This document shows positions 1-64,000 of a stretch of DNA of 64,000 nucleotides, in pieces; within the stretch, counting starts at the first letter, position 1; each line of letters begins with the position of its first letter. The position numbers and the translations under genes were made by a program. Where the stretch lies: assembly GCA_963809695.1 (NCBI GenBank), contig CAWEKI010000009.1, forward strand, positions 762,376 through 826,375. Reading direction: 5' to 3'. The notes beneath the pieces were generated by a model that did not search any database, was not told where the DNA came from, and saw only the letters and a list, made by a program, of their open reading frames with translations. The stretch is from an uncultured Bacteroidota bacterium (GTDB lineage: Bacteria > Bacteroidota > Ignavibacteria > UBA10030 > UBA6906).

Positions 1-376
1 TGCCTTTCTTCTCAACGTACTCGTAGGCCTTCATCATGTCCCGCGTCGGAATTCCTTCGGTGATGCAGACAATCACGGAGATGTCCGCTTCTCCCGCCTC
101 CAGGATCGCATCGGCCGCGAAGGCTGCGGGGACAAAGATCACGGAGGTGTTCGCACCGGTCTCCCTGACTGCTTCGGCAACGGTGTTGAACACCGGTATC
201 TCCCGGGCGAGAGGATCCCGGTCATTCCCCTTGTACATCGTCCCTCCCTTTCCGGGAGTGACTCCCGCCACCACGTTTGTCCCGTATTCTATCATTTGCC
301 TGGTGTGAAACGTCCCTTCAGCTCCGGTGATCCCCTGGACAACCAGACGCGTTTTTTTGTCAACGAGTATGCTCAT
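1..376 (-). CDS. sucD: succinyl-CoA ligase alpha subunit, N-terminal ~125 aa; gene runs off the window start
   Basis: Minus-strand translation from the ATG at 376..374 reads [25 protein letters not shown] and later [27 protein letters not shown]. These are the canonical SucD N-terminus and CoA-binding region. It is absent from the ORF track because the window edge truncates it. The plus-strand ORF 36..308 is its antisense shadow. Confidence 0.85.
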
Positions 377-1871
377 AGTCTGCGACTTTCAGGATTGTTT
401 GTTCGTCGAATTGTCTGCCTATGAACTGCACGCCAATCGGAAGCCCTGTGTTGTCTTCGCCGACCGGAACGCTGATCGCCGGCACTCCTGCGAGGTTCGC
501 GGAGACGGTATACACGTCCGAGAGATACATCTGTAGCGGATCGTCCACCTTCTCGCCGACCCGGAAGGCCGTCGTCGGAGACGTGGGCATCACGATGCAA
601 TCCACGGTCCGGAAGGCATCGAAAAAATCCTTCTGGATGAGGCGCCGCACTTTCTGCGCCTTGCGGTAGTATGCGTCATAGTAGCCGGCCGAGAGAACAT
701 AGGTGCCGAGCATGATGCGCCGTTTGGTCTCCTCGCCGAACCCTTCGCTGCGGGATTTCACATACGTCTCGACGAGATCCCGCGCCCCGGACGAGCGGTG
801 GCCGTAGCGGGCACCGTCATAGCGCGCAAGATTCGATGATGCTTCCGCGGTCATGAGAATATAATATGCAGAAATGGTATAACGGAAGTGAGGCATTGCG
901 ATCTCTTCGATGACCGCCCCGCCGGACCGAAGACGGTCCAGCACCTTCTCCACTGCCTGGCGCACTTCCGGCTGCACGCCTTCTTTGAGCACGTCGAACG
1001 GAACACCGACCTTCAACCCGGCAACGTTCTTGTCGAGCGCATCCAGGTATGGCGGCACCGGCACGCGGGCCGACGTGGAATCGTTCTCGTCATACCCGGC
1101 AATGATTTCCAGCACGCGCGCCGCATCGGCCACGGAGTTCGCAAAGGGCCCGATCTGATCGAAGGATGACGAAAGCGCCACCAGGCCGTAACGCGACACG
1201 CGCCCGTATGTGGGCTTGAGTCCCACGATACCGCAGAAGGCAGCCGGCTGCCGGATAGAGCCGCCGGTGTCGGTGCCAAGCGCGGTATGCGCCATCCGTG
1301 CCGCGACGGCCACGCAGGAACCGCCGCTGGATCCTCCGGGCACCCGGCTTTCGTCCACGGGGTTTTTCACGGGACCGAACGCCGAGTTCTCAGTGGAGGA
1401 TCCCATGGCAAACTCATCCATGTTGGTCTTGCCGATCAGGATGGCGTCCTCGGCAAGCAGGCGCCGGACCACGGTGGCATCGTAGAGCGACACGAAATTC
1501 TCGAGGATGCGCGAGCCGCAGGTAACGCGCTCTCCTTTCATGCAGATCACGTCCTTGACGGCGACGACCATGCCGGCAAGCCGGCCTGCTGTGCCCCTGA
1601 GGATCTTCTCGTCGACCTCCCGGGCATGCGTCACCGCCCGGTCATGAAACACAGAAAGGAAAGCATTGAGGTGCTTCCCTTTCTCAATCGCAGCCAGAAA
1701 CTCGCCGATGACGTCTTCACACGTCGTTCTTCGCTCGCGGAGCGCGGCGCGCGTGCTTTCAAATGTCGTCTGATGGTTCACGGGCAGTGGTCTATTGACT
1801 GTTGGCGAAGGAATGGATACGCGCGTCCGGCGACCGCTGTGAATCTGCCCGATGAACCCCAAGGCAAGCAA
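360..1871 (-). CDS. gatA: Glu-tRNA(Gln) amidotransferase subunit A (amidase family)
   Basis: 503-aa ORF with the amidase signature GGSSGGS...[44 protein letters not shown]. The true start may be the internal GTG near 1781, giving ~473 aa. The 3' end overlaps the sucD start by 17 nt. Confidence 0.9.
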
Positions 1872-1874
1872 TGG

Positions 1875-2081
1875 CTACAGCTTGGTGGAACTCTCGATAT
1901 CCTTGGTGATATCCTTGGTCGAATTCTCGATATCCCGCTGGACGCTGCTCATTGCATTCCGGAATTCCCGGATGCCTTTCCCGATGTTCTTGCCGAGCTC
2001 GGGCAATTTCTTCGGTCCAAAAAAGATGAACACCACAAAGAGGATGACCAGAATCTCGCTGCCGCCAATGTTCTCAAACAT
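1875..2081 (-). CDS. tatA: twin-arginine translocase TatA/E family protein
   Basis: 68 aa with an N-terminal TM helix followed by FGPKKLPELGKNIGKGIREFR, the TatA amphipathic-helix motif. Confidence 0.8.
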   Translation of the reverse strand: MFENIGGSEILVILFVVFIFFGPKKLPELGKNIGKGIREFRNAMSSVQRDIENSTKDITKDIESSTKL

Positions 2082-2089
2082 AGGCTACC

Positions 2090-2290
2090 CTATCCCTTCT
2101 TCTCTTCCACAGGCTTTTGTTCGATCTTTTTCGAATCCTCAGTGTCATCCTGGATCTCACGCGTGGCCTTGCGAAACTCCCGGATCCCTTTGCCCAGCCC
2201 CTGTGCAAGCTCGGGAATCTTCTTGGAACCGAAAAAGACCAACGCGACCAGCGCAATAAGTATGATTTCAGTGGTGCCGATGTTACCCAT
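2090..2290 (-). CDS. tatA: twin-arginine translocase TatA/E family protein (second tandem paralog)
   Basis: 66 aa reading MGNIGTTEIILIALVALVFFGSKKIPELAQGLGKGIREFRKAT. It is a paralog of the adjacent gene, 8 bp away. Confidence 0.8.
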   Translation of the reverse strand: MGNIGTTEIILIALVALVFFGSKKIPELAQGLGKGIREFRKATREIQDDTEDSKKIEQKPVEEKKG

Positions 2291-2295
2291 GACAG

Positions 2296-3069
2296 TTATC
2301 TCCTCCCGCTCTCCGCGGACGTTAGTGAGTGTGCAGAGAATTCGATTTCCCGGCCAGTGGAGCGGGATATGAATTCTTCGATCAGTGAAGTGAATATCTT
2401 TTGCCCGTCAGTGTGTCCCAGGACCGGGTCCGACGCCCGCTCGGGATGGGGCATCATGCCGAGCACGTTCCCTGCCTCGTTGATGATCCCCGCAATACTT
2501 CCGATGGAGCCGTTGGGATTCGCCTCAGCCGTCACGCTGCCGTCTGCCTGGCAGTAGCGGAACACAACCTGCCGCTGCTCTTCGAGTCTCTTCAGCGTCT
2601 CATTGTCGGTGAAGTAGTTCCCATCCCCGTGGGCGATGGGTATCGCCAGGACCTCTCCCTCATGGCAGCGCCGTGTGAATCGCGTGTCGGCATTTTCCAC
2701 TTTGATATGGACATACTTACAGATAAACCGGAGCGAAGCGTTGCGCAGCAGGACTCCCGGCAAGAGCCCGCTCTCCTGCAGAATCTGGAAGCCGTTGCAG
2801 ATCCCGATCACCGTGCCCCCTTCGTTCGCAAAGCGGACCACTTCTTTCATTACCGGGGAAAAGCGCGCGATGGCGCCGCATCGGAGATAGTCGCCGTAGG
2901 AGAACCCGCCCGGAAGGACAATGACATCCGCACCCTGCAGATCGGCTTCCTTGTGCCAGAGAAAGACGGCATCCTGTCCCAGTACTTTTTTGGCAGCATA
3001 GTAGGCATCATGGTCGCAATTTGCGCCCGGGAACACCACCACGCCGAATTTTACTTTCTCACCGGTCAT
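2296..3069 (-). CDS. purQ: phosphoribosylformylglycinamidine synthase I (glutaminase subunit)
   Basis: 257 aa with a class-I glutamine amidotransferase fold. Motifs: [32 protein letters not shown] and GICNGFQIL (the catalytic Cys). Confidence 0.9.
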
Positions 3070-3158
3070 TGTATAGTATTATTCCAGCTTACGTACCGCT
3101 TACCCGAACCTTTTTGTTGTCCTGAAATGCCAAAGAGCATTTCGGGGTTGCGCTTTGC

Positions 3159-3419
3159 TCAGGTTTTTTCCTGGAAAGGCGCAATCTCATATGCATAGTC
3201 CTCCATCACCGGATTCGCCAGCAGCTTCTTACACACTTCTTCCGTAGCTGCCCGGGCTTCCTCTTCCGATGGCCCTTCCACTTTCAGCTCCACATATTTC
3301 CCCATGCGCACATCCCGCACGGCGTTCACACCCAGGGAGGCGATGGCATGTCCCACGGCCTTCCCCTGGGGGTCCAGGATGGATGGCCGCAATGTGATCC
3401 TGATCTTTGAAAGGTACAT
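3159..3419 (-). CDS. purS: phosphoribosylformylglycinamidine synthase subunit PurS
   Basis: 86 aa reading ITLRPSILDPQGKAVGHAIASLGVNAVRDVRMGKYVELKV, typical of PurS. It sits adjacent to purQ. Confidence 0.85.
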   Translation of the reverse strand: MYLSKIRITLRPSILDPQGKAVGHAIASLGVNAVRDVRMGKYVELKVEGPSEEEARAATEEVCKKLLANPVMEDYAYEIAPFQEKT

Positions 3420-3455
3420 CTTGAACTCCTAAAAACTGTTCTTCATGTTCACGCC

Positions 3456-4226
3456 CTACGGTTCCACCTGCGTCGGTTCAATGACTTCGTCATCTTCGTA
3501 TTTCTCTTGCGGACGGTTCAAAATCCGCCTGCCTGTGGTGATGACATACCGTACCAACCCCAAGACTATGAACAAAAGAAGAAGCGGAAAAATTGCGCCG
3601 ACGCCTGTCACAAACACCACAATGACCGCAAGAATGGCAAAAACGAACTTCCAGGGCTCCTTTTTGAGCGCACGGCGCGAGATCTTTGGGAGCGTATCGT
3701 ATTTCACTTTGCTCACCATGAGCAAGCTCAACACGACCGACAGCCAGGGGAGAAAGAACGCCGCCCGGGAATCTAATCCCGTCGCCTCCGAGTAATAATT
3801 CAGCGTGAACGAGGCCACCGTAAGCGCGCTGGCAGGAATGGGAAGTCCGGAGAAATAGTCCTTGTTGAACCCCACAAGCTGGACGTTGAATCGCGCGAGC
3901 CGCAGGACGCCAAAGATCATCAGCAGCGAGCTCAGGAGGATCCCCATCCCTTCGAGCTGATAGAGCGACATGCGGTAGACAAGAAACGCGGGAGCGGCGC
4001 CGAACGAGATCGCGTCCGAGAGCGAATCGATCTCCACGCCGAATTCCGAGGACGACTTGGTGATCCTCGCCATCACGCCATCCAGGGAGTCGAACCCGGC
4101 AGCCAGCGCGATGAACCAGGATGCGGTAATATACTCCCCCCGGCTGGAGTGGATGATCGACATAAAACCGCAAAACATGTTAAGAACAGTGAACAGACTC
4201 GGAACGACGGCACGGGTAATTTTCAT
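3456..4226 (-). CDS. pssA: CDP-diacylglycerol--serine O-phosphatidyltransferase (CDP-alcohol phosphatidyltransferase family)
   Basis: 256-aa polytopic protein. The motif AAGFDSLDGVMARITKSSSEFGVEIDSLSDAISFGAAPA matches the D-G-x2-A-R-x8-G-x3-D-x3-D consensus. Confidence 0.8.
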   Translation of the reverse strand: MKITRAVVPSLFTVLNMFCGFMSIIHSSRGEYITASWFIALAAGFDSLDGVMARITKSSSEFGVEIDSLSDAISFGAAPAFLVYRMSLYQLEGMGILLSSLLMIFGVLRLARFNVQLVGFNKDYFSGLPIPASALTVASFTLNYYSEATGLDSRAAFFLPWLSVVLSLLMVSKVKYDTLPKISRRALKKEPWKFVFAILAVIVVFVTGVGAIFPLLLLFIVLGLVRYVITTGRRILNRPQEKYEDDEVIEPTQVEP

Positions 4227-4239
4227 GCATCAACCTAGT

Positions 4240-4932
4240 CTAATGTACGACAGCAAGCACAGTCTCGCCTGCAACCGTCCTGTCGCCCAGTGCCACACGC
4301 ACCTCCGCACCCAACGGAATGATCACGTCCACGCGCGATCCGAACCTTATCATTCCGAAGCGCTTTCCTGCCTCCGCTCGATCCCCCTCCTTTACATCCG
4401 CAACGATCCGTCGCGCCACATATCCCGCAATCTGCTTGAACAAGACGCCGACCCTTGCACCCCGGACGCCGATGTGGGTGCGCTCATTGCGGACAGACGA
4501 TTTTTCCTCGTACGCCACAAGGTATTCGCCGGGAAAGTGCCTGAAGTATTCCACCGTGCCGCTGATCGGCCAGCGGTTCACATGCACATTGAACGGGGAC
4601 ATGAATATACTGACCTGCGTCCCCTCGTTTTTGAGATATTCGTCATCCTGAACGGGTTTGATCAACACCACTTCGCCGTCAGCGGGCGAGATCACCAGGT
4701 CATCCCCCGGCGGTGTCGTGCGCTCCGGATCACGGAAAAAACTCAACGTGAAGACAACCGCGAGGGCCGCGACCGCTGTGATCCCGTACTTCAGCCAGGT
4801 CACATCAAGCAAAATCCAGGAAGCCGCACAGATTACGAGGGCAATCCCACAAACGACGGCTATGACGCCATACCCGTACTCGGTAACCAAAAGCGCCTTC
4901 CAGGATGGGCTTTGAGTGGATGAGCTTGACAA
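4240..4932 (-). CDS. psd: phosphatidylserine decarboxylase proenzyme (short type)
   Basis: 230 aa containing FFRDPER...ISPADG, MSPFNVHVNRWPISG and a C-terminal G-S self-cleavage region (RFGSRVDV). It lies downstream of pssA, matching the PS-to-PE pathway order. Confidence 0.8.
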   Translation of the reverse strand: MSSSSTQSPSWKALLVTEYGYGVIAVVCGIALVICAASWILLDVTWLKYGITAVAALAVVFTLSFFRDPERTTPPGDDLVISPADGEVVLIKPVQDDEYLKNEGTQVSIFMSPFNVHVNRWPISGTVEYFRHFPGEYLVAYEEKSSVRNERTHIGVRGARVGVLFKQIAGYVARRIVADVKEGDRAEAGKRFGMIRFGSRVDVIIPLGAEVRVALGDRTVAGETVLAVVH

Positions 4933-5210
4933 TACCTAAAGTACGAAAGGTGGGTTTGAAAGTCAATTTGCGCTCAGGAGCACGGGATTCCTTGATCTGC
5001 GCTGTAAACTCATACCCCCCCAGGGGAGGGACGGGCGAAAGTTGTGCAGGACGGGTCTCCTGAGCCGTGTGCATTGAGTCAACCACCGGCGCTTATCAAT
5101 CACGCCGGGGTCGCCACCCCGTCAAAAACGAAGCGGGGCAAGCCCATCGCCTGCCCCACCCAAGTGGAAGACATAGCTCCATCCGTAGCACCCGGCAACC
5201 CCCTCCAGTT

Positions 5211-6761
5211 CTATTTCACGTGAAACTCGATGCGCCGGTTTTTCGTCCGTCCCTCGGCGGTGACATTGGATGCAACCGGGAACCGGGAACCATACCCGAC
5301 GGCGGTCACCTGATTCGATGGAATCCCCCGCATCACCATCCAGCTCTTCACTGCCTCGGCGCGGTTCATTGACAACCTGTCGTTTGTTGAGACCTTTCCT
5401 GCGTTGTCGGTATGCCCGGCAATCTCCACGCGAAGACCGGGATTCAGCTGCAAAGCCAGTAAAGCCTTTTTAAGTGTCGGCTCGGACGACTTCGCGAGTT
5501 TCGCGCTGCCACTCGGGAAGGTCACCCCCTCCAGAATGATCGTCTTCCCCTTCTCGAGCTTCATGGGTACAGAAGGAGTATCGTCACTGGGATCCAGGGG
5601 GTTTGTCCCGCGCTTCACTTCATCTCCGTCATTTATTCCTCCCCCATCGGTGTCCGCCTTCAACGGGTCTGTGTGGGTGCGGCGCACTTCGTCACCATCC
5701 GACAAGCCGTCCTTGTCGGTGTCGGCAACACGCGGGTCGGTCTTGTAGACCATGACTTCATCATAGTCCGAGAGCCCATCCCCATCCGTGTCCACCTTGA
5801 GCGGATCAGTAGTGTACACCAGCACTTCGTCTCCATCGGACAACCCGTCACCGTCGGTATCCACTTTGAGCGGATCCGTTTTATACCTCAGCACCTCGTC
5901 TCCATCACTCAAGCCGTCGCCATCGGTATCCACCTTGAGGGGATTCGTTTTGTACTTCAATACTTCATCTCCGTCGCTCAAGCCATCGCCGTCCGTATCC
6001 GACCGGAGCGGATTTGTCCGATACCGTTTCACCTCTTCTCCATCCTTCAGCCCATCGTTGTCCGTGTCAGGTCGCTTGGGATCGGTCCCGTAGCGGCGCT
6101 CTTCTCCGTTGGTGAGTCCATCAATGTCGTCATCCTCGTCGTCCCCTCTGCCAAGGTAGAGCTGGATTCCCGCTTTGGCCGTAATCATCCCGTCGATCGA
6201 CGAATTCCTCCGGAAATCGATCCAGTCGCCGTACGATCGGGCTCCCACGTCAAGGACGACCGAGAAACTCTTCGAGGTAAAAAACTCAACCCCGACTCCC
6301 ACCGGAATCATCAGCGAAGTCCGGTATTTGTCATCGGGGAGATACGTTGTCCCTGACATGCGCTTGAAGCTGAGCCCCCCCACACCAGCATAGAGGTACG
6401 GATTGAAACTGCTTCCCGGCGACAGGTGAAGGAAACCCAGAATTGAGTAAGGGACTGCTTTCAGCTGCACAGCCCCAAGCTGGTATCCGTAGTCCAGATC
6501 CGTGAGAACCGGACTCTGGTTGGTCTTGAGTTGTTCATACCCGGCGCTGAGTCCAAGGGAAAAATACCTGTTCAAGCCGTACCCCAGGAGGAACTCTCCG
6601 CCGAAACTCATCTGAAGCTTGTTGAAATCGGAGATCCAGGTATTTGGACCGCCCCGGAGACCGATCATCCATTTTCCGTCCGTTTGCTGCGCATAGGCTC
6701 TGTCCTGCACTGCCAGTGCGAGCATCAGACTTACCGACAGGAACACACCTAGTCTTTTCAT
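5211..6761 (-). CDS. OmpA family outer-membrane protein with an N-terminal beta-barrel, about eight thrombospondin type-3 repeats and a C-terminal OmpA peptidoglycan-binding domain
   Basis: Signal peptide [25 protein letters not shown]. The repeats read [23 protein letters not shown] about 8 times. The C-terminus [30 protein letters not shown]...RRIEFHVK is the OmpA_C domain. Confidence 0.85.
5590..6145. repeat. tandem 69-bp coding repeats (about 8 units) encoding the calcium-binding thrombospondin-3 repeats of the OmpA protein
   Basis: The near-identical peptide units [13 protein letters not shown]-x-x-YKT-[DN]-PLKV are encoded head to tail. Antisense shadow ORFs 5673..6356 and 5788..6093 show the same periodicity. 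Confidence 0.7.
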
Positions 6762-6917
6762 GGGAGACCTTCAGTTGATTTCATCGAACCCCGCACAAAG
6801 CTATTGGTTTTGATGTGCAAAATCAAGGGTGCGTTTGCGAAGGGAAAATAAAAATCCCACACCTCGCGGATGTGGGATTTGCCGAATTCCTGGTAGTGCA
6901 GTGTATCAGCGGGCGTA

Positions 6918-8030
6918 TTACTTCAAAAGGATCGTCTTCTTCACCTGAACCCTGTTGTCCGACTTGAGCACATAAAAGTATGTCCCACTTGACAAATTCG
7001 ATGGATTCCACACCACCGAGTGCTCTCCCGGCGTCACAACTTCATTGACGAGAGTCGCGACCTCTTCACCGAGCGTGTTGTAAATCGTCAGCGTCGTGTG
7101 CCCCTGCCTGGCCAGCGAGAACGAAATTATCGTGCTGGGGTTGAACGGATTCGGATAGCTCTGCTTCAGCGCAAATTCTTTCGCTCTCGGCGCCGGATCA
7201 ACCGCTGTAGCTGCGTCAGCAAGAGCATCAGAGAAGTGGTTCGTACCGTCGAGATCCACCTGGCGCAACCGGTAATACTTGCACGACGGCAGGGTGTTGT
7301 CGGTGAATGAATACGAATGCGTGTCTACGGTCGTGCCATAGCCCGGCTGGAAGGAATTGCTCACGTCGGCCCAGCTCTCCATGTCGTCGCTCTTCTGCAC
7401 GTAGAAGCCATAATTGTCGATTTCCGAAAGGGTGGTCCACGTCAGCTGAACCGACCCGGCCGCAGAAACGAGAGTAAACGAGGCAAGCGTGATGGGAAGC
7501 GGCCCCACGGAGATTCCTGTGTTGTCGATATAGACATCCTTGTTCGAGCTCACCACGAGATAGACGGTAAAAATGGAATTCCCAACATCGGCCGGAAGGG
7601 GTGCTGAGAATGATCTGAATGAACCATTGGTCAGATCGCTGCCGACGTCTTTGGACAAAATCAAAGTTGAGTTTGCGTAGACGTTCAATGTTCCCGACGT
7701 GTTTCCTGTGCGCGACGCACCAAATGTGAAGACCTCGCCACCGCTAAAGGTTCTCCCTCTGGCGTCAACTACTGCAAACAAGGTGTCAACACTGTTCCTG
7801 ATACCAGTCTCAACCCAGGCGCTGAGAACGTTCACAGCAAACTGTGCGGTGCCACTGGCAGAGTAAGTCCCCCAATGTCCGTCTCCACCTGCATATGTCC
7901 TCCCATCTGAAGTAGCGAAAGCGGAGGCGCCAGTCCAATTGTAGAAATACGGAAACGTGGAAATCGGTGTTTGAGCGTTGCCCACCGCGACCAGCATCAG
8001 CACTGCAAGAATCACTCCCAAGAACTTCAT
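6918..8030 (-). CDS. secreted protein with a T9SS (Por) C-terminal sorting domain
   Basis: Signal peptide MKFLGVILAVLMLVAVGNAQ. The C-terminus reads YPNPFNPSTIISFSL...LTIYNTLGEEVATLVNE...GTYFYVLKSDNRVQVKKTILLK, the T9SS CTD pattern. Confidence 0.75.
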   Translation of the reverse strand: MKFLGVILAVLMLVAVGNAQTPISTFPYFYNWTGASAFATSDGRTYAGGDGHWGTYSASGTAQFAVNVLSAWVETGIRNSVDTLFAVVDARGRTFSGGEVFTFGASRTGNTSGTLNVYANSTLILSKDVGSDLTNGSFRSFSAPLPADVGNSIFTVYLVVSSNKDVYIDNTGISVGPLPITLASFTLVSAAGSVQLTWTTLSEIDNYGFYVQKSDDMESWADVSNSFQPGYGTTVDTHSYSFTDNTLPSCKYYRLRQVDLDGTNHFSDALADAATAVDPAPRAKEFALKQSYPNPFNPSTIISFSLARQGHTTLTIYNTLGEEVATLVNEVVTPGEHSVVWNPSNLSSGTYFYVLKSDNRVQVKKTILLK

Positions 8031-8431
8031 GCGTTTATCTCCTGTATGGGGTCATGGTACTCAGCTTCAAAATTTGCAATATCCATGCCATTTTATCGTC
8101 TGGCTCGTGCGCTTCAATGCCTGCAACCGAGGCAAGAAAAGCAATATTCCTCCAGGGAGGATTCAACCAACACGATCCAATTCGATAATATCATTGGATT
8201 TCGGTTCAGTTGGCTAAAAGATGTTCGTTCAGTGAGGAATCCTGATCCTGTTGCTCAACATAGGTCCTGGCATGTCAGGACAACAAGTGCATTGGGAATG
8301 GATCCCGCGATAACGGGTATCGGGAAGAGTGTGGGGATTTGTTGGAGATCTTGAGGGACCGGCATACCCGCTCCGGAAGAATTCGGAGCGGGCGTGAGCA
8401 GCACAATCATCGGCCGGTTGACTGGAAGGAT

Positions 8432-8803
8432 CTACTTCGGCTTTGCGGTCAGCACTTTCACATCAGGCTTGCCGACAACTCCGGCTTTCTCCATTACTTC
8501 CTTCAGCTTGGGACTGGTCGTGAATGCCTCTGCAGCGGCAGCGCTCGGGAATTCTCCGATGACGCTGATCATGTTAGGATTGTTGACATCAGCATAGACG
8601 CCTGATACCTTGAACCCTGCGTTCTTGCGGTTCGATGCATCCGCATCGAACCCCTTGCGCCAGGAGCTGTAGTCCTTCACCTCGTGCGTGACGATGACGA
8701 AGACCTTTCCGTCATGGGCTGGCATCTTCATCGCCTCCTGAGCTGACACACCTACGGCGAGAAAGAGAGTCATTGCTACCACGAGAAACAGATATTTGGC
8801 CAA
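8432..8803 (-). CDS. small exported hypothetical protein (~120 aa)
   Basis: TTG start preceded by an AAAAGGAGG ribosome-binding site. Signal peptide MAKYLFLVVAMTLFLAVGVSAQ. No recognisable catalytic motif. Confidence 0.5.
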   Translation of the reverse strand: MAKYLFLVVAMTLFLAVGVSAQEAMKMPAHDGKVFVIVTHEVKDYSSWRKGFDADASNRKNAGFKVSGVYADVNNPNMISVIGEFPSAAAAEAFTTSPKLKEVMEKAGVVGKPDVKVLTAKPK

Positions 8804-8989
8804 ATTGGCCTCCTTTTATGATGTGTTTGGGTTGGTGGTGAACTCAGGACTCCTAACCTGGTAGAGGGCAATATAGTTCCTTTGGCTTGTTGAGTGCCGG
8901 CGACTCTTGTCGCCGGACGAGACCCCGATGCTCTTTATCGGGCAGCTACTGGGTAGGCCGCAGTTCGCGGCCGTGACTAACGAGCCTGC

Positions 8990-9376
8990 TCATTGGCCTT
9001 GAGGCGGCTGCCATAGCTCGACCTTGTTTCCCTCTGGATCAATGACCCAGGCAAACTTCCCGTACTCGGATTCGTCAATCTTCTCGAGCACATTGCAGCC
9101 TTCTTCCTTCAAGGCCTTGACCAAGGCGTGGAGGTCTTCCACTCGGTAGTTGACCATGAAGGGAGCAGAGCTCGGAGCAAAGTGATTACTTTCTTGCGGA
9201 TCGATGAACCAGGCAGTTGTGCCTGCAACCGGCTTGCCCTCGGCGTCGGTCCAATCGAAGGCAGCTCCGCCCCAGTCTTGGACATCGATTCCCAGGTGCC
9301 GCTTGTACCAAGCCTGCAGTGATGGAGCGTCTTTGGCCTTGAAGAAGATGCCGCCGATGCCAGTGACTCGCTTCAT
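8990..9376 (-). CDS. VOC family protein (glyoxalase / bleomycin-resistance fold)
   Basis: 128 aa reading GIGGIFFKAKDAPSLQAWYKRHLGI ... FAWVIDPEGNKVELWQP, the typical paired beta-alpha-beta-beta-beta VOC module. Confidence 0.75.
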   Translation of the reverse strand: MKRVTGIGGIFFKAKDAPSLQAWYKRHLGIDVQDWGGAAFDWTDAEGKPVAGTTAWFIDPQESNHFAPSSAPFMVNYRVEDLHALVKALKEEGCNVLEKIDESEYGKFAWVIDPEGNKVELWQPPQGQ

Positions 9377-9707
9377 GTGACCTCCTATGTGGGGTGGTGG
9401 TGAGAGGAATGTTTCTTCTGCGGCCTAACTATTATGTATATGGTTTCCAGATAGAACCGCTCTCTGGGTTGATTAATTGAGCGAATACAACTTAACCGGC
9501 AAACCGAGCCCGAACTACGCCTATAAAAATGAATGAGCGGCGTGGTTGCGGGTGTTATGCGCTCGTGCCCCGCCGCCGAAGTGGGTTGCCCCGACGAAGA
9601 GCTAAACGCCGCACCGGGAGCAATACTGATAATCGCCGTTGGCGTCCACAAAACAACTATCAAGTGAGATATCGTCGAACACGCTAAGTCTGGCATGGCG
9701 TTTCACC

Positions 9708-10265
9708 TCACGTATGCTTTCTGTAGTGAAGGGCAACGACGCCGGAGTGAAGGGTTTTCGAACCAATGAAGTCTAGCAGAAGCCTCGCCTGCGGCTTCAC
9801 CGTTTCGAATAACCGCGGTCCTTTTCCCGCAACAACCGGGTGAACCACGAAACGATACTCGTCAATCAAACCGCGGTCCGAAAGCTGGGACGCAATGCTC
9901 AAGCTGCCTACGCAAATGTCTTTTCCAGGCTGCTGCTTCAACGCGAGGACCTCTTCCGCAAGGTTTGAGCGCACGATCCTCGTGTTGTTTCCCCCAACGT
10001 GTTTCAATGTCGTGGAGAATACGACCTTGTCGAGCGAGTCGAACACGCGAGCGAACTCATTGGTTGCTTCTGTCTCAGATTGGTTCCTGGCGACATCGGG
10101 CCAATAGGGCACCATGAGTTGATACGTGATCCGGCCGTAGAGGAGGAGACTCGCATCGCGAAGGAGCCTGGTGAAGTACTCGTGCAACTCCTCGTCGGCA
10201 ATCATGTCCGTGTGGTTGCAGTACCCGTCAGTGGTAATATTGATCGCAAAAACAACCTTTCTCAT
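9708..10265 (-). CDS. dihydrofolate reductase family protein (RibD C-terminal domain-like)
   Basis: [12 protein letters not shown] ... [12 protein letters not shown] ... [33 protein letters not shown] matches the RibD_C/YwjB family. The ORF extends to 10277; the MRKV start at 10265 is more likely. Confidence 0.75.
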
Positions 10266-10658
10266 AGATCTCCTCATATGACGTTAAATGAAAAGGTCAA
10301 GCACCGCTCGATCGAATTTCCAAGTACCGAGTACGGCGGCGGGGCATGGCGCATAACGTCCCGCGGCCACAGGCAAGGGCGTGCCACGTATTTCACGATG
10401 AACGCGTTCTGTTCTTATCAATGACACGTACCGACTAAAAGCAAGCGGCACGCTATTGGGCGAACTCACTATGTCATGAACGACTGGGTCTTCTCTTGCC
10501 TCATCAAATGCGGGAGCGTCCGTCCTCCCCCCTGAGGTGGGAGGACGGGTCGTGTGCCCGCCCGTTACCTGCCGTGTCGCGCGCGGCGGCTGATGATGAA
10601 TGGACAATGTCCCCGGAAATCGCTATGTTTCAAGAAAAGCGCAGAAGGAACTACTGTC

Positions 10659-10874
10659 ATGGCCTCCACCGTCGCTCACATGAGCAAGAGAGAACTGACC
10701 GAAATTATCTCGGATACGGTCGAACGGAAACTGCTCGAGATCTTAGGGGACCCAGATGAAGGGCTCACCTTGAAAAAGACCCTCCGCCGTCGGCTCCTTC
10801 GGCAGAAGAAGGCGGTCGCACGCGGAGAGCGGGGAACGGACTTGGCCTCGGTCCGTAGACAATTTTCCCTCTGA
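10659..10874 (+). CDS. putative type II antitoxin (partner of the downstream RelE/ParE toxin)
   Basis: 71-aa ORF MASTVAHMSKRELTEIISDTVERKLLEILGDPDEGLTLKK... ending 5 bp before the toxin start. The assignment rests on size, charge and position rather than on a recognised family motif. Confidence 0.45.
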   Translation: MASTVAHMSKRELTEIISDTVERKLLEILGDPDEGLTLKKTLRRRLLRQKKAVARGERGTDLASVRRQFSL

Positions 10875-10879
10875 GAGAC

Positions 10880-11158
10880 GTGCCTTCCCCCCCTGTGTAC
10901 ACTGTCCGACTCCTGAAAGCAGCCACCCGGGACCTGGAGAAACTCGACCGTACAGTCGCTCGGGCAATTCTCGATCGGCTCGCGTGGCTTGCGCGCAACC
11001 TCCATGCAACGAGACTCTATCCGCTGAAAGGGGACCTTCGCGGTCTGTACAAACTCCGGGAAGGTTCCTACCGCATTATCTTCGAAGTTATGCACGCCGA
11101 CAAGATCATCCTGGTGCATGCCATCGGGCACCGGCGTGACGTCTACAAGCAACGCTGA
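10880..11158 (+). CDS. type II toxin-antitoxin system RelE/ParE family toxin
   Basis: VYTVRLLKAATRDLEKLDRTVARAILDRLAWLARN...LKGDLRGLYKLREGSYRIIFEVMHADKIILVHAIGHRRDVY is the classic ParE/RelE fold sequence. GTG start at 10880 or 10895. Confidence 0.8.
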   Translation: MPSPPVYTVRLLKAATRDLEKLDRTVARAILDRLAWLARNLHATRLYPLKGDLRGLYKLREGSYRIIFEVMHADKIILVHAIGHRRDVYKQR

Positions 11159-11432
11159 CCTTCCCGAAACCAGCGACTGATGCCGCCACCGCGCGCGATA
11201 TGGCAGGTAACGTTTAGGCAAACCGCCGTGCCGACCGGCCACGTATGAACGACTCATCTCTCGTGGCCGGGCGGCATGGAGCGAGCACGTTACATCTAGC
11301 CAAACCTTGTTTCAACGTCGCCTATCCGGCGTGCGAGCCTGCCTGCGGCAGGCAGGCGCCGGTTTGCCGTTTGTTAGGCGCAGGCAAAGTCCAATATCAA
11401 TCGCGTTTTGCGGCACGTTCCCCCGCGCACCG

Positions 11433-11789
11433 TCATCGCCCGACGATAACTCGGAATCCTCCGTATGCCATTCGCTTCATGTCGAACGGCATTTCCATCG
11501 ACTGATCAGCCGTGCTGGCAATCTCTTTCATTACCTTTGCGTTGACGCGATCACGATGTGCACGTGATCTGAATACGATATAGGAGAATACCACTGTTTC
11601 GCCACGCTTGAGCCTCGTCATCCGTGGAAAGAGTGCACCCCATTTCGGCTTGAGATCATCGCCAACACACTCTTTGTAGTCGAGAGCGCCGTGCTTGCGC
11701 CAGAGTTTCTCCCCGATCCGAGCCATGCGGCTGTAGGCCTTGAGGTTCTTCTTGGGAACAGCGAAAACATATCCGTCGACGTATTTCAT
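11433..11789 (-). CDS. DUF1428 family protein
   Basis: MKYVDGYVFAVPKKNLKAYSRMARIGEKLWRKHGALDYKECVGDDL is the hallmark N-terminus of DUF1428 (YbaA-like). Confidence 0.8.
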   Translation of the reverse strand: MKYVDGYVFAVPKKNLKAYSRMARIGEKLWRKHGALDYKECVGDDLKPKWGALFPRMTRLKRGETVVFSYIVFRSRAHRDRVNAKVMKEIASTADQSMEMPFDMKRMAYGGFRVIVGR

Positions 11790-12340
11790 AAAGAGGCTCC
11801 TTAATAGAAGTTACTGGTTGTATAGCGTGAGTTTCGTGTGCTTCAGGCCACTTCCGCTTGATGTAGTCGATCAGAGGTGCCGCAAAACGCACCATTAAGA
11901 GATACTTTGCTTGCGCCTGACTCTTGGCTCCGCAAAGCGTCTACCCAGACAACCAGGGTCGGTAGCTGCACGCGTTGCGTCTATATCTTGCCTTGTGTGC
12001 ATGGTGCTCATGCTAAACCGCCAATCGAAACAAAAGCCTCCCTACCAAACATCCGGCAAGAAGGCCTGTGTCAAAAAGGGACACTTCAGTGTAATGCGAA
12101 TCTCAGAAACATGCAAGGCGCTGGAACACAAACGCCCGGAGAGGAGCGAGGATTGTTCTTCCTGGTAGAGGGTAACGCCGGCGCCGAGCATTTCCGTTAC
12201 AGGTTCGAATTGCATCTGAGAGCTGACATTCTTGCATTCCTCCGTGATTTGCCATATATTTGATGCGCATCATCGACAGTATCGGCACTTTCGCAAATCG
12301 CGAAAGCTTCGATTCGGCGGATTGGGTATCGTTCAATGAT

Positions 12341-12378
12341 TGCCCCGTCGTCTAATGGCAAGACAGCAGACTCTGGAT
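12341..12378 (+). other. 38-nt fragment identical to the 5' half of tRNA-Gln(CTG), covering acceptor 5' strand through anticodon position 38; not a functional tRNA
   Basis: tgccccgtcgtctaatggcaagacagcagactctggat matches 21961..21998 exactly (38/38), then diverges. No T-arm or 3' acceptor strand follows. Confidence 0.8.
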
Positions 12379-12585
12379 AGACCTGCGGTACCCCTCAGCC
12401 TACCCCAAATCACCATTTCTCAGCAGACCTTTGTCGATCATGTCGATACCTTGTGTCGATATTATCGCGTCATGGAGGTCACGTGAAGACCGTTTTTCGG
12501 ACCTGGAAATGCCATGTGTTCCTCGCCCCGGGTCTGGCACAGACCCACCCTCTGAAATGTCAACGAGTCAAGCAGAAACCCAGCA

Positions 12586-13494
12586 TCATTCATTGAGCAA
12601 GTCGGATGGTTCAATGTGCACCAAGACTTCCGCAACATTTGGATTTGACGTGCGGATCACTTGCCTTACCTGGCGCGCAATGTCGTGTCCGTGCCGGACA
12701 GAGAGATCCCCATCGACAGTCACATGCAGGTCGACGTAATAGGAAAAGCCCATCTTCCGGACATAGCACTTTTCCAACCCGACAACTCCTTCCACGTATT
12801 GTGCGGCTTGTCGGATGCTACGATCGACATCGGGTGATGGGGCGCTATCCATTACTTCATTGATAGCAGGTCGTATAATTCGGTAGGCGTTGAACAGGAT
12901 AATGGTGGAAGCAAAAAATGCAGCGTAGTCGTCCGCACTTTCATATCCAACCCCTCCAATTAACGAAATGGAAATGCCGATGAACGCTGCAGCCGAAGTG
13001 ATTGCATCGCTGCGATGATGCCAGGCGTCGCTCTTGACAGCTGTACTGTTGATGCCTTTTCCCACGCTGAACACGAACCGAAACAGGGATTCTTTTGTAA
13101 CAACGACGAGAACCAGGACCGCGAGCGTAAATGCCGCTGGAGCGTGGTGTGGAGTTAGTATTTCGCGAACACTCTGGATAGCGATGCCGATCGCTGCCCC
13201 AATGAGAGTCAAGGAAACCACCACGGCGGCGAGAGGTTCTGCCTTGCCGTGACCGTAAGGATGGTCAGCATCCGGAGGGAGGGCGGCAATCTTGAGTCCA
13301 CTCCAGACAATAAGAGAGCTAACAATATCGGTGGTTGATTCGATCGCATCGGCTATGAGGGCGTAAGAATTGCCAAGAACGCCCGCAACACCTTTGATCG
13401 TTGCGAGGGCGGCGTTAGCGAGTATTCCAATCAGAGTGGAGCGTAAACCTTTCAGGGCGGAGTGGGACACTTTCATGTTTTGTGGTGATGTCAT
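12586..13494 (-). CDS. cation diffusion facilitator (CDF) family metal efflux transporter
   Basis: 302 aa with six TM segments plus a C-terminal cytoplasmic domain. Motifs: ALIADAIESTTD, DAWHHRSDAITS and the H-rich/D-rich metal sites typical of CzcD/FieF. Confidence 0.85.
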   Translation of the reverse strand: MTSPQNMKVSHSALKGLRSTLIGILANAALATIKGVAGVLGNSYALIADAIESTTDIVSSLIVWSGLKIAALPPDADHPYGHGKAEPLAAVVVSLTLIGAAIGIAIQSVREILTPHHAPAAFTLAVLVLVVVTKESLFRFVFSVGKGINSTAVKSDAWHHRSDAITSAAAFIGISISLIGGVGYESADDYAAFFASTIILFNAYRIIRPAINEVMDSAPSPDVDRSIRQAAQYVEGVVGLEKCYVRKMGFSYYVDLHVTVDGDLSVRHGHDIARQVRQVIRTSNPNVAEVLVHIEPSDLLNE

Positions 13495-13715
13495 TGCCAG
13501 GCCTTAGGTTTCATAAGAAGTCCAGGCAACCCTACCACTGTCCTGAGCGACGCCGTTGAACGGCGAATTTTCCTACCATGCACGAATAATCACGCAAAGT
13601 TGTTGAAGATGTGAAGATGGTTTCGGTTCTCCATGCCCAGTCCGATCACCTGGCTGGCTTCGGAGTAGGGTTCATACAGGCGTCGAGAATTATCCTGTTC
13701 AAGGGGTAATCGTAA

Positions 13716-14678
13716 CTACTTTGGTTGTGGGAATTCCTCGGACGTCGAGACGTTTGCGCTTCCATGTGGTCGCATAATCGAGGCCATAACCGACAGAAGC
13801 AGAATCCCGGCAACAACACCTAACGCGATACCAATCGGTATCTCGTAGATGTCAACAATTACCATCTTCACTCCCACAAAGACGAGGATACCAGAAAGTC
13901 CGTAGTGCAGGTAGTGGAAAAGCTGCATGATCCCGGCCAGTGCAAAGTAAAGTGCGCGCAATCCAAGAATCGCAAACACGTTCGATGAGTAGACGATGAA
14001 CGGGTCCTGTGTGATCGCAAGAACGGCAGGGATCGAATCCACGGCGAACACAACGTCGGTGGTTTCAACCACCAGAAGAACAACGAACAACGGTGTGGCA
14101 AGAACGCGCCCACCCCTTCGGGCGAAGAACCTGCTTTCTTCATATTCCTGAGTCACAGGCATGATGCGCCGGAAGAGCTTGAGGACAGGATTGTTTTCCG
14201 GGTGGATTTCCTTATCCTTGTGCATTGCCATCTTGATGCCGGTGAACATCAGGAACGCCCCGAACAAGTAGATGACCCAATGAAATTGCTGGAGAAGCGT
14301 CACACCGGCCGCAATGAAGATGGCGCGCATGATGAGCGCTCCGAGAATCCCCCAGAAGAGCACCTTGTGCTGATAGAGAGCCGGGACCTTGAAGTAGGAA
14401 AAGGTTAGCAAGAAGACAAAGATGTTATCCACGCTCAGCGACTTCTCAAGGAGGTACCCCGTCGCAAATTCAAGCGCGGTTTGCGGACCGCGCAGGTAGT
14501 ACACCCCTACGCTGAACAGAATGGCTAAGGCGATCCAGAACCCGCTCCACGCGAGCGCTTCTTTAATTCTGACAATGTGAGCCTTGCGATGGAACACCCC
14601 TAGATCAAGCGCCAGCATCGCGAGAACGAGCATGTTGAAGCCAACCCACACGGAGAGATTGTTTGTCACTGAGTCCAT
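13716..14678 (-). CDS. TerC family integral membrane protein
   Basis: Polytopic. Motifs: VWVGFNMLVLAMLALDLGVFHRK, LEKSLSVDNIFVF and VDSIPAVLAITQDPFIVYSSNVFAILGLRALYF match the TerC/Alx family. Start taken at MDSVTNN (14678); the ORF extends to 14750. Confidence 0.85.
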   Translation of the reverse strand: MDSVTNNLSVWVGFNMLVLAMLALDLGVFHRKAHIVRIKEALAWSGFWIALAILFSVGVYYLRGPQTALEFATGYLLEKSLSVDNIFVFLLTFSYFKVPALYQHKVLFWGILGALIMRAIFIAAGVTLLQQFHWVIYLFGAFLMFTGIKMAMHKDKEIHPENNPVLKLFRRIMPVTQEYEESRFFARRGGRVLATPLFVVLLVVETTDVVFAVDSIPAVLAITQDPFIVYSSNVFAILGLRALYFALAGIMQLFHYLHYGLSGILVFVGVKMVIVDIYEIPIGIALGVVAGILLLSVMASIMRPHGSANVSTSEEFPQPK

Positions 14679-14910
14679 TATCAGTCCACCGGATTGAGTC
14701 CCTGGATTATGGCAGCACTTGATCCACGCGATGCACATCCATGTCGACACCTTCGTAGGGCTGTTCGCCTTCGCCGAAGGTGCCGCCGACGGATGGAGTG
14801 CTCAGAGAGAAGTCCCTGACCAGTCCATCGACCGCTTGACACCCTCTTGTCTTCTCGTCAGATAGCCTCCGTACATGATTGCTTTGCCAACCATCAACGC
14901 CCTTGGTTCA

Positions 14911-15219
14911 CTACTTAATTTTGAACACTCGGAACAGTTTGTCCAACGCTCGTTTATCAAGCTCTGCAAGAACATCAATTTCTCCGGCATCAAGCCATAC
15001 GCCGTCGCACGAGCAGCATTTATCTACTTTGATCCCTTTGTAATCGATCTCTCTCAATTCCATCCCGCATTTCGGACATCTCATGTGGTGAAGATCCCGC
15101 AGCATCCTCTTTTCTTCTCCTCCAAGGCTTTTCCGCCGTTCGTGTTCCAGCTGTTTTCTCTTCTCCACTTCGACTCTCGCAAAGTATTCCTCTTCCTTTA
15201 GACTCCGTTGCACGGGCAT
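14911..15219 (-). CDS. zf-TFIIB-type zinc-ribbon domain protein
   Basis: CPKCGMELREIDYKGIKVDKCCSCDGVWLDAGEID is the C-x2-C...C-x2-C-D-G-x-W-L-D zinc-ribbon pattern. The N-terminal half is a charged helix. Confidence 0.65.
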   Translation of the reverse strand: MPVQRSLKEEEYFARVEVEKRKQLEHERRKSLGGEEKRMLRDLHHMRCPKCGMELREIDYKGIKVDKCCSCDGVWLDAGEIDVLAELDKRALDKLFRVFKIK

Positions 15220-15325
15220 TGCGTTAACTCCTTTTTTGTCGTGAATTCATCCAATCCCCATTCGAATGCATTGAGGCCGCGAGCTGACACGAGGAAGGTC
15301 AGAGTTTAGATACGATGGTGTCTTC

Positions 15326-16213
15326 CTACTTTGTATCAAGTATTACAGGCAAACCATCTTTTCCTGCGCCAACGATGATCACCTTGGTGTTCGGTGAGTT
15401 TGCGATCTTCTCTGTTGCTTCAATTCCTTTCCAACGCAGCAACTGTTCGCTGATTCCTGCCGCTACAATTGTCTGGAAGTCGGCGATACCCTTTGCTTCG
15501 ATGCGCTTCCGATCCGCTTCCTGCTTCTCCTTTGTGAGAATGAATTCCATGCGCTGGCTTTCCTGGTCGGCTCGTTGCTTCTGTTCTATCGCTTCGGTGA
15601 GCTGTGTCGGGAGCGCGACATTGCGGATTGGGGTATTCTCAATCGTGACACCCCGAGGGGCAACTGTCGTGGCAAGCCCTTCCTGAATCGATGTACCGAG
15701 CCGCTCCCGTTCGCTTGAATACAATGCGTTGGCCTGAAAGCTTGCCGCGACTGCGCGGCAGATCGATCTGAATTGTGGTATGAGGATAATCGTTTCGTAG
15801 TCGCCGCCGGCAACGGTCTTATAAACGCGCGCCGCTGAGTCGGGATTCAGCCTGTATAGGGCGCTGACCTCCAATCCGATGGTCAGCCCTTCGCGTGAGA
15901 GCACTTGCATCGTTTCCTTGTGTTCTTGCGTCTGGATAGAATACTTGACAACGTTCGCCAGTGGATTTACAACATTGATCCCTGCCCGAAGCGTGTTGTC
16001 CGATACAACGCCGAAAAAATCCACTACACCCACGTGCCCGGCTGGGATCTGCGTGAAACACTGGAGTAAGGCAACTGTTCCAAACACCCCCGCAGCGAGA
16101 ATGCTTCCTCGTGCAACGGGGCGGAATGCGTTGTTTTGTCGCACCTGTTTCGTGGCGCTTCGCCATACGATGAGGGCCACAATGGCAATAACTACTGATA
16201 GGATGAATAACAT
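15326..16213 (-). CDS. SPFH / band-7 (prohibitin-stomatin-like) domain protein
   Basis: N-terminal TM helix, then an SPFH core (PAGHVGVVDFFGVVSDNTLRAGINVVNPL...VLSREGLTIGLEVSALYRL) and a C-terminal coiled coil. Start at 16213 has an AAAGGAG ribosome-binding site. Confidence 0.85.
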   Translation of the reverse strand: MLFILSVVIAIVALIVWRSATKQVRQNNAFRPVARGSILAAGVFGTVALLQCFTQIPAGHVGVVDFFGVVSDNTLRAGINVVNPLANVVKYSIQTQEHKETMQVLSREGLTIGLEVSALYRLNPDSAARVYKTVAGGDYETIILIPQFRSICRAVAASFQANALYSSERERLGTSIQEGLATTVAPRGVTIENTPIRNVALPTQLTEAIEQKQRADQESQRMEFILTKEKQEADRKRIEAKGIADFQTIVAAGISEQLLRWKGIEATEKIANSPNTKVIIVGAGKDGLPVILDTK

Positions 16214-16306
16214 GATGTACTCCTTTGCGGGTATGTGTGTACACATTCTCTCTTGAGTGGCGACTACCACCTTACGTCTAACACACTGTTCGTCCGGTCG
16301 ATGACT

Positions 16307-17407
16307 TCACTCCCCAGTGAAAGTGCCCGCAGTGACTCCATCGCCGTCGTATTGGTGCAAAGAACTGTTTTGGGGAAACGTCGTCCGAAATCGCAGCAGG
16401 CATCCTACACCGCCAAGCCGATCCAACGCCTCACTCTGATTGACGATTTCGATTGTACATCGATGTTGTTCGGCGAGTGTCACCATCTTGTCCTTCATGT
16501 GGAATTCCGGGTCGAAAGATTCCGCCATCACAAGAACGTCTGTAACACCCAACTGCAGAGCTTCCAATGTAGCCTCTGCACCAGCAACTGCAAGGCCGTC
16601 TGTATTGATCTCTCGAACAAGTCGGTCGACCATCTCCAGTGACTCCTGCTCTTCCCTTTCCACAAACGCGGCAATTGTCCTGGTGACAATGTCTTGAACG
16701 TTGGCTTGACGGGATATGTCCACTACATCGACGAACTTTGCAGAAAGATGATGTGGGAGTGCGTTCCGCAACTGCCATGCCGATTCACCCGCCAGGATGA
16801 GATGTGTGTGGCCTCCGGACGACATCACACGGTCGAGCACCTTGACCTCTTCCTGCATAAATGTCTCCCTCCGAAGTGCCCGGCGGTGCTGGTACTGCTG
16901 TCTCGTCCACGTCTGATCAACATGTTCACGGAGCTTGGGCTGAGCAGTCCAGAGTTGTTTCGTTACCTCCCCGAGATTCACTTCCAATATGCGCACGCCT
17001 TTGTAGTTCAAGGCGACTACCACGTACCGATGATATGTATCTTTCATCTCCACCAAGTGATAGACGTTGGGATAGGGGCCCACAGCGATCATATTGGGAA
17101 GTGGAGGCTTGAACTGAAGCGGCAGAAAGAACGGACGTAATCCGCCGCGGGCAAATATTGCCGCACCCCGACCCGTCCGGTACATTTCCTCCGACATGTA
17201 ACGACCGACACTCTCCATTGCTTGCTGGAAATGAGAGAGGTGGCCTAGCGGGAGGCTGTCCTTAAGCAATGACACCCGATGCTTGGTGAATTCCCGCAGT
17301 TCTGCCGCACTGTTCTGGAGATTCATGTAGACGCTGACCACTGGCGCTTCGGTTTCTTCGAGTGCGACCAGCATGCGTATGTGATCTTGTAGTTCCTTGA
17401 GTTCCAT
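16307..17407 (-). CDS. bacterial eRF1/Pelota-like (baeRF1-type) protein
   Basis: 366 aa. The C-terminal segment DGLAVAGAEATLEALQLGVTDVLVMAESFDP matches the conserved motif of eRF1 domain 3 / Pelota C-terminal domain (G-x-A-V-Y-G-x-x-E-V-x-x-A-L-E-x-G-A-V-x-x-L-L-V-S-D). The overall length and N/M/C organisation fit this family. GGGGAG ribosome-binding site. Confidence 0.6.
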   Translation of the reverse strand: MELKELQDHIRMLVALEETEAPVVSVYMNLQNSAAELREFTKHRVSLLKDSLPLGHLSHFQQAMESVGRYMSEEMYRTGRGAAIFARGGLRPFFLPLQFKPPLPNMIAVGPYPNVYHLVEMKDTYHRYVVVALNYKGVRILEVNLGEVTKQLWTAQPKLREHVDQTWTRQQYQHRRALRRETFMQEEVKVLDRVMSSGGHTHLILAGESAWQLRNALPHHLSAKFVDVVDISRQANVQDIVTRTIAAFVEREEQESLEMVDRLVREINTDGLAVAGAEATLEALQLGVTDVLVMAESFDPEFHMKDKMVTLAEQHRCTIEIVNQSEALDRLGGVGCLLRFRTTFPQNSSLHQYDGDGVTAGTFTGE

Positions 17408-17672
17408 TCGCGATTCTCCCCTTTTGTAGCTAAAGATGGCTGTAGATCAACTACTCCAAGGCGTCACCGTGCAATTGTCTTGAGAAGACCTCCCACAGCT
17501 TGTTGCGCAGCCGGGGGGGCAACTCCAAGCCAGTACAACCGATTGCTACAGAGGAAGAAGTAATGAACCCTCCCATGCCCTCGCAAACGAAAAACGTGTG
17601 TTCCGCATTGTTTTCTTCTCGGGCATTTTTCCGCCTTCTGCAATTGTTGTCATGGAATCACAGGATCCCCGG

Positions 17673-18626
17673 TCACTGCCGGCGGACGAGCTCAACGATT
17701 TGGTTAACGTCGATTGCGCCGGCCTTTTGCTGGATCTCACCGGAATAGCGCGTGTGCATGCTCTTCCCCTGATTCAGCCGCGATGCGAAGAGTTTTTTGA
17801 GCCGGTTGACGTCAATAATGCGTCCGCATTCGTAGTACTGCCGGGCCACTTGGCCCAACGCATAGGTGGTCGCAAACGAGAAGGCGGAACCGACAGCCGC
17901 GGATCCCAGTCCGCCCAGCATGCTGCCACCAACATTCTTGAGCAGCCCACCAAGGAGCTTGCGCCCCATTTGCTCGATGTACTGCCCCGTGATTCCTACT
18001 CCGAGCGTCGCCGCGAAATCCTTTATATGTCCGCGGTCTAGCTCGTATCCGTATGACTTGCCGATAGAGTACACCATCTTCATTTGCAACGGAAGAATGG
18101 CCATTGACGCGAGCGATTGTGGTAGAAGTTCCAGTGCTCCATTGAGGATTGAGTAATTCAGTATTGTTGCGTCCAGTGCTGCTACATCCACTACCGCTCG
18201 CGCGCTGGCCGATTGCATTACCGGTGCCAGTGCCCTGCCAGACTCTACGGGAGTGTTAGCGATTTTAGCGGCTTCCTCCGCGAAGGCTTGGGCCGATGTG
18301 GGATCAAGCGCTAACTTGGTTCGTAGGCGACCCAGAAACACCCTTTCCGCCTCATTGTGTGTTCCATCTGTATCGCATACGCATACGGCCATCTCGTAAG
18401 CGAGCTGACGTGATTCGGTGCTGATCAGTTCCGGAACGGCATCGTCCAACGTCCACCGCTTAAGGAGGACATCTTGATAGAGTCTGGAAAGGTCGATGGC
18501 AGGGCCAGACACCAGGCTCTCAGAGATGCGTTTGATCTGGACGCGTTCCCTTTCGTCCTTACAACCGTCGGCGAAAGCAGCCATCAGACATATGCTTAGC
18601 ACAGCTTCTTGTTCTCGTTCGTTCAT
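17673..18626 (-). CDS. TerB-like (tellurite-resistance TerB / DUF533-like) domain protein with a Gly-rich C-terminal region
   Basis: The N-terminus EQEAVLSICLMAAFADGCKDERERVQIKRI is the TerB-type helical motif (h-x2-h-A-x-A-D-G-x5-E). The C-terminal half GGLLKNVGGSMLGGLGSAAVGSAF is glycine-zipper-like. GGAGGT ribosome-binding site at the MNEREQ start. Confidence 0.55.
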   Translation of the reverse strand: MNEREQEAVLSICLMAAFADGCKDERERVQIKRISESLVSGPAIDLSRLYQDVLLKRWTLDDAVPELISTESRQLAYEMAVCVCDTDGTHNEAERVFLGRLRTKLALDPTSAQAFAEEAAKIANTPVESGRALAPVMQSASARAVVDVAALDATILNYSILNGALELLPQSLASMAILPLQMKMVYSIGKSYGYELDRGHIKDFAATLGVGITGQYIEQMGRKLLGGLLKNVGGSMLGGLGSAAVGSAFSFATTYALGQVARQYYECGRIIDVNRLKKLFASRLNQGKSMHTRYSGEIQQKAGAIDVNQIVELVRRQ

Positions 18627-18976
18627 TGCACCTCCTCGCAATTGAATCTTGATTGTGGGCCCCGGATGTTGCCGAGAAGGATCCGGTTGATCTATGATAT
18701 ACTATCGTGTTGTGGAATCTGAAAGCTGCGGCATCCAGCACTTTTGTGATGGATGCTTGACATGCAAAAACAGCGCACGGGGCTTTGCGCATCACCTTTG
18801 TCGCAACGCTGCCGAGCTACGCCTGCGCCAGCCCCGTGCGTCCTGACTCCCATACCCATGGTTGTCCGCCTTTTCTTCTCTGCGCACGGGATGATCTGAA
18901 CCAAGGGCTGCCCAATCCCGGACGAGGACCTCACAGGCGCCTCCCTTGCTCCTGGCTCCTTTTGCCAGGCGAGCCA

Positions 18977-19375
18977 CTATTTCAGGGATCTTATGCTTTG
19001 CTGACATGCCATCATTCTCCTTTCAGTGCCATGCTTCCAGTTTCTCAGGTCAATCCCAAGATGTGATTTGATCACCACGATTAACGTCTCCACAGGAGTA
19101 ATCCCTTCGATGATGCAAAGGATCTGTTCCTTGTGGAAGATCACTGCCGGCGCATGTGTGATGCCAAGCCGCGCCAGAGCCTCACTCCCTTCGCAATTGC
19201 GGAGAATGTAGAGATCAATATCGTCCTGGACTATCGTGGCGAGTTGTTGCATGATTCGCATTTGCATTCTGCATGTTCCGAACGTCTCCGAGTGAACATA
19301 CAAAACCGACGGCTTTGACGATTCAAGAGCACGGGATTCAAATTCGCGAGCGGAAATCTCAACTAACCGAGTCAT
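18977..19375 (-). CDS. thioredoxin-like fold protein (no CxxC motif)
   Basis: KPSVLYVHSETFGTC...LGITHAPAVIFHKEQILCIIEGITPVETLIVVIKSH has the beta-alpha-beta / beta-beta-alpha topology signature of the thioredoxin family. GGAGGA ribosome-binding site. Confidence 0.5.
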   Translation of the reverse strand: MTRLVEISAREFESRALESSKPSVLYVHSETFGTCRMQMRIMQQLATIVQDDIDLYILRNCEGSEALARLGITHAPAVIFHKEQILCIIEGITPVETLIVVIKSHLGIDLRNWKHGTERRMMACQQSIRSLK

Positions 19376-19592
19376 AGTGTTATCCTCCGGATGGATGTCT
19401 TGTTCCTGAAACAGGCACACTCTAGTTTCATCTTGCGAGACACGTATTCACCTGCGGCTTGCAGCGCACCCGGGACAAACCCGCAGCCCTTCGGTGCTGC
19501 CTCGCACCTGAACGAAGCCCCAGAGCGATGCGCACTGTCTGCACTGCACTCTCCGTGTGAATGCCGGTGGTCATCGCTCCTTCCTTGCACAC

Positions 19593-19943
19593 TTACAAAG
19601 GTTCCAGATAGATGACGATGATCAGATCCTCCGGCTGAGTTCCAAAGATGTAGTGAATGCGCTTGATGCCTCTTTGGAGAAACTCAGCTATCCTCGCCCA
19701 CAAAACATGTTCTGATTTCTTGAATAAGTGCTCGCGCAGTTCGTGATACGATGCAACCGTGATTCCATTCCTTTCACGCAAGCCTCGTTCGGCGGGTGGC
19801 AGAAGACCCCGTATAAGCACTATAGCGATGTCTTCGGTGATTTCAGTTTTCATCTCGCTGGGATTTGCTCCCACATGGGCGACCAGGAAATTCTTCACAA
19901 TAAGATTGACCCCTTTCGCCAGACTTTGTGTTGTGGTGTCCAT
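19593..19943 (-). CDS. DUF2294 (MpsC-like) family protein
   Basis: 116 aa. LIVKNFLVAHVGANPSEMKTEITEDIAIVLIRGLLPPAERGL is the DUF2294 signature. It is paralogous to 21056..21421. Confidence 0.7.
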   Translation of the reverse strand: MDTTTQSLAKGVNLIVKNFLVAHVGANPSEMKTEITEDIAIVLIRGLLPPAERGLRERNGITVASYHELREHLFKKSEHVLWARIAEFLQRGIKRIHYIFGTQPEDLIIVIYLEPL

Positions 19944-20413
19944 GATACGATCTCCGTGCCTGATTGGGAATGGAGTGGAATAATGTGCGAAAACGTGACG
20001 GCCTGCTGCTTCCCGATCATCACAGTGACCTCTGCGCCAACCACGAAACCCGACGCTGCAAGCTCTCCTCTGAATGTCTTGACACTGGGTGCGCCACGTC
20101 TCATCTTGTTCGACATGATGGCAATGACAACGCCAGCTGGACGAGGACCTTTCGGATCGTGGAACTTTTGTTCACCGCCGTGGTCGATCCAGAAGCACGC
20201 ACGACTAACCTGCGCATTGGCAATCCATCCCTTCGGATATAGAATCCCGAAGCCGAAGGCCGGATCCGTGGACACTTGTCTCCCGCGGATCTCGGGGAAG
20301 TCAAGTTCTATCTGCGTGGTGAACCGGGCCATAGGTAGGCCGAGCATTACCATGCCAACGCTCAACAGAACCCTGTATTCATGCGAAATCCACCTTTCAC
20401 AGTCTTGCCTCAA
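19895..20413 (-). CDS. hypothetical protein (possible membrane-anchored)
   Basis: 172-aa ORF with a hydrophobic N-terminal segment, overlapping the upstream gene by 49 nt in another frame. Chosen over the antisense ORF 19728..20417, which is Cys/Trp-rich and non-protein-like. The call is weak. Confidence 0.3.
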   Translation of the reverse strand: MRQDCERWISHEYRVLLSVGMVMLGLPMARFTTQIELDFPEIRGRQVSTDPAFGFGILYPKGWIANAQVSRACFWIDHGGEQKFHDPKGPRPAGVVIAIMSNKMRRGAPSVKTFRGELAASGFVVGAEVTVMIGKQQAVTFSHIIPLHSQSGTEIVSWTPQHKVWRKGSILL

Positions 20414-21055
20414 GTGATTGGCGGATATGCACCCGCGGCAGCCAGCTCGGGCAAGTAAGACTTAGGGAACAATCAGAAAATGTTGCGGGGCTAGAATACT
20501 GGGGGTGCTTTGTTGCAGAGCGTGGAGTAGTAGAGAGAGCGATTGCAGAAAGAAGGGAGAAGCGAAATGACAACAGGGGGTTGATTCGCAGGGCGTGGTA
20601 CCGCCACTCTTGAAGGGACGCCTGGAGAAGGGGAAGACCGTTTTACCGCTCTCTTGAGCCCATGGTCGTTGACCGATAGGCTCGTTCCCTCCGTGGACGC
20701 GATGAAATCAGAACGAATCTCCTTCTTCGCCAGAGGCGGTGTCGAAGGCCGCCACTCCTTGACGCCTGCCACACTGATTGAGCCAGCGGCAAGGAGAACA
20801 ACGACGATATTTCTGGCAAAGCAGAGCATTGGCTGTACGCCTGATTCTTGTACTGCTATTGAACCGATCTACTTGACTTCATGAAACGAAAAAACCAACG
20901 CTTGTCATCATAATCGTGACTTGCATTGGTTTACCGTTCACCAAATCTCCCCTGAGCTAGAGGGAATATCTCGTGACCCGTCTACCTGATTTGTACAGAC
21001 TTCACACTCAATATACCGCCGATCACATTCAATGTCAAGCAGAATCGGTAGAGAC

Positions 21056-21421
21056 TCACGAGAGTCCTCTCTGTGTGAAGACAATAATGCGTTCGCCCGT
21101 CTTAGCGCTGATATCCGAGTGCATGCTCACAACATCGCGGGCAGTGATTTGCTTGATGAGGCCCTTTACCATATCCTTTGAGTTCTCGATGAGCATTTGA
21201 CGCATTTCTTTTAGCAACTTTACACCAGCCAGATCTTTTGACAGTTGCATTTCTGCGGGGGTCAGAACGCCCTCCAGTCGTACAATGATCATATCGTCAA
21301 GAATGTACGTCTGCACACGGTTCGGTCCCCGTCCCATGTGTTCTCGCTCGAACTTAACCATCGCTTCGCTAATTTGGGCTTCAAGTTGCCCTTTGGATTT
21401 CTGAGGCATGTTGGAGTGCAT
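21056..21421 (-). CDS. DUF2294 (MpsC-like) family protein
   Basis: LEAQISEAMVKFEREHMGRGPNRVQTYILDDMIIVRLEGVLTPAEMQL is the DUF2294 N-terminal motif. Confidence 0.7.
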   Translation of the reverse strand: MHSNMPQKSKGQLEAQISEAMVKFEREHMGRGPNRVQTYILDDMIIVRLEGVLTPAEMQLSKDLAGVKLLKEMRQMLIENSKDMVKGLIKQITARDVVSMHSDISAKTGERIIVFTQRGLS

Positions 21422-21913
21422 GAAAGTTCACCCAGGATTCACTGATACCATAATGTACATAAATGTCAGTCAATATTCACTTCGCACTCTTTTGAAACGC
21501 CATTCTCTCTTTACCAGCCCATTGGATTAACCATCCAATTGCAGCAGTCGCAAGCGGTCTCCGCATTTCTAAGGGCGCGTGGCAAAATTAGGCCCGTTGT
21601 CTGAGCTAAGATCAGGGTGTATTGCAGAATTAGACACTCTGTAACCCTAAAAGCACAGAAGTTCGTTAGTAGGATTACCAAATACAAGCAGGTCAATCTA
21701 AGCACCGTTGCCACATTGCTTAGCGACCCTCTAGTGCCGTTCCAATTTATTCTGTCGGTATTTTCCTCCGCGCCGAATAAATTGAAATGGCACCAGGAGG
21801 ACACGATCCAGTCAAACACAGGTGAGAGAGGGAGGAAGAATGAACACCCCCAAGTGTTGACAGAATTGCGTATAACTGTTGATAGAAAACGGCCACGAAG
21901 AATGTAAACACCG

Positions 21914-21942
21914 TTGACACTTTGGTACAATTTGTGTAAATT
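21914..21942 (+). promoter_or_regulatory. sigma-70-type promoter for tRNA-Gln: TTGACA, 17-nt spacer, TAAATT
   Basis: Perfect -35 hexamer at 21914..21919 and a -10 hexamer at 21937..21942, 18 nt upstream of the tRNA 5' end. It sits at the end of a 535-bp AT-rich non-coding stretch. Confidence 0.5.
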
Positions 21943-21960
21943 AACTGCGCTTTACACGTT

Positions 21961-22034
21961 TGCCCCGTCGTCTAATGGCAAGACAGCAGACTCTGGATCT
22001 GCTTATCGAGGTTCGAATCCTTGCGGGGCAGCCA
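21961..22034 (+). tRNA. tRNA-Gln (anticodon CTG), CCA encoded
   Basis: 7-bp acceptor stem tgccccg/cggggca with U1-A72. Anticodon loop cuCUGga. T-loop GGTTCGAATCC. Discriminator G followed by CCA. Confidence 0.9.
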
Positions 22035-22037
22035 CTA

Positions 22038-22071
22038 GCATTTTGGATTGCGGATTTTGGATTTTGGACTG
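22038..22071. repeat. left arm of a ~34-bp imperfect inverted repeat built of aaaatcc units, flanking the four-helix-bundle gene
   Basis: gcattttggattgcggattttggattttggactg is the reverse complement, with one unit transposed, of 22545..22578 cagaccaaaatccgcaatccaaaatccaaaatgc. Confidence 0.8.
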
Positions 22072-22162
22072 TTATCGCAAGCTGAGTACAGTCTCAATTC
22101 CAATTGCTATTTGAAAACTGGACCATGAACTGCCACACCCATTCGTTCAGAAGGAGTGTAGA

Positions 22163-22531
22163 GTGGCTGGCATCGAGCAGGATCTAAAGCAACGGATGAA
22201 GAAACTCGGCGTAGAGATCATCCGCATGGTTGAGGGTCTGCCTCACCAGCTTGGTGCTGAAACCATCGGCAAACAAATCATCCGATGTGCAACATCGATC
22301 GGGGCCAATTATCGCGCAGCCTGCCGTGCACGGTCAAAAGCCGACTTCATCGCAAAGATTGCTATTGCAGAAGAAGAGAGCGATGAAACGATGTACTGGC
22401 TTGAAGTGCTTCAGGAGTTGAAACTTGTTGAAGCCCAATCATTCGATGAGTTGCACCGTGAAGCTGAAGAGCTTACAAAAATCCTTGTGGCTTCCGGCAG
22501 AACGGCAAAACAGAGCATGGCAACGAAGTAA
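22163..22531 (+). CDS. four-helix-bundle protein (23S rRNA intervening-sequence protein / Avd-like family)
   Basis: 122 aa reading LKQRMKKLGVEIIRMVEGLPHQLGAETIGKQIIRCATSIGANYRAACRARSKADFIAKIAIAEEESDETMYWLEV. The conserved S-I-x-x-N-x-x-E-G and E-x-x-Y-W-L motifs of TIGR02436 are present. It is flanked by long inverted repeats as in rRNA IVS elements. Confidence 0.8.
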   Translation: MAGIEQDLKQRMKKLGVEIIRMVEGLPHQLGAETIGKQIIRCATSIGANYRAACRARSKADFIAKIAIAEEESDETMYWLEVLQELKLVEAQSFDELHREAEELTKILVASGRTAKQSMATK

Positions 22532-22544
22532 TCACTGCCACTCA

Positions 22545-22578
22545 CAGACCAAAATCCGCAATCCAAAATCCAAAATGC
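22545..22578. repeat. right arm of the inverted repeat flanking the four-helix-bundle gene
   Basis: Partner of 22038..22071. It ends 5 nt before tRNA-Glu. Confidence 0.8.
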
Positions 22579-22583
22579 TCGTT

Positions 22584-22656
22584 GGCCTTATCGTCTAACG
22601 GTTTAGGACGTAGCCCTCTCAAGGCTAAAATACGGGTTCGATTCCCGTTAAGGCTA
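22584..22656 (+). tRNA. tRNA-Glu (anticodon CTC); no encoded CCA
   Basis: Acceptor ggcctta/taaggct with a G1-U72 wobble. D-stem gtct/ggac. Anticodon stem tagcc/ggcta with loop ctCTCaa. T-arm acggg-TTCGATT-cccgt. Confidence 0.75.
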
Positions 22657-22754
22657 CATAACTCAACCCCTCCCATCTCCCCTTCTCTTTGAAGAATAAG
22701 AGAAGGGGAGTGTGTTGCGCCCCGCCTCCGTTCTCAGTTCACGTTTACCATTCT

Positions 22755-23840
22755 CTATTGATACGCGGCCCTCTCTAATTCGTCAACCGATTTAAACGGT
22801 GTTGGTGGCTTCAGATACTTTGCGAGGAAATTGTAGATCTTCATCCGTGTCTCCTTCGCAAGCTTCGTGTCGATCCTGTCGAAGCTGTGTCCTCCCGGCG
22901 CGTCCGTAACAATCTCATACTCGAACTTCTTCCCGGCCGCTTTCAGCGCTTCGATGAGATGTTCCACTTCGAGGACGTTCACATCGTCGTCGTTCGTATT
23001 CGTGTGGATGAGAAGAGGCGTGTTGAGCTCCTTGACGTGGTTCACCGGCGAGCGTTTCCTGTATTCGGCCACATCTTCGTTCGCAGTCTTGCCAAGATGG
23101 TACGGTGCCGAAAATTCCTGCCGATAATCATCGTCGTAGTATCCCATCCGCTGGACGAGGTCGCTCACCGGCACGCCGGCGAAGGCCACCTGGTAGTCGC
23201 TCGGGTGCTGAAAGATATCCATGAGCGTAATGAGTCCTCCGTGACTCCAGCCGATCGCGCCGACTCTACCGCCGTCCACGAAGTCATAATTCTGGATCAT
23301 GTAGTTGCGCGCGGCGTGGTTGTCGTCCACCTCCAGCCCGCCGTAGTCGATCTTCTCATAGAAGGATTTGCCATATCCCGTGCTGCCCCGGTATTCCGGA
23401 GCCACCACGATGTATCCCTGCGCGATCAGCTCGCGGATGATATGGGTATGATAGGTCGTAAAGTCGGCATGGACACCGCCATGTGGCAGCACCAGGAGGG
23501 GATATTTCTTTGAATGGTCAAGCTTTCGCGGGGCGAAAATGTATGCCCAGAATTTCAGCGGATTGCGGGCTCCCATGGCCGTGGGATTTTGCACATGGGC
23601 AGGAGGAGGCCCGACAATATAGACCTTGTCGATGCTGGCCACATCGCTGACCTTGTCATACCAGAGTACGTCATCCACCGCTTTTGCGAGCTGGTCGATG
23701 CGGTGGTCGAGCGCTTCGAATTTCTTGTCCAGCAGCTTTTCTAGCCGGGCGTTGTCATTGTCTTTCTCCTGCGAGAAGGCCGGACCGGAGAGAAGAATGA
23801 GAATGAACGCCGCCACAAGGGCGAATGCAGAGGATTTCAT
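22755..23840 (-). CDS. S9 family peptidase / alpha-beta hydrolase (prolyl oligopeptidase-type catalytic domain), secreted
   Basis: Signal peptide MKSSAFALVAAFILILLSGPAFSQ. Catalytic-domain motifs: VVAPEYRGSTGYG, IGWSHGG (the nucleophile elbow G-x-S-x-G), and a C-terminal D...H region. Confidence 0.8.
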   Translation of the reverse strand: MKSSAFALVAAFILILLSGPAFSQEKDNDNARLEKLLDKKFEALDHRIDQLAKAVDDVLWYDKVSDVASIDKVYIVGPPPAHVQNPTAMGARNPLKFWAYIFAPRKLDHSKKYPLLVLPHGGVHADFTTYHTHIIRELIAQGYIVVAPEYRGSTGYGKSFYEKIDYGGLEVDDNHAARNYMIQNYDFVDGGRVGAIGWSHGGLITLMDIFQHPSDYQVAFAGVPVSDLVQRMGYYDDDYRQEFSAPYHLGKTANEDVAEYRKRSPVNHVKELNTPLLIHTNTNDDDVNVLEVEHLIEALKAAGKKFEYEIVTDAPGGHSFDRIDTKLAKETRMKIYNFLAKYLKPPTPFKSVDELERAAYQ

Positions 23841-24078
23841 AGAGCACACGAGAGAAGTGAGAGAGAGCAAAAATGAAACGAATGTGATAAAAGATACTCT
23901 TCGGGAAGACGACAATCAATCAAGAAGCGCAAGGAGTTAAAGAATGGAAGATGGAGAATCGAAAATCGAGGATGGAGGGATTTTTCTCCTCAAGATGAAG
24001 AAGTCCAAAAAAACTTGGCCCCCATCTCGGAAAAACGACTTACGGACTGTAATACATATAGGAAGGAGGAAGCAATCA

Positions 24079-24459
24079 ATGGCCAAAGGAGACGATCTAC
24101 AGGAACGGTTCGTGAAACTGGCGGCTGCAGTGATTCAGTTGACCAGGAAGCTGCCGAAGGATGATGGGGGAAAACACCTGGGTGGGCAAATATTGCGCAG
24201 CGGAACTTCACCGGCACCTAATTACGCCGAGGCGAGAGGAGCAGAGAGCGACAAGGATGTTGTGCACAAGCTGGGCATCGTGCTAAAGGAGTTAAATGAG
24301 ACGGTTGTGTGGCTCCAGGTGGGAGCATGCAGCAACATCTGCACAGAAGAGGCGGTGGCCGGAATTCTGGAGGAGTGCCGGGTGCTGGCCAGGATCATTG
24401 CGGCGAGCATTAGCACGGTCAAAAGAAGAGTAGGAGCATTACCTGGTAGTGGCAGCTGA
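24079..24459 (+). CDS. four-helix-bundle protein (23S rRNA IVS protein / Avd-like family), second copy
   Basis: KGDDLQERFVKLAAAVIQLTRKLPKDDGGKHLGGQILRSGTSPAPNYAEARGAESDKDVVHKLGIVLKELNETVVWLQV matches the same family pattern as 22163..22531. GGAAGGAGGA ribosome-binding site before the ATG at 24079. The ORF-track extension back to 23944 is translated repeat DNA. Confidence 0.75.
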   Translation: MAKGDDLQERFVKLAAAVIQLTRKLPKDDGGKHLGGQILRSGTSPAPNYAEARGAESDKDVVHKLGIVLKELNETVVWLQVGACSNICTEEAVAGILEECRVLARIIAASISTVKRRVGALPGSGS

Positions 24460-24496
24460 TGTACAAGGGCGGATAAAAAAGACAACTCCAGCTTTG

Positions 24497-24596
24497 AGAG
24501 CCGGAGTTGATCGAAGATGAAGATTCGAGAATCGAAGATCGAAAATGACCCGCAATTCTCGATCCTCGATTTTCAATCCTCGATTTTCGATTCTTG
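24497..24596. repeat. hairpin/inverted-repeat element with atcgaaaatcgagga units, lying between the second four-helix-bundle gene and the 3' end of tRNA-Arg(ACG)
   Basis: gaagattcgagaatcgaagatcgaaaatg...attctcgatcctcgattttcaatcctcgattttcgattc contains complementary arms. A related left copy, ggagaatcgaaaatcgaggatgg, sits at 23950..23975. Confidence 0.5.
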
Positions 24597-24670
24597 TGCG
24601 CCTGGAGGGACTCGAACCCCCAACCGTCTGATCCGTAGTCAGGCACTCTATCCAATTGAGCTACAGGCGC
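24597..24670 (-). tRNA. tRNA-Arg (anticodon ACG); no encoded CCA
   Basis: Reverse complement GCGCCTGTAGCTCAATTGGATAGAGTGCCTGACTACGGATCAGACGGTTGGGGGTTCGAGTCCCTCCAGGCGCA. Acceptor gcgcctg/caggcgc, anticodon loop cuACGga, T-loop GGTTCGAGTCC. Confidence 0.85.
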
Positions 24671-24775
24671 ATTTGGACATCAAATATACGAAACCTCGTG
24701 CAGCAATGCAACCTGGTTTGGACAGTCGTCGGGATTCTCCAGAACTGGATAGGCATCTCCGTTCATCTGTCGCTC

Positions 24776-25921
24776 TCAGCTCTCTACCTCACGTCTGATC
24801 CTGATTTTCATCGCCCCGGGAATCTCCGCGGTTGACACAAGAATCAGATACCCCCCGCCGCCCGCACCGGAGATCTTCCATCCATAGGCCCCCGGCGAGA
24901 ATGCCGCGATAGAATCCCGTACGGCCTTGCTCACCATCCTCGGGAACATTTTCGTCTGCGCATCGAACGATTTCCGCACGCATGTTCCGAAAAGTTCAAT
25001 GTCCTGTCGCAGGATTGCCTCCCAACACTCCTCGGCGGCCATGGAAAGATCTCTGGCGTTCTGCGCATTGATCTGCGTTCCCTCAAGGACGTCGTAATCA
25101 GACTCCCGGGGTCCGAGAGTTACAAGTGAGAGATGCTCCTCCAACCACCGGAGGACAGGCTCATCTTGCATTGATTGGATCGCACAAGGCCAGTATCCTC
25201 CGTCATAGGAAAGCTTGTTGAGTCCGGGAAGCATGATCCCGAGCGCGTCTTGAGAGCCCGCAACGATCTTGGTCCCCGGCACGTTCTCATATCCGAAGAG
25301 TACCTTCGCATGGTGTTCGCCATCCCCGGAGGGAATCGATGTTTTCCAGAGCTCGACCGCTTTCTTTCTCGTACTTGATGCCATGCCGCTTCGGTCGTTG
25401 AACTCGATTGTGGGCTCAATAGAGATCGTGAGGACCGGGCCGACCGCATGTTTTGACACGAAAGGTTGGTCGAGCCATCCCCCCGCAAGGTCAATTCTAT
25501 AGGGAATGGTACACTCTGTGCGAAGCGATGTGGTTGATCGTGTCGGCAGGCCAACGTGTGGGATCCTCTTCAGGACGACGTACTCGGCTCCCCTATTCTT
25601 GCACAACTCCCCCTTCGCGGGAGTGTTTCCGTCTTCATTCACCACAAAAACATCCGGGGCGATGTCTTCAAACTCCTCAAGAAAGTCCATGATACCCGAA
25701 CCCTTGCTGATCCTGCATTCCTTCACACAACGCATTGCCTCGATCATGAACTTGCGTTCGTCTTGTGTGTAAATGGGATATCTCCCTTTGAGGCTGTACA
25801 GAGTGCTATCGGAGCCGATGCACACATGCAGATCCCCATACTCCGCCGCCTGCTGAAGGAACGCAATATGCCCGCTGTGGAGCATGTCGAAACAACCGGA
25901 AACGAACACCTTTTTTGGCAT
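24776..25921 (-). CDS. bifunctional sugar-phosphate nucleotidyltransferase (cytidylyltransferase-like, N-terminal) / GHMP-family sugar kinase (C-terminal)
   Basis: N-terminal KKVFVSGCFDMLHSGHIAFLQQA is the (H/T)xGH nucleotidyltransferase motif of the TagD/RfaE-domain-II class. C-terminal YRIDLAGGWLDQPF and KISGAGGGGYLILV are GHMP kinase motifs 1 and 3. Start taken at MPKK (25921); the ORF extends to 26149 and overlaps the upstream gene. Confidence 0.65.
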   Translation of the reverse strand: MPKKVFVSGCFDMLHSGHIAFLQQAAEYGDLHVCIGSDSTLYSLKGRYPIYTQDERKFMIEAMRCVKECRISKGSGIMDFLEEFEDIAPDVFVVNEDGNTPAKGELCKNRGAEYVVLKRIPHVGLPTRSTTSLRTECTIPYRIDLAGGWLDQPFVSKHAVGPVLTISIEPTIEFNDRSGMASSTRKKAVELWKTSIPSGDGEHHAKVLFGYENVPGTKIVAGSQDALGIMLPGLNKLSYDGGYWPCAIQSMQDEPVLRWLEEHLSLVTLGPRESDYDVLEGTQINAQNARDLSMAAEECWEAILRQDIELFGTCVRKSFDAQTKMFPRMVSKAVRDSIAAFSPGAYGWKISGAGGGGYLILVSTAEIPGAMKIRIRREVES

Positions 25922-25941
25922 TGGCAATCCTTGCCTGGCTA

Positions 25942-27000
25942 CTATTTGTATCCCACTGAGACAAACCCCACCCAGTGTTTCAGCGAAAACGGAGCCGTGG
26001 TCCCCATCCCCGTTTGCTTCAGCGGAATGACCCCTTCTGTGTACGTGTCGGAATAGCGCAGCACTGTTCCTGTAACGCTCCGATGCTTCACGTTCGTTGC
26101 GGTTTTCTGGAGCGTCAGCAGGCCGAAGGGAATCGAATACTTGCCGCACCAGACGACATTTCCCTGGTCGGCATATGTTGGACCCCAGAGATCGCGCGTG
26201 AGTTCGCTGACCTTGCGGCTGTCGCTTGCCCCGGCAAGATCATTTTGTGCAATCGAGCTGTCGCGCTCGACGCCCCGCGTATGTGCCGCGGCATCCTCGC
26301 CGAACGGCACGTTGTTGAAATCTTTCCCGTAGTGGTTCGCGTCGGATGAGATGAGGATCACGATGTCCTTCCCCAGCACATATTTCTTTTCCTGAATGTA
26401 TTGCGCTAATGCGCCGGCGAGCCTCTCGGAGAGTTCTTCCATCCGTTGCAACGGCATGGCGGTCACCATGATGGGAGTGATAATCACTCCTCTATTATAG
26501 TGTTGGAGGAACGGAATGGCGGCTTCGATCGAATGTTCCAGTTCATGCGCCTTGTTGCTCACGAGGATCTGCGAGGAATCCATTCGGCTTCTGATGTACT
26601 CGCGCAGTGGAGAGACCGGGACGTCGGCATACGGTCCCCGCCATTTCTCGAACGTATCGAAGATAAGGACATTCTTCGGATCACCAATCTCTTTCCTGAC
26701 GCCGCCGTGCATCACGCCGAAGATCACGACCTCTTTTGCCCGCAGTCCGCGGTAGAGAGCTATGTAGACCCGCCCGGCATAGAGGAAGTCGTCATGCGGA
26801 GAGATCCCCCCAACCAGGCCGGTCGGCACCGGATTGTTCTGCTCATTTTTCTCCAGGTAGGCAATGAGGCGGTCCATCTGGGCTGCGTCCCAGCAGAAGC
26901 CCACATCGTCACGGACAGGGCGGATATTCTGTGACGAGGCAACAAGGGGCAGAGCCGGGAGGATGAGGAGGGAGAGTGATATTAGTGAGAGGAATCGCAT
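25942..27000 (-). CDS. secreted MEMO1-like protein (AmmeMemoRadiSam system protein B-like fold)
   Basis: Signal peptide MRFLSLISLSLLILPALPLVASSQ. GISPHDDFLYAGRVY resembles the Memo P-H-A-G-Y-x-Y-S-G motif. HYGKDF matches the second His region. The family assignment is tentative. Confidence 0.45.
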   Translation of the reverse strand: MRFLSLISLSLLILPALPLVASSQNIRPVRDDVGFCWDAAQMDRLIAYLEKNEQNNPVPTGLVGGISPHDDFLYAGRVYIALYRGLRAKEVVIFGVMHGGVRKEIGDPKNVLIFDTFEKWRGPYADVPVSPLREYIRSRMDSSQILVSNKAHELEHSIEAAIPFLQHYNRGVIITPIMVTAMPLQRMEELSERLAGALAQYIQEKKYVLGKDIVILISSDANHYGKDFNNVPFGEDAAAHTRGVERDSSIAQNDLAGASDSRKVSELTRDLWGPTYADQGNVVWCGKYSIPFGLLTLQKTATNVKHRSVTGTVLRYSDTYTEGVIPLKQTGMGTTAPFSLKHWVGFVSVGYK

Positions 27001-27077
27001 CGAGGGAGTCCTTATGTAATAGAGGAAAGATATACGATTCCCGGGTTTGGGTCAAGCTGGGGACAAGACGAACACAG

Positions 27078-27213
27078 AGGGAGGAGAAAAATTGAGGATG
27101 GAAGATGGAGGATGGAAGATGGAGGATGGAGGATGGAGGATGGAAGATTGAGAATTGAGCCTGCCTTTACATAATTTTCAATCCTCGATTCTCAATCTTC
27201 GATTTTCAATCCT
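27078..27213. repeat. degenerate long hairpin with no ORF; left arm is ggatggaagatggagg tandem units, right arm is tcaatcctcgattctcaatcttcgattttcaatcctc
   Basis: The left arm has about 6 tandem 11-12-bp units (gaggatggaag/atggaggatgg). The right arm is its approximate reverse complement around the loop cctgcctttacataa. Its sequence family is the same as the repeats flanking the 24079 gene. Confidence 0.5.
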
Positions 27214-27243
27214 CGTGCGCCTGACAGGAGTCGAACCTGCAAC
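27214..27243. repeat. 30-bp direct duplicate of the 3' end of tRNA-Arg(TCG)
   Basis: cgtgcgcctgacaggagtcgaacctgcaac at 27214..27243 is identical to 27326..27355. Two small hairpins (27248..27291 and 27297..27319) separate the copies. Confidence 0.8.
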
Positions 27244-27327
27244 TCCCAAAATAACACGACTTAACGTTTCCTGTTAAGTCGTTGTTATTTTGTGGATCCC
27301 GCTCGTTTTCCGAGCGGGACCTATACG

Positions 27328-27401
27328 TGCGCCTGACAGGAGTCGAACCTGCAACCCTCAGATCCGAAGTCTGATGCTCTATCCAGTTGAGCTACAGGCG
27401 C
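27328..27401 (-). tRNA. tRNA-Arg (anticodon TCG); no encoded CCA
   Basis: Reverse complement GCGCCTGTAGCTCAACTGGATAGAGCATCAGACTTCGGATCTGAGGGTTGCAGGTTCGACTCCTGTCAGGCGCA. Anticodon loop cuUCGga. T-loop GGTTCGACTCC. Confidence 0.85.
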
Positions 27402-27618
27402 GGTTGCTGGTTGATACGTACGAAAAAGATTCCTCTTTTGCAATCAGGATATCGACGTGCTTTTGCGGCGGAGGAATGCCGCATCAAGTGCACTCCCACT
27501 TTGGGCCGCACGGAGTGTGCACATCTGTGACAAAAAGGGCCCCACGACGGGGGCCCATGCTTTGCAGAATACGGAGACTCAGGCTCGGACGAGCAATATC
27601 AAATGACTCCGGAAATCT

Positions 27619-29574
27619 CTAATCGCCATCGATGATCGCATGGCTGATCAGGGCAGTTGGTCCAACATGCTCGTTGACCACAGGTGGGGGCTGGTATTCC
27701 GGGACGAGCTTCTTCAATGTACAATAGATTTCCTTCGTGTTTCCATCCTTCGCGGCCATCACAAGTGCCTTAAGAACGAGACCAGCGACGGAAGAGCCGC
27801 CATTCTCGCCCAGACCATGCTCAGGATGCCCGTTGCGGCACACAAGAATCTTGTCGTGCTCAGTTTTCTCCACCTTTTCATTTTTGAAGAACAGTTCTTC
27901 GCAGAGCTTTTCGCCAGGCTTCAATCCACTGAACACAATATCAATGTCCTTCCCTTCTTCCAATCCGTTCAGGCGGAGCAGATCGCGCGCGATGTCCAGA
28001 ATCCTGATCTGCTCTCCCATATCCAGCACGAAGACTTCGCCGCCATAGCCCATGGATGCCGATTGGAGCACAAGTTGAACAGCCTCGGGGATTGTCATGA
28101 AGAAACGTCTGACCTCCTGATCAGCTACCGTAAGCGGCCCCCCCATGCAGATCTGCCGCTGGAAGAGTGGTACAACGCTCCCTCTGCTGCCGAGTACGTT
28201 TCCGAATCGTACGGTGACAAACCGTTTTCGGCTCCTCCTCCCGGCATCACGGACGATCAATTCGGCGATACGTTTCGTTACGCCGAGGATACTCGTGGGG
28301 TTGACCGCTTTATCCGTCGAGATCATGACAAACCGATCCGTGTCAAAGGTGGCCGCAAGGTCAACGAGGGTGCTCGTTCCGAGAATATTGTTCGTGACGG
28401 CATCTTCAAGGTTTTCTTCCATGAGCGGCAGATGCTTGTGTGCCGCGGCGTGGAACACGACGTCCGGCCGGTATCGTGAAAAGACCTGTTGCATCCGGTG
28501 ATGATCACGGATGTCCCCAATGACCGGGACAACGGTTGTCTTTTTGTTCGGGAGATTCCGCAACTCCCCCAGAATGTTGTAGATCGATGTTTCACCGTGG
28601 CCAAGGAGCACTAACTCGAGCGGATCGAAGTCCATGACTTGTCGGCATATCTCTGACCCGATGGATCCACCGGCACCCGTCACCAGAACTCGCGAACAGT
28701 GAAGGATGTCTCGCACCTGTTCACTGTCAGCACGGACGGTCCCGCGCCGAAGGAGATCCTCCAGTTGCACATTCCGGATCTGCTCTACCCGTGCCGTTCC
28801 CCGGAGGATGTCCATGAGCGCCGGGATCGTCCTGCTAGGAACACCGCATGCTTTGCATGCCTGAACCACCTCTCGCATGAGTTTTCCAGAAGCGCTCGGA
28901 ATGGCAACGATGACTTCCTCCACGGAGATCCTCCCCAGGATCGCCGGCAGCTTCGCCACTGTGCCGAAGACCCTGATCCCGTTGATCCTCTTGCCAATCT
29001 TGAGCGGGTCATCGTCGATATACCCGACCGGATTGAGGCCCAGGTGCGAATTCCGCAGCAGTTCCCGGCCAACCATGAGACCAGCATCCCCGGCTCCAAC
29101 GATCAGCACCGCTTTTTGATTCAGCGGGACTCCGTGTTTACTGGTCGATGTGAACATCAGGCTGATCGAGACCCGGAATCCGATCACGAATATCATTGAA
29201 AACAATGCATCGAGGAATAGAACAGACCGGGGAAAACCAGGCGGTATGATCCCGGCAGGGATGAGAAACACCGCGCAGACCACCATTTCTAGCAATGCGG
29301 CCAGGGTCGTGGCTCGAATCATCGTAGCCACTTCTGAGATGCCTGCAAAGGGCCAGTACTGTGCATACATTCCCATCTGATAGTACACGCACAGCTTCAG
29401 CGCAGCCATGACGAGCGTCAGGATGGTAATCGGAAAGAGATGAGACTGATAGGCCTCTATACTCTCCGTCCGAAGGAGAAAGGCAGCTGATGGCAATACC
29501 AAAATTCCCAGGAAATCCACAGCCATCAGGTAGCGATTCCTCATGGGCAAGAGTTTGCGCAAAAAGCTCTTCAT
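27619..29574 (-). CDS. membrane-bound nucleoside-diphosphate-sugar 4,6-dehydratase (PglF/WbpM/CapD family)
   Basis: About 4 N-terminal TM helices, then a CoA-binding-like domain and an SDR Rossmann domain (VLVTGAGGSIGSEICRQV, with a YxxxK context). The C-terminus is characteristic of the CapD/FlaA1 family. Start taken at MKSF (29574); the ORF extends to 29640. Confidence 0.8.
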   Translation of the reverse strand: MKSFLRKLLPMRNRYLMAVDFLGILVLPSAAFLLRTESIEAYQSHLFPITILTLVMAALKLCVYYQMGMYAQYWPFAGISEVATMIRATTLAALLEMVVCAVFLIPAGIIPPGFPRSVLFLDALFSMIFVIGFRVSISLMFTSTSKHGVPLNQKAVLIVGAGDAGLMVGRELLRNSHLGLNPVGYIDDDPLKIGKRINGIRVFGTVAKLPAILGRISVEEVIVAIPSASGKLMREVVQACKACGVPSRTIPALMDILRGTARVEQIRNVQLEDLLRRGTVRADSEQVRDILHCSRVLVTGAGGSIGSEICRQVMDFDPLELVLLGHGETSIYNILGELRNLPNKKTTVVPVIGDIRDHHRMQQVFSRYRPDVVFHAAAHKHLPLMEENLEDAVTNNILGTSTLVDLAATFDTDRFVMISTDKAVNPTSILGVTKRIAELIVRDAGRRSRKRFVTVRFGNVLGSRGSVVPLFQRQICMGGPLTVADQEVRRFFMTIPEAVQLVLQSASMGYGGEVFVLDMGEQIRILDIARDLLRLNGLEEGKDIDIVFSGLKPGEKLCEELFFKNEKVEKTEHDKILVCRNGHPEHGLGENGGSSVAGLVLKALVMAAKDGNTKEIYCTLKKLVPEYQPPPVVNEHVGPTALISHAIIDGD

Positions 29575-29578
29575 ATCA

Positions 29579-30766
29579 TCATCCCTTACAGGAGATACCG
29601 TTCTGGAAAACGCAGATGTGATGACATATTCTTTCGACATCTGAATCGCTCAGACCGCTGCCGGAGGGCAGGCAAAGCCCCTCCGCAAATAAGGACGCCG
29701 AGACAGTGCCACCGTAAGTCTTGCACCCCGCAAAGACGGGCTGGAGGTGCATCGGCTTCCAAACATGGCGAGACTCGATATTGTGCTGCTCTAGAAGAAG
29801 CCGGATGTCCTCATTTTTGGCGCCGAAGAGAGCCGGATCGACAGTGATGGTGGTGAGCCACCACGAGGGACAGCCGTAGGATGCCCCGGGCATAAATTTG
29901 ATGCCCGGCACTTCCGACAACGACTGCCTGTACAGCGAGTTGATTTCGTGGCGCCGCCTCAGTTTTTGTTCCAGTGACTCCAACTGGGCCCGTCCAACCG
30001 CGGCAAGCAGGTTGCTCATCCGATAGTTGAAGCCAATGCACGAGTGTTGATAATAGGGGAATGCATCGCGCGCCTGTGTAGCCTGATGCTTGGCCTGTGC
30101 GATATACGATGCCCTGTTCGACACCAGCATCCCTCCGCCGCTCGTCGTAATGATCTTGTTCCCGTTGAATGATAGGATGCCCATTTCCCCAAAACCCCCG
30201 CACGGCTTTCCCTGGCAGGTCGCCCCCAGCGCCTCTGCCGCATCCTCAATGATCGGGACATGGTACCGGTCACAAATTCTGGCAATGGCCCCAAAATTGG
30301 CCGACTGCCCGTAAATGTCAACGACGATGACTGCCTTGGGAGGAGCACCTGCGCTTGCCATGTCAGAGAGCGCCTCCTCCAGTTCAGCCGGATCCATGTT
30401 CCAGGTCGCGCGGTCGCTGTCGATAAACACCGGTTGGGCACCGCAGTATCTGATGGGAAACGCGGATGCCGCAAACGTCAGGTCTGAGCAAATCACAGTA
30501 TCGCCCCGCCCGACTCCAAGAGCAAGCAGCGCCAGATGAAGAGCCGCGGTACCGCTCGAAACGGCAAGCGCATACGGGACATTCAGAAAGGCGCTCATAT
30601 CCCGTTCGAAGCCTTCCACTTCAGGACCGAGCGTGGTAATCCAGTTGGATTTGAGCGCCTTGAGCAGGAGCTCCGATTCGCGCCCGTTCAGGTCCGGGGG
30701 TGAAAGAAAAACGCGTTCTGTACGTAGATCAGACATTGTTCTCTTTGTGACGAATTGGATGTGCAA
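29579..30766 (-). CDS. DegT/DnrJ/EryC1/StrS family PLP-dependent sugar aminotransferase (PglE/WbpE-like)
   Basis: The pattern SSGTAALHLALLALGV...DEVI-type, FSFNGNKIITTSGGGML (the PLP lysine region) and GFNYRMSNLLAAVGRAQLE are DegT family hallmarks. Confidence 0.85.
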   Translation of the reverse strand: MHIQFVTKRTMSDLRTERVFLSPPDLNGRESELLLKALKSNWITTLGPEVEGFERDMSAFLNVPYALAVSSGTAALHLALLALGVGRGDTVICSDLTFAASAFPIRYCGAQPVFIDSDRATWNMDPAELEEALSDMASAGAPPKAVIVVDIYGQSANFGAIARICDRYHVPIIEDAAEALGATCQGKPCGGFGEMGILSFNGNKIITTSGGGMLVSNRASYIAQAKHQATQARDAFPYYQHSCIGFNYRMSNLLAAVGRAQLESLEQKLRRRHEINSLYRQSLSEVPGIKFMPGASYGCPSWWLTTITVDPALFGAKNEDIRLLLEQHNIESRHVWKPMHLQPVFAGCKTYGGTVSASLFAEGLCLPSGSGLSDSDVERICHHICVFQNGISCKG

Positions 30767-31439
30767 TACTGCGGAAGATAGACAAGCGGGTGGCCGCCAC
30801 CGTCCCGTCGGTCGAACCAGCGGCAGACGCTTGGAATGCCTTCCTCTTCGTTATAGCATGGTATCAACAGGCTCGTTCGCATGATGTCCCACGTTCTCTT
30901 GTGTGGATGGCCGAAGAAGTGCGCGCCGCGTCGCCAGTACGCCCGGCATGCGTCCGGGTTGACTCTTCACGGCGCCGAATGACCTCCGGCGTTTGTTCCA
31001 ACCTTCACGGAAGCTGGAGGCCAGCAAGACAAGAGGAAACCAGGCTCCATGGCCAAAAGCAACGAAAGCATTTGCCAGCTCGAGGAGAATTGCTCTACCT
31101 GGAAAGTTGTCGGAGCGTTGAGTTGCCATGGTCGTTGTCCTTGATGCTCGTGGTATATCCCCCGGGGGAATTACTGCGAGCGGGTGGGGCAGGGAGGGAA
31201 CACGTTGAATCGCACGGCCAGAATCAGGAAGTGGGTCTCGTTGGAAACCCCCATCGAGAGTCCGGTTCCGGAGTACAAATGGCATGATGTCTCGATTGGC
31301 TGTCGGGCATCATTTCGCGTGCTAGGAGAAATTGCTCCGTCCCTCAAAAGCATATGGTGGAGGGACTCGCAAACGACAGCTGGGGGGGTCGCGGTCATTG
31401 CGAGTGTCCCGAGTTGAAGGAGCTGCGGAGCAATCTCTC

Positions 31440-31760
31440 CATCACTGAGAAGTCCCCGGTCTCACCTGCATCGGGCGCCTCAAGACGGCAGGAATACACG
31501 CCCGTGCTTCGCCCAGGTTTTGACTGTGTATTGGCGGATTTTTCCCCCGTACCGGGGTCCGTGGCCGACGTAGTGCGCAGCTGGTTGGGACGCCTGGGAG
31601 TACGGGTACATGGAGTCGTTTACCGGGAAGTTGAGATACGAGCTACTGAACGGGGAGACCTTCGACACGCTGTTGGAAGCACAAGTGGTGACAGAGGCCT
31701 GGAGGATAGACTACAACACTATCAGACCACACAGCTCGTTGCGCCTTTCCAGTTCAAGGG
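31440..31760 (+). pseudogene. IS3-family transposase remnant (C-terminal part of the DDE/rve integrase core), frameshifted
   Basis: Translations in two frames give ...DFSPVPGS... and then WDAWEYGYMESFTGKLRYELLNGETFDTLLEAQVVTEAWRIDYNTIRPHSSL. This matches the conserved IS3 OrfB end ...NGY-x-ESFNGKLRDE-x-LN...YN-x-xRPHSSLGY. No N-terminal half, inverted repeats or intact ORF are present. Confidence 0.65.
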
Positions 31761-31829
31761 AAGTAAAGGTCCTGAGGAATGCGTGCAGCAACTCCCTTGT
31801 CTCGTCCCACCTCGGTGAGCGGCGTTTGA

Positions 31830-32951
31830 TCAGGCTTGATGCCACACCGTTCGACGAATGTAGTCCGTGTAGCTGACGATGATCCGGAGAACCTTCTCGG
31901 ACACATTTGGCACATGGTAATCGGAGACCAGCTTCAGGGTGCGGTTTTCAGCTCTCCCTTGTTGAAGCGCAATTGACAATGCCTGAGCAACACGCTCGGG
32001 GTCCAGTCCGCTCATCATCACCGCTCCCTCCTCCATCCCCTCCGGTCTCTCGTGGGCTTCACGAATGTTCAATGCGGGGAAGTTGAGGATGGAGGATTCT
32101 TCGGTGATGGTCCCGCTGTCGGATAAAACTGCAAGCGCGTTGATCTGAAGCTTCACGTAGTCGAGAAACCCCAGCGGTTTCATGAATTCGACCTTCATCG
32201 AAAGCTTTGCTCCCGCAGCCTCAATTTTCTTGCGTGTGCGCGGATGCGTTGACACGATCACCCGTTTTCCATATCCTGCTGCAACGCGCTCGAGGATCTC
32301 GAGAAGACGATGGAACAGTCTGTCTGATTCTATGTTCTCTTCGCGATGCGCGCTCACGAGGAAGAAATCCTGCTGCTTCAGTCCAAGACGGCCCAGGACG
32401 TCGGACTTCTCTATTTTCGGTTTGTAGTAGTCAAGCACCTCAAACATCGGGCTGCCGGTCTTTATCACACGATCCGGAGGAATTCCCTCCCTGAGCAAGT
32501 ATTCCCGCGCAATGGAGCTGTACGTCAGATTGATATCGCTCAGGTGGTCGACAATCTTCCGGTTGATCTCCTCGGGCACCCGCTGGTCAAAGCACCGGTT
32601 GCCGGCTTCCATATGAAACACCGGTACCTTCCTTCGCTTGGCGGGATAGGCCGAAAGACAACTGTTGGTATCTCCCAGGATGAGCAGGGCGTCCGGCTGC
32701 TCCTTTTCCAAAACCCTGTCCGTAGCCCCGATCACCTTCCCGACTGTCTCTGCCGGCGTTGCACCGGCAGCCTCCAGGAAATAATCCGGTTTGCGCAGTT
32801 CCAGATCCTTGAAGAAGATCTCACTGAGCTCGTAGTCGTAGTTCTGTCCTGTATGCACCAGAGTGTGGTTTGTCTCTCTGTCCAGAAGTGTGATGACCCG
32901 GGATAGCCGAATGATCTCCGGACGGGTCCCGACGACCGTCATCACCTTCAT
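31830..32951 (-). CDS. fnlC: UDP-N-acetylglucosamine 2-epimerase, non-hydrolysing (FnlC/Cap5G/WecB type)
   Basis: MKVMTVVGTRPEIIRLSRVI...HTGQNYDYELSEIFF...ILGDTNS...HMEAGNRCFDQRVPEEINRKIVDH is canonical for the family. Its ATG overlaps the stop of the upstream gene (ATGA). Confidence 0.85.
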   Translation of the reverse strand: MKVMTVVGTRPEIIRLSRVITLLDRETNHTLVHTGQNYDYELSEIFFKDLELRKPDYFLEAAGATPAETVGKVIGATDRVLEKEQPDALLILGDTNSCLSAYPAKRRKVPVFHMEAGNRCFDQRVPEEINRKIVDHLSDINLTYSSIAREYLLREGIPPDRVIKTGSPMFEVLDYYKPKIEKSDVLGRLGLKQQDFFLVSAHREENIESDRLFHRLLEILERVAAGYGKRVIVSTHPRTRKKIEAAGAKLSMKVEFMKPLGFLDYVKLQINALAVLSDSGTITEESSILNFPALNIREAHERPEGMEEGAVMMSGLDPERVAQALSIALQQGRAENRTLKLVSDYHVPNVSEKVLRIIVSYTDYIRRTVWHQA

Positions 32952-32952
32952 C

Positions 32953-34095
32953 TTAGGAACGCTCATGCAGAACCTCCGCCGCAAACGTATCAGGATGGAG
33001 CGGATCAAAGACCTCATTGGACCAGAAGAGCACGATCAGGTCCCTGTCGCCGGTGTTTTCAATTGAGTGCGTAAAACCTGGAGGGATGTCCACGATCTTG
33101 AAGTCTCTGCCTGAGATCCTGTATTCCAGGACTTCCTTCTCGCGGACATGCCTGAATCGGATAACAGCGTCGCCTTCGATGACACAGAATTTTTCGACCT
33201 TCGTATCGTGGAAGTGATTTCCGCGGGTAATTCCGGGCCTGGTGCGCGACACAAAGATCTGCCCGAAGTGATCAGACTTCAAGAGCTCTGCGAGCTCCCC
33301 GCGCGGATCGGACTTCTGGATGAGCGGATAGGCGAACCCGTCCCCGGGAAGATATGAGAGATACGTCGCGTGCAGGGTGCGCGTAAAGCGATCCGATTCA
33401 TCCGGGAGGCGCAGCGTTTCCCGGATCGCCTTGATTGCCGTGAGCCTCTCGACGAGCGAACCAAGCGTCACACTATACTCGGGCACAACGGAGCGCATCT
33501 CACATCCCGGCTTGTGCGGTTCTTCCAGAAGGAAATTGACAAATGTCGTAACAACGTCGTCGACATAGACAAGCCGCAACTCCTTTGTTGGATCGGAAAC
33601 GGTAACAGGCAGTCCATGCGCAATGTTATGGCAAAATGTAGCGACAACGGAGTTGTAGTTCGGGCGACACCACTTGCCAAACACACCGGGGAGCCTGAAG
33701 ATCCTGACTGGCGCACCACTCGCCCGAGCGAACGCCGCAAGAGTTTCTTCCGCCTTCTGTTTGCTCTGGCCGTACGGGTTGTCGAGCACCGCCTGAGTGG
33801 AAGAGGCAAGGACAATGAGAGGTTTCCGGTTCAGGTCGAGAAGGTGCTGTGCAACGATCGCCGTGAGTCCTGTGTTGACCTTCTCATGGTCCGACGGATC
33901 AAGAGGCCTGTTGACGCCCGCAAGATGGTAGACCACATCCGCAATGTTGAGAAACTCTTCGAGCTTGCTTTCATTCGTGTCAATGTCGAAGCGAAGAAGC
34001 TTGATATTCTCCCGCTGATTCAACCTTTCTACGAGGTTCTTTCCGATAAATCCCTCGGAGCCGGTGACTAGGACATGTTTCATACACTGTTGCAC
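32953..34095 (-). CDS. fnlB: UDP-2-acetamido-2,6-dideoxy-hexulose reductase/epimerase (FnlB/Cap5F/WbjC-like): SDR domain fused to a C-terminal cupin
   Basis: N-terminal VLVTGSEGFIGKNL Rossmann motif plus YGQSK, joined to a C-terminal cupin region ending FHDTKVEKFCVIEGDAVIRF. It sits between fnlA and fnlC homologs. Confidence 0.7.
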   Translation of the reverse strand: MQQCMKHVLVTGSEGFIGKNLVERLNQRENIKLLRFDIDTNESKLEEFLNIADVVYHLAGVNRPLDPSDHEKVNTGLTAIVAQHLLDLNRKPLIVLASSTQAVLDNPYGQSKQKAEETLAAFARASGAPVRIFRLPGVFGKWCRPNYNSVVATFCHNIAHGLPVTVSDPTKELRLVYVDDVVTTFVNFLLEEPHKPGCEMRSVVPEYSVTLGSLVERLTAIKAIRETLRLPDESDRFTRTLHATYLSYLPGDGFAYPLIQKSDPRGELAELLKSDHFGQIFVSRTRPGITRGNHFHDTKVEKFCVIEGDAVIRFRHVREKEVLEYRISGRDFKIVDIPPGFTHSIENTGDRDLIVLFWSNEVFDPLHPDTFAAEVLHERS

Positions 34096-34101
34096 TTTTC
34101 T

Positions 34102-35136
34102 TCAGGCTCTGGTGGAAATCACGTCTGAATTGCGGAGTTCCTCTTTGATGTAGTCCAGGCTCATCAGCAAACTCACTGTCCCCTCCACATCCAGGCGCTC
34201 GGCATTATTGGAGTTGTAATCTTCATGCCGGGTGATCTCTTCGGTCCCCTCAGTGAAATACAGGTTGTAGTTCAGGTCGCGGTTGTCCGCCTTGATCCGG
34301 TAGTAGGCACCGCAGTCTTCCGCCTTGGCCATTTCCTCCCTCGTCAGGAGAGTTTCGTAGAGCTTCTCCCCATGCCGTGTGCCGATCACCCGGATGGGAT
34401 TCGGCGCATCGAAGATCTTCTTCAACGCCAGGGCCAGGGTCCCGATGGTGGCCGCCGGCGCCTTCTGCACGAAGATGTCTCCCTGGTTGGCATGCCCGTA
34501 GGCGTAGAGTACGAGGTCGACCGCATCGTCAATGGACATCATGAAGCGCGTCATGTTCGGATCGGTGACCGTCAGGGGAGAACCCTCCTTGATCTGCTTG
34601 ACAAAGAGCGGAATGACGGAGCCTCGGGAGGCCATCACATTCCCATAGCGGGTGCCGCACAGGGTGGTGCCGCTGCTGTTGGCCACGCGCGACTTGGCCA
34701 CCATGAGTTTCTCCATCATCGCCTTGGAGATCCCCATAGCATTGATCGGATAGACCGCCTTGTCGGTGCTGAGCACGATTGCCCGCTGCACGTGGTGAGC
34801 GATGGCGGCACTCAGGACATTTTCCGCCCCCAGGCAGTTGGTGCGCAGGGCTTCCAACGGATAGAACTCACAGGAGGGAACCTGCTTCAAGGCGGCGGCA
34901 TGAAAAACGTAGTCGACCCCGGCCATGGCATTGGTGACGCTGTCGAGCGAGCGCACATCGCCGATGTAGGACTTGATCTTGGGGTTATGATACAAGAGCC
35001 GCATCTCCTCCTGCTTCTTCTCGTCGCGGCTGAAGACACGGATTTCCTTGATCTCGGTGTCCAGGAACCTCCGCAAGACCGCATTGCCGAAGGTACCCGT
35101 GCCGCCGGTGATCAGGAGAGTCTTACCGTTAAACAC
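34102..35136 (-). CDS. fnlA: UDP-N-acetylglucosamine 4,6-dehydratase/5-epimerase (FnlA/CapE/WbjB type)
   Basis: KTLLITGGTGTFGNAVLRRFL, LSTDKAVYPINAMGISKAMMEKL and YGNVMASRGSVIPLF are the highly conserved CapE/FnlA/PseB-class motifs. Confidence 0.85.
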   Translation of the reverse strand: MFNGKTLLITGGTGTFGNAVLRRFLDTEIKEIRVFSRDEKKQEEMRLLYHNPKIKSYIGDVRSLDSVTNAMAGVDYVFHAAALKQVPSCEFYPLEALRTNCLGAENVLSAAIAHHVQRAIVLSTDKAVYPINAMGISKAMMEKLMVAKSRVANSSGTTLCGTRYGNVMASRGSVIPLFVKQIKEGSPLTVTDPNMTRFMMSIDDAVDLVLYAYGHANQGDIFVQKAPAATIGTLALALKKIFDAPNPIRVIGTRHGEKLYETLLTREEMAKAEDCGAYYRIKADNRDLNYNLYFTEGTEEITRHEDYNSNNAERLDVEGTVSLLMSLDYIKEELRNSDVISTRA

Positions 35137-35336
35137 TGCAGGCTCCGTATTTCAATGGATTGTTCAAAAACTGTTGGGTGACTGCCCTCTAAAGGTCACA
35201 AATGTGCGCGATTGAATCAAGTCCAGGCGAGCAGAAAAGGGAGGCTTAAGTACATGAGGCCGGGCCACCCCACTCGGATCGAATGGGACGGCCCAACCTG
35301 CAATTCTGAGATGACTGAACTCTTTGTCCGTGGGAC

Positions 35337-36507
35337 CTACTTCACCAGCATCATCTTCTTCAGGAAGGTCTGCTCTCCCGCCTTGAGCTGGTAGAAGTAA
35401 AGCCCGCTGCTGAGTCCGGATGCATTGAAGGACTCTTTGTAGTACCCTGCTTCTCGCACCCCATTGGCCAACGTGGCAACTTCCCGGCCCAGCACATCGA
35501 ATACCACGAGCCTGACGTGCGTGGCCACCGGCAACTGATAACTGATTACCGTTGTCGGGTTGAATGGGTTCGGATAATTCTGTTCCATGGCATAGACTTT
35601 TGGCACCGCTTGCTCTTCCACAGAAGAAGTCACCGAGGCCTGCACCGCTTCTGAGTAATTCACCGCGCCCGAACGGTCCATCTGCTTCAGCCGGTAGTAC
35701 CAGCTCTTCCCTTCGGTGTTCGCATCCGTGTAACTGTATTCCTGCGGCTCAACGGTTGTGCCGTGGCCTGCCTGGAAGCTGCCGGCAATTGTCTCAAATG
35801 GCCCCGCGGGCAGCAGTGCCCGTTGCACGTCAAAGCCCAGATTGTCCACCTCCGACAAGGTCTTCCAGTGCAACACCACGTTCGACCCGGTGACCGTGGT
35901 CGCCGTGAAGGAGGAGAGCTGGATGGGCAGCGGCACAGGATTGAGATTGACGGGAGCTGAGAGGGTCGCGCTGTTGATAATTGCTGTATTGGGGTTCATT
36001 CTGGTGGTTGGCAAAGAGTCCGATGGCATTGCTGCCCGCGGCAATTGTCAGACCGGTGCTGCCAACGGTCGAGGCGATGGTGAAATTCAACTGCACCCAG
36101 GTTGTGTAGGAGCTTGCAATGTCAAAGCCCGGAGGGTCACCGCCGCCGTTTTCATTGACGGAGCCCCCGGTGATGGCGATGCGCATGGCGCCGGCAACGG
36201 CACCCGCATTGCGGCTGTAGCCTTGCGTGCCGCTAAAGGCCCAGTTTGTGCCACTGACAAAGGTGAGCTTGGTGTTGTCGTACTGCACGTCGATGGTAGC
36301 CGAGCCCAGCGTGTTGGCTGCCGGGAGCCCGCTGCCTTTTACCTGCACGGCCACATTGAATTGCCCCCCCAGGCTGTGCTGGTTCAAAACAAGCACCAAT
36401 TGCTGCTCGATGGTCTGCGCCTGGACAACAACAGTCCCACCGCACACCAGCAGCAACACCAGGACCACGGATACCGCGGTCAGGAAGGTCGTGGAAATCG
36501 GTTTCAT
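35337..36507 (-). CDS. secreted T9SS cargo protein (FN3-like domain plus CTD), apparently frameshifted into ORFs 35830..36507 and 35337..36044
   Basis: The upstream ORF opens with signal peptide MKPISTTFLTAVSVVLVLLLVCGG and ends in low-complexity sequence. The downstream ORF ends NYPNPFNPTTVISYQLPVATHVRLVVFDVLGREVATL...YFYQLKAGEQTFLKKMMLVK. The two ORFs overlap by 215 nt in different frames. Confidence 0.6.
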
Positions 36508-36537
36508 TTGCCGTACTCCTTAAGTAGTTGGATTCAA

Positions 36538-37655
36538 TTAATTGGGCACCTGCGAGAGGGCCGCTGCGCGGAAATTCGGGTTAAAGAGATTGAAGTCCAG
36601 GCTGGTCACCTGCCCGTCGAGGTTCCAGTCACTCACTTCATAGCCGGTGGCGGCGGCTCGGAACTTCGGGTTGAACACGTTGAAGTCCAGGCTGGTCACC
36701 TGACCGTCGGCGTTGGCGTCTCCCGCGAACAGAGTGAAGCGGCCGACGACCGCTTTCATGGGCGCCGCGCCGTAAGCCGAAGTCATCAATGTGGTGAAAT
36801 CAAAACTTGCCGGAGAAGTATTGAGTGCGACCGTGGCACTGCTCATGATGGCCAGGTGATTTCGATGGCGAACCACGATGTAGTATGAGCCGGCGGGCGC
36901 GTCGAAAGCCACCCCGGCCCGTGTGGTGTCGTTGAAGCTCCGCAACGTACCGTTGGTCAACAGCCAGGCGGGAGCAAACCGCCGTACTGTCGCAGCGGCC
37001 GCGGAAGCGTTGTTGCGGATTTCGATATTCACGCTGTCCACGGCAAAGGCTGGAATTATCTGTCCAAGGAAATGCGTGCCCAGCATTCCCCCGGTTTTCA
37101 GAGTATTGTTCATGGAAGTCGTGGCAGACACGTACGGACCCTCCAGGAAGACCGTGATACCGAGCAGGGGAGTAAGCACGTGACACCGTCCCTCCGGCAT
37201 GCTTGAAGCGATGGCGTCGTTTGGGTGTCACGCAATAATTTCCGAGGTCAGCGTGAGGTTGAGGACCCAGCTGCAACCCGGTGAAGTGAATTGTAAAGAG
37301 CGTGCCACTTCCGCTCACAGCACCGGTTCCAAGGATCGCCTGGTCGACCTTTACGGCGGTGATGCACCGGGACCAGATGGTAGGTGTTAATCGCAAAACG
37401 CGATCCCACCCAGGAAGGGACCTGCTTAATGCTGTTGAGTCGCAAGACCGTCGCATCAAGACTGAGTGTCGACGTGGACTTGCGTGAAGATGTGAGACGT
37501 TGTTTACGACAATGCTCACGGCTAAACTGCTCCAGCGAGAGTAGCGTCCCGGGAGCGGGTGAGACAACGACCGTCGTCTGCGAGAATGTACCATAGAACA
37601 AGCACAAATTCAACAACAGAATGACGACGACGCGAATAACGGATCGAGTATTCAT
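36538..37655 (-). pseudogene. secreted protein with a cohesin-like middle region and a C-terminal dockerin-like pair, broken into at least 3 frames (36538..37200, 36800..37594, 37248..37655)
   Basis: Signal peptide MNTRSVIRVVVILLLNLCLFYG at 37655. Cohesin-like AILGTGAVSGSGTLFTIHFTGLQLG in the middle frame. The C-terminus DANADGQVTSLDFNVFNP...DWNLDGQVTSLDFNLFNP has two D-x-N-x-D-G-x-V-x-x-x-D calcium-loop segments 29 aa apart, which is dockerin-type spacing. Confidence 0.45.
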
Positions 37656-37698
37656 ACGGCGTACCTCCCAGGAATGTATCGTGCAGAAGCTGATGGCT

Positions 37699-38511
37699 TT
37701 ATCGTATTAATAATATTTTCATGGTGGCAGAGGCTTCCCCGGCCTCAATACGGACGAAAATTGGACCCGATGGCGCTGGCTGCCCATCATCGCCCCGGCC
37801 GTCCCACCGGATTACATGCTCTCCTTTTCCCAAATGCATGCCCTCAAGCCTGCGGACCCTCTCCCCCAACACGTTGAGCAGCTCCACCCGGACTTCGGAC
37901 GGTGCGGGCAAAGCACAGACAAAAGTCGTGGTACCATTGAACGGATTCGGATAATTTCCCACCCGCAACGTCGGGCCATGTTCTCGCTGCAGCAACCCCT
38001 TGATGCCGGCGGGCTTTCCCACCGTCACCACTGTCCCTTCATTGTTGACCGGTATGGCGGCATTTACGGTATCCCGAAGCGCACTGGCGCTGATCTGAAA
38101 CGAAGCAATTCCCGGCCGTACGCCAACAAAGCGAACCAGAGCAAGCCCCCCCGTGCCGCTTTGACCCGAAGGCCCAAGCACGGCTTCGTTCAAAACGATC
38201 TTCCCACCCGCGCTGTCGACATTGCTTGCAAAAAAGGTCGACCCGCTGAAAAACGGGAGGCGTTGCAGCGACTGAAAATGCACAAACACCGTGTCATATG
38301 TAATATCAACGCTGTATGCATGCAGATGCTGGACGTCACTGATCTCCACCACGATGATCAGGACGGAGTCCACCCCGATCTGCTCGGCAGAAGGCAAGAG
38401 GCTGAGCGTTGCTTGCTGAGCGGGGAGTATCCCGGTGCTCGCTAAAAGCAGGATCGCCATAAGCAAAACCATCGTGCATATTTTGTGCATGATGTAACCT
38501 GTCTTGAGCAC
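37699..38511 (-). CDS. cohesin-domain protein with a T9SS C-terminal sorting domain
   Basis: Signal/TM MHKICTMVLLMAILLLASTGILPAQ. Cohesin-like core YSVDITYDTVFVHFQS...GKIVLNEAVLGP...GGLALVRFVGVRPGIASFQI. CTD GNYPNPFNGTTTFVCALP...VELLNVLGERV...MKILLIR. Confidence 0.7.
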   Translation of the reverse strand: MLKTGYIMHKICTMVLLMAILLLASTGILPAQQATLSLLPSAEQIGVDSVLIIVVEISDVQHLHAYSVDITYDTVFVHFQSLQRLPFFSGSTFFASNVDSAGGKIVLNEAVLGPSGQSGTGGLALVRFVGVRPGIASFQISASALRDTVNAAIPVNNEGTVVTVGKPAGIKGLLQREHGPTLRVGNYPNPFNGTTTFVCALPAPSEVRVELLNVLGERVRRLEGMHLGKGEHVIRWDGRGDDGQPAPSGPIFVRIEAGEASATMKILLIR

Positions 38512-38682
38512 TTCCCTCTAGCAGAAAGGATCAGCGACTGCGGATGGGTGCTGACTAACAACGTGTCAGGATGACGGCAAAAATATCAAACCGGAGGCGC
38601 CAGGTGGACGGGACAGAGTCCCGTCCTACAAACAGCGACGTACAATAGTTCACACTTAAACCCAACACCTAGCACCTGACAC

Positions 38683-40938
38683 CTATTTCACCAGCAGCAT
38701 CTTTTTCACCATGTTGAATTCGCCCGCCCGCATGCGGTAGAAATAGACTCCTGTAGCCACTTTCGCGCCCCCGTCGTTCGTGCCCTTCCACTGCACGGTA
38801 TAGAACCCTGCCGGCTGCACTTCATGCACAAGCGTGGCCACCCGTTCCCCGAGCATGTTGTAGATTTCGATGTCCGTCATCGCCTGGGCAGGGACCTGAT
38901 ACTCGATCGTGGTGGTCGGATTGAACGGGTTCGGATAGTTTTGCAGCAACGCAAACACCGTTGGCTCGGTTTCGCCTGCGCCTCTGACTTTCTTCATTTC
39001 CAGCGGCGTATTGCGGCTGCCGCGGGCCTCAAAGCTTGCCAGTTGCACGCGCGGGTTTCCGGTAAACCGGAGCATCGCCACTTCTCCCGGGCGGTCGATC
39101 GCAGAGGCATCAAGCCCCATCACGGCCAGGTCCAGATACACCGTTCGTCCCTCAACCCTGCTCAGCAAGGGGACCGGCGATGCATACTGCTTCAGAAGCT
39201 CTCCCTTTTCCGCTCCGAGGAACGCACCGAATTGTCCGTTGATCTCCAGCTTCAGGCCGCGCACATCAGTCACGCCTCCGCTCAGAACGACCGGGATATT
39301 TATCTCGTTGCCGTTCGCAGCCGGAGCGCCAAGAGAAATTTCCAGCGGCTGGGACGACTGTGCTGCGGCTTTCGGTAGATAATGTCCCGCTGTCTGACCA
39401 TAGCTGATAGAGAAAATCAGGAGATCCTCAAAGTCGATCTTTCCGTCAAGCTGGGGCAGAGAGAAGATGTAATTGTCATTCGTGGGACCGAAATCGTACT
39501 TGACTTTGTATTGGGCCGAGCCGGTGTACCCCTGCACCCCCGCCCAATACGACAACGACCAGGCCGAGAGGTCCTCAAAGTCGACTCTCCCATCGCCCGT
39601 GTTCAAGTTCCCGGGCGCAGTGATATCCGCGAGGTATGCCTTCACTTCTGCCTGCATTGGAATCATATAGGGTTTTTCGTTCCCCTGCAGGATCTCGAAG
39701 TCGGCCCCGATGATCGCCACAGGACTATGCCCCGGCTTAAGCAGCGTGAAGTCCACGCGGGCAATGTAGTTGCCAAGGATGGTGGAGAAATTCCCCCCAT
39801 CGCCTCGGGTGCATTGGATTCTGACCCTGTTTGGACCGTACGGGGTTGTCACAGTTGTCGAGGGGTTATAGGCCTGCCCGGTACCGTAGAGCCCGTTAGG
39901 AGCAGCGCCGAAGGCCACGGTGCTCAATGACATCTTCGCGGCATCCCACTCGAGCGTGATGTCGGCAGATCCAAAATGCGCACCGGCTTCAGGCGCCAGG
40001 TAGACGCTCACAACCTGCGAGCCACTCCAGGACCAGTCGTCACTCCCTACATACGCAGGGCCCGCTGGCCTCCATCCATTGTTGGGATAGATCGAGCCCG
40101 GTGCGGCCACGCTTGGAGATGTCGTTCCGTACAGATGCACCGGGGTGATGGATGGCGTGAAGAAAACGAATGGTGTAAAATGATCCGTCTGGAAAGTGAA
40201 GGACGGGTGGCCGCTGAACACCGGATCGGAAGCAAGGTACGTTCCGTCCACGAGGATCCAGCTCGAGGTGACGTCGCTGAAGTAGGCCAGAGAACTTCCG
40301 GGTCCAAACCCCGCGAGGCCGTTGAGGTCCAGCCGCACCGTCGCTGCAAATGCATGATCGGGCAATGTCGAATTCACGACCAGATAGAACGGAAGACTGT
40401 CCGGAGGCATGGCCGGCAGACCGGTTGGCGGGGTGACGTACGCAATTGCGGAGATGGTCGCGTCACCCGCGGGCTTCGCCGCAAGATTGACCTTCATGTC
40501 GGTTACGCTGTTGCCGTCGACGTCCAGATTGTATTCGGACGGCCCGGTGATGAGATAGTTGTCCGGGGCAAATGTGACGCCGATCGAATGATTGCCCGTC
40601 ACGGTGGAGAAAGTGTGCGTGTTGGCCGGGTTGATCCGCACGCCATCCATCGTCAACGTGGCAACATGGTGGCCGGCAGCCGGGGTCATCGTGAACAGCT
40701 GACTGTCACCATGGTTCACTGGTACGCTCGGGCCGGGAGGAACGATGGCGCCGTTCGCGCCTGCGGTGACTGAGATAGCGTATGTATTGATCCCAAACGT
40801 CGCTTCGATGGAGCGGTTCGAGGTCACATTCGTGAAGTCGTATGACGCAATTTCGCCTTGCGATACATTGTCCACCTTGACGTCAACGACGTGATACCCC
40901 GGGTCCGGGCGTAATGGTGTAGTGCTGGTTCCCGCCAT
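38683..40938 (-). CDS. C-terminal portion of a giant surface protein: InlB-type B-repeats, conserved ~100-aa domain, cohesin-like, dockerin-like pair, T9SS CTD
   Basis: GDGRVDFEDLSAWSLSYWAG and LDGKIDFEDLLIFSISYG (Ca-loop pair). YIARVDFTLLKPGHSPVAI (cohesin-like). The C-terminus ends NYPNPFNPTTTIEYQVP...IEIYNMLGERVATLV...YFYRMRAGEFNMVKKMLLVK. The N-terminus continues the B-repeat periodicity of ORF 40883..42370 across a frame change. Confidence 0.75.
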   Translation of the reverse strand: MAGTSTTPLRPDPGYHVVDVKVDNVSQGEIASYDFTNVTSNRSIEATFGINTYAISVTAGANGAIVPPGPSVPVNHGDSQLFTMTPAAGHHVATLTMDGVRINPANTHTFSTVTGNHSIGVTFAPDNYLITGPSEYNLDVDGNSVTDMKVNLAAKPAGDATISAIAYVTPPTGLPAMPPDSLPFYLVVNSTLPDHAFAATVRLDLNGLAGFGPGSSLAYFSDVTSSWILVDGTYLASDPVFSGHPSFTFQTDHFTPFVFFTPSITPVHLYGTTSPSVAAPGSIYPNNGWRPAGPAYVGSDDWSWSGSQVVSVYLAPEAGAHFGSADITLEWDAAKMSLSTVAFGAAPNGLYGTGQAYNPSTTVTTPYGPNRVRIQCTRGDGGNFSTILGNYIARVDFTLLKPGHSPVAIIGADFEILQGNEKPYMIPMQAEVKAYLADITAPGNLNTGDGRVDFEDLSAWSLSYWAGVQGYTGSAQYKVKYDFGPTNDNYIFSLPQLDGKIDFEDLLIFSISYGQTAGHYLPKAAAQSSQPLEISLGAPAANGNEINIPVVLSGGVTDVRGLKLEINGQFGAFLGAEKGELLKQYASPVPLLSRVEGRTVYLDLAVMGLDASAIDRPGEVAMLRFTGNPRVQLASFEARGSRNTPLEMKKVRGAGETEPTVFALLQNYPNPFNPTTTIEYQVPAQAMTDIEIYNMLGERVATLVHEVQPAGFYTVQWKGTNDGGAKVATGVYFYRMRAGEFNMVKKMLLVK

Positions 40939-42370
40939 AATTCACGGTTGTGGGCCCGGGAGGAGTGATCGTCCCGTGCGAGCCTGCAGTGACCGTGATG
41001 GTAAAGGAATTGATGGTAAATGTGGCAGTAATGGACTTAGCTCCGGTCATCAGGACCGTAAGCGGATTGGTTGTTCCGGTCGCGTCGCCACTCCACCCGG
41101 TAAAGGTCCAGCCGGTTGTTGGATTCGCAGTTAACTGGACGGAAGTGTTGTAGTCATATGACCCTTGATTTGGATTCCTCGTAATGGTTCCGCTTCCGAC
41201 AACCGGTGTGGTCAGCGTATAGCTGTTGATGGCAAAATTCGCGGTGACGGTTTTGTCACCATCCATTGCGATAGTGACCGGGTTGGTCGTCCCCGTTGCG
41301 TCGCCGGTCCAGCCGGTGAATGAATATCCGGCGTTTGGAGTTGCCGTCAATTCCACGTTCTGGTTGTACCCGTAGGTCGGAAGATCTGGATCCCTGGCCA
41401 CAGTCCCGTTCGTCGCCACGATAGTCAGGTTGTATGCATTTGCAGTGAATGTGGCTGTGATGGACTTGTTGCCATCCATGGTCACAGTAAGAGGATTGGT
41501 CGACCCGGTCGCATTTCCGCTCCACCCTGTGAATGTGTAGCCAGCGGCCGCTGATGCCGTCAATCCGACTGTCGCGCCGTGGTTGTAAGAAGGCAGGTCA
41601 GGATTCTTGACCACCGACCCGCTGCCCACCGTGTTCACGGTCAGTGTATATGTCTTGAGCTTGAACGTGGCGTGAATGGTGTGTGGCGCGATAACGTTCG
41701 TGAACGGGTAGGACGTCACGGCTCCCACGGATATGCCGTCGACCAGCACGTCATCCACCTGGTAGGTTTCGTCAGGTGTAATAGTATACGTCTGGCTTCC
41801 ATTCACCGGCACTTGTGTGTCCCCCAGTGGTGAAATGGTGCCATGTGGTCCTGCCGAGGCAGTAATGGTCAATGTGCTCAGCGAGAAGGTGGCAGTGATG
41901 TTCTTGGCGGAATTCATGATCACCGTCAACGGATTCACCGTGCTGATCGTATCACCAGTCCACCCTGCGAAGACAAACCCGGAGCCCGGGTTGGCGGTAG
42001 CCAGAACCCCGCTGCCATGGTCATACGCTCCCTGGTCCGGGACCTTTGACACCGTTCCCGTCCCGGAGACCGTCACGTTGAGCGGATAGCTGTTGAGGGC
42101 AAATGAAGCCGAAATCGAGTGAGGGCCCGTGACCCCCGTGAACGTATGCGAAGTGATCGCCCCCTGCGAAACATCATCGACCAGCACATCAGCGACGTGA
42201 TATCCATAATTGGGTTCAATACTAAATGTCTGGTTTGTCCCATAGGCTACCACCACGGAACCACTTGGATCGATAGACCCATTGGCCCCGGCACTCGCGG
42301 TGATGACGGGGTTGACAGTCTGCGACGTGGTGTTCTGACTTGTGAGGTAGTTCGCGTCACCGCTGTACAC
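40883..42370 (-). CDS. middle portion of the same giant protein: about 7 tandem InlB-type B-repeat (Listeria-Bacteroides repeat) domains
   Basis: Repeated about 70-aa units Y-x-L-T-V-x-x-x-G-x-G-x-V-x-x-x-P-x-x-x-x-Y-x-x-G-x-x-V-x-L-T-A-x-x-x-x-G-Y-x-F-x-G-W-x-G-D-x-x-G-x-x-N-P-x-T-x-x-M-x-x-x-K-x-x-T-A-x-F. Confidence 0.75.
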   Translation of the reverse strand: MYSGDANYLTSQNTTSQTVNPVITASAGANGSIDPSGSVVVAYGTNQTFSIEPNYGYHVADVLVDDVSQGAITSHTFTGVTGPHSISASFALNSYPLNVTVSGTGTVSKVPDQGAYDHGSGVLATANPGSGFVFAGWTGDTISTVNPLTVIMNSAKNITATFSLSTLTITASAGPHGTISPLGDTQVPVNGSQTYTITPDETYQVDDVLVDGISVGAVTSYPFTNVIAPHTIHATFKLKTYTLTVNTVGSGSVVKNPDLPSYNHGATVGLTASAAAGYTFTGWSGNATGSTNPLTVTMDGNKSITATFTANAYNLTIVATNGTVARDPDLPTYGYNQNVELTATPNAGYSFTGWTGDATGTTNPVTIAMDGDKTVTANFAINSYTLTTPVVGSGTITRNPNQGSYDYNTSVQLTANPTTGWTFTGWSGDATGTTNPLTVLMTGAKSITATFTINSFTITVTAGSHGTITPPGPTTVNYGGNQHYTITPGPGVSRR

Positions 42371-42998
42371 TGCCGTGGATCGTATGCGCGCCGGGTGTTA
42401 ATGCAGTCGTGGAAAATGTTGCCGAGCCAGTTGTAATAGTCCCGGTGCCCAGCACGACCGCTCCCTCCTTGAAGTCCACTGATCCGGTGGCACCGGAAGG
42501 AGTCACCGTGGCCGTGAACAGTACCGACTCCCCGGAATATGAAGGGTTTGGAGCCCCGTTCACAGCGGTTGATGTCGAGCCTTTATCCACCGTGAGTGTC
42601 TGCGGCCCCGTCGTTCCTCCTCCCGGGCCCGCATTGACAACCGTGATGTTCCGCGAACCGGCGGTCAGCAGATCGGAGGCAGGGATCGTGGCGGTAAGCT
42701 GAATTGAGCTCACGAACGACGTGGAGCGGGGACTTCCGTTCAGATTGACTGTGGAGACCCCATCAATGAAGTTCGTGCCGTTCACGGTGAGCGAGAACTG
42801 CGCATCGCCGACCGCCTTTGTCGTTGGACTGATGGATGAAAGTGTCGGGGCCGGATTGGTGACGTTTATTTGTCCATCAGTCACGGTCGCTGCAATCGTG
42901 TTGTTCAATGGATCGCGCAACGTCACGGTGATATCGACAGGGCTTCCTCCTGCCTTTGAGAGGGATAAAACTAATCGTGAACAACGTGCCGGTGCCAT
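42357..42998 (-). CDS. portion of the same giant protein: IPT/TIG-like Ig-fold domains
   Basis: SISPTTKAVGDAQFSLTVNGTNFIDGVSTVNLNGSPRSTSFVSSIQLTATIPASDLLTAGSRNITVVN shows the IPT/TIG pattern. It overlaps its neighbours in different frames. Confidence 0.6.
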   Translation of the reverse strand: MAPARCSRLVLSLSKAGGSPVDITVTLRDPLNNTIAATVTDGQINVTNPAPTLSSISPTTKAVGDAQFSLTVNGTNFIDGVSTVNLNGSPRSTSFVSSIQLTATIPASDLLTAGSRNITVVNAGPGGGTTGPQTLTVDKGSTSTAVNGAPNPSYSGESVLFTATVTPSGATGSVDFKEGAVVLGTGTITTGSATFSTTALTPGAHTIHGSVQR

Positions 42999-43389
42999 TT
43001 GCGGGGGTCGTTCCTATGACAGCCTGATCAACGACTACAGTCTGTACAGACGGACCCGGGGCCGGGGCAGCCTGGAAGACATCGCCGGCTTCGTTCATCA
43101 CCGACCCACGCGTCACACCGTTGTATTGCACCACCGTGTTGTCGAACGTGAATTCCACGTGGGAGGCCTGGAGGTTGCTGACGCCGTTGATCTGCACGGC
43201 CACGTCAAATGCGGGATCTCCGGCGACGGCGTCCTTCGTCGCTGGCGAAACCAGCACGGTTTGCGACCAGGCAAATTGCACGGAGAGTGCCAGCACCAAC
43301 GTCAGGGGCAGCACCCTTACAGGAATCTTCCTCGAATACATTGTACACCTCATCTTAGTGGAATAGGTGTGGCAACAGGGGGATCTCAC
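42877..43389 (-). CDS. N-terminal portion of the same giant protein: signal peptide plus a cohesin-like domain
   Basis: Signal peptide VRVLPLTLVLALSVQFAWSQ followed by FDVAVQINGVSNLQASHVEFTFDNTVVQYN...AVIGTTPANGTGTLFTISFIPLKG. Confidence 0.6.
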   Translation of the reverse strand: MRSPCCHTYSTKMRCTMYSRKIPVRVLPLTLVLALSVQFAWSQTVLVSPATKDAVAGDPAFDVAVQINGVSNLQASHVEFTFDNTVVQYNGVTRGSVMNEAGDVFQAAPAPGPSVQTVVVDQAVIGTTPANGTGTLFTISFIPLKGRRKPCRYHRDVARSIEQHDCSDRD

Positions 43390-43457
43390 CTACCCCCCTA
43401 CCCCCCCTCCCTCTCTTACAGCAAGAGAGGGAGGGGGGACCAAGGGGGGAGGGTGAG

Positions 43458-46400
43458 TTACTTCAAGAAAATCATCTTGCGCACGTTCGTGAACGATCCG
43501 CTCTTGAACCGGTAGAGATACATACCCGAGCCAAGCGTTCGGCCTGACTTATCCTCTCCGCGCCATTGCACCGTGTAGAAACCCGGCTCCCGCTGCTCGT
43601 CCACAAGCGTCGTGACAAGTTCGCCAAGCAGATTGAATATCTCGATCCTGACCGGACCGGCTGTCGGCACCTCGTATTCGATGGTCGTGCTCGGGTTGAA
43701 CGGGTTCGGATAGTTCTGCGAGAGGCTGTACTGCACCGGCTGGTAATCGCCGGCGCCCGCCTTGCGTGTCATGTTCACGGGAGTATTCGCACTCGTACGC
43801 GCCGCGGTTGCAGCGAGATGTACCCGCGGATTGCCTGCGAACCGGAGGACGAGTAACTCTCCCGGCCTTCCGATAGCATCGGTTCCAAGTCCGAGGACCG
43901 CGCAATCCACCTGAACGTTCCGCTCATTCGCTTTCGAGACAATCAGTGCCTGTGAGGTGTACGGTTGCATCAGGTTCCCCTTTTCCGCTCCCAGGAATGA
44001 TTCGAACTGTCCCGTCAATTCCAGGTGCACCGAGCGCAGGTCGGAGACGCTCCCCTCGATCGAAACCGGGATCCGTGTTTCTCCCGCAGCAGCCATCGGC
44101 TGGCTCAGGGAAATCTCCACGGGCTCAACACTCGGCGCCGTGACTTTCGGCAGCTGGCTCTTTGCGTTCAAGCCGTAGACAATGGAAAAGATCGAGAGAT
44201 CCTCAAAATCGATCTTGCCGTCAAGTGTTGGACGGCTGAATACATAGTGGTTACCCGTCGGGCCAATGTCGTATTTGGCCATGTAGTGCTCCATACTGCC
44301 GCCAACGATCGCGGTTCCGGAAAAGTACGAGATAGACCATGGCGACAGGTCGCTGAAATCGATCACGCCATCACCTGTGGACTCGGTGCTGGAGGATGCC
44401 ACGTCACCCAGGTAGGCTCTCACTTCGGCCTGCCGCGGCACCACCTGGATGGTGGCCATAGGCCCTCCTTCCACAAACGACCTGAAGTCCGTTCCGATCA
44501 AAGCGACGGCACTATGCCCCGGCTTCAGGAGCGTGAAATTCACTCTGGCTATATAGTCTCCGGCCGCCGCCGTGAGATTGGTCCCATCCATCACCGCGCA
44601 ATGGATCCTGACGCGGTTCTGGGTCCCAAGCTGGTCTGTCAGTGTTGTGACGCTATAACTATGTCCGGTCCCGAACAGGCCGTTGGGCGTTCCCGCGCTG
44701 TCGAAGCTGACGCCGGCAAAGCTCATGAGGCTGGCATCCCACTCCAAAGTGACGTCGCATGCACCAAACTGCAACCCGGTTTCCGGCACGATGTAGGCGC
44801 TCACCGCCTGAGTACCGGTCCAGGTCCAATCATTTGGATCATAGCTTGTAATTGGACCCCATGCCGTGTTCGGACAGAGCACTCCGCCGGCCGCAACGGT
44901 TGGATCAGCGCTTACAAAGATTTGTTTCGAGCCAGCTCCGGCATCGTAAAATGTGAACGACGTGAAGTGATCGGTCTGGAATGTAAATGAAGGATGGTCG
45001 CCGAACGCGCCGTCACTGAGGGCATATGTTCCCGGCACCTGGATCCATGAGCTGGTGATTTCATTAAAGTAGGCCAGCGAGCAGTCGCTGTCAAAGCCCG
45101 TGACCCCGGCCATATCCATGCTCACCGTCGCCATGAACGCGTGGCTTGGGATAGTGGATGTGATCATGAGATAATACGGGAGAGCGCCAGGGGGGGGAGC
45201 CGGTGCATCGCCGGGGGGAGCGAGGAAAAGCACCGGTGATACACTCCCCCCTCCGGCCGGCAGCTTTGAAAAACTCATTCGCATGTCCGTGGACCCATCC
45301 CCGTTCAGGTCTATATTGAATCCCCCGATTGCGGCAACGGGATAATCGTCCTGGGCAAATGTCGCAGCGATGGTGTGATTCGCAGTGACATTTGGGAATA
45401 GATAGGGCGACACGGGATTCACGAATGCGCCATCGACGGCCAGGCTGCCCAGGTGGTAGCCACCCGCAGGCGTCATCGTGAATGATTGGTCCGCCCCGCT
45501 CGCGACTGGAACAGAACCTGATGGCGATATGGACCCGTTGCTTCCGGCCGAGGCCGTGATGGTCAGGCTGGGGGCTGTCACTGGCCCGACTGGCGAGCTC
45601 TGCACAGCAAGACCGGGGGACGCGCCTGTCTGAGCAACGGGCGTGACTTCGAACTTTATGGACTTGCCGAGATCGTCGGAGACCAGGGTATACGTGGTTG
45701 CTGTTGCCCCCGACATTTCCACGTTGTCCGCCAGCCAGCGGAATGTGGAGGTCCCTTCAGGATCTACCTCGGCATCCGCATAGGTGTAATGTCCGGTGAG
45801 CAGCTGACCCACCTGGGCTGTGCCGGTAATGTTCACGCCGGATGCAGTCGGGGGGGTGTTGAATGTAATGTTGAAGGGCGCTCCTGGTGTCACCCAGCTA
45901 TGCCCGCTGTTTATGATAATGCCATTGACTGTTGTTCCGGCGGAACCAGTGACTGCCGTTCCACCACCTTCGTTCAGGCTCCATCTCGCTACGAGTCCCG
46001 TTTGCAGTGAGGAAATCTGAGAGTTGATGGTTGCTCGTATATCTTCTTGTGTTCTGGCATAGTTCCAGATGCGTGCTTCATCGAGAACGCCATCAAAGTG
46101 CCCCTCGGTAACGCCGGTGGAATTCAATGCAGTCCCGAGGCCTGCATGTTGAATACAATCGGACCGTGGCGTGCCACCATCCGTGTACAGGCTTCTCTCG
46201 AGGTTACCATTGAGGTACAGTCTCCAGGTAGCTCCATCAAAGGTCGCGGCAGCATGATACCAGGTGTCATTTGAAATTACCGTTGTTCCCTTGACCGGAT
46301 GGTTTAATCCATCTGCCCCTGGTCCTCCGGGAGCCTCTTCAAAATCGGCAGCAATCACATTGTCAGTGCCGTCAATTCCCAGGAAGTAGTTCATGTCCAC

Positions 46401-47627
46401 ATTGCTTCCCTCGGCTTCTCCCCGCCCTTTTGTGACCAGGGGTATCGCATACATACCTCCAGTCCCGGTATTCGTGGTTGACCCGGCACCCTCTCGTTTG
46501 AACCACGTCTCAATCGTAAATGTGGCCAACTTCAGGGGAGCTGCATCTCCGAACGTTACATACGCAGTGCCGGAACCCATATCGAGAGCGTAGCTTCCCT
46601 CTGCAGGTGTCGTCACGTCAACAGTGTTGGAGTTTGCGCTTGTACCTACAAAGTTATATGCGCGCACGCGATAGTGATATTCCGTGGAAGCCAACAGGCC
46701 ACTCACGGCCCTACTCGTCCCCCCTACTGCAAGATCCTGGTAGCCGGGAATGTATGATCCAAACCCGGCATCTGTCGAGACGTCAAGGCGATAACCGGTA
46801 GCGCCAGAAACAGCGTTCCAATTCGCCGTGAAGCCGTTGAATATGACATTTGTGGCAGGAATCGCCACAGGAATATCAGGTGCGACCGGTGGGTTGTAGT
46901 TGTATGTTACACGAAGGAGCGGGCGAAGTCCCGCTGTGGTATATTCGCTCGAGTAGAAATAGACCCCACTGGTCCCCGAAGGTCGGAACAACCAGCCTTT
47001 GTTCAACGCAGGATTTGCAGCCCAGGCGGTCAGACTGCTGGTCACGTTGACGGAGAATGTGTCGGCCGTCCCTGCCATTGCCGCACCAACACGAGTCCCA
47101 TAATCAGATGGATCTACGCCTGGAGCAACTCCAAACGAGTTGAAAGTTGTCGATTCATTCCAATCTACCAGTACTTCGTTGACATTTGCAGAGTCCCCTG
47201 TGTCGTTCACGTAGTAATCCAAGTATGCGGAGGCAATGGTTGCATTTGGGGGAATCCTGACAGGGGAGTTGACGAATATGTTGGTGAACTGGAGCAAACC
47301 GAATCTCCAACTTGGACTAGTTGTCTCCATCGAATCCCAGCCAACATTGTTCTCGGTGCCATGTGCTGTGGTCGGAGTCACTTGCTGGAGGTAGGTATCC
47401 AACGTCCCGGCATAGGTGTTCAATCCTTCCTGAATTGTGACGCTGGCCAGAAATGGTGATCCCGGCGTGAACCACGTGGGACCATTCGTGAGTGTTCCGG
47501 TGGCACCACCGGAAACCGAATTGTTTGCAGTAATGCCCGAGCCTTCATTCAATCCCCATCGGGCTACAAGCCCTGTACCCGAAGTAATCTCAATCCCCAT
47601 TCCCGCTTGTATCTCAGATTGGCTCAA
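43458..47627 (-). CDS. giant T9SS surface protein (1389-aa ORF): LamG domains, FN3, InlB-type B-repeat, conserved domain, cohesin-like, dockerin-like pair, CTD
   Basis: LamG hallmarks (FTIETWFKREGAG...WYHAAATFDGATWRLYLNG...DEARIWNYARTQEDI). FN3 (TANWNAVSGATGYRLDVSTDAGF...EYHYRVRAYN). Ca-loop pair GDGVIDFSDL / LDGKIDFEDL. CTD NYPNPFNPSTTIEYEVP...YLYRFKSGSFTNVRKMIFLK. Its true N-terminus is ORF 47632..48300. Confidence 0.8.
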   Translation of the reverse strand: MSQSEIQAGMGIEITSGTGLVARWGLNEGSGITANNSVSGGATGTLTNGPTWFTPGSPFLASVTIQEGLNTYAGTLDTYLQQVTPTTAHGTENNVGWDSMETTSPSWRFGLLQFTNIFVNSPVRIPPNATIASAYLDYYVNDTGDSANVNEVLVDWNESTTFNSFGVAPGVDPSDYGTRVGAAMAGTADTFSVNVTSSLTAWAANPALNKGWLFRPSGTSGVYFYSSEYTTAGLRPLLRVTYNYNPPVAPDIPVAIPATNVIFNGFTANWNAVSGATGYRLDVSTDAGFGSYIPGYQDLAVGGTSRAVSGLLASTEYHYRVRAYNFVGTSANSNTVDVTTPAEGSYALDMGSGTAYVTFGDAAPLKLATFTIETWFKREGAGSTTNTGTGGMYAIPLVTKGRGEAEGSNVDMNYFLGIDGTDNVIAADFEEAPGGPGADGLNHPVKGTTVISNDTWYHAAATFDGATWRLYLNGNLERSLYTDGGTPRSDCIQHAGLGTALNSTGVTEGHFDGVLDEARIWNYARTQEDIRATINSQISSLQTGLVARWSLNEGGGTAVTGSAGTTVNGIIINSGHSWVTPGAPFNITFNTPPTASGVNITGTAQVGQLLTGHYTYADAEVDPEGTSTFRWLADNVEMSGATATTYTLVSDDLGKSIKFEVTPVAQTGASPGLAVQSSPVGPVTAPSLTITASAGSNGSISPSGSVPVASGADQSFTMTPAGGYHLGSLAVDGAFVNPVSPYLFPNVTANHTIAATFAQDDYPVAAIGGFNIDLNGDGSTDMRMSFSKLPAGGGSVSPVLFLAPPGDAPAPPPGALPYYLMITSTIPSHAFMATVSMDMAGVTGFDSDCSLAYFNEITSSWIQVPGTYALSDGAFGDHPSFTFQTDHFTSFTFYDAGAGSKQIFVSADPTVAAGGVLCPNTAWGPITSYDPNDWTWTGTQAVSAYIVPETGLQFGACDVTLEWDASLMSFAGVSFDSAGTPNGLFGTGHSYSVTTLTDQLGTQNRVRIHCAVMDGTNLTAAAGDYIARVNFTLLKPGHSAVALIGTDFRSFVEGGPMATIQVVPRQAEVRAYLGDVASSSTESTGDGVIDFSDLSPWSISYFSGTAIVGGSMEHYMAKYDIGPTGNHYVFSRPTLDGKIDFEDLSIFSIVYGLNAKSQLPKVTAPSVEPVEISLSQPMAAAGETRIPVSIEGSVSDLRSVHLELTGQFESFLGAEKGNLMQPYTSQALIVSKANERNVQVDCAVLGLGTDAIGRPGELLVLRFAGNPRVHLAATAARTSANTPVNMTRKAGAGDYQPVQYSLSQNYPNPFNPSTTIEYEVPTAGPVRIEIFNLLGELVTTLVDEQREPGFYTVQWRGEDKSGRTLGSGMYLYRFKSGSFTNVRKMIFLK

Positions 47628-47631
47628 TGCT

Positions 47632-48300
47632 CTAGTTCCAGATCCTCACTTCATCCATTTGACCTTGAAAGAAACCCGCAGCCGTCCCGTTTGAAGTCAT
47701 GCCAGTGGCAATTCCAGCACGCTGGATACTTGTTGCTTCGGGTGTCGCATTTACCGCAAGGGTCACCTCCAACTGGCCATTGAGATATAGTATCCAGGTA
47801 GTACCATCATATGTGGCAGCAGCATGATACCAGACGTTATTTGAGATCGTTGTGGTACCGAGAACCGGATGGTTCCCCCCATTAGCAGCATCCTCGAAGT
47901 CAGCGCCCAGAACATTCGTACTGTTAACCCCCAGGAAATAGTTCATGTTGAGATTTGCGGGAGTCTCCGCCTCACCTCTACCCTTGGTAACAAGGGGCAC
48001 TATTGTTGTCAATCCACCGTTGCCAGTGCTCGTCTGTACTCCATTGCCTGTCTTTTTGAACCACGTTTCTAAAGTGAATTGCGACAGCTTGAGACTTGCT
48101 GAATCCCCGAAGGTAACGTAGTCGTTCGAACCGTCGAACTGCAACCCCGTCTGTGCTTGCACGGCAGAACTCACACTTGCCAGCATTGCACAAATCACCA
48201 GTGCAAGGAAGAACTTCCTTTGGATAGAGTACCGGTCTGGTCTCATGATCAACTCCGACACATTATTCTGAAGAATACCAGGAAAAAACTTGTTGCGCAT
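47632..48300 (-). CDS. N-terminal fragment (signal peptide plus first LamG domain) of the 43458..47627 gene, separated by a 1-nt frameshift or stop near 47630
   Basis: Signal peptide FFLALVICAMLASVSSAVQAQ. LamG FTLETWFKKTGNG...WYHAAATYDGTTWILYLNG...DEVRIWN then TAG. The next frame reads TRALSQSEIQAG and continues into the downstream ORF; compare RIWNYARTQEDI inside that ORF. Confidence 0.7.
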   Translation of the reverse strand: MRNKFFPGILQNNVSELIMRPDRYSIQRKFFLALVICAMLASVSSAVQAQTGLQFDGSNDYVTFGDSASLKLSQFTLETWFKKTGNGVQTSTGNGGLTTIVPLVTKGRGEAETPANLNMNYFLGVNSTNVLGADFEDAANGGNHPVLGTTTISNNVWYHAAATYDGTTWILYLNGQLEVTLAVNATPEATSIQRAGIATGMTSNGTAAGFFQGQMDEVRIWN

Positions 48301-48512
48301 TGACGGTCGTCAATAGGTCTTTTGCGGACGGGAAGCGTACAGACGCAAGAACAAAACCAGGTTGGAGCTCTGCTCACCCTTACTCGAGGGCAGACGGAAG
48401 AATGAGAAGGGTAGAATAGAGTCATTCTGCCTTCTGCCCTCTACCCTCTAATGGGGAAGGGGTGAGTTCTCCGTAGATTAACCTCTAACCCCTATCACCT
48501 GGCACCTAACAC

Positions 48513-51215
48513 CTACTTCAACAGCAGCATCTTGTTTATCGCCGAGAACTGCCCCGCACGCATCCTGTAGAAATAGATCCCTGATGCCAACGGGACTCCG
48601 GCGTCACTCCGTCCGTTCCACTGCACGCTATAATATCCCGGTTCCTGAGCTCCGTTCATGAGCGTTGCCACTTCTTTGCCAAGTATGTCAAAGACCTTTA
48701 TCGTCACCTGACTGGCCACCGGCAGCTGATAGCTCACGACTGTCGTCGGATTGAACGGATTGGGATAGTTCTGCGAAAGGCCGAATGCCACCGGCACTCC
48801 CTTTCCTGTCCCTTGCGCCTTGATGGGGATCGCATGGTTGAATCCATCGCGCGCCTGTGCGGAGGAGACTCCAAGGCTTGCATTTCCTTCAAACCTGAGC
48901 CGGAGGATTTCACCGGATCCGTTGATGCAGGGCTCCTTTGAGGCGGGAAGCGCGAAGTCAACGAGGAGCCGGCCGTTTGCCTGCGTGCTCATCATGATGG
49001 GCGGGATCGTCCTCCCGTTCAGCAGGCTGCCCGGTTCAACGCCCAGGAATTTCCCATGCTGCCCGTTCAGCTCCAGCGAGAGCCCGCGCAGATCCGCGAC
49101 AGCACCGCTGAGCAGGACCGGGATCACCGTTTCTCCGCCGGCAATAACAGGCGAGCCTGTTACTACATCGATCGGCTCAACCTGCTGGACGCCTGGCTTG
49201 GCAATCTGGTGTCTTGAGCTGATGTTGTAGCTCATGGCAAAGATGAGAAGATCTTCAAAGTCGATCTTTCCATCGGCCACCGACCGGGTGAACAGGTACC
49301 CGTCCTGCGTCGGGCCGATATCGAATTTCTTCTTGTAGTTCGTCATGCCCCCCGCATAGCCGGAGACGCCTGACCAATAGCCAAGCGACCAGGCAGAAAG
49401 GTCTTCGAAATCGACCTTGCCGTCTCCGGAGGCCTCACTGCTGCCATAGACATCGGCGAGGTAGGCTCCGTGGAGTGCGTCGTGGGCGGTGACAAAGATG
49501 GAAGTCGCCGAGGGCAGACTCTCGAATGAACACCCGGTCACGGTCAAGCCGCTGCTTCCCGGTTTGATCACTTCAAGAACGATCTTCGCCACATACTGCC
49601 CCGGCGTGATGGTTGTATTACTCACCAGACTTGCAGTGAAATGGACACCCCCTCTCAATCCTGCAGTGTCAGGGATCGGGGGCACACTACTGAAGACCGA
49701 GCCGCTGAAATCCACCGATTTGTATCTGAGGACAGCGTCGTCCCAGTCGATGGTGAGGGCACAGCTGCCAAATTGGGCGCCGACTTCAGGCACAACGTAG
49801 ATCTCTTGAAGCTGTGTGCCGGTGAAGCCCCAGTCGTTCACCCGCGCCGGGTATCCTCCATCCCATCCGGCGTTCGGCCTGAACGTTGCCGAACTGGTCG
49901 CGCCTGAAGAAGAGCCCAGATAGAGATCGAATGCCCCGGCGGTTGGCTCCGCGAAGGCGAAATCGGTGAAGTGCATCGTTGTGAACGTGAACGTGTGGGC
50001 TGTGCTGTTGTAGATCCCGCCCACAGGGATCCAATCTCCGGAGGAGGCACTATAATAGAGCACGTTACTTTGCGCGCTGAAGCCCCCTATACCATTGACA
50101 TTTACCGTCACCGTGTCGCAGAAGCTGTGTGCGGGCAATGAAGATGTGATCTCAAACCAGAAAGGCAGACATGTTGCACCACCCGGAGGCGTCCACGCTG
50201 GCACGGAGGTGTGACGGGTGACGGTCACGCTCCCTCCTCCGGCAGGCAAGGTCCCAAAGCTCATTGATACACCACTCGTCGGGAAGCTATATGGCGTCCC
50301 GGTCTGCGTGACATTCGCTGTCTCGGAACCCGCCGGAGCGCCAGTCGTGAAGCTCCAGGTGGGACCCGTTATTGTAGAGATACCATCGCTCACGGTAGCA
50401 TACCATTCATACTCTGTCGAGTTTCCAAGTGAGGGCCAGGAGATGCTTGTGCTCGAACCCGATGCGACGCCCGCATTCGTTCCGAGCAATGTGAAAGGTG
50501 CGCTCGCATCCATGGTGTAGTCCAGGGTATACGGAGCCGCTCCGCCATAATTGAACTGAGGAATCGTGGGGGAGTAGGATTGTACGGTGATCTTGTTGTT
50601 CGCCGGAGAGAATGTGAGAATTCTCAGCCAGCCATCCCCCCCGTTGCTATCCTGGTAGTCGGACAGAATGGAATAGACGGGGTCCATGCCCGTGCGGGTA
50701 TCAGTTTTTTTCGCTTCGTAGCACGTATGGCCGGACAACATCAGGAAAAGATTCGGGTTGTCGCTGAGCGCGTTGTAGATGGCCGTTCCGGGAGCCGCGA
50801 AGGTTCCGGTATTAGTAAGGATCGAGTGACTGGCGACAATCGCACGCCGGGTGCTATACTCCTTGAGCCTTGCATCTGCCCAATCCAGCACTGCCGTAGT
50901 TGGTGTCTGGTCGCCAGACCCCAGATAGATGACAATGAAATCCATCCCACTGGCGGAAAAGAGCTCGAAGTTGTTGTTGTTATCCGACCCATAGTGACCG
51001 CCATAGTAGCTGCGGCCATCGAAGCGGGTGACGCCAAAGTAGTTGTTGTACAGGGTTGTCGTGTTTCCGTCAGGCAATTTGTCATGGTTGCCGATGGAGA
51101 TGCCATACGGGAGACCGGGCGACGGACTTTCCAGGATCGTCATCGCCGTGTTGGCCCTTTGCCACGACGCGTCGACATTATCGTTTGTGATGTCCCCCTC
51201 CATAATCACGGCCAC
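48513..51215 (-). CDS. C-terminal 900 aa of a giant T9SS protein: metallophosphoesterase (calcineurin-like) domain, conserved domain, cohesin-like, dockerin-like pair, CTD
   Basis: GNHDKL...LMLSGHTCYE (phosphoesterase His motifs). GDGKVDFEDLSAWSLGYW / ADGKIDFEDLLIFAMSY. The C-terminus ends NYPNPFNPTTVVSYQLP...IKVFDILGKEVATLM...YFYRMRAGQFSAINKMLLLK. Confidence 0.75.
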   Translation of the reverse strand: MAVIMEGDITNDNVDASWQRANTAMTILESPSPGLPYGISIGNHDKLPDGNTTTLYNNYFGVTRFDGRSYYGGHYGSDNNNNFELFSASGMDFIVIYLGSGDQTPTTAVLDWADARLKEYSTRRAIVASHSILTNTGTFAAPGTAIYNALSDNPNLFLMLSGHTCYEAKKTDTRTGMDPVYSILSDYQDSNGGDGWLRILTFSPANNKITVQSYSPTIPQFNYGGAAPYTLDYTMDASAPFTLLGTNAGVASGSSTSISWPSLGNSTEYEWYATVSDGISTITGPTWSFTTGAPAGSETANVTQTGTPYSFPTSGVSMSFGTLPAGGGSVTVTRHTSVPAWTPPGGATCLPFWFEITSSLPAHSFCDTVTVNVNGIGGFSAQSNVLYYSASSGDWIPVGGIYNSTAHTFTFTTMHFTDFAFAEPTAGAFDLYLGSSSGATSSATFRPNAGWDGGYPARVNDWGFTGTQLQEIYVVPEVGAQFGSCALTIDWDDAVLRYKSVDFSGSVFSSVPPIPDTAGLRGGVHFTASLVSNTTITPGQYVAKIVLEVIKPGSSGLTVTGCSFESLPSATSIFVTAHDALHGAYLADVYGSSEASGDGKVDFEDLSAWSLGYWSGVSGYAGGMTNYKKKFDIGPTQDGYLFTRSVADGKIDFEDLLIFAMSYNISSRHQIAKPGVQQVEPIDVVTGSPVIAGGETVIPVLLSGAVADLRGLSLELNGQHGKFLGVEPGSLLNGRTIPPIMMSTQANGRLLVDFALPASKEPCINGSGEILRLRFEGNASLGVSSAQARDGFNHAIPIKAQGTGKGVPVAFGLSQNYPNPFNPTTVVSYQLPVASQVTIKVFDILGKEVATLMNGAQEPGYYSVQWNGRSDAGVPLASGIYFYRMRAGQFSAINKMLLLK

Positions 51216-51330
51216 GATGTTCCGGGCGGCTGTCTGGCTGACGCACCAGTTTGTCTGCGCGGTGAATTTCGCCAGTACGATATCACTGGTGGTATAGTTC
51301 TGCGCATCGGGCAGGGCAACGATCGTGAAG

Positions 51331-53577
51331 TCAGCGCCGGCACGCTGCCTGTTTTGGACGACCGTAGAACTTCACGGTCATGGCATCCGCTTCGGGATCG
51401 GTCACGGTGACCTGGCATGTGGGCGACGTGGTAACTCCCGTGGCGCCATTCGCCGGGCCGACCAGCGTCGGTTGGGCCGGGGGCTGATTGAAATTAATAT
51501 TGAAAGGTGCACCCGTTGCTGACCAACTCCAACCGCTTCCTGTGATCGCGCCGTCGAGGGGCGTTCCCGCAGTACTGTGCACGGTGCTTGCGGTGCCTTC
51601 GTTCAAAGCCCAGCGCCCGACAAGCCCTGTTGCCGAGGTCACTTCCTGATTTATCGTTGATCGAATCTCATTCTGAGACCGCGCATAATTCCAGATGCGG
51701 ACTTCGTCCAGAGTCCCGTTGAAGAAACCCTGCGCTGTGCCATTGAAGAAAGACGTGCCCAGGGCTGCATATTGAATGCTCCCCGCTTCAGGCGTTGCAT
51801 TTGCTACTGTAGTATCCTCCAACTGCCCGTTGAGATAAAGCCACCACGTGGTACCGTCAAACACCGCCGCAGCGTGATACCAGACTCCGGTGACAATCGT
51901 TGTCTGGCCGAAAACTGGATGGTTCAAGCCCGAGGCCGCGTCTTCAAAGTCAGCCGCAATGACGTTATTCGTGGCGTCGATGCAGAGGAAATAGTTGACG
52001 TTCACGTTCGCAGGTGAATCAGCTCCGGACCCCCCCTTTGTAACGAGAGGGATCGCTGTCGTGGCACCTCCGCTTCCCGTAGACGCCGTTACCCCGGGGC
52101 CTTCTCTTCGAAACCATGTCTCCAGGGTGAATGTGGCGAGTTTGAGCGCGGCTGCATCACCAAACGTGACATACGCGGTGCTCGACCCGAATCGAAGGGC
52201 GTTAATATAGAGGACGTTACCGCTGACCGCCACATTCTTTGTCGAAGCCCCGCCGCTTATGTGAGTAATGTTTCCGCCGAAGGAGCCCTCCGTGGCGCTG
52301 TTGAGGCGCACGTAGACGGTCGTCGATGATACTGTGCCGCCCGTTTGGTTCAGCGTCAGTCCCGAAAGATAAGTTGTGCCGTTGGTGGAAAGCTCAAAGC
52401 CGGTTGGCGCGGTGATGCTGATATTGTCCGTCAGATTGCTGCCAGCAACCGAATATGTCTGGGCAGAGGAGGGGACACCTGGCTGAGCGCTGAACGGTGT
52501 CAATGTGCCGCTTATGGTAATCGTTGGATCAGTGGACGCAGTGTACGTGATGTTGAGCTTTGGTCTGATCGACACGATAGAGGTTTCACGGGAAGCGACT
52601 TTCCAGTAATCAGAGGTGGTTCCGGTCCCCATGTACTGGACAGTCAGACCATAATTGCTGAGGGTCGCATTGACCCATCCCTGGACAACAGATACGCCGC
52701 TGGCATTCAGTGGTATGGTCACATTCCCGGTAGCACCAAAGGTGCTGGCGGTTGCATCCCAAAGGTCGGTGTCGTAACGATCAGACGTCGTATTCATTGC
52801 GCCGGCTGAGCCCCATGCGTTGGACCCGTCGTACGTGTTCCAGTTTGCACTCGTTGTGGTCACCGCGTCATTCGCGGTTCCCTCAACCCAGGCCCGTCTC
52901 ATGTTGTACAGGCTGAGATCAAATGCTGAAGCGTCTGATACATTGAACGTGAGACTGGCAGCCGTGACCGAAGCGCCTGCGGGAACGCTGGACACGTCCC
53001 AGCGGTACAAGGAGTTTTGCCGGCTAGTCGTGTTCGGGCTGACCTGATTGGTCGTGGTGCCGCCATAGCCCCTTGTTACCTGACTCTGCCTCAGCCAGGT
53101 ATCCGCCGAAGCAACCAGGTTCACAGTTTGAGTCAGAGCTACGGTACCGCTGACGGCAACGTTTTGTGTGGTCGCGCCGCTGCTGGCGTGCGAAATATCG
53201 CCGCTGAATGGGCCTTCCGTGGCACTGTTGAGGCGGACATACACGGTGGTGGCAGAAACTGTGCCGCCGGATTGGGGCAACGTCAGGCCGGGGAAATAGT
53301 TGGTCCCATTGGTGGAGAGCTCAAAGCCGGTCGGTGCCGTAATGCTAATGTCCGCTGTGAGACTGCCGCCGGAGACGGAGTAGGTCTGTGCATCGGAGGG
53401 CACACCGGGCTGAGCTGTAAACGCCGACAACGCTCCACTTATGGTGATTGTGGGCCCGGAATAGATAGCCACATATGCGTTGTCTGCATCACCTGGTTGA
53501 GTGCCGTAATTCTTGAAACCCAGGGTACATAGAGGCGGCCGAGAAGTACCGAGCTGCAGGAGCATTGGTGGTCCCAA
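51331..53577 (-). CDS. upstream 748-aa portion of the same gene: two Ig-like/BACON-like repeat units, a DNRLRE-like domain, LamG, and the start of the phosphoesterase domain
   Basis: The 105-aa unit TITISG-x-L-x-x-F-x-A-Q-P-G-V-P-S-x-A-Q-T-Y-S-V-x-G-x-x-L-T-x-x-I-S-I-T-A-P-T-G-F-E-L-S-T-N-G-T occurs twice. LamG (FTLETWFRREGPG...WYHAAAVFDGTTWWLYLNG). A frameshift near 51350 links it to 48513..51215; the alternative frame reads ADFTIVALPDAQNYTTSDIV...AVIMEGDI. Confidence 0.7.
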   Translation of the reverse strand: MGPPMLLQLGTSRPPLCTLGFKNYGTQPGDADNAYVAIYSGPTITISGALSAFTAQPGVPSDAQTYSVSGGSLTADISITAPTGFELSTNGTNYFPGLTLPQSGGTVSATTVYVRLNSATEGPFSGDISHASSGATTQNVAVSGTVALTQTVNLVASADTWLRQSQVTRGYGGTTTNQVSPNTTSRQNSLYRWDVSSVPAGASVTAASLTFNVSDASAFDLSLYNMRRAWVEGTANDAVTTTSANWNTYDGSNAWGSAGAMNTTSDRYDTDLWDATASTFGATGNVTIPLNASGVSVVQGWVNATLSNYGLTVQYMGTGTTSDYWKVASRETSIVSIRPKLNITYTASTDPTITISGTLTPFSAQPGVPSSAQTYSVAGSNLTDNISITAPTGFELSTNGTTYLSGLTLNQTGGTVSSTTVYVRLNSATEGSFGGNITHISGGASTKNVAVSGNVLYINALRFGSSTAYVTFGDAAALKLATFTLETWFRREGPGVTASTGSGGATTAIPLVTKGGSGADSPANVNVNYFLCIDATNNVIAADFEDAASGLNHPVFGQTTIVTGVWYHAAAVFDGTTWWLYLNGQLEDTTVANATPEAGSIQYAALGTSFFNGTAQGFFNGTLDEVRIWNYARSQNEIRSTINQEVTSATGLVGRWALNEGTASTVHSTAGTPLDGAITGSGWSWSATGAPFNINFNQPPAQPTLVGPANGATGVTTSPTCQVTVTDPEADAMTVKFYGRPKQAACRR

Positions 53578-53592
53578 GGGTGCTGGTGTTGG

Positions 53593-54218
53593 CTATGGAT
53601 CCGGTAACAACTTACGGTGCTCGGATTGCCTGATCACATCGAGAAGAGTCAGGGAGACGTCGATCTGTGCCGCGTTGTCTGAAAGCTTCGTGAACTCCGC
53701 CCGCAACCGATACCAGGTGCTGGCCGTCAGTGTAGGCAAAGCTGACAATGGTTGGATAGACTTTCGTTCCTGCAGCATTTATCCAATACCCCTCGATATT
53801 AATAGGCGATGCGGACTGTTCCCACCGGATCCAGCTGAACACCAAAAATACTGTCCGAACTGATACTCGAGGGTCTAATCATCCATCCAATCCGATCGTC
53901 GTCGAAATATCCGTTTGTACTGGTCTTGAAGTCCAACTGCATGACAATCTTCTGGAACGACGCATCGGTCCATGTAAATTGATGGGCGGGCCACGTGAAC
54001 ATGTCACTAGAGGTCCCAAGCCCATTTGTTCCTGCGACACAAGATCCTATAGCTGTAGGGCCTCCCGCTCCAGCGTACCACCCGGTAACAGCGCCAATCC
54101 TGGGTGCCAACGGTAAGTCCATTGAAGTCCTCAGTCGATACAGACTGCGCCCATGACGTTCGCGCTCACGAGGACCACGATCATCAATGCCAACAAAACG
54201 AGTGAGTACTTTTTCATG
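53593..54218 (-). pseudogene. N-terminal region of the same giant gene: signal peptide (MKKYSLVLLALMIVVLVSANVMGA at 54218) plus a first domain, scattered over three frames
   Basis: Fragments FQKIVMQLDFKTSTNGYFDDDRIGWMIRPSSISSDSIFGVQLDP, INIEGYWINAAGTKVY and STWYRLRAEFTKLSDNAAQIDVSLTLLDVIRQ align in the same order to the intact paralogous domain at the N-terminus of ORF 58995..62909 (LQKVALGMDFQTSPAGLLDDDRVCWTILNN...SAWYRIRAEITKLTASSASIAVTLNAID). Confidence 0.5.
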
Positions 54219-54540
54219 ATTGTTCCCTTAGGAATTTTTCGTCTGGTGACCAGCTCAGACTGCTGGTGCGGGAATCTGGAGCCTGGATTCTACGTTCATC
54301 GCGCCCTCTGCAGCGTCAGGACGCGATGAATGGAGAATACAGAATGTCCTCTAAAATCAGCAGGCAATAATTACACTCGTTACTACTGCCCCCCCCTCTT
54401 TCTTCAATCCTCCCTTTTCCATTTTTCTTCCCTCCCCCATTTTCCATCCTCCGAGGGCAGAAGGAAGAGTGAGGAGGGGAGTATAGTTATTCCCCCTCCT
54501 GCACTCCGCCTTCTAACCCCTATCACCTAGCAACTATCAC

Positions 54541-56178
54541 CTACTTCAAAAGCACCATCTTCTTGATCGCACTGAATTCTCCCGCCCGCATCCTGTAGAA
54601 GTAGATCCCGCTCGTCACCTGGACGCCGGCGTTGTTCATGCCGTTCCATTCCACGGTGTGGACGCCCGCTTCACGCACTTCGTTCACCAGCAGCGCCACT
54701 TCCTCGCCCAGCAGGTTGTACACGCGAACCTCCACGTTGGCCTGCGAGGGGAGCTGGAACTGGATCGACGTCGTCGGGTTGAACGGGTTCGGATAGTTCT
54801 GGTCCAATGCGAAGGCCACCGGGATTTCCTTCTCTGGTACCTTCACGTTTATAGCCAGCGATGCATTTGTGCTCGAACGAGCTTCTGCCCTGCCCACCTG
54901 CACCGACGCTGAACCCGCAAAGCGCAACACCACCAGCTCGCCGTTGCCCGCTATTCCCTTGGCGCTCAGGCCGGCGATTGCGAGATCAACATCGACCCGG
55001 CCGTTCGAACCGTTGCTCATCAGCATGACCGGCGTGGAATAACCCTGCAACAGCGTTCCCTTTTCGACTCCTATGAGCCTGCCGAATTTCCCGCTTGCGG
55101 TGATCGACATCGCACGGACATCCTGCACGTCCCCTGTGATCAGCACCGGGATACGCGTCTCGCCGTTCAACACGGATGGCGTGCCCGTGGCGATCGTCAT
55201 CCCCTGGCTTGCTGTGACCGCCCGCTTGGGAAGATGGAACTCGTTGCTCTGGCCATATGCAAGCGAGAACAGGACCAGGTCTTCGAAGTTGATCATTCCG
55301 TCAGGCACCGGGAGCGATTTCGTCGATCCATTTTGCGTCGGACCGATATCGTATTTCACCTTGTAGTTCGCCATGCCGGGAGCATACCCGGGGACCCCCG
55401 ACCAATACGAGAGCGACCAGACCACAAGATCTTCGAAGTCGATCTTGCCGTCTCCCGTCGATCCTCCGGCGATGGTCGCAAAATCGCCCAGGTACGCCTT
55501 CACATGGCCGACGTGCGGAGTGATGAAGACGTTTGCCGGCGGATTGCTGGGAACGTACGCGCGCATGTCGGAGGTGATGACGGACACCGGGCTGTAGCCG
55601 GGTTTCAGGAGCGTAAAGATTAGCCCAGCGATGTGATCTCCTGCTGCCGTGTTGAAGTTCGTGTTGTCCATACGGCTGCAATTGAGGGTTACACGCCCAG
55701 CGTTCCCGAGCTGATCGTACAGCACGGTGACAGGATACGCATGATCGCTGCTGAACAACCCGTTCGGGCTTCCGGCGCTGCCCCAATCAACATCGTCAAG
55801 ATGCATGACGGTCGAATCCCACTCCACAGTCAGGTTGCAGACGCCAAAAGCGCTTCCCGGCTGCGGGGCAAGATACACCGTCACCGGCTGCGAGCCTGTC
55901 CATGACCAGTCGTTCGGTTCATAGCCCGTCGGCGCGCCCCATGCCGTATTCGGATATATCACGTTTGCCATGGGTATCGGCAGGCGCGGTATCGACATAC
56001 AGCTCAAACACGCTGCCCGCCGGATTGGCAAATCCGAACTCGCTGAAATGCATCGTGGTAAATGTGAACGTGTGAGTGCCGGCGTTATATGTACCCGGCA
56101 TCGCAGTCCACGCAGAGCCGCCTGTAGAGTGGCCCAACAGACGCGATGTGGAGCTGAATCCCGAGATCCCGCTGACAT
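54541..56178 (-). CDS. C-terminal 545 aa of a giant T9SS protein: conserved domain, cohesin-like, dockerin-like pair, CTD
   Basis: GDGKIDFEDLVVWSLSYWSG / PDGMINFEDLVLFSLAYG. The C-terminus ends NYPNPFNPTTSIQFQLP...VRVYNLLGEEVALLV...YFYRMRAGEFSAIKKMVLLK. A frameshift near 55950 links it to ORF 55919..59191. Confidence 0.75.
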   Translation of the reverse strand: MSAGSRDSAPHRVCWATLQAALRGLRCRVHITPALTRSHLPRCISASSDLPIRRAACLSCMSIPRLPIPMANVIYPNTAWGAPTGYEPNDWSWTGSQPVTVYLAPQPGSAFGVCNLTVEWDSTVMHLDDVDWGSAGSPNGLFSSDHAYPVTVLYDQLGNAGRVTLNCSRMDNTNFNTAAGDHIAGLIFTLLKPGYSPVSVITSDMRAYVPSNPPANVFITPHVGHVKAYLGDFATIAGGSTGDGKIDFEDLVVWSLSYWSGVPGYAPGMANYKVKYDIGPTQNGSTKSLPVPDGMINFEDLVLFSLAYGQSNEFHLPKRAVTASQGMTIATGTPSVLNGETRIPVLITGDVQDVRAMSITASGKFGRLIGVEKGTLLQGYSTPVMLMSNGSNGRVDVDLAIAGLSAKGIAGNGELVVLRFAGSASVQVGRAEARSSTNASLAINVKVPEKEIPVAFALDQNYPNPFNPTTSIQFQLPSQANVEVRVYNLLGEEVALLVNEVREAGVHTVEWNGMNNAGVQVTSGIYFYRMRAGEFSAIKKMVLLK

Positions 56179-59100
56179 CCAGCGTGATCAGAGCCACAAA
56201 GCTGTTCGGCGGCATGGTCGAGGAGATCTCAAACCATATCGGAACGTAGCTCGCACCCGCAGGCGGGTTCGGGAATGTCGGCGGACCGCCGGGCAACGCC
56301 TCGTGCCGCGTGATTGTGACGCTGCCGCCTCCAGGAGGAAGCGTGCTGAGATTCACAATGGCCATCGAACCCGGGAAGTTCACGTCGGTGTTGGCCTGCG
56401 TGATCACCTTGGTCTCGCTCTCGCTTGCCGCAGCATGCGTGGCAAGACGGAATGCCCACATCGCGTATCCCTTGGTGTTCTGGGTCCCGCTCCCGAGGGT
56501 GTTATCCCATTCGGATGTAACCGAGAACGAACCATCCGCTCCAGGATTGACGCCCGTCCACCGCGCAACATAGCCGTTCACGGTGTTGTAGCCGACGGAG
56601 AACGAAACGGATGCCGGCGAATTCACCACAACGCCCGCGCTGCTCGCATTGGAAAATGCCGTCGCCCCGGAGATAGTGACCTTTGTATAGCGTGCATTCA
56701 CATATGTGGGCTCGTTGCGATTCGACGTTAACGCGATGTCGTATTCCTTTGCCGGATCAAGATTGTTGAACGTAATGGTGTTTTGCCAGTTCGTGGCATC
56801 CAGCTCGATGGTACGGACCTGGTCCACGATGACCGCGCCGGCGGGGCCGAACAGCTTTGCCGCGTCCGTGCCTGCATTTGCAGGCCCGCCATTACTGGTC
56901 AGCGCGTCATAACCGCCGACGGTGCTGCCTGTCACCGTTGCCGGGAGTGTCGCTCCCGTGGCACTGTCCTTCAATGCGCCATTCACGGTGGTGTAGAGGT
57001 GCCGGGTAACAAATGACGCGTTGCCGTCACCCGCGACTCCGTTCATGTCGTTGAATGCCACGAACTCTGTCGGCTGCGCCGAAGCCTTTGCGCCATACAG
57101 GCGCATGTTGAAGCCGAGGTCGCTGCTCGTGGCGTTGATCTGATGGATCTCCACCGCCAGCACGTTCGCGCCGGCGACCAGAGCCGAAGTGGCAAGAGGC
57201 GGAGAGACAAACGTGGCCGTCTCATCCGCATCGCCCACGGTGGCAGATGCCAGGGTACTGTAGTTGACTGTTCCGGCAGGCATGTTGTCGCGCCAGATCT
57301 CCGTGCCGTTCAGATAAATTACCGCGCCGTCATCACGGATCAGATCGATCCCGAGCGTAGCAAACTGGCTCGGGTCCGTAACGCTGAAGGACGTGCGGAA
57401 GTAGATGGTGGGGTAGCGTGCGTTCGTCGGCCCGCCGTTGACGAGCGTGGCCTGAGTGTCTCCGAACCCGAGCCGCGCAGGGCCGGAAGCCCAGCTGGCG
57501 TCATTGAAGGCGGGTGCCCGCCAGGCTGTCCCCTGGTCCACTCCGGTGTCCAGGTATTTCCACGTGGCTCCAAGGGGAACGAATGTGGTGGTGTCTCCCG
57601 CGAAGATCGATGTGAACGTGGCGGTGACCGACTTGTTGCTGGTCATCGTGATGTTGGTGGGATTCGCGATACCGGTCAAAGCACCGGACCAGCCGGTGAA
57701 TTCAAACCCCGGCGATGCTGTTGCTGTCAGTTGCACAACGGCGTCGGGATCATACCCCGCCAGGTTGGGGTTCTTCACTACCGAACCGCTGCCTACCACA
57801 TTCACGGCCAGGAAGTACTTGCCTTCCAGCTTGGCCAGTTGCATGGTGTCAATCAGAGTCCCGCCACTGGTGATAGAGTAGAAGCGGAAGGTAAGAGTTG
57901 TGTCGGTGGCAATGGCATACACCGTTCCGTAATTGGCATTGTAGCGAACCACGCTTCCTGTGGTCGGTGTGCCAAAGCTGTAGAGATTGTTCCCGCCGCT
58001 GCCACAGATGATGTACGGGATAGACAGGCCGTCCCCGTTCACATCGCGTACAATGCGTTCGTAGTGGTGCTCATGCCCGCCGAGAACCGCATCTGCGCCC
58101 CACGCCTCAAACGGCCACGCCATTTCGGGAGTTGGCCCGTGCGTCGTGCCCGAGGAATATGGAGGCTGATGGAAGTAGACCACTTTCCATGGTTCGGTGG
58201 CGGCGGCCAGGCGCGCCTGCAGCCACTGCCCTTGCACGGAGCCGCTTGTGCGGCCGTTCGGTTCGTTCGGATCGGAATCCAATGCGAAGAAATGCACCGG
58301 CCCCATCACGAAGTCATAATAGCGCTCGTTGCCGGAGCTGTTGGTAAAGCCTACCCCAGGGAGGGTAAAGTAGTCAATGTACGGCTGCATGTTGGCGGCA
58401 TCCCATTCATGGTTGCCCGGCGAAGGGAAGAACCGGTTCGTTGGAGAGCCGGCCCCGTAGCTTCCCGTGTACGCTCCAATGAGATTGTGGAAGTATTGCC
58501 CGACATTGGCATCCATGGTCGAAGCCGCCCCGTTGGGATAGTTGTTATCACCCATGGTGACCATCATATCGGGGTTGAGCGACGTTATGAGATTGGCGAC
58601 GTTGGCCTCGTTCGTGTTGTTGATGCCAAAATCGCCGAGCGCCGTAAATGTGAGCGGCGCGCCAGGAGGCCCGGGCACAAATGTCGCCGTTACCGTTTTG
58701 TTGCTGTTCATCGCAATGCTCTGGGGATTGGTCGTCCCCGTTATGGCGCCAGACCATGCGCTGAAGACATTCCCGTAGAACGGCACTGCCGTCAGTTGGA
58801 CGACGGACCCTGAATCATACTGTGCAAGGCTTGGGAGTCTGGTAACTGTACCGTTCCCCGTGATATTCACCGCCAGGGTAAACTGAGTAAGGGTTGTGCC
58901 GGCCATCAGGGCCTGAATTTCAGGCTGAGTGAGTGCCTCATTGTAAATCCGCACGTCATCCAGCCGGCCCTGGTACCGTTCACCCCAGGTTTCGTCAGCT
59001 CCGAGCCAGATAGCGCGGCCGCGGTTTGGAATGGTGCCTCCCTGATACGGTGTTGAAGCCGTCAGGGTTCCATTGATGTAGAATTTCATGGTCGTGCCGT

Positions 59101-59191
59101 CGTACGTGGCGGCAATGTGGTACCACGTTTGCGGCTGCAGAATCATACCCCCTGAGACGGTCCTCAATGGCCTGCATCTGTGAATCCCCAT
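55919..59191 (-). CDS. 1090-aa middle portion of the same gene: LamG tail, InlB B-repeat, metallophosphoesterase domain, B-repeats, a 125-aa beta-sandwich domain, a further uncharacterised region
   Basis: Metallophosphoesterase FTALGDFGINNTNEANVANLITSLNPDMMVTMGDNNYP...FFPSPGNHEWD...LGGHEHHYER. The repeat domain reads TFVPLGATWKYLDTGVDQGTAWRAPAFNDASWASGPARLGFGD...YPTIYFRTSF...LIRDDGAVIYLNGTEIWRDNMPAG...LAVEIHQ. It lacks its own signal peptide and begins in the middle of a LamG domain. Confidence 0.75.
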   Translation of the reverse strand: MGIHRCRPLRTVSGGMILQPQTWYHIAATYDGTTMKFYINGTLTASTPYQGGTIPNRGRAIWLGADETWGERYQGRLDDVRIYNEALTQPEIQALMAGTTLTQFTLAVNITGNGTVTRLPSLAQYDSGSVVQLTAVPFYGNVFSAWSGAITGTTNPQSIAMNSNKTVTATFVPGPPGAPLTFTALGDFGINNTNEANVANLITSLNPDMMVTMGDNNYPNGAASTMDANVGQYFHNLIGAYTGSYGAGSPTNRFFPSPGNHEWDAANMQPYIDYFTLPGVGFTNSSGNERYYDFVMGPVHFFALDSDPNEPNGRTSGSVQGQWLQARLAAATEPWKVVYFHQPPYSSGTTHGPTPEMAWPFEAWGADAVLGGHEHHYERIVRDVNGDGLSIPYIICGSGGNNLYSFGTPTTGSVVRYNANYGTVYAIATDTTLTFRFYSITSGGTLIDTMQLAKLEGKYFLAVNVVGSGSVVKNPNLAGYDPDAVVQLTATASPGFEFTGWSGALTGIANPTNITMTSNKSVTATFTSIFAGDTTTFVPLGATWKYLDTGVDQGTAWRAPAFNDASWASGPARLGFGDTQATLVNGGPTNARYPTIYFRTSFSVTDPSQFATLGIDLIRDDGAVIYLNGTEIWRDNMPAGTVNYSTLASATVGDADETATFVSPPLATSALVAGANVLAVEIHQINATSSDLGFNMRLYGAKASAQPTEFVAFNDMNGVAGDGNASFVTRHLYTTVNGALKDSATGATLPATVTGSTVGGYDALTSNGGPANAGTDAAKLFGPAGAVIVDQVRTIELDATNWQNTITFNNLDPAKEYDIALTSNRNEPTYVNARYTKVTISGATAFSNASSAGVVVNSPASVSFSVGYNTVNGYVARWTGVNPGADGSFSVTSEWDNTLGSGTQNTKGYAMWAFRLATHAAASESETKVITQANTDVNFPGSMAIVNLSTLPPGGGSVTITRHEALPGGPPTFPNPPAGASYVPIWFEISSTMPPNSFVALITLDVSGISGFSSTSRLLGHSTGGSAWTAMPGTYNAGTHTFTFTTMHFSEFGFANPAGSVFELYVDTAPADTHGKRDISEYGMGRADGL

Positions 59192-62100
59192 TGAGGTCTA
59201 TATAAAAGGCACATTGGTAGGCTACTGGCATATAGACAAGCCGGCGAGCATGAAGCACGAAGTCTATCCAGCCGTTCTCGCCGGCGGCGGTGGCGCGTGA
59301 GAACAGGGCAACTGCGTCTGTAGTCAGGGCATCAGCGTTCATCCAGCATGCAAACGTGATCTGGTTCGTGAACGTGAGCGAACTGCTGGGTGGTATACTC
59401 ACGACCCCGGTGGTGCCATTCAAGGCAAGTGCACCTCCTATTTTGCCCGTTCCCCAGGTTCCACCTGTGACGGCGCCTGTGTTGCCGTAGCCGGAGGCAT
59501 CGTTCGCGACGGTGCCATTCGTCTCATTAAACCTCCAGTGACCCACGAGACTTGCCGTCGGATTGACAAATGTTGCCGTGATGCTCTTTGTTGCACCCAT
59601 CGTCACATTGACAGGGTTCGTAGTGCCGATCAGGTCGCCCGACCAGCCGGTGAATTGCCAACCTGCACTAGGAATAGCCGTCAGTTGTACGACGGTCCCG
59701 GGATTATATTGGGCCTGATCAGGCACTTTTGTGACACTGCCCTGGCCGATGACATTAACCGTGAGTGTTTTCGGGCCGGTTGCCGTTGTGCCAAAGAGCC
59801 GCATGTCGAAGCCGAGGTCGCCGCTCGTGGCGTTGATCTGATGCACTTCCACTGCAAGGACATTCGTGCCGGCAATCAGGGCAGAAGTGCCGAAGGACGG
59901 CGAAGAGAAGATGGCCGTCTCGTTCGCGCCATCGACCGCGGCCGCAGCCAATGTTGCGAACGATATTGTTCCGCCCGGCATGTTGCTGCGCCAGACCTCC
60001 GTCCCGTTCAAGTAAATCACAGCACCGTCATCCCGGATCAGGTCAATTCCCAGGCTCGTGTAGATGCTTGGGTCGGACACGCCAAACGAGGTCCGGAAGT
60101 ATAATGTGGGATTGTCGTTGCCCTCTGAGCCGCTATTGATGGTTGTTGCCTGCGTGTCACCGAAGCCGAGCCGTGCAGGACCGGTCGGCCACGGGGCACT
60201 ATTGAAACCCGGGGCCCTCCAGGCTGTCCCCAGGTCCACCCCCCAGTCCCGGTAACTCCAAATTGCGCCAAAGGGAACGATGGTGGCGATATCGCCCGCG
60301 GGGATCTGCGTGAACGTCGCCGTGATGTTCTTGTCGGCGGTCATCGTGATCGATGCAGGGTTGGTCGACCCGGTCAGGTCACCCGACCAGCCGGCGAAGA
60401 CCCAGCCGGGGTTCGGCGTCGCCGTCAGCTGCACAATAGACCCGGTATTGTATTGTGCCTGGTCCGGCAGTTTTGTCACGCTTCCCTGCCCGACAACACC
60501 GACCGTGAGTGTCCTGGGAATCCCCGACGCAGTGAGTCCGTAGAGCCGCAGATCGAGTCCGAGATCAGTGCTCGTGAGGTTAATCTGATGTACTTCCACA
60601 GCCACCACATTGGTACCGGTAACCAGAGCCGCAGTGCTGAAGGATGGCGAATTAAAGACGGCCGTTTCGTCGGCGCCGCCCACCGTGGCCGCAGCCAGAG
60701 TGGCATGCGTGATCGTTCCCGCGGGCATGTTGCTTCGCCAGACTTCGGTGCCGTTCAGGTAGATCACCGCACCGTCATCGCGGATCAGGTTGATTCCCAT
60801 GCTCGTGTAGAGCGCGGGGTTTGCCACATTGAACGACGTGCGGAAATAGATGGTGGGGTAGACGTTGCCACTCGGACCGATATTGATGCTCGTCGCCTCG
60901 AGGGATGGATCGCCCCCGCCGATACGCGCGGGTCCGGAAGGCCAGGCAGCATCATCAAAGGCCGTTGCCTGCCAGCCTGCGCCGGGCACGGCGTTGTTGT
61001 TGCTATACTTCCACATTGCCCCAAACGGCACGACCACCGCCGTGTCACCGACAGGCAGCTGAGTAAACGTGGCGGTGACGGTCTTGTTGCTGGTCATCGT
61101 AATGGTGGTGGGATTCGTCGAGCCGCTCAGATCACCCGACCAGCCGGAGAACTGGTAGCCCGCCAGCGCATTGGCGGTCAGCGTGACGACCGCATTCGGA
61201 TCATAGAGCGACTGGAGGGGGTTCTTGGTGACGGTGCCGCTCCCGACCACGTTGGTTGTCAAGGAGTATACGCCGGTTGACCCGCCCTCGGTGATGCTGA
61301 AGTACGCATTGTCCGCCATGCCTTCCGTAGAATTGAAGTTCTTGTACGCAGGCCACATAGCCGCGGCAGAGAAGTACTTCGGATCAGGCACGCGTGAAGA
61401 AGCCATGGTATCTGTCCTCATCGTACCGCTCGCCACGAGGGCACCCACATTGCCGAGCGCATCGATGGCGTTCAAAGTCACAGCGATGCTCGCCGACGAT
61501 GCCGTCAGCTTGGTTATCTCCGCCCGTATGCGATACCATGCGCTGTTCGCCAACGTCGGGAGACTTGCAATCCGAACCCTGATGTTGCTACTGGTGCCGC
61601 TTACGTTGTCCCAGTACGTCTCAATGCCATTCCCGCCGCTGGTGTTGTCCAGCTGCACGCCAAAATGCGCGTCGGAGCTCGTGCTGTTGTTGAGGATGGT
61701 CCAGCACACCCGGTCATCGTCGAGAAGACCGGCAGGGCTCGTCTGAAAATCCATCCCCAGGGCCACCTTCTGCAACTCGGTATCGTTCCAGATGAACTCG
61801 TGGTCAAGCCATGTGGCGTTGTACTGGGCCCCGTTGAGTCCCCGGCTGCCTGCCACACCATTGCTTGCGCCGACGGTGGGACCGATGCCGTCCGTATACC
61901 AGCCGGATTGCGCGCTGACCGGCTGCCCCACGGTGAACGTGTCAAAGGTCTCGAGGTATTCAGGGTCCACCGGCGCGGTCAGTGTCATCTCATCGAGGAC
62001 CGTTGAGCCGCCGGAGACGGAGTAGAATTTGAAATTCAGTGTTGAGGTGGTTGCCTCGGCAATGACGGCACCGTAGTCTGCACTGTAGCGATACTGGCTC

Positions 62101-62909
62101 CCTTCGGTCGGCGTTCCAAAGGCGTAGATGCTCGATCCGCTGTTGCCGATGGTGATATAGGGCATCTGCACGCCATCGGTGTTGTCGTCCCGCACGATGC
62201 GTTCGTATACGTGGTTGTGGCCTTCAAGTACAGCCGATGCGCCCCACGCTTCGAACGGCCAACGCATTTCAGTTGTTGCAGCGTGTGTGGTACAGGAAGT
62301 GTACGGCGGGTGATGGAAGTAGACGACCTTCCATGGCTCCGTGGCGGCAGCCAGTTGCGCCTGCAGCCACAGCGCCTGAACGGAGCTGCTTGTGATTCCG
62401 TTCGGTTCCCTTGGATCCGAGTTGATGACGAAAAAGTGGACCGGTCCCACGACATAATCATAATAGCGTTCATTGCCCGAGGTGTTGCTCGAGGTAATCC
62501 CCGCGCCCGGCAGCGTGAAGTAGCTGTAGTACGGTGCGCCCAGGCTGCCGTCGTCCAGGTCGTGGTTCCCCATCGAGGGGAAGAACTTGTTGGTCGCTGC
62601 TCCCGGCGGATAGGCTCCCGTGTAGGCCGCGATATAGTTATGGTAGTACTTCCCAACGTTGTTATCTATGGTCGTTGCCGATCCGCTGGGATAGTTGTTG
62701 TCCCCCGTGGTGATGATGATATCGGGGGTGTGTGATGTGACAATGTTCGCGACATTCTGCTCATTGGTGGTGTTCAAGCCATAGTCGCCAATCGCCGCGA
62801 AACGCACCGTTTGTGCCGGGGCGAGGCCGGCGTTGAACACAAGAAGCAGCAGGACCGCACAGAGCGACCACATGCTCATTCGGTACAACGGGGAAGCACA
62901 TCGTTCCAT
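58995..62909 (-). CDS. 1304-aa N-terminal portion of the same gene: signal peptide, metallophosphoesterase domain, uncharacterised domain, B-repeats and three copies of the 125-aa beta-sandwich domain interleaved with B-repeats, then a LamG domain
   Basis: Signal peptide MSMWSLCAVLLLLVFNAGLAPAQ. Metallophosphoesterase TVRFAAIGDYGLNTTNEQNVANIVTSHTPDIIITTGDNNYP...GNHDLD...LEGHNHVYER. The 125-aa domain occurs three times with AVEVHQ endings. The terminal LamG is cut by a frameshift near 59200 and continues in ORF 55919..59191 (WYHIAATYDGTTMKFYINGTL). Confidence 0.75.
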   Translation of the reverse strand: MERCASPLYRMSMWSLCAVLLLLVFNAGLAPAQTVRFAAIGDYGLNTTNEQNVANIVTSHTPDIIITTGDNNYPSGSATTIDNNVGKYYHNYIAAYTGAYPPGAATNKFFPSMGNHDLDDGSLGAPYYSYFTLPGAGITSSNTSGNERYYDYVVGPVHFFVINSDPREPNGITSSSVQALWLQAQLAAATEPWKVVYFHHPPYTSCTTHAATTEMRWPFEAWGASAVLEGHNHVYERIVRDDNTDGVQMPYITIGNSGSSIYAFGTPTEGSQYRYSADYGAVIAEATTSTLNFKFYSVSGGSTVLDEMTLTAPVDPEYLETFDTFTVGQPVSAQSGWYTDGIGPTVGASNGVAGSRGLNGAQYNATWLDHEFIWNDTELQKVALGMDFQTSPAGLLDDDRVCWTILNNSTSSDAHFGVQLDNTSGGNGIETYWDNVSGTSSNIRVRIASLPTLANSAWYRIRAEITKLTASSASIAVTLNAIDALGNVGALVASGTMRTDTMASSRVPDPKYFSAAAMWPAYKNFNSTEGMADNAYFSITEGGSTGVYSLTTNVVGSGTVTKNPLQSLYDPNAVVTLTANALAGYQFSGWSGDLSGSTNPTTITMTSNKTVTATFTQLPVGDTAVVVPFGAMWKYSNNNAVPGAGWQATAFDDAAWPSGPARIGGGDPSLEATSINIGPSGNVYPTIYFRTSFNVANPALYTSMGINLIRDDGAVIYLNGTEVWRSNMPAGTITHATLAAATVGGADETAVFNSPSFSTAALVTGTNVVAVEVHQINLTSTDLGLDLRLYGLTASGIPRTLTVGVVGQGSVTKLPDQAQYNTGSIVQLTATPNPGWVFAGWSGDLTGSTNPASITMTADKNITATFTQIPAGDIATIVPFGAIWSYRDWGVDLGTAWRAPGFNSAPWPTGPARLGFGDTQATTINSGSEGNDNPTLYFRTSFGVSDPSIYTSLGIDLIRDDGAVIYLNGTEVWRSNMPGGTISFATLAAAAVDGANETAIFSSPSFGTSALIAGTNVLAVEVHQINATSGDLGFDMRLFGTTATGPKTLTVNVIGQGSVTKVPDQAQYNPGTVVQLTAIPSAGWQFTGWSGDLIGTTNPVNVTMGATKSITATFVNPTASLVGHWRFNETNGTVANDASGYGNTGAVTGGTWGTGKIGGALALNGTTGVVSIPPSSSLTFTNQITFACWMNADALTTDAVALFSRATAAGENGWIDFVLHARRLVYMPVAYQCAFYIDLNGDSQMQAIEDRLRGYDSAAANVVPHCRHVRRHDHEILHQWNPDGFNTVSGRHHSKPRPRYLARS

Positions 62910-63975
62910 GGTAACCTCGCAGACTAGTGAGGAAGTTGAGTAAACATGTTCTGGATCTGATACAAACTAAAAGGCTGTAGTGCAGCCGGAGAAGATCGGT
63001 TCGATCTTCCGGTGTGAATGTCATTCGGGAATTGTGGCAACGCGAGAACGCGCTCACGCGGTTCGGATCGAGCGACGGAACATCGTGCACTGTCCGCCCA
63101 ACGGAGCGAGCGAGGGGAGAGGATCGACAACCAGGGGAATATGCGCAGGCAAGTCAGCAGGGGAGAGAAGCAGGGAAGAGCAAATAGCGCTGATCATCGC
63201 ACTGTTATGGAACCACGCGCAAATGCAACCCCCCGGTCTCTGCGCGTTTGCAACATGATACTCTGCGTACGCTCCGCCCTTTCAGTCACATAGTGGCCTA
63301 GAGGGCATGAAATCTTGAGCGTGCAGCTTGTACATTTTCCAACCGCACAAAGTCCTCGCCTTCACAGAATACTGGCTTTCAATTGTAGAGCAGCATCAGG
63401 ATGACTGCACATACCTCCACCGACAAAAAAAACGTCGTTCGTCGGCGGAAGGTGTATCTCACCCGCACGCTGCTATGAAAAGAAAAGATCAGGAGACGCT
63501 TGACGCATTTGAGGCGAAGCAAGCAATGACGCATGCTTCAGGGGAGAGGAGCAACGAAGCGCGGCATGATGCCGAACAGTTCACTGGTGATGTCAGCTCG
63601 CTGCTCCGTTTGATGTTCAAGTTACACGGGTCTATCTTAAAGTCAATAGGAAAATTTTTGCGTGTGCGTGAGCGCACGTTCGACTCACACACGTTTGTGA
63701 TGTGAGAACGGAAAAATTTTTCTGAACGTCCGCACCGAGACATCGCGCTCGTGAAATTCTGCGTAGGAGAAAATTGGAGTTGCATTTTGCAACACCCATC
63801 GATTGCTTCTCTTCGCAACACACGTTGCAGCATGTCCACGGCTCATGCAAGCACTTGATCCACAGAACCGCGAGCTTCATCCCCATTGATCACCGCGGTG
63901 TGTGGATCTGACCGTTGCCCTTAAGGACAACGCTAGACGAAAGAAGGACCGTAAACGGCCCTCACAGCAACAGTC

Positions 63976-63997
63976 CCCTTCAGGGGGCCTTTTTCGT
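63976..63997 (+). terminator. possible intrinsic terminator (cccct-tca-ggggg stem-loop followed by ccTTTTTcg) at the window end
   Basis: A 5-bp GC-rich stem followed by a T5 run. No plus-strand ORF of 60 aa or more ends within 250 bp upstream. Confidence 0.3.
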
Positions 63998-64000
63998 CCA

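What the first reader, a model, noticed from the sequence alone, without database searches (positions are those of the whole stretch)
12341..22034. 9.6-kb candidate island delimited by a 38-bp direct repeat of the 5' half of tRNA-Gln
12341..12378 is an exact copy of tRNA-Gln nucleotides 1-38 (through the anticodon). The intact tRNA sits at 21961 in the same orientation. The interval between them carries an all-minus-strand block of stress and membrane genes: CDF efflux transporter, TerC, zinc-ribbon protein, SPFH, eRF1/Pelota-like protein, TerB-like, thioredoxin-like, and two DUF2294 proteins. Immediately before the intact tRNA lies a 535-bp AT-rich non-coding stretch with a textbook TTGACA-17-TAAATT promoter. 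A duplicated 5' tRNA half is less common than 3'-end duplication, but it fits an element that brought its own tRNA 5' portion and promoter. No integrase is present; the 800-bp non-coding stretch 11790..12586 could hold its remains.
Basis: partly seen in the sequence, partly recalled or inferred. Interest (0 to 1): 0.6.

Follow-up and report, generated by a model that had tools for sequence, protein, structure and literature searches.

The report
Old integrase-less insertion splitting tRNA-Gln
A 9.6-kb block of stress and membrane genes lies between a leftover copy of the first half of the tRNA-Gln gene and the working gene; it is probably the decayed remnant of a rare but known kind of insertion that replaces the front half and promoter of a tRNA gene, and the leftover half-gene with its flanks is oddly well conserved in a distant relative.

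Summary
An exact 39-bp direct repeat (12340-12378 = 21960-21998) covers one base upstream plus tRNA-Gln(CTG) nt 1-38 and ends at the 3' edge of the anticodon loop.

Relatives support the insertion topology. One lineage (L096) has the fragment-type upstream region (A) joined directly to an intact tRNA-Gln. Its sister lineage (L084) has A-fragment-C, 1.15 kb of cargo, then B-promoter-tRNA. The window has the same with 9.4 kb of cargo. The insert ends C (12379-12461) and B (21848-21959) are conserved and the cargo is not. Island genes have low GC3 (p = 4e-5).

It is not a recent, self-contained island:
- There is no integrase or integrase remnant anywhere in the window.
- The ends have diverged as much as the neighbouring chromosomal gene.
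- The cargo is mosaic.

The 800-bp "non-coding stretch" holds a conserved ~230-nt module: a promoter-like site, 9-mer repeats GTATCGACA, the tRNA-derived core, and inverted repeats TGTCGATAC. The core is 37/37 identical between lineages while its flanks are 59-75% identical.

Best reading: a decayed, CIME-like 5'-fragment tDNA island, possibly one member of a tandem accretion. This is a rare but known kind. The conserved module remains unexplained.

The parts
12232..12260 (+). Promoter-like site upstream of the fragment: TTGCAT-N17-TATATT. L084 has TTGCTT-N17-TATATT at the same place.
   Evidence: It is below the threshold of the consensus scan. Conserved between window and L084.
12263..12325 (+). 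Repeat unit U(+) of the A region, with the 9-mers cATCGACAg (12270-12278) and GTATCGGCA (12279-12287).
   Evidence: Orthologous to L084 8407-8474 and L096 4288-4351 (z = 6-16).
12340..12378 (+). Left direct repeat: the displaced 5' half of tRNA-Gln (nt -1 to 38). It is preceded by ATGAT (12336-12340), which is the ancestral leader of the gene in relatives.
12379..12461 (+). Conserved left end of the insert (C): CCCCTC, TCACCATTTCTCAGCAGA, and three inverted 9-mers TGTCGATCA / TGTCGATAC / TGTCGATAT (12432-12462). This is U(-).
   Evidence: 75% identical to L084 8539-8623 (z = 23). Homology stops right after the last 9-mer.
12462..21847 (-). Variable cargo, all on the minus strand: CDF 12586-13494, TerC 13716-14750, Zn-ribbon 14911-15219, SPFH 15326-16270, baeRF10/eRF1_3 16307-17407, DUF533/TerB-like 17673-18641, Trx-like 18977-19420, MpsC 19593-19943, unknown 19895-20413, unknown 20491-20829, MpsC 21056-21421.
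   Evidence: No homology to the 1.15-kb cargo of L084. GC3 median 0.57 against 0.68 for core genes.
21848..21959 (+). Conserved right end of the insert (B): distal U(+)-like unit with TTGACA (21857), then the promoter TTGACA (21914-21919)-17-TAAATT (21937-21942) and the leader.
   Evidence: Orthologous to the sequence upstream of tRNA-Gln in L084 and L094 (z = 5.6-14).
21960..21998 (+). Right direct repeat, inside the intact gene.
21961..22034 (+). Intact tRNA-Gln(CTG).

Best explanation
The two 39-bp repeats are the left and right junctions of an old site-specific insertion into the anticodon loop of tRNA-Gln(CTG). The insert carried a promoter and tRNA nt about -5 to 38 at its right end (B, 21848-21998). 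It displaced the earlier promoter, leader and 5' half, which remain as A plus the fragment (12232-12378).

Shown:
- The repeat itself.
- The junction lies at the 3' edge of the anticodon loop in three alleles.
- An 'A + whole tRNA' arrangement exists in a relative.
- The insert ends are conserved and the cargo is variable.
- The cargo composition is atypical.

Inferred:
- A tyrosine integrase made the insertion. It has since been lost or acts in trans.
- What remains is a decayed, integrase-less (CIME-like) element whose cargo has turned over.
- The A region may itself be the right end of an earlier related element. In that case the junction A-core-C looks like an attP because it joins two tandem elements (accretion).
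- The intact gene is now transcribed from the insert-borne TTGACA-17-TAAATT promoter.
For: - Exact 39-bp repeat, same orientation, 5' fragment upstream of the gene.
- Identity ends after the last base of the anticodon loop in the window, L084 and L090, which have three different continuations.
- L096-type loci (9 samples) have the A-type region directly upstream of an intact tRNA-Gln, with no fragment and no B promoter.
- L084-type loci have A-fragment-C-1.15 kb-B-tRNA.
- C and B are conserved between window and L084 (75% and 59%; 41-50% just beyond them). The cargo is unrelated.
- Identity between L096 and L084 drops from 92.7% to 67% at the tRNA 5' end.
- In L096 a primase-type mobile element reaches to within about 75 nt of the A repeats.
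- Cargo GC3 is low (p = 4e-5) and the tetranucleotide distance peaks there.
- The configuration is known: 159 of 3919 Islander islands have a 5' fragment. Integrase-less CIMEs and tandem accretion are described. Replacement of a target gene's 5' end and promoter is described for the dusA islands.
Against: - No integrase, excisionase or remnant in the interval, in either non-coding stretch, or in any large ORF of the 64-kb window. None in the 1.4-kb L084 insert either.
- The B promoter is present in three diverged lineages, and the ends are as diverged as the chromosomal IVP gene. So there is no sign of recent mobility.
- A and C carry the same 9-mer in inverted orientation. A simple attL made of a native flank plus an element arm does not predict this.
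- The fragment is 37/37 identical between lineages whose flanks are 59-75% identical (P about 2e-6 if neutral). An old dead remnant does not explain this without gene conversion or selection.
- The only possible empty site in the window's own species (L083) rests on a single base.
- The far end of the L096 element was not seen.
Confidence: 0.55

Rival explanations
1. The A-core-C module is a functional, selected non-coding unit that arose from an old partial duplication of the tRNA-Gln 5' region. It could be a hairpin-closed RNA carrying a tRNA-Gln 5' half, an antisense RNA to tRNA-Gln driven from the inverted U unit, or a protein-binding platform made of the 9-mers. On this view the DNA between it and the gene is an ordinary variable region, not an island.
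For: - The core is 37/37 identical while the flanks are 59-75% identical.
- A promoter-like site is conserved in both lineages.
- The same 9-mer is conserved as sequence on both sides.
- The inverted arms give a long stem in L084 (z = -5.6).
- The U unit contains a promoter-like TCGACA-16-GACAAT.
- Two minus-strand terminator-like hairpins lie just left of the module.
- The module stays linked to the tRNA-Gln operon although all other synteny is lost.
Against: - The stem is weak in the window (z = -1.5).
- L090 lacks the right arm entirely.
- L096 has the A region driving the real gene, with no module.
- No Rfam family matches.
- Only two to three independent sequences are available, so covariation cannot be tested.
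- This reading does not explain why the cargo is compositionally atypical.
Confidence: 0.2
2. There was no site-specific recombinase. The perfectly conserved tRNA sequence serves as a patch of identity for homologous recombination between diverged genomes. The fragment is a by-product of such exchanges or of an illegitimate duplication, and it is kept identical by gene conversion from the intact gene.
For: - L090 differs from L084 only by a roughly 230-nt diverged patch that starts exactly at the end of the core.
- Identity between L096 and L084 changes abruptly at the tRNA.
- No integrase is present.
Against: - Homologous recombination does not create a 5'-half duplication with a new promoter.
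- The break at the anticodon-loop edge, and the left limit at about -5, fit an att core better.
- A 37-nt tract is at the lower limit for efficient conversion.
Confidence: 0.15
3. There were two paralogous tRNA-Gln genes, and one was truncated by a random deletion, leaving a plain pseudogene.
For: The left limit of identity lies near the mature 5' end, as expected for paralogues.
Against: - The same truncation point is found in two diverged lineages, with conserved sequence on both sides.
- The remnant has no substitutions.
- The relatives' loci show only one tRNA-Gln(CTG) gene per locus.
Confidence: 0.05
4. The structure is an assembly artefact, a chimeric join at a tRNA.
For: The window comes from a metagenome-type assembly, a single contig of about 832 kb.
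Against: - Independent short-read contigs from ERR12035935 carry both junctions and stop at the repeat as expected.
- The same architecture is assembled in at least 5 JGI samples for the L084 lineage.
Confidence: 0.02

Closest known systems
tDNA-integrated genomic islands with a displaced 5' tDNA fragment (Islander class; 159 of 3919 islands; anticodon-centred site A)
   Same: Intact tRNA gene plus a same-orientation end fragment upstream. The island lies in between. Identity ends at the anticodon loop. Length is within 2-200 kb. The restored gene must use an island-borne promoter (PMC4383910).
   Different: No integrase, which Islander requires. The ends are conserved across diverged lineages with complete cargo turnover. 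The fragment's outer flank carries the same repeats as the island's inner end.
CIMEs (cis-mobilizable elements) and tandem accretion at att sites, e.g. ICESt1/ICESt3-related elements (PMC5704250)
   Same: [quoted passage not shown] It lies next to a site where full mobile elements insert. A junction between two elements looks like an attP.
   Different: Described CIMEs sit at the 3' ends of target genes in Firmicutes and derive from identified ICEs. Here no parent element, integrase or mobilization has been shown.
pTN3-like archaeal integrases (attB = 5' half of a tRNA gene) and bacterial dusA-specific islands (which replace the 5' end of dusA)
   Same: The element replaces the 5' part of the target gene and supplies a new promoter (PMC8371274; PMC4482086).
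   Different: Both have an integrase next to or across the att site. pTN3 elements are archaeal, and dusA is a protein-coding gene.

Membership tests
tDNA genomic island (Islander criteria) | Intact tDNA plus a cognate fragment in the same orientation on the same replicon | tested here: met
   39-bp exact repeat, both copies on the + strand.
tDNA genomic island (Islander criteria) | The fragment is an end fragment in the correct configuration (5' fragment upstream of the gene) | tested here: met
   The fragment is nt 1-38 and lies 9.6 kb upstream. The rule is stated in PMC4383910.
tDNA genomic island (Islander criteria) | Crossover at a recognised sublocation (anticodon loop, T loop or 3' end) | tested here: met
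   Identity ends after the last anticodon-loop base in the window, L084 and L090.
tDNA genomic island (Islander criteria) | Tyrosine integrase gene inside or overlapping the island | tested here: not met
   Pfam scans of all island ORFs, of ORFs in both non-coding stretches and of the window's large ORFs found no Phage_integrase.
tDNA genomic island (Islander criteria) | Length of 2-200 kb, with the fragment not inside a conserved CDS domain | tested here: met
   Spacing is 9620 bp. ORFs over the fragment have no Pfam hit.
tDNA genomic island (general) | Unoccupied site in a related genome | tested here: inconclusive
   L096-type loci have A plus an intact tRNA-Gln, but their A region is only 67% identical to that of L084 and abuts another mobile element. 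L083, from the window's own species, rests on one discriminating base.
CIME (cis-mobilizable element) | attL and attR retained; integration and transfer genes lost | tested here: met
   Perfect repeats are present, with no recombination or transfer genes. This is a sequence-level test only.
CIME (cis-mobilizable element) | Derived from an ICE or IME, and mobilizable in cis after accretion | not testable with these tools
   No parent element was identified. Contig look-ups were exhausted before the far end of the L096 element was seen.
Functional tRNA or tRNA-like RNA | Recognised by tRNA or Rfam models as a folded RNA | tested here: not met
   ARAGORN and Rfam find nothing at 12340-12470, even at E <= 1.

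The most novel reading that the evidence does not exclude
The ~230-nt A-core-C module (12232-12461) is not debris. It is a maintained functional site: an attP-like docking platform made of inverted arrays of GTATCGACA around a tRNA-Gln(-5..38) core. It lets a trans-acting recombinase swap integrase-less gene cassettes in and out upstream of tRNA-Gln. Alternatively, or in addition, it yields a hairpin or antisense RNA that neutralises the orphan tRNA half. This would explain the perfect core across lineages, the sequence-level conservation of the 9-mers, the complete cargo turnover between conserved ends, and the allele switch exactly at the core edge in L090.
Probability: 0.2. Interest if true: 0.65.

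Novelty: new member of a known kind. Interest (0 to 1): 0.4.

Why it matters
Islands that replace the 5' half of a tRNA gene are only about 4% of mapped tDNA islands, and integrase-based finders miss those that have lost their integrase. This locus gives a documented example in an uncultured FCB-group bacterium, with three natural states: uninterrupted, a 1.4-kb insert, and a 9.6-kb insert. It shows that insert ends can persist while the cargo is completely exchanged. If the conserved module proves to be functional, it would point to a cassette-exchange or RNA-level mechanism tied to a tRNA gene. Otherwise it is an ordinary decayed island.

Tried and rejected
- **Synteny through the right-flank peptidase S9 (genome scan).** The gene is widespread and not linked to the tRNAs.
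- **Metagenome scan with baeRF.** One relative, L082. Only baeRF and SPFH are shared.
- **Integrase remnants in 11790-12586 and 20420-21960.** None at E <= 5.
- **A retro-copied mature tRNA half.** Rejected, because the fragment also carries the gene's 5' leader ATGAT.
- **Direct paralogy between the A and B upstream regions.** Not significant (z < 1.5). The only link runs through C and the U unit.
- **The module in phages, plasmids or IMG/VR.** No hits except phage tRNA-Gln genes.
- **The primase-type element next to tRNA-Gln in L096.** Its relatives sit at tRNA-Ser (with an integrase) and near tRNA-Gly. They carry no tRNA-Gln 5' half.
- **The 18-mer of the arm repeats in viral contigs.** Eight hits, about chance level. 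L112 has ori-like iterons after a rep helicase, but it was selected by the motif and is not evidence.
- **Invertible-promoter idea.** No inverted variant in any of about 20 contigs.
- **PADLOC on the cargo.** No hits.
- **Literature on baeRF with SPFH.** Nothing useful found.
Full report
**1. The observation**

ARAGORN and Rfam place an intact tRNA-Gln(CTG) at 21961-22034. An exact direct repeat of 39 bp links 12340-12378 to 21960-21998. It covers one T upstream plus tRNA nt 1-38. About 7e-15 such pairs are expected by chance in 64 kb. Identity stops at the last base of the anticodon loop plus one. No copy of the 3' half exists elsewhere in the window.

All genes between the repeats are on the minus strand: CDF, TerC, Zn-ribbon, SPFH, baeRF_family10/eRF1_3, DUF533/TerB-like, thioredoxin-like and two MpsC/DUF2294, plus two ORFs without a family. 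TTGACA-17-TAAATT lies at 21914-21942.

Two short-read contigs from sample ERR12035935 carry the island genes. They end at about 21989 and about 12349, exactly where a k=31 assembly must break at a 39-bp repeat. The structure is therefore not an artefact of one assembly.

**2. Relatives**

The first two collection scans gave little. The peptidase S9 gene is not syntenic. The baeRF gene gave one relative, L082, which shares only the baeRF-SPFH pair (81% nucleotide identity) and diverges at the SPFH stop codon.

The useful handle was the "23S rRNA IVP" gene between tRNA-Gln and tRNA-Glu. Its homologues led to three further lineages. All have the same tRNA-Gln sequence and the cluster tRNA-Gln, IVP, tRNA-Glu, followed by tRNA-Arg(ACG) where the contig is long enough to show it (L084- and L096-type loci).

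- **L084 type (10 contigs).** The intact gene is preceded by a region homologous to the window's B region, the TTGACA-17-TAAATT promoter (z = 13). A second copy of tRNA-Gln nt 1-37 lies 1.38 kb upstream in the same orientation. Homology to the window continues on both sides of that copy.
- **L094.** It has the B-type promoter plus tRNA-Gln. The contig is too short to show more.
- **L096 type (9 contigs show this; L084 and L096 are 92.7% identical downstream of the tRNA).** The intact gene is preceded directly by the A-type region, the sequence that precedes the fragment in the window and in L084 (z = 15.7 against L084's A, about 0 against any B). There is no separate fragment within 4.4 kb and no B promoter.

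Three natural states therefore exist:

| State | Arrangement |
|---|---|
| L096 | A-tRNA |
| L084 | A-frag-C-1.15 kb-B-tRNA |
| Window | A-frag-C-9.4 kb-B-tRNA |

C (window 12379-12461) is 75% identical between the window and L084, and B (21848-21959) is 59%. Identity falls to 41-50% immediately beyond both. The cargo is unrelated.

**3. What does not fit a simple recent island**

- **No recombinase.** No integrase, excisionase or remnant was found in the island, in either non-coding stretch, or in any large ORF of the window. The 1.4-kb L084 insert has none either.
- **The insert is old.** The ends are as diverged between lineages as the adjacent IVP gene, which is 66% identical. The B promoter occurs in three lineages.
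- **The cargo is mosaic.** See L082 above. Sample ERR12037368 has an identical CDF protein followed by a different gene. L001 shares only DUF1428 and its upstream region with the window.
- **Composition is only moderately atypical.** Cargo GC is 0.522 against 0.552 for the window. GC3 has a median of 0.57 against 0.68 (Mann-Whitney p = 4e-5). The tetranucleotide distance peaks at 15-18 kb.

**4. The module around the fragment**

In order it contains:

- a promoter-like TTGCAT-N17-TATATT (TTGCTT-N17-TATATT in L084);
- 9-mers GTATCGACA / GTATCGGCA;
- a leader ending in ATGAT, which is the ancestral leader of the gene in L084 and L094;
- the tRNA-derived core;
- CCCCTC ... TCACCA-TTCT-AGCAGA;
- three inverted 9-mers TGTCGATAC.

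In L084, C is an inverted copy of A over about 58 nt (z = 11.7). C also resembles the inverted distal part of B (z = 5.2). L090's replacement allele resembles distal B in direct orientation (z = 4.2-4.8). A profile of this unit, U, finds copies only at this locus: U(+) in A, U(-) in C, and U(+) in distal B (these hits are the profile's own training members).

The arms give a long stem in L084 (z = -5.6) but a weak one in the window (z = -1.5). In L096 the 9-mers themselves form a promoter-like TCGACA-16-GACAAT upstream of the real gene.

The core is 37/37 identical between the window and L084, although the flanks are 59-75% identical. The probability is about 2e-6 if the core evolved neutrally. 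L090 is a strain of the L084 species. It is 99-100% identical to L084 except for a patch of about 230 nt that starts exactly after core nt 37 and lacks the right arm.

**5. Interpretation**

The best-supported reading is an old site-specific insertion at the anticodon loop, in the rare 5'-fragment configuration. It is now an integrase-less remnant with conserved ends and exchanged cargo.

Because A and C share the same inverted repeats, I think the junction A-core-C is most simply a junction between two related elements, that is, tandem accretion. On that view A is the right end of an earlier element and C is the left end of the later one. Three observations fit this:
- In L096 a primase-type mobile element (BT4734_N + PriCT_1, DUF5659) reaches to within about 75 nt of the A repeats.
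- Identity between L096 and L084 drops from 92.7% to 67% at the tRNA 5' end.
- Relatives of that primase element are integrated next to other tRNAs, one with an integrase.

I could not see the far end of the L096 element because contig look-ups were exhausted. Whether A is native or element-borne therefore stays open.

The possible empty site in the window's own species is L083. It reads GA + whole tRNA + IVP and is 100% identical to the window from the tRNA onward. It rests on one discriminating base and is also compatible with a B variant.

The main rival is that the module is a selected functional unit, either an RNA or a protein-binding site, and that the interval is ordinary variable DNA. 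The perfect core, the sequence-level conservation of the 9-mers, and the persistent linkage to the tRNA operon despite loss of all other synteny keep this rival alive.

**6. Comparison with what is known**

- In Islander, 159 of 3919 islands have a 5' tDNA fragment. The configuration seen here is the accepted one, but an integrase is required (PMC4383910).
- Archaeal pTN3-like integrases use the 5' half of a tRNA gene, and the restored gene is expressed from an element promoter. The review describes this as seldom seen in bacteria (PMC8371274).
- Bacterial dusA islands replace the 5' end of their target and provide a promoter (PMC4482086).
- Elements that lost their integration genes but kept attL and attR are called CIMEs and occur in tandem accretions (PMC5704250).

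The locus meets every sequence criterion of a tDNA island except the integrase. I therefore file it as a decayed member of that kind, not as an active island.

**7. Verdict**

This is a new member of a known but rare kind. Interest is moderate (0.4) because of the unexplained conservation of the module.

Noticed in passing
window 22034-22582 and 23940-24595; L084 9953-10423; L094; L096 4451-4921: Each '23S rRNA IVP' (four-helix-bundle) gene is enclosed by inverted repeats of about 39 nt built from 7-nt units (GGATTTT and GAAAATC types) that abut tRNA genes. The 40-48 nt after tRNA-Gln pair with the 40-48 nt before tRNA-Glu in all four lineages (-23 to -49 kcal/mol). This is an IVS-like cassette inside a tRNA operon.
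   Followed up: partly
window 22755-24711: In relatives tRNA-Arg(ACG) follows tRNA-Glu by 30 nt on the same strand. In the window it is inverted (24596-24670, minus strand) and separated by a peptidase S9 gene and a second IVP cassette. The sequence upstream of it (24678-24711, TTGCAT-N17-TATATTTGATG) resembles the promoter-like site upstream of the tRNA-Gln fragment (12232-12265; 74% over 34 nt).
   Followed up: partly
window 15326-17407; L082 1-2040: The SPFH gene and the eRF1-like (baeRF family 10) gene form a conserved pair. It is 81% identical at the nucleotide level in a metagenome contig with otherwise different neighbours, and homology ends at the SPFH stop codon. No PADLOC match.
   Followed up: partly
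window 8766-8838; L084 9466-9536: A 73-nt non-coding piece (79% identical) contains the palindrome GGCCAAATTGGCC overlapping a Shine-Dalgarno-like AAGGAGG on the minus strand, just before an ATG. In L084 it lies inside the insert's cargo. In the window it lies 3.5 kb left of the fragment. It may be a shared 5'-UTR element.
   Followed up: no
window 11200-11918; L001: The DUF1428 gene and its upstream region occur in another sample with an identical protein but unrelated sequence on both sides. Homology breaks at 11918 and 11200. The neighbourhood left of the fragment is therefore also mosaic.
   Followed up: partly
Logan contig from ERR12037368 (no DNA available): A CDF protein identical to window 12586-13494 is followed, 283 nt after its stop, by a 199-aa gene with no Pfam family. 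The window has the tRNA fragment and non-coding DNA there instead. This is another arrangement in the same species.
   Followed up: no
L095 4559-4622 (GCA_003157155.1): In this MAG the tRNA-Gln gene stops after nt 24 and about 89 nt are missing compared with the otherwise identical L096. This is either a real deletion or an assembly error.
   Followed up: no
L090 192-365: This strain-level allele is 99-100% identical to L084 except for a diverged patch of about 230 nt. The patch starts exactly after the tRNA-derived core, lacks the TGTCGATAC repeats, and contains a distal-B-like TGTTGACA...GAAAC stretch.
   Followed up: yes
L112 8836-9022: A viral contig has iterons using the same 9-mer (TGTCGATAC three times interleaved with TAACGATAC, then GTATCGACA inverted). 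They lie right after an AAA_25/DnaB-like helicase gene and near an arm-binding integrase and a cI-like repressor. This is probably a replication origin. It was found by searching for the motif, so the match may be coincidence.
   Followed up: partly
window 35337-62909: A long run of minus-strand genes encodes large secreted proteins with T9SS sorting tails and FlgD_ig, Laminin_G_3 and Listeria-Bacteroides repeat domains. It follows a polysaccharide-biosynthesis cluster at 27.6-35.1 kb.
   Followed up: no

What the first reader, a model, noticed from the sequence alone, without database searches (positions are those of the whole stretch)
14911..18626. Operon coupling an eRF1/Pelota-like (baeRF1-type) protein with TerB-like, SPFH and zinc-ribbon proteins
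Four consecutive same-strand genes with 35-265 nt spacing and good ribosome-binding sites. In order of transcription they are TerB-like, baeRF1-like, SPFH and zinc-ribbon. The release-factor-like protein keeps the conserved eRF1-domain-3/Pelota C-terminal motif (LAVAGAEATLEALQLGVTDVLVMAES) but lies outside any translation-factor context. Bacterial aeRF1-like proteins are rare. They have been predicted to act in ribosome-associated quality control or as tRNA/ribosome-directed effectors in conflict systems. TerB modules are recurrent in stress and defence operons. SPFH proteins scaffold membrane microdomains. The combination looks like an uncharacterised membrane-associated translation-stress or defence module, sitting inside the tRNA-Gln-bounded island.
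Basis: partly seen in the sequence, partly recalled or inferred. Interest (0 to 1): 0.7.

Follow-up and report, generated by a model that had tools for sequence, protein, structure and literature searches.

The report
Balon-like ribosome factor in stress cluster
The four genes are real, but the release-factor-like one belongs to a widespread, already catalogued bacterial family (relatives of the ribosome hibernation factor Balon) and sits in a loosely conserved, shuffling cluster of membrane and ion-stress genes, not in a fixed four-gene machine or a defence system.

Summary

The proposed TerB-like/baeRF1 pair is not conserved: it occurs in 2 of 84 related loci. Three patterns do recur:
- baeRF10-SPFH, with MpsC upstream, in a subclade of Bacteroidota- and Ignavibacteriota-labelled genomes (8 of 15 loci).
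- Across phyla: TerC (23 of 84), Usp (17), the 101-aa zinc-ribbon protein (12), HPF/RaiA (11), Ion_trans (10) and HtpX (9).
- A variable slot upstream of baeRF10, which here holds the TerB/DUF697 gene.

The cluster extends beyond the reported coordinates, to TerC and CDF downstream and to thioredoxin-like and MpsC genes upstream. The whole 9.6-kb block is flanked by a 38-nt direct repeat of tRNA-Gln. No defence signature was found.

Best reading: a Balon-type A-site ribosome parking factor, co-regulated with membrane, ion and pH stress genes. One real difference from Balon is that this subclade has lost the C-domain insert, which is the EF-Tu hairpin in Balon and a Cys4 zinc ribbon in most family-10 members. 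Verdict: new member of a known kind, of modest interest.

The parts
16307..17407 (-). 366-aa bacterial aeRF1 homologue of Pfam baeRF_family10 with an eRF1_3 C-domain. It belongs to the Balon superfamily. It has no NIKS, no GGQ and no C-domain insert.
17673..18626 (-). 317-aa protein with an N-terminal TerB/DUF533 domain and a C-terminal helical, Gly-rich domain that resembles DUF697 (YcjF). It occupies a variable slot upstream of baeRF10.
   Evidence: Pfam. Relatives are 60-76% identical across phyla and some are named 'YcjF family protein'. AF2 model is all-helical, and only the N-domain resembles the structure 2h5n. It is next to baeRF10 only here and in L084.
15326..16213 (-). SPFH/Band_7 membrane protein with an N-terminal transmembrane segment. 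The likely start is the ATG at 16213; the ORF runs on to a GTG at 16270. It is the conserved downstream partner of baeRF10 in the Bacteroidota/Ignavibacteriota subclade.
   Evidence: Pfam Band_7 E=8e-27. AAGGAG precedes the ATG at 16213. Hydropathy. Adjacent to baeRF10 in 8 of 15 subclade loci against 1 of 69 others, Fisher p=1.2e-6.
14911..15219 (-). 102-aa Zn_ribbon_TFIIB protein with a charged N-terminal helix, from a highly conserved uncharacterised family of about 101 aa.
   Evidence: Pfam E=1.4e-14. Homologues are 62-84% identical in several phyla. Within 4 kb of baeRF10 in 12 of 84 loci, sometimes directly upstream. It also occurs with Band_7 or P-type ATPases without baeRF10.
13716..14750 (-). 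TerC/Alx-family membrane protein. The likely start is the ATG near 14678. It is the commonest neighbour of family-10 baeRF1 genes across phyla.
   Evidence: Pfam TerC E=2.7e-53 and NCBIfam TIGR03718 at 433 bits. Present in 23 of 84 loci. No riboswitch found upstream.
12586..13494 (-). Cation diffusion facilitator (CDF) efflux transporter. It is the last gene of the same-strand block.
   Evidence: Pfam Cation_efflux plus ZT_dimer, and TIGR01297 at 243 bits. The order baeRF10-TerC-CDF is seen in L003 and L011.
18729..18977 (-). Remnant of a universal stress protein (Usp) gene. Only the C-terminal half remains and it carries an internal stop.
   Evidence: tblastn with the Usp of L001: 37% identity over 83 aa, E=1e-9, with a stop codon inside the alignment.
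18977..19420 (-). Thioredoxin-like protein. The likely start is the ATG at 19375.
   Evidence: Weak Pfam Thioredoxin match, 22.2 bits against a 23.5-bit cutoff. Conserved upstream of baeRF10 in L001, L061 and L007.
19593..19943 (-). MpsC-domain (DUF2294) protein, paralogue 1.
   Evidence: Pfam MpsC E=5.6e-10. MpsC lies upstream of baeRF10 in 8 of 15 subclade loci.
19895..20413 (-). Conserved hypothetical protein (orf172) lying between the two MpsC genes.
   Evidence: No Pfam hit. Homologues sit at the same position in L001, L008 and L084.
21056..21421 (-). MpsC-domain protein, paralogue 2. It is the first gene of the same-strand block.
   Evidence: Pfam MpsC E=1.3e-37. It is 82-88% identical in L005, L010, L061 and L084.
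12341..12378 (+). Exact 38-nt copy of positions 1-38 of tRNA-Gln. It forms the left boundary of the block.
   Evidence: k-mer search and the sequence itself.
21961..22034 (+). Intact tRNA-Gln (CTG anticodon). It forms the right boundary of the block.
   Evidence: ARAGORN and Rfam.

Best explanation
The 366-aa protein is a family-10 member of the bacterial aeRF1 (baeRF-1, Balon) superfamily. It most likely binds the ribosomal A site under stress as a non-catalytic parking or hibernation factor, as Balon, Rv2629 and MSMEG_1130 do.

It is encoded in a roughly 9-kb same-strand cluster of stress genes concerned with membrane, cation, pH and inorganic-carbon homeostasis: MpsC x2, thioredoxin-like, TerB/DUF697, SPFH, zinc-ribbon protein, TerC and CDF. 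These genes are linked mainly by co-regulation, not as a fixed protein machine.

The cluster has a conserved backbone with variable slots: MpsC - MpsC - [slot] - baeRF10 - SPFH - [carbonic anhydrase] - ZnR - [ion transporters]. In this genome the TerB/DUF697 gene fills the upstream slot. Relatives have HtpX, rubrerythrin, Usp or DksA there.

Shown here: family membership, fold, absence of NIKS and GGQ, and the neighbourhood statistics. Inferred: ribosome binding, lack of catalysis, co-transcription, and the inducing stress.
For: Identity:
- Pfam baeRF_family10 at 52.6 bits, above the 27.1 cutoff, plus eRF1_3.
- The family profile aligns full-length to Rv2629 (E=5e-11) and MSMEG_1130 (E=1e-10).
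- NIKS is found in 0 of 117 family members, and no GGQ occurs in the M domain.
- The M-domain loop shares V..W...[F/Y]-Q-H with Rv2629.

Function by context, from 84 non-redundant family-10 loci in more than 10 phyla:
- HPF/RaiA is adjacent in 11 loci (median gap about 80 nt in the cluster of 8 loci found). Usp is nearby in 17, HtpX in 9 and DksA in 8.
- This is the kind of stress and hibernation context reported for Balon and the baeRF-1 clade (PMC10901736; PMC6514570).

Module structure:
- The synteny table shows the backbone and its slots.
- The closest relative, L005 (83% identity), reads DksA-HtpX-baeRF10-SPFH-Pro_CA-ZnR-Ion_trans-SbtA.
- L084 repeats the window's order with CNNM and Pro_CA inserted.
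- The partner genes also occur together without baeRF10, for example Band_7-ZnR, ZnR next to a P-type ATPase, and TerB/DUF697 next to a P-type ATPase.
Against: - There is no experimental data for any family-10 member.
- The protein scores far below the NCBIfam equivalog cutoffs for the two validated Balon subfamilies (55 against 320 bits; 23 against 480 bits).
- It has no literal HP dipeptide. The aligned position reads Y116-H117.
- Burroughs and Aravind singled out family 10 as possibly catalytic because of a conserved Gln.
- No HPF gene lies in this window.
- The M-domain loop of the model has low confidence, with pLDDT 54-66.
- The tight and subclade-specific baeRF10-SPFH adjacency could reflect a physical partnership, not only co-regulation.
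Confidence: 0.6

Rival explanations
1. The protein is a catalytic release or rescue factor. Family-10 baeRF1 would keep peptidyl-tRNA hydrolase activity through a conserved glutamine and would free ribosomes stalled during stress. These could include ribosomes stalled on membrane-protein mRNAs, given the HtpX, SPFH and TerC neighbours.
For: [quoted passage not shown]
- Q173 is present in 94 of 117 members and Y172 in 114 of 117.
- In the pairwise alignment to eRF1(AAQ), the window's V163-D164-Q165 lies opposite GGQ.
- aRF1 and eRF1 are nearly as close in fold as Balon.
Against: - No Gly-Gly precedes any candidate Gln.
- In the eRF1 alignment Q173 falls inside the helix, opposite A191, not in the loop.
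- The same Gln aligns with a Gln in Rv2629 and MSMEG_1130. Both are hibernation factors described as lacking GGQ and as excluded from the catalytic centre.
- The family consensus at the position opposite GGQ is V-G-R, not Q.
- Loss of the NIKS motif argues against stop-codon-dependent release.
Confidence: 0.15
2. The genes form a physical membrane-associated module. SPFH, possibly with the zinc-ribbon and TerB/DUF697 proteins, would recruit or regulate the baeRF1-like protein at the membrane. Ribosome silencing would then be coupled spatially to membrane or ion stress.
For: - baeRF10 and SPFH are adjacent with gaps of 29-93 nt in 8 of 15 subclade loci, against 1 of 69 elsewhere.
- The zinc-ribbon gene lies directly upstream of baeRF10 (-36 to -198 nt) in several Acidobacteriota and Thermodesulfobacteriota loci.
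- SPFH has an N-terminal transmembrane segment.
- Membrane-anchored hibernation factors have a precedent in YqjD/ElaB/YgaM (bioRxiv 10.1101/2024.08.16.608256, abstract).
Against: - Most family-10 genes have no SPFH neighbour: 75 of 84 loci.
- SPFH-ZnR pairs occur without baeRF10.
- TerB/DUF697 is next to baeRF10 in only 2 of 84 loci.
- The baeRF1-like protein has no hydrophobic segment or obvious docking domain.
- No interaction evidence can be obtained with these tools.
Confidence: 0.15
3. The module is an anti-phage or conflict system in which the aeRF1-like protein is a ribosome- or tRNA-directed effector, carried on a mobile island.
For: - TerB domains and baeRF-1 have been discussed in conflict contexts (PMC6514570 abstract).
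- The block is bounded by a tRNA-Gln direct repeat and has lower GC than the rest of the window, 0.520 against 0.561.
Against: - No significant PADLOC hit for any of the four proteins.
- The neighbours are housekeeping-type stress and ion-homeostasis genes, not nucleases, NTPases or toxins.
- No integrase or other mobility gene lies in or next to the block.
- The family is broadly distributed with HPF and Usp neighbours.
Confidence: 0.03

Closest known systems
Balon ribosome hibernation factors (P. urativorans Balon; M. tuberculosis Rv2629; M. smegmatis MSMEG_1130)
   Same: - Three-domain aeRF1 architecture.
- Full-length profile alignment.
- No NIKS and no GGQ.
- A shared V..W..[F/Y]QH segment in the M-domain loop with Rv2629.
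- At family level, adjacency to HPF/RaiA and stress genes.
   Different: - Only 16-19% identical.
- Far below the NCBIfam equivalog cutoffs.
- A different Pfam subfamily (family 10).
- No C-domain insert, so no EF-Tu-binding hairpin.
- Y-H at the position aligned with the H-P of MSMEG_1130.
- Neighbours are dominated by membrane and ion-homeostasis genes (TerC, SPFH, HtpX, channels). Word searches of the two papers' main text found no mention of these.
- No experimental data.
Archaeal/eukaryotic release factor aRF1/eRF1
- Most family-10 members even keep a Cys4 zinc-ribbon insert in the C-domain, as archaeal aRF1 does (PMC6514570).
   Different: - No NIKS, YxCxxxF or GGQ motifs.
- The window protein has lost the zinc-ribbon insert.
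[quoted passage not shown]
Pelota/Dom34 ribosome rescue factor
   Same: - Best single profile hit in PDB (3j15_A, E=3e-11, covering the M and C domains).
- Non-catalytic A-site binder, which serves as a functional analogy.
   Different: - The N-terminal domain aligns with the aeRF1/Balon type, not with Pelota's Sm-like barrel (domain description from PMC6514570). The Pelota alignments cover only the M and C domains.
- No partner GTPase of the Hbs1/aEF1a type or ABCE1 in the neighbourhood.
Pfam PF18854 baeRF_family10 (Burroughs and Aravind 2019)
   Same: The protein is a member: 52.6 bits against a 27.1-bit cutoff. It shares near-invariant motifs such as PN[IV]YHLVE[LM]KDTYHR and GGVGCLLR[FY].
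   Different: It belongs to a subclade (at least 50% identity; MAGs labelled Bacteroidota or Ignavibacteriota) that lacks the roughly 32-aa Cys4 insert found in 59 of 81 family-10 loci. This subclade is also the one linked to SPFH and MpsC.
E. coli YcjF (DUF697) and TerB-domain proteins
   Same: - N-terminal TerB/DUF533 match and C-terminal DUF697-like match.
- NCBI names close relatives 'YcjF family protein'.
- ycjXF has been discussed as linked to the psp operon and the sigma-32 heat-shock regulon, although the authors found only a weak association (PMC3041696).
   Different: - Both the TerB and DUF697 matches are at or below the Pfam cutoffs.
- No strongly hydrophobic transmembrane segment.
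- No YcjX-like NTPase partner.
- No solved structure resembles the C-terminal domain.

Membership tests
Pfam baeRF_family10 (PF18854), the bacterial aeRF1 clade | Score above the curated gathering threshold of the family HMM | tested here: met
   52.6 bits against a 27.1-bit cutoff, E=7.7e-14, covering residues 113-247. eRF1_3 scores 32.7 against 25.8 bits.
Balon / baeRF-1 ribosome hibernation factors | Three-domain aeRF1-like architecture (N, M and C domains) | tested here: met
Balon / baeRF-1 ribosome hibernation factors | Absence of the NIKS stop-codon recognition motif | tested here: met
   NIKS and NI.S are found in 0 of 117 family members, including the window protein.
Balon / baeRF-1 ribosome hibernation factors | Absence of the GGQ catalytic motif in the M domain | tested here: met
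   The window protein has no GGQ. The few GGQ strings in the family lie elsewhere, mostly at N-domain positions 88-89, with single cases at 36, 54 and 232. The loop reads HVDQTWTRQQYQHRR.
Balon / baeRF-1 ribosome hibernation factors | HP motif in the N domain that contacts the decoding centre | tested here: inconclusive
   The window protein has no HP dipeptide. The 'IHPL' of MSMEG_1130 aligns with the near-invariant 'VYHL' (Y116-H117) of family 10, and Rv2629 has 'VVPL' there. I could not confirm from the paper's text that this is the published HP motif.
Balon / baeRF-1 ribosome hibernation factors | Beta-hairpin insertion in the C domain that binds EF-Tu | tested here: not met
   The window protein and all relatives of at least 50% identity have no insert between 'SFDP' and 'EFHMK'. 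Of 81 family-10 loci, 59 carry a CxxC...CxxC insert of about 32 aa at this site, and the mycobacterial Balons carry roughly 25-30 extra residues there.
Balon / baeRF-1 ribosome hibernation factors | Equivalog-level match to a validated subfamily (NCBIfam NF052289 Rv2629 family; NF052288 MSMEG_1130 family) | tested here: not met
   55.4 bits against a 320-bit cutoff, and 22.6 bits against a 480-bit cutoff. It is a distant relative, not an equivalog.
Balon / baeRF-1 ribosome hibernation factors | Genomic association with HPF/RaiA and stress-response genes | tested here: met
   At family level: HPF in 11 of 84 loci, Usp in 17, HtpX in 9 and DksA in 8. In the window itself there is no HPF, but there is a Usp remnant and stress and ion genes.
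Balon / baeRF-1 ribosome hibernation factors | Binds the ribosomal A site and inhibits translation | not testable with these tools
   This requires pelleting or cryo-EM and in vitro translation assays.
Classical release factor aRF1/eRF1 | NIKS, YxCxxxF and GGQ motifs, and equivalog score (TIGR03676) | tested here: not met
   The motifs are absent. TIGR03676 scores 26.8 bits against a 234.7-bit cutoff.
Pelota/Dom34 | Equivalog score (TIGR00111) and full-length alignment that includes the Pelota-type N-terminal domain | tested here: not met
   TIGR00111 scores 24.4 bits against a 177.65-bit cutoff, and the match covers only residues 224-341. The PDB Pelota alignments cover only the M and C domains.
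Known anti-phage defence systems (PADLOC-DB) | Match of any component to a defence-system HMM | tested here: not met
   The only hit is for the TerB-like protein (PDC-S29, E=0.0028, 15 bits), which is insignificant. The other three proteins have none.
TerB (PF05099) / DUF533 | Score above the gathering threshold | tested here: inconclusive
   DUF533 scores 30.7 against a 29.6-bit cutoff (met). TerB scores 21.1 against 24.4 bits (not met). Close relatives carry precomputed PF05099 hits. The N-domain of the model resembles 2h5n only weakly.
SPFH / Band_7 (PF01145) | Score above the gathering threshold | tested here: met
   94.9 bits against a 23.6-bit cutoff.
tRNA-integrated genomic island | Direct repeat derived from the tRNA, an integrase, and absence from close relatives | tested here: inconclusive
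   The 38-nt exact repeat is present and the GC content is lower. No integrase or remnant was found. The repeat copies the 5' half of the tRNA rather than the 3' end, which from my own knowledge is the usual case. No sufficiently close genome was available to test for an empty site.

The most novel reading that the evidence does not exclude
This subclade of family-10 baeRF1 proteins has lost the C-domain insert, which is the EF-Tu hairpin in Balon and a zinc ribbon in most of family 10. It may instead work with the adjacent SPFH scaffold and with the membrane quality-control and metal-handling genes around it (HtpX, TerC, the 101-aa zinc-ribbon protein). In that case A-site occupancy of ribosomes, by silencing or by catalytic or non-catalytic rescue, would be coupled directly to membrane-protein biogenesis or to ion and pH stress at the membrane. 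That would be an EF-Tu-independent, membrane-linked variant of Balon-type hibernation.
Probability: 0.12. Interest if true: 0.7.

Novelty: new member of a known kind. Interest (0 to 1): 0.35.

Why it matters
If the main reading is right, this is one more uncharacterised branch of the Balon/baeRF-1 superfamily. Its value is mainly as a pointer.
- Family 10 is the branch that Burroughs and Aravind flagged as possibly catalytic, and nobody has tested it.
- The data here show that its commonest neighbours are TerC, Usp, a conserved 101-aa zinc-ribbon protein, HPF, ion channels and HtpX.
- One subclade has dropped the C-domain insert, which in Balon contacts EF-Tu.

These points lead to concrete experiments:
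- Does hibernation need EF-Tu?
- Is there a link between ribosome parking and membrane or metal stress?

The finding does not reveal a new kind of system, and the specific four-gene 'operon' is not a conserved unit.

Tried and rejected
- **Defence system.** The PADLOC scan found nothing significant.
- **Riboswitch or leader upstream of TerC or baeRF10.** An Rfam E-value scan of 10-24 kb found only tRNAs. Aligning the baeRF10 upstream regions from five loci showed only the Shine-Dalgarno site conserved.
- **Promoters and terminators.** The sigma-70 and terminator scans matched shuffled expectation. Sigma-54-like (-24/-12) motif matches fell only inside coding sequence, and the Bacteroidetes-type TAnnTTTG motif was found only 169 nt upstream of MpsC2.
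- **The stand-alone zinc-ribbon protein replaces the lost zinc-ribbon insert of baeRF10.** Rejected. The stand-alone gene accompanies insert-bearing genes (11 of 59) at least as often as insert-less genes (2 of 22), Fisher p=0.50, and the two ribbons are of different types.
- **Q173 as a discriminating catalytic glutamine.** Not discriminating. It aligns with a Gln in both mycobacterial Balons, and with a helix position (A191) in eRF1.
- **Integrase in or near the tRNA-Gln-bounded block.** None was found by Pfam on the flanking ORFs, nor by tblastn with the integrase of L003. The related loci carry no tRNA-Gln fragments.
- **Structure of the TerB/DUF697 protein.** The model is reasonable (pLDDT 76), but no PDB match reached E<=0.001 (best full-length E about 0.1). 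Only the N-domain weakly resembles 2h5n.
- **Metagenome scan with the single protein.** It returned only one extra locus, L090.
- **Own-contig look-up.** It returned gene calls but no DNA.

Full report
**Observation.** The minus strand of 14911-18626 carries four consecutive ORFs.
- A 317-aa protein (17673-18626) with an N-terminal TerB/DUF533 match and a weak C-terminal DUF697 match.
- A 366-aa protein (16307-17407) matching baeRF_family10 (E=7.7e-14) and eRF1_3 (E=1.1e-7).
- A Band_7/SPFH protein (15326-16270).
- A 102-aa Zn_ribbon_TFIIB protein (14911-15219).

Each start is preceded by a Shine-Dalgarno-like motif. For SPFH the convincing start is the ATG at 16213, preceded by AAGGAG, which gives 295 aa as in the homologues. 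The gaps are 265, 36-93 and 106 nt. Co-transcription remains an inference, because the promoter and terminator scans did not differ from shuffled sequence.

**The cluster is larger than reported.** On the same strand downstream lie a TerC/Alx-family protein (TIGR03718, 433 bits) and a CDF efflux transporter. Upstream lie a thioredoxin-like protein, two MpsC-domain proteins and a conserved hypothetical protein. A decayed Usp fragment with an internal stop sits between the thioredoxin-like gene and the TerB-like gene.

This whole block (12586-21421) exactly fills the interval between a 38-nt perfect copy of the 5' part of tRNA-Gln (12341-12378) and the intact tRNA-Gln (21961-22034). Its GC content is 0.520, against 0.561 for the rest of the window. 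No integrase or integrase remnant is present. The 'island' is thus real as a sequence feature, but its mobility is unproven.

**What the 366-aa protein is.**
- NCBIfam's best hit is the Rv2629-family ribosome hibernation factor. The score of 55 bits is far below the 320-bit equivalog cutoff.
- I built an alignment of 117 homologues (A1). Its profile matches Pelota (3e-11, M and C domains only) and, over the full length, the two mycobacterial Balon proteins Rv2629 (5e-11) and MSMEG_1130 (1e-10).
- NIKS is absent from all 117 sequences, and no GGQ occurs in the M domain.

The protein is therefore a bacterial aeRF1 homologue of the kind now known as Balon-type hibernation factors (Helena-Bueno et al. 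2024, PMC10901736). It falls in the Pfam subfamily defined by Burroughs and Aravind (PMC6514570).

These proteins are not rare. Balon homologues occur in about 20% of representative bacteria. This query alone finds more than 1000 relatives, and 1219, 497 and 143 clusters at 50% identity at E<=1e-3, 1e-10 and 1e-30.

**Is it catalytic?** Burroughs and Aravind singled out family 10 as retaining a conserved glutamine. In A1, Y172 is present in 114 of 117 sequences and Q173 in 94 of 117.
- The profile alignments place a Gln at the same position in Rv2629 (GDFQH) and MSMEG_1130. The Balon paper describes both as non-GGQ hibernation factors.
- The pairwise alignment to eRF1(AAQ) places Y172-Q173 opposite F190-A191 in the helix. 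GGQ then lies opposite V163-D164-Q165, where the family consensus is V-G-R.
- No candidate Gln is preceded by Gly-Gly.

I conclude that catalysis is unlikely but not excluded.

[quoted passage not shown] Burroughs and Aravind regard this two-strand insert as a degenerate form of the archaeal zinc ribbon.
- In family 10, 59 of 81 loci encode an intact CxxC...CxxC insert of about 32 residues at this site.
- The window protein and all relatives of at least 50% identity have no insert at all.
- The published 'HP motif' cannot be located with certainty. The H-P of MSMEG_1130 aligns with the near-invariant Y116-H117 of family 10.

**Neighbourhood conservation.** I collected 84 non-redundant family-10 loci: one genome per species from GTDB, plus L084, L090 and the window. 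I searched their six-frame ORFs with the window's proteins and with representatives of recurrent neighbour clusters that I had first checked against Pfam.

Within 4 kb on the same strand, the counts out of 84 loci are:

| Neighbour | Loci |
|---|---|
| TerC | 23 |
| Usp | 17 |
| Zinc-ribbon protein | 12 |
| HPF/RaiA | 11 |
| MpsC | 10 |
| Ion_trans | 10 |
| SPFH | 9 |
| HtpX | 9 |
| CNNM | 8 |
| DksA | 8 |
| TerB-like | 2 |

In the subclade of at least 50% identity (15 loci, from MAGs mostly labelled Bacteroidota or Ignavibacteriota), SPFH follows baeRF10 in 8 and MpsC precedes it in 8. Elsewhere the figures are 1 of 69 and 2 of 69 (Fisher p about 1e-6, not corrected for phylogeny).

The gene orders show a backbone with variable slots.
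- The closest relative, L005 (83% identity), reads MpsC-MpsC-DksA-HtpX-baeRF10-SPFH-carbonic anhydrase-ZnR-Ion_trans-SbtA.
- L001 has DksA-Usp-rubrerythrin in the upstream slot.
- L003 and L011 read baeRF10-TerC-CDF.
- L084 (59% identity) repeats the window's order TerB/DUF697-baeRF10-SPFH-[carbonic anhydrase]-ZnR.

**The partner genes are independent.**
- The TerB/DUF697 protein belongs to a very conserved, widespread family (60-76% identity across phyla). Elsewhere it lies next to ExoD, P-type ATPase, MgtC and Bax1-I, or next to MarC, or in unrelated contexts.
- The 101-aa zinc-ribbon family (62-84% identity across phyla) also appears as Band_7-ZnR, as ZnR next to a P-type ATPase, or as RRM-ZnR, all without baeRF10.

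The four genes are thus members of a fluid set of membrane and ion-stress genes that are repeatedly found near each other, not parts of one fixed machine.

The functional colour of that set comes from the literature:
- TerC proteins handle Mn and act at the Sec translocon (PMC10550928).
- MpsAB is a bicarbonate transporter; MpsC is named after that S. aureus mpsABC locus (PMC6689103).
- ycjXF has been discussed in connection with the psp operon and the sigma-32 regulon, though that paper found only a weak association (PMC3041696).
- From my own knowledge, HtpX and SPFH proteins act in membrane-protein quality control.

A word search of the main text of the Balon paper and of the Burroughs and Aravind paper found no mention of TerC, SPFH, HtpX or 'membrane'.

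**Mechanism.**
- Best supported (about 0.6): under stress the protein occupies the ribosomal A site as a non-catalytic parking or hibernation factor, like Balon. It is co-expressed with genes that restore membrane, cation, pH and inorganic-carbon homeostasis.
- Rivals: catalytic rescue or release (about 0.15), a physical SPFH-centred membrane module (about 0.15), and defence (about 0.03).
- Shown: family membership, fold, motif losses and neighbourhood statistics.
- Inferred: ribosome binding, lack of catalysis, co-transcription and the nature of the inducing stress.

**Verdict.** The translation-stress idea is reasonable and now has a known precedent. The claims of rarity, of a conserved TerB-baeRF1 pair and of defence are not supported.

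This is a new member of a known kind, in an untested subfamily with two noteworthy features. One is the loss of the C-domain insert. The other is the consistent company of membrane and ion-homeostasis genes. Interest is modest, at 0.35.

Noticed in passing
window 12341-12378 and 21961-22034: An exact 38-nt direct repeat of the 5' part of tRNA-Gln, running up to the anticodon loop, brackets the whole 11-gene same-strand stress cluster of about 9.6 kb. The block has lower GC than the rest of the window (0.520 against 0.561) and contains no integrase. The duplicated part is the 5' half of the tRNA; from my own knowledge the 3' end is the usual target.
   Followed up: partly
window 18729-18977 (-): A truncated universal stress protein remnant, interrupted by a stop codon, lies between the thioredoxin-like gene and the TerB-like gene. 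Relatives such as L001 have an intact Usp in this slot, which suggests gene turnover upstream of baeRF10.
   Followed up: partly
alignment A1, query positions 296-306; loci L013-L083: About three quarters of family-10 baeRF1 genes (59 of 81 loci) encode an intact Cys4 zinc-ribbon insert in the C domain, as in archaeal aRF1. The window's subclade has deleted it completely. Balon's EF-Tu-binding hairpin sits at the same site.
   Followed up: yes
L093 4005-5306; L095 3402-5306; L096/L097: The roughly 101-aa Zn_ribbon_TFIIB family is 62-84% identical across several phyla. It recurs next to Band_7 and next to P-type cation ATPases (with a small PGPGW protein) even where no baeRF1 gene is nearby. 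It is an uncharacterised, strongly conserved small protein that may deserve its own study.
   Followed up: partly
L086-L088 (TerB/DUF697 loci): Elsewhere the TerB/DUF697 protein sits upstream of ExoD, a P-type cation ATPase, Bax1-I and MgtC. This again suggests a cation and membrane-homeostasis role, not a translation-linked one.
   Followed up: no
L005 10152-13426; L084 9346-11272: In the closest relatives the cluster carries a beta-carbonic anhydrase, an Ion_trans channel and, in L005, an SbtA-type bicarbonate transporter downstream of SPFH. Together with the two MpsC genes this hints at an inorganic-carbon and pH theme. The window has TerC and CDF in that position instead.
   Followed up: partly
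L061 about 8000-9192: In this Ignavibacteriota MAG the baeRF10 homologue (76% identity) is split into two ORFs. This could be a frameshift, a pseudogene or an assembly error.
   Followed up: no
L003 15154-17104: In this Ignavibacteriota locus the baeRF10-TerC-CDF cluster is followed by a two-component system, rubrerythrin, a tyrosine integrase and a Fic protein. This may be another island-like context for the cluster.
   Followed up: no
window 22584-27401 and 23944-24459: A loose group of tRNA genes (Glu-CTC, Arg-ACG, Arg-TCG) lies to the right of tRNA-Gln. An ORF there matches the '23S rRNA intervening sequence protein' family. A T9SS sorting-domain (Por_Secre_tail) protein at 6918-8030 points to a Bacteroidota-related (FCB-group) host, from my own knowledge of where T9SS occurs.
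   Followed up: no

What the first reader, a model, noticed from the sequence alone, without database searches (positions are those of the whole stretch)
21961..22656. IVS-like element inside a tRNA operon: tRNA-Gln, long inverted repeat, Avd-family four-helix-bundle gene, inverted repeat, tRNA-Glu
The four-helix-bundle ORF (22163..22531) is bracketed by 34-bp inverted repeats built from aaaatcc units. The left repeat starts 3 nt after the CCA of tRNA-Gln and the right ends 5 nt before tRNA-Glu. This is the architecture of 23S rRNA intervening sequences, where a long stem is cut by RNase III and the ORF belongs to the same protein family as the diversity-generating-retroelement accessory protein Avd. 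Here the element is embedded between two tRNAs instead of in rRNA. That implies co-transcription of tRNA-Gln, ORF and tRNA-Glu with RNase III-type excision of the stem. I am not aware of a tRNA-embedded IVS of this kind being described.
Basis: partly seen in the sequence, partly recalled or inferred. Interest (0 to 1): 0.75.

Follow-up and report, generated by a model that had tools for sequence, protein, structure and literature searches.

The report
IVS-type gene cassette inside tRNA operon
A small four-helix-bundle gene enclosed by a long stem of 7-base repeats sits between two co-transcribed tRNA genes; it is the same kind of cassette as the "intervening sequences" of 23S rRNA, and the comparisons made here show such cassettes also sit in the spacers of tRNA and protein operons in many bacterial phyla.

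Summary
The window holds tRNA-Gln(CUG), a ~35-bp imperfect inverted repeat of 7-nt units, a 122-aa PF05635/TIGR02436 gene and tRNA-Glu(CUC), at the stated coordinates and far beyond chance.

Six lineages, with synonymous sites saturated, keep the same layout:
- a conserved TTGACA-17-TAAATT promoter upstream of tRNA-Gln;
- a closing stem that pairs the tRNA-Gln trailer with the tRNA-Glu leader;
- an ORF under strong purifying selection.

One lineage leaves only 48 and 26 nt around the ORF, so a single precursor is very likely. RNase III cleavage is inferred by analogy with 23S IVSs and was not tested.

The repeat belongs to the ORF family. In 64 of 83 homologous loci from many phyla the gene has period-7 inverted arms, usually flush against co-oriented neighbour genes such as pyrR-pyrB. 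tRNA neighbours are a minority (3 of 83). One is an independent Ignavibacteria case, tRNA-Arg to tRNA-Glu.

The Gln-Glu spacer is polymorphic across 63 metagenome loci: 26 are empty, 13 hold an ORF-less period-7 hairpin, and few hold hairpin plus ORF.

It is not an IVS in the strict sense, because no mature RNA is interrupted. I found no paper describing it. I rate it a new variant of a known kind, of moderate to high interest.

The parts
21914..21942 (+). Promoter-like site TTGACA-17 nt-TAAATT, about 18 nt upstream of tRNA-Gln
   Evidence: 10 of 12 consensus matches. Both hexamers and the 17-nt spacing are conserved in L002, L090, L091 and L092, although the flanking sequence has diverged.
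21961..22034 (+). tRNA-Gln (anticodon CUG), CCA encoded
   Evidence: ARAGORN; Rfam RF00005 60 bits.
22037..22072 (+). Left arm of the closing stem, made of 7-nt units (TTTGGAT / TGCGGAT)
   Evidence: period-7 segment 22034-22074; none found in shuffles.
22073..22162 (+). 5' untranslated region with Shine-Dalgarno AAGGAG (22151-22156). About 83 nt of it are absent from the L002 lineage.
   Evidence: Sequence read; alignment.
22163..22531 (+). Four-helix-bundle protein gene (122 aa; PF05635 / TIGR02436; S23p/Avd fold)
   Evidence: Purifying selection: pN 0.13-0.21 against pS 0.65-0.91.
22544..22579 (+). Right arm of the closing stem (AAAATCC / GCAATCC units), ending 4 nt before tRNA-Glu
22584..22657 (+). 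tRNA-Glu (anticodon CUC)
   Evidence: ARAGORN; Rfam 65.1 bits.
22677..22710 (.). Perfect 13-bp hairpin between the tRNA operon and the convergent peptidase S9 gene; a possible terminator, with no T-run
   Evidence: I5. Hairpins occupy the same position after tRNA-Glu in L090, L092 and L093.
23940..24595 (+). Second cassette of the same class. Arms are 23940-23977 and 24558-24595 (units GAATCGA / GGATGGA). The 4HB gene is 24079-24459, 32% identical to the first. The right arm abuts the 3' end of tRNA-Arg(acg) (24596-24670), which lies on the opposite strand.
   Evidence: An ortholog (82% identity) lies in the same place and orientation relative to tRNA-Arg(acg) in L130.
27087..27245 (-). ORF-less period-7 hairpin (27160-27215 pairs back into the GGATGGA/AGATGGA run). 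It abuts a 28-nt duplicate of the 3' end of tRNA-Arg(tcg) (27216-27243).

Best explanation
This is an IVS-type cassette lodged in the spacer of a two-tRNA operon. A single promoter upstream of tRNA-Gln(CUG) drives one precursor: tRNA-Gln, cassette, tRNA-Glu(CUC). tRNA-Glu has no promoter of its own, so the host must transcribe through the cassette, and the cassette is therefore always expressed. In the precursor, the two arms of degenerate 7-nt repeats pair into a ~35-bp imperfect helix. This helix joins the tRNA-Gln 3' trailer to the tRNA-Glu 5' leader and loops out the mRNA. By analogy with 23S rRNA IVSs and with rRNA processing stems, a double-strand-specific RNase (RNase III) cuts this helix. 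That cut separates the two pre-tRNAs, which RNase P and 3' trimming then finish, and releases an mRNA whose ends stay paired. The mRNA is translated into a four-helix-bundle protein of the S23p/Avd family. The protein is under strong purifying selection, so it is made and used. Its role is unknown; I consider binding to structured RNA most likely, possibly to its own stem, as Avd binds an RNA stem-loop in the DGR ribonucleoprotein. The cassette belongs to a widespread class (period-7 stem, with or without a 4HB ORF) that occupies spacers of transcription units: rRNA, tRNA and protein operons. At a given site it occurs as empty, hairpin-only or hairpin-plus-ORF alleles. What is shown: the anatomy, the family membership, conservation of the layout, selection on the ORF and on the arms, the site polymorphism, and the family-wide link between arms and ORF. 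What is inferred: the single precursor, RNase III cleavage, translation, and the protein's function.
For: Anatomy and family.

The same layout is kept in six lineages: the window, the L002 group, L090, L091, L092 and L093.

The promoter hexamers TTGACA and TAAATT are conserved with 17-nt spacing. No +-strand promoter-like or terminator-like site lies between the tRNAs. In L002 only 48 nt and 26 nt lie between the ORF and the tRNAs, all of it arm sequence.

In every lineage the MFE fold of the spacer closes with 27-56 pairs, running from nt 1-3 after tRNA-Gln to the last nt before tRNA-Glu. Duplex energies are -20 to -71 kcal/mol and beat all 200 shuffles.

A-to-G changes at the base of the stem in L091 and L092 give G.U pairs. 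In L092 and L093 both arms carry the TCGA variant.

The arms are 81-82% identical between lineages whose synonymous sites differ at 65-91%. pN is 0.13-0.21.

Family-wide: 64 of 83 loci from many phyla have flanking inverted arms that beat all shuffles. Arms have a median length of 32 nt and are 87% complementary. Lag-7 autocorrelation is 0.66, against about 0.2 at other lags. The left arm ends a median 22 nt before the start codon and the right arm begins a median 3 nt after the stop. Flanking genes lie a median 10 and 13 nt from the arms, and 35 of 51 cassettes are co-oriented with both neighbours. Examples are pyrR-cassette-pyrB and RT-cassette-Cas1.

An independent tRNA-embedded case is L010: tRNA-Arg(tct), stem, 4HB, stem, tRNA-Glu(ttc).

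Site polymorphism: among 63 Gln-to-Glu pairs, 26 spacers are 30 nt or shorter, 13 are ORF-less period-7 closing hairpins, and 1-2 carry the ORF. L130 and L115 have the same arms as the window but no ORF.

Precedent: the Coxiella 23S IVS has a 28-bp terminal stem, heptameric repeats upstream of S23p and mapped RNase III cuts (PMC4990558). Avd binds an RNA stem-loop (bioRxiv 10.1101/2023.10.23.563531).
Against: There are no RNA data, so the precursor, the cleavage and the translation are all unobserved.

The stem has three internal mismatch sites and two competing registers, and RNase III determinants cannot be read from sequence.

The excess of G.U-type over A.C-type mismatches across 57 loci is weak (68 against 46, p = 0.049). 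Clear double-compensatory changes are few, because the arms are repetitive and only six lineages are available.

The window carries about 83 extra nt between the left arm and the ORF. This stretch could hide a promoter that the sigma-70 scan does not model; the organism belongs to the FCB group, where promoters can differ.

The second cassette in the window is antisense to its tRNA neighbour. A terminator-like hairpin (24470-24507, - strand) appears to separate it from the tRNA-Arg transcript. Sense co-transcription is therefore not universal for the class.

In Coxiella the excised IVS RNA is labile and S23p is probably not made, so analogy alone does not predict a translated mRNA.

The protein is about net-neutral by my residue count, unlike the basic Avd. 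This weakens the RNA-binding guess.
Confidence: 0.62

Rival explanations
1. The cassette is a DNA-level mobile element (MITE- or IS-like). On this view the inverted repeats are terminal recombination sites recognised by a transposase or recombinase acting in trans, or by the 4HB protein itself. tRNA ends would be preferred targets, and the RNA stem would be incidental.
For: The same site shows presence and absence states: empty, hairpin-only and hairpin plus ORF. The class is widely and patchily spread across phyla. Insertions lie flush with gene ends. Several tandem duplications carry tRNA 3' ends next to the arms: window 27216-27243, L002 3590-3700 and L160. Older literature proposed that IVSs are transposition remnants or mobile elements (quoted in PMC4990558).
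Against: The arms differ completely between cassettes of the same genome: AAAATCC, TCGATTT/GGATGGA and CAGAAGG units. They also differ between loci, which is not expected for ends recognised by one enzyme. No direct target duplication flanks the arms. No transposase or recombinase is conserved nearby, and the neighbours differ in every lineage. The Gln-Glu cassette has been inherited vertically through saturating synonymous divergence. The mismatch bias, though weak, favours G.U on the sense strand.
Confidence: 0.15
2. The gene is an ordinary, independently expressed small gene that happens to lie between two tRNAs. On this view the arms act as a protein-binding operator, an insulator or an mRNA-stabilising clamp, with no endonucleolytic excision. 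The tRNAs would be matured by RNase P, RNase E and RNase Z alone.
For: The window has a 90-nt 5' UTR with a good Shine-Dalgarno sequence. The repeated 7-nt units look like iterated binding sites for an oligomer; S23p and Avd are pentamers. mRNAs co-transcribed with tRNAs, such as E. coli tufB, are matured without RNase III (my own knowledge). The second cassette is transcribed on its own, opposite to its tRNA.
Against: L002 has no room for a promoter: 48 nt, all of it arm. No promoter-like site was found. The stem seals both tRNA ends to within 0-4 nt in all lineages, and this would hinder RNase P and 3' trimming unless the helix is opened. Homologous stems in 23S rRNA are proven RNase III substrates.
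Confidence: 0.13
3. The arms have no function. On this view they are products of replication slippage of 7-nt repeats, and the ORF is a decaying selfish remnant, as proposed for Coxiella S23p.
For: Heptanucleotide repeats are the most common long simple repeats in many bacterial genomes and are prone to slippage (PMC4679880). Unit numbers vary between lineages and duplications are frequent. Coxiella S23p is decaying.
Against: The ORF shows pN 0.13-0.21 against saturated pS. The arms are 81-82% conserved and remain complementary in all six lineages. In 64 of 83 loci the complementary arms exceed every shuffle. Slippage yields direct repeats, not matched inverted arms on both sides of a gene.
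Confidence: 0.06
4. The gene is the Avd accessory gene of a diversity-generating retroelement, or a remnant of one.
For: The fold matches bAvd (4DWL, TM 0.74) and the DGR RNP (8UB7). PF05635 is the commonest Pfam family in DGR loci (PMC10053308).
Against: No reverse transcriptase lies among the neighbours in the window or in any orthologous locus. No template or variable repeat pair is present. The closest structures are the stand-alone S23p proteins 2RLD and 2GSC, not Avd.
Confidence: 0.03

Closest known systems
ORF-bearing intervening sequences (IVS) of 23S rRNA (Leptospira, Coxiella burnetii, Xanthomonas, Brucella; also 16S/23S insertions in CPR bacteria)
   Same: Terminal inverted repeats form a long stem (28 bp in Coxiella). 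A PF05635/S23p four-helix-bundle ORF lies in the loop, in the sense orientation of a very strongly transcribed stable-RNA operon. The stem region contains tandem heptameric repeats. The distribution is sporadic, with ORF-less and ORF-bearing versions at the same site (PMC4990558; bioRxiv 10.1101/2024.02.27.582315).
   Different: The cassette here lies in an inter-tRNA spacer and not inside a mature RNA, so excision fragments nothing. Here the ORF is under strong purifying selection and has a good Shine-Dalgarno sequence; Coxiella's ORF is decaying and probably untranslated. RNase III cleavage has been demonstrated for IVSs but only inferred here.
rRNA processing stems (the RNase III helices flanking 16S and 23S rRNA in the 30S precursor)
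   Same: A long helix forms between sequences 5' and 3' of the looped-out product. Cleavage separates neighbouring stable RNAs of one precursor (PMC8708148).
   Different: The looped-out product here is an mRNA, and the separated neighbours are tRNAs. The stem is built of 7-nt repeats and is polymorphic in populations.
Heptanucleotide-repeat hairpins in other stable RNAs of cyanobacteria: the Nostoc trnL(UAA) intron P6b 'Class I' motif TDNGATT, and STRR repeats in RNase P RNA
   Same: These hairpins are built from degenerate 7-nt units; TTGGATT in this window fits TDNGATT. They are lodged in tRNA-related or other stable-RNA transcripts, vary in length and are repeatedly replaced between lineages (PMC4476775). 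The RNase P case is from my own knowledge (Vioque 1997) and was only glimpsed.
   Different: No ORF is involved in those cases. They lie inside an intron or an RNA helix rather than in an operon spacer. No relationship to 4HB genes has been described.
bAvd, the accessory protein of diversity-generating retroelements
   Same: It has the same four-helix-bundle fold (TM 0.74). It is a pentameric barrel that binds an RNA stem-loop.
   Different: It shares only 12% identity. Avd works with a reverse transcriptase and a TR/VR pair, and none is present here. Avd is strongly basic, whereas this protein is about neutral.
mRNAs co-transcribed with tRNAs (for example E. coli thrU-tyrU-glyT-thrT-tufB)
   Same: A protein-coding gene shares a promoter with tRNA genes and is freed by RNA processing (my own knowledge).
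   Different: tufB is a host housekeeping gene at the end of its operon and has no enclosing stem. The gene here is an insertion-like cassette between two tRNAs, with empty alleles in related lineages.

Membership tests
PF05635 / TIGR02436 (23S rRNA IVS protein, 'S23p', four helix bundle protein) | HMM score above the curated cut-off | tested here: met
   PF05635: 78.8 bits against a cut-off of 33.8. TIGR02436: 95.8 bits against 24. 1672 homologs at E<=1e-5, all carrying PF05635.
PF05635 / TIGR02436 (23S rRNA IVS protein, 'S23p', four helix bundle protein) | Up-down four-helix bundle of about 110-120 residues | tested here: met
   AF2 pLDDT 96.4, helices at 2-24, 30-54, 59-85 and 91-120. Foldseek: 2RLD TM 0.82, 2GSC TM 0.81. 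phmmer: 2rld_A at 2.9e-18.
PF05635 / TIGR02436 (23S rRNA IVS protein, 'S23p', four helix bundle protein) | Homopentameric toroid | not tested
   Only the monomer was modelled. The pentamer is known for 2GSC, 2RLD and 4DWL.
23S rRNA intervening sequence (IVS), strict sense | Inserted within a helix of a mature rRNA, so that excision fragments the rRNA | tested here: not met
   The cassette lies between tRNA-Gln and tRNA-Glu. There is no rRNA in the window (Rfam), and both tRNAs are intact.
23S rRNA intervening sequence (IVS), strict sense | Terminal inverted repeats forming a long stem that closes the whole insert | tested here: met
   (32 closing pairs in the window; 27-56 in orthologs).
23S rRNA intervening sequence (IVS), strict sense | Excision by RNase III without religation | not testable with these tools
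   Needs RNA end-mapping or an in-vitro RNase III assay.
23S rRNA intervening sequence (IVS), strict sense | Sporadic presence at a fixed site among relatives, with ORF-less and ORF-bearing forms | tested here: met
   Among 63 Gln-to-Glu pairs, 26 are empty, 13 have ORF-less period-7 hairpins and 1-2 carry the ORF.
Diversity-generating retroelement (Avd as accessory gene) | Adjacent reverse transcriptase and a template/variable repeat pair | tested here: not met
   The neighbours are MpsC, peptidase S9, a cytidylyltransferase, Memo and others. Orthologous loci have different neighbours and none is an RT.
Transposable element with terminal inverted repeats (IS or MITE) | Ends shared between copies of one genome, a flanking target-site duplication, and a transposase in cis or trans | tested here: not met
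   The arms of the cassettes in this window share no unit sequence. No direct repeat flanks the arms. No transposase lies nearby. A trans-acting enzyme elsewhere in the genome cannot be excluded.
Period-7 stem / 4HB operon-spacer cassette (class defined here from the survey) | A PF05635 ORF hugged by complementary arms of degenerate 7-nt units, lying flush in the spacer of a transcription unit | tested here: met
   Window. Class: 64 of 83 loci, lag-7 autocorrelation 0.66, gaps of 10 and 13 nt to neighbouring genes.

The most novel reading that the evidence does not exclude
The period-7 stem, with or without a four-helix-bundle gene, is a previously unrecognised and very widespread class of selfish cassette that lives at the RNA level inside host transcription units: rRNA helices, tRNA-operon spacers and protein-operon spacers. 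The 23S rRNA IVS would be only its first-noticed special case. On this reading the 4HB protein acts on the cassette's own stem, by protecting it, processing it or copying it. Given its kinship with Avd, it might do so with a reverse transcriptase acting in trans. That would explain how the cassette reaches new spacers and why tRNA 3' ends are duplicated beside it.
Probability: 0.25. Interest if true: 0.85.

Novelty: new variant of a known kind. Interest (0 to 1): 0.62.

Why it matters
The function and origin of 23S rRNA intervening sequences, and of their S23p/Avd-like proteins, have been open questions since about 1990. Here the same cassette is an intact, selected gene in a tRNA operon, with natural empty, hairpin-only and ORF-bearing alleles at one site. 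Homologous loci from many phyla show the same arms in ordinary operons. This moves the problem away from an oddity of rRNA towards a general, testable system. The open questions become: a stem that insulates an inserted gene within a host transcript; a protein family of unknown role present in thousands of genomes under the label 'four helix bundle protein'; and a possible role in tRNA precursor processing. There are also practical consequences for annotation. Gene callers read through the arms, giving 'NPKSKIRNPK' tails, and even through the tRNA (P0015).

Tried and rejected
- Rfam, all families, at gathering thresholds on the window and on 20 related loci. It found only tRNAs and one S15 leader, so no known RNA family covers the stem.
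- Eight full-text literature searches on PF05635, S23p, the IVS protein, four-helix bundle with tRNA, and heptamer repeats. They returned the Coxiella IVS, CPR rRNA insertion, DGR and Nostoc trnL papers. None describes tRNA-embedded or operon-embedded 4HB cassettes. The library lacks most subscription journals, so this is not proof of absence.
- Enrichment of tRNA neighbours. 3 of 83 loci adjoin a tRNA. That is about the base rate for any gene, roughly 2-3% by my estimate, so I reject 'tRNA-targeting' as a property of the class.
- Co-orientation. 35 of 51 cassettes share orientation with both neighbours. This is only moderately above the roughly 50% I would expect for bacterial genes, so I use it as context and not as proof.
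- G.U against A.C mismatch asymmetry, as a test for sense-strand RNA pairing. The result was 68 against 46, p = 0.049. This is suggestive only.
- Formal covariation counting on the arms. I abandoned it because the 7-nt repeats make the alignment register ambiguous and only six lineages are available. Per-lineage folds are reported instead.
- The tblastn 'hits' of P0015 next to tRNA-Gln are artefacts: that gene call runs across tRNA-Glu.
- Organism identity. The exact protein is on an 831,696-bp NCBI contig with no name attached. The species is not among the GTDB representatives returned (best hit 56% identity). T9SS sorting domains point to the FCB group. I ran no further search on this.
- P0002 and P0004 loci could not be read because the sample file was too large.
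Full report
**1. The observation**

ARAGORN and Rfam agree on tRNA-Gln(ctg) at 21961-22034 and tRNA-Glu(ctc) at 22584-22657, both on the + strand. Between them lies one substantial ORF, 22163-22531 (GTG start, 122 aa, AAGGAG 6 nt upstream). It scores 78.8 bits on PF05635 (cut-off 33.8) and 95.8 bits on TIGR02436 (cut-off 24).

The ORF is bracketed by inverted arms at 22034-22072 and 22544-22582. They are 39 nt long and 85% complementary, with a 21-nt perfect core in a register shifted by one unit. The arms are made of 7-nt units: TTTGGAT/TGCGGAT on the left, AAAATCC/GCAATCC on the right.

This is well beyond chance:
- The unit pattern occurs 4 times, against 0.29 expected.
- The arm duplex is -48.2 kcal/mol, against a best of -32.0 in 200 shuffles.
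- Period-7 segments are absent from shuffled windows.

In the MFE fold both tRNAs are cloverleaves. The stem runs from 2 nt after the CCA of tRNA-Gln to 4 nt before tRNA-Glu.

**2. The layout is conserved and selected**

The exact protein (P0001) sits on an unnamed 831-kb NCBI contig. Its closest homologs (68-77% identical; P0003, P0005, P0007, P0008) come from independent metagenome assemblies.

Every locus that could be read has the same order: promoter, tRNA-Gln(ctg), arm, 4HB ORF, arm, tRNA-Glu(ctc). In the L002 group tRNA-Arg(acg) follows. The hexamers TTGACA and TAAATT, with 17-nt spacing, are conserved upstream of tRNA-Gln although the surrounding sequence has diverged.

No +-strand promoter-like or terminator-like site lies between the two tRNAs in the window or in L002. 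In L002 only 48 nt separate tRNA-Gln from the start codon, and only 26 nt separate the stop codon from tRNA-Glu. All of that sequence is arm. A separate promoter for the ORF or for tRNA-Glu is therefore very unlikely in that lineage.

Folding the complete spacer of each lineage gives a closing stem of 27-56 pairs. It runs from nt 1-3 after tRNA-Gln to the last nt before tRNA-Glu, and its duplex energies beat all shuffles.

Synonymous sites of the ORF are saturated between lineages (pS 0.65-0.91), while pN is 0.13-0.21. The protein has therefore been maintained by purifying selection over a long time. The arms remain 81-82% identical, so they are constrained too.

At the base of the stem, A-to-G changes in L091 and L092 create G.U pairs. 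In L092 and L093 both arms carry the same TCGA variant. This fits pairing in sense-strand RNA, but the sample is small.

**3. The repeat belongs to the gene family, not to this genome or to tRNAs**

Many homologs end in tails such as NPKSKIRNPK. These tails are translations of AAAATCC repeats.

A scan of one genome per species returned 80 loci from Ignavibacteria, Planctomycetota, Chloroflexota, Bacteroidota, Verrucomicrobiota, Acidobacteriota, Nitrospirota, Cyanobacteria and other groups. My script gave these results:
- 64 of 83 ORFs have flanking inverted arms that beat all 20 shuffles.
- The arms have a median length of 32 nt and are 87% complementary.
- Lag-7 autocorrelation is 0.66, against about 0.2 at other lags.
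- The left arm ends a median 22 nt before the start codon, and the right arm starts a median 3 nt after the stop.
- The unit sequence differs from locus to locus: GATTTCG, GAATGCG, GATTTAC, CAGAAGT, GTAATTT and others.
- The arms lie a median 10 nt and 13 nt from the neighbouring genes, and 35 of 51 cassettes are co-oriented with both neighbours.

Examples are pyrR-cassette-pyrB in two Mucilaginibacter genomes, and RT-cassette-Cas1 in a Chloroflexota genome.

Only 3 of 83 loci adjoin a tRNA, which is about the base rate. One of them, L010 (Ignavibacteria), is an independent copy of the architecture with different tRNAs: tRNA-Arg(tct), stem, 4HB, stem, tRNA-Glu(ttc). Its stem closes 5 nt from each tRNA.

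**4. The Gln-Glu spacer is a polymorphic site**

I searched metagenome contigs for the 22-nt 3' half of this tRNA-Gln. This returned 63 tRNA-Gln(ctg)-to-tRNA-Glu(ctc) pairs, which fall into these classes:

| Spacer class | Loci |
|---|---|
| 30 nt or shorter, unstructured | 26 |
| 31-60 nt | 14 |
| Longer than 60 nt, ORF-less closing hairpin with period-7 arms | 13 |
| Closing stem only | 2 |
| Other | 7 |
| Carrying the 4HB ORF (L160) | 1 |

L112 also carries the ORF, but its contig ends before tRNA-Glu, so it is not among the 63.

L130 and L115 have the window's own arm sequence (TTTGGAT units, base ...CCAAAATGCT) around a loop of about 25 nt. They are ORF-less versions of the same element.

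This empty / hairpin-only / hairpin-plus-ORF pattern is what is described for IVS and rRNA insertion sites.

**5. Other cassettes in the window**

- A second 4HB gene (24079-24459, 32% identical to the first) is enclosed by arms 23940-23977 and 24558-24595, made of different units. Its right arm abuts the 3' end of tRNA-Arg(acg) on the opposite strand. A local hairpin and a terminator-like stem with a T-run (24470-24507, - strand) follow that tRNA. This cassette is therefore convergent with its tRNA and is not co-transcribed in sense. L130 has the ortholog (82% identity) in the same relative position.
- An ORF-less period-7 hairpin at 27087-27215 abuts a 28-nt duplicate of the 3' end of tRNA-Arg(tcg).
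- Another ORF-less hairpin lies between two protein genes at 48386-48441.
- All period-7 segments of the 64-kb window belong to these four places.

**6. The protein**

AlphaFold2 gives a confident four-helix bundle (pLDDT 96.4). Foldseek finds:
- 2RLD (Bacteroides 'S23 ribosomal protein family', TM 0.82);
- 2GSC (Xanthomonas XCC0516);
- bAvd 4DWL (TM 0.74);
- the DGR ribonucleoprotein 8UB7.

No reverse transcriptase is nearby in the window or in the orthologous loci, so this is a stand-alone member and not a DGR component. Avd is a pentameric barrel that binds an RNA stem-loop. That is a precedent for RNA binding and nothing more.

**7. Mechanism**

The best-supported model has these steps:
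1. One promoter drives a tRNA-Gln / cassette / tRNA-Glu precursor.
2. The period-7 arms pair the tRNA-Gln trailer with the tRNA-Glu leader.
3. A double-strand-specific RNase, by analogy RNase III, cuts the helix.
4. The pre-tRNAs are finished by RNase P and 3' trimming.
5. The released mRNA is translated.

tRNA-Glu depends on read-through, so the cassette is guaranteed transcription.

The anatomy, the conservation, the selection, the site polymorphism and the family-wide link between arms and ORF are shown. The precursor, the cleavage, the translation and the protein's role are inferred.

The analogy rests on the Coxiella 23S IVS. That element has a 28-bp terminal stem, mapped RNase III cuts, and tandem heptameric repeats (GACAGAT) just upstream of the S23p start. 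It also rests on rRNA processing stems.

**8. Comparison with what is known, and novelty**

The cassette works like an ORF-bearing 23S rRNA IVS, but it fails the defining feature of an IVS because it interrupts no mature RNA. It is a member of PF05635/TIGR02436. It is not a DGR, and it does not behave like a TIR transposon: the arms are not shared between copies, there is no target duplication, and there is no transposase.

Heptanucleotide-repeat hairpins in the Nostoc trnL intron (motif TDNGATT, which TTGGATT fits) are a further resemblance.

I found no paper that describes such cassettes in tRNA operons or in protein operons, or that links 4HB genes generally to period-7 inverted arms. The searched library is incomplete.

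I rate this a new variant of a known kind. The broader reading, an unrecognised class of transcript-resident cassettes of which the IVS is a special case, is not excluded. It would be of high interest.

Noticed in passing
window 23940-24670: A second four-helix-bundle cassette. The arms are 23940-23977 and 24558-24595, and the ORF is 24079-24459 with a strong AGGAGG. Its right arm abuts the 3' end of tRNA-Arg(acg), which is on the opposite strand. A local hairpin (24509-24545 / 24555-24594) competes for the same right arm. A terminator-like stem with a T-run lies at 24470-24507 on the - strand.
   Followed up: partly
window 27087-27401: An ORF-less hairpin of 7-nt units, plus a run of about ten GGATGGA/AGATGGA repeats, abuts a 28-nt exact duplicate (27216-27243) of the 3' end of tRNA-Arg(tcg) (27327-27401, - strand). 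The 83 nt between the duplicate and the real tRNA hold two further hairpins.
   Followed up: partly
window 48386-48516: An ORF-less inverted repeat of 7-nt units (GAGGGCA/GACGGAA..., 20 nt, 90% complementary) is followed by direct heptamer repeats (CTAACCC/CTATCAC/CTGGCAC/CTAACAC). It lies in the spacer between two - strand ORFs (47632-48300 and 48513-51215). Such hairpins are therefore not confined to tRNA flanks in this genome.
   Followed up: partly
L002 3590-3800; L160 (Gln-Glu spacer); L135 and L140 spacers: Tandem duplications recur that include the last 7-28 nt of a tRNA together with the adjacent repeat arm. In L160 the duplicate also includes the first ~45 nt of the ORF. L140 holds a disrupted tRNA-Glu copy inside the hairpin. 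This may reflect slippage or recombination at the repeats, or an integration mechanism. Assembly artefacts are not excluded.
   Followed up: no
L039 1507-3904 (Candidatus Leptofilum, Chloroflexota): A 4HB cassette with period-7 arms lies flush between a reverse-transcriptase gene (RVT_1) and cas1, inside an RT-Cas1 CRISPR adaptation locus. PF05635 has been reported near cas genes before (PMC3936711 was listed but not read).
   Followed up: no
L015 1854-3881 and L023 3-2001 (Mucilaginibacter): The cassette is inserted between pyrR and pyrB, with only 2-10 nt between the arms and the flanking genes. This is an orthologous insertion in two species of one genus.
   Followed up: partly
proteins P0015, P0043, P0054, P0063, P0069, P0076, P0116: These are gene-calling artefacts. 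Many database 4HB proteins carry C-terminal tails such as NPKSKIRNPK, which are translations of the AAAATCC-type right arm. P0015's call runs on across tRNA-Glu, which produced false tblastn hits.
   Followed up: yes
window 22073-22162 versus L002 2990-3000: The window lineage has about 83 extra nt between the left arm and the ORF start. These are absent in the L002 lineage. L090-L093 have 5' UTRs of comparable length (~55 nt) but unrelated sequence. This part of the cassette evolves fast, as reported for the region upstream of S23p in Coxiella.
   Followed up: partly
L130 (oriented) 81-1264: One metagenome lineage combines an ORF-less version of cassette 1, with the same arms, and an intact ortholog of cassette 2 downstream of tRNA-Arg(acg). 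Here the tRNAs are in the order Gln-Glu-Arg on one strand. The window has therefore undergone an inversion or insertion that placed the peptidase S9 gene (22755-23915) between tRNA-Glu and the tRNA-Arg segment.
   Followed up: partly
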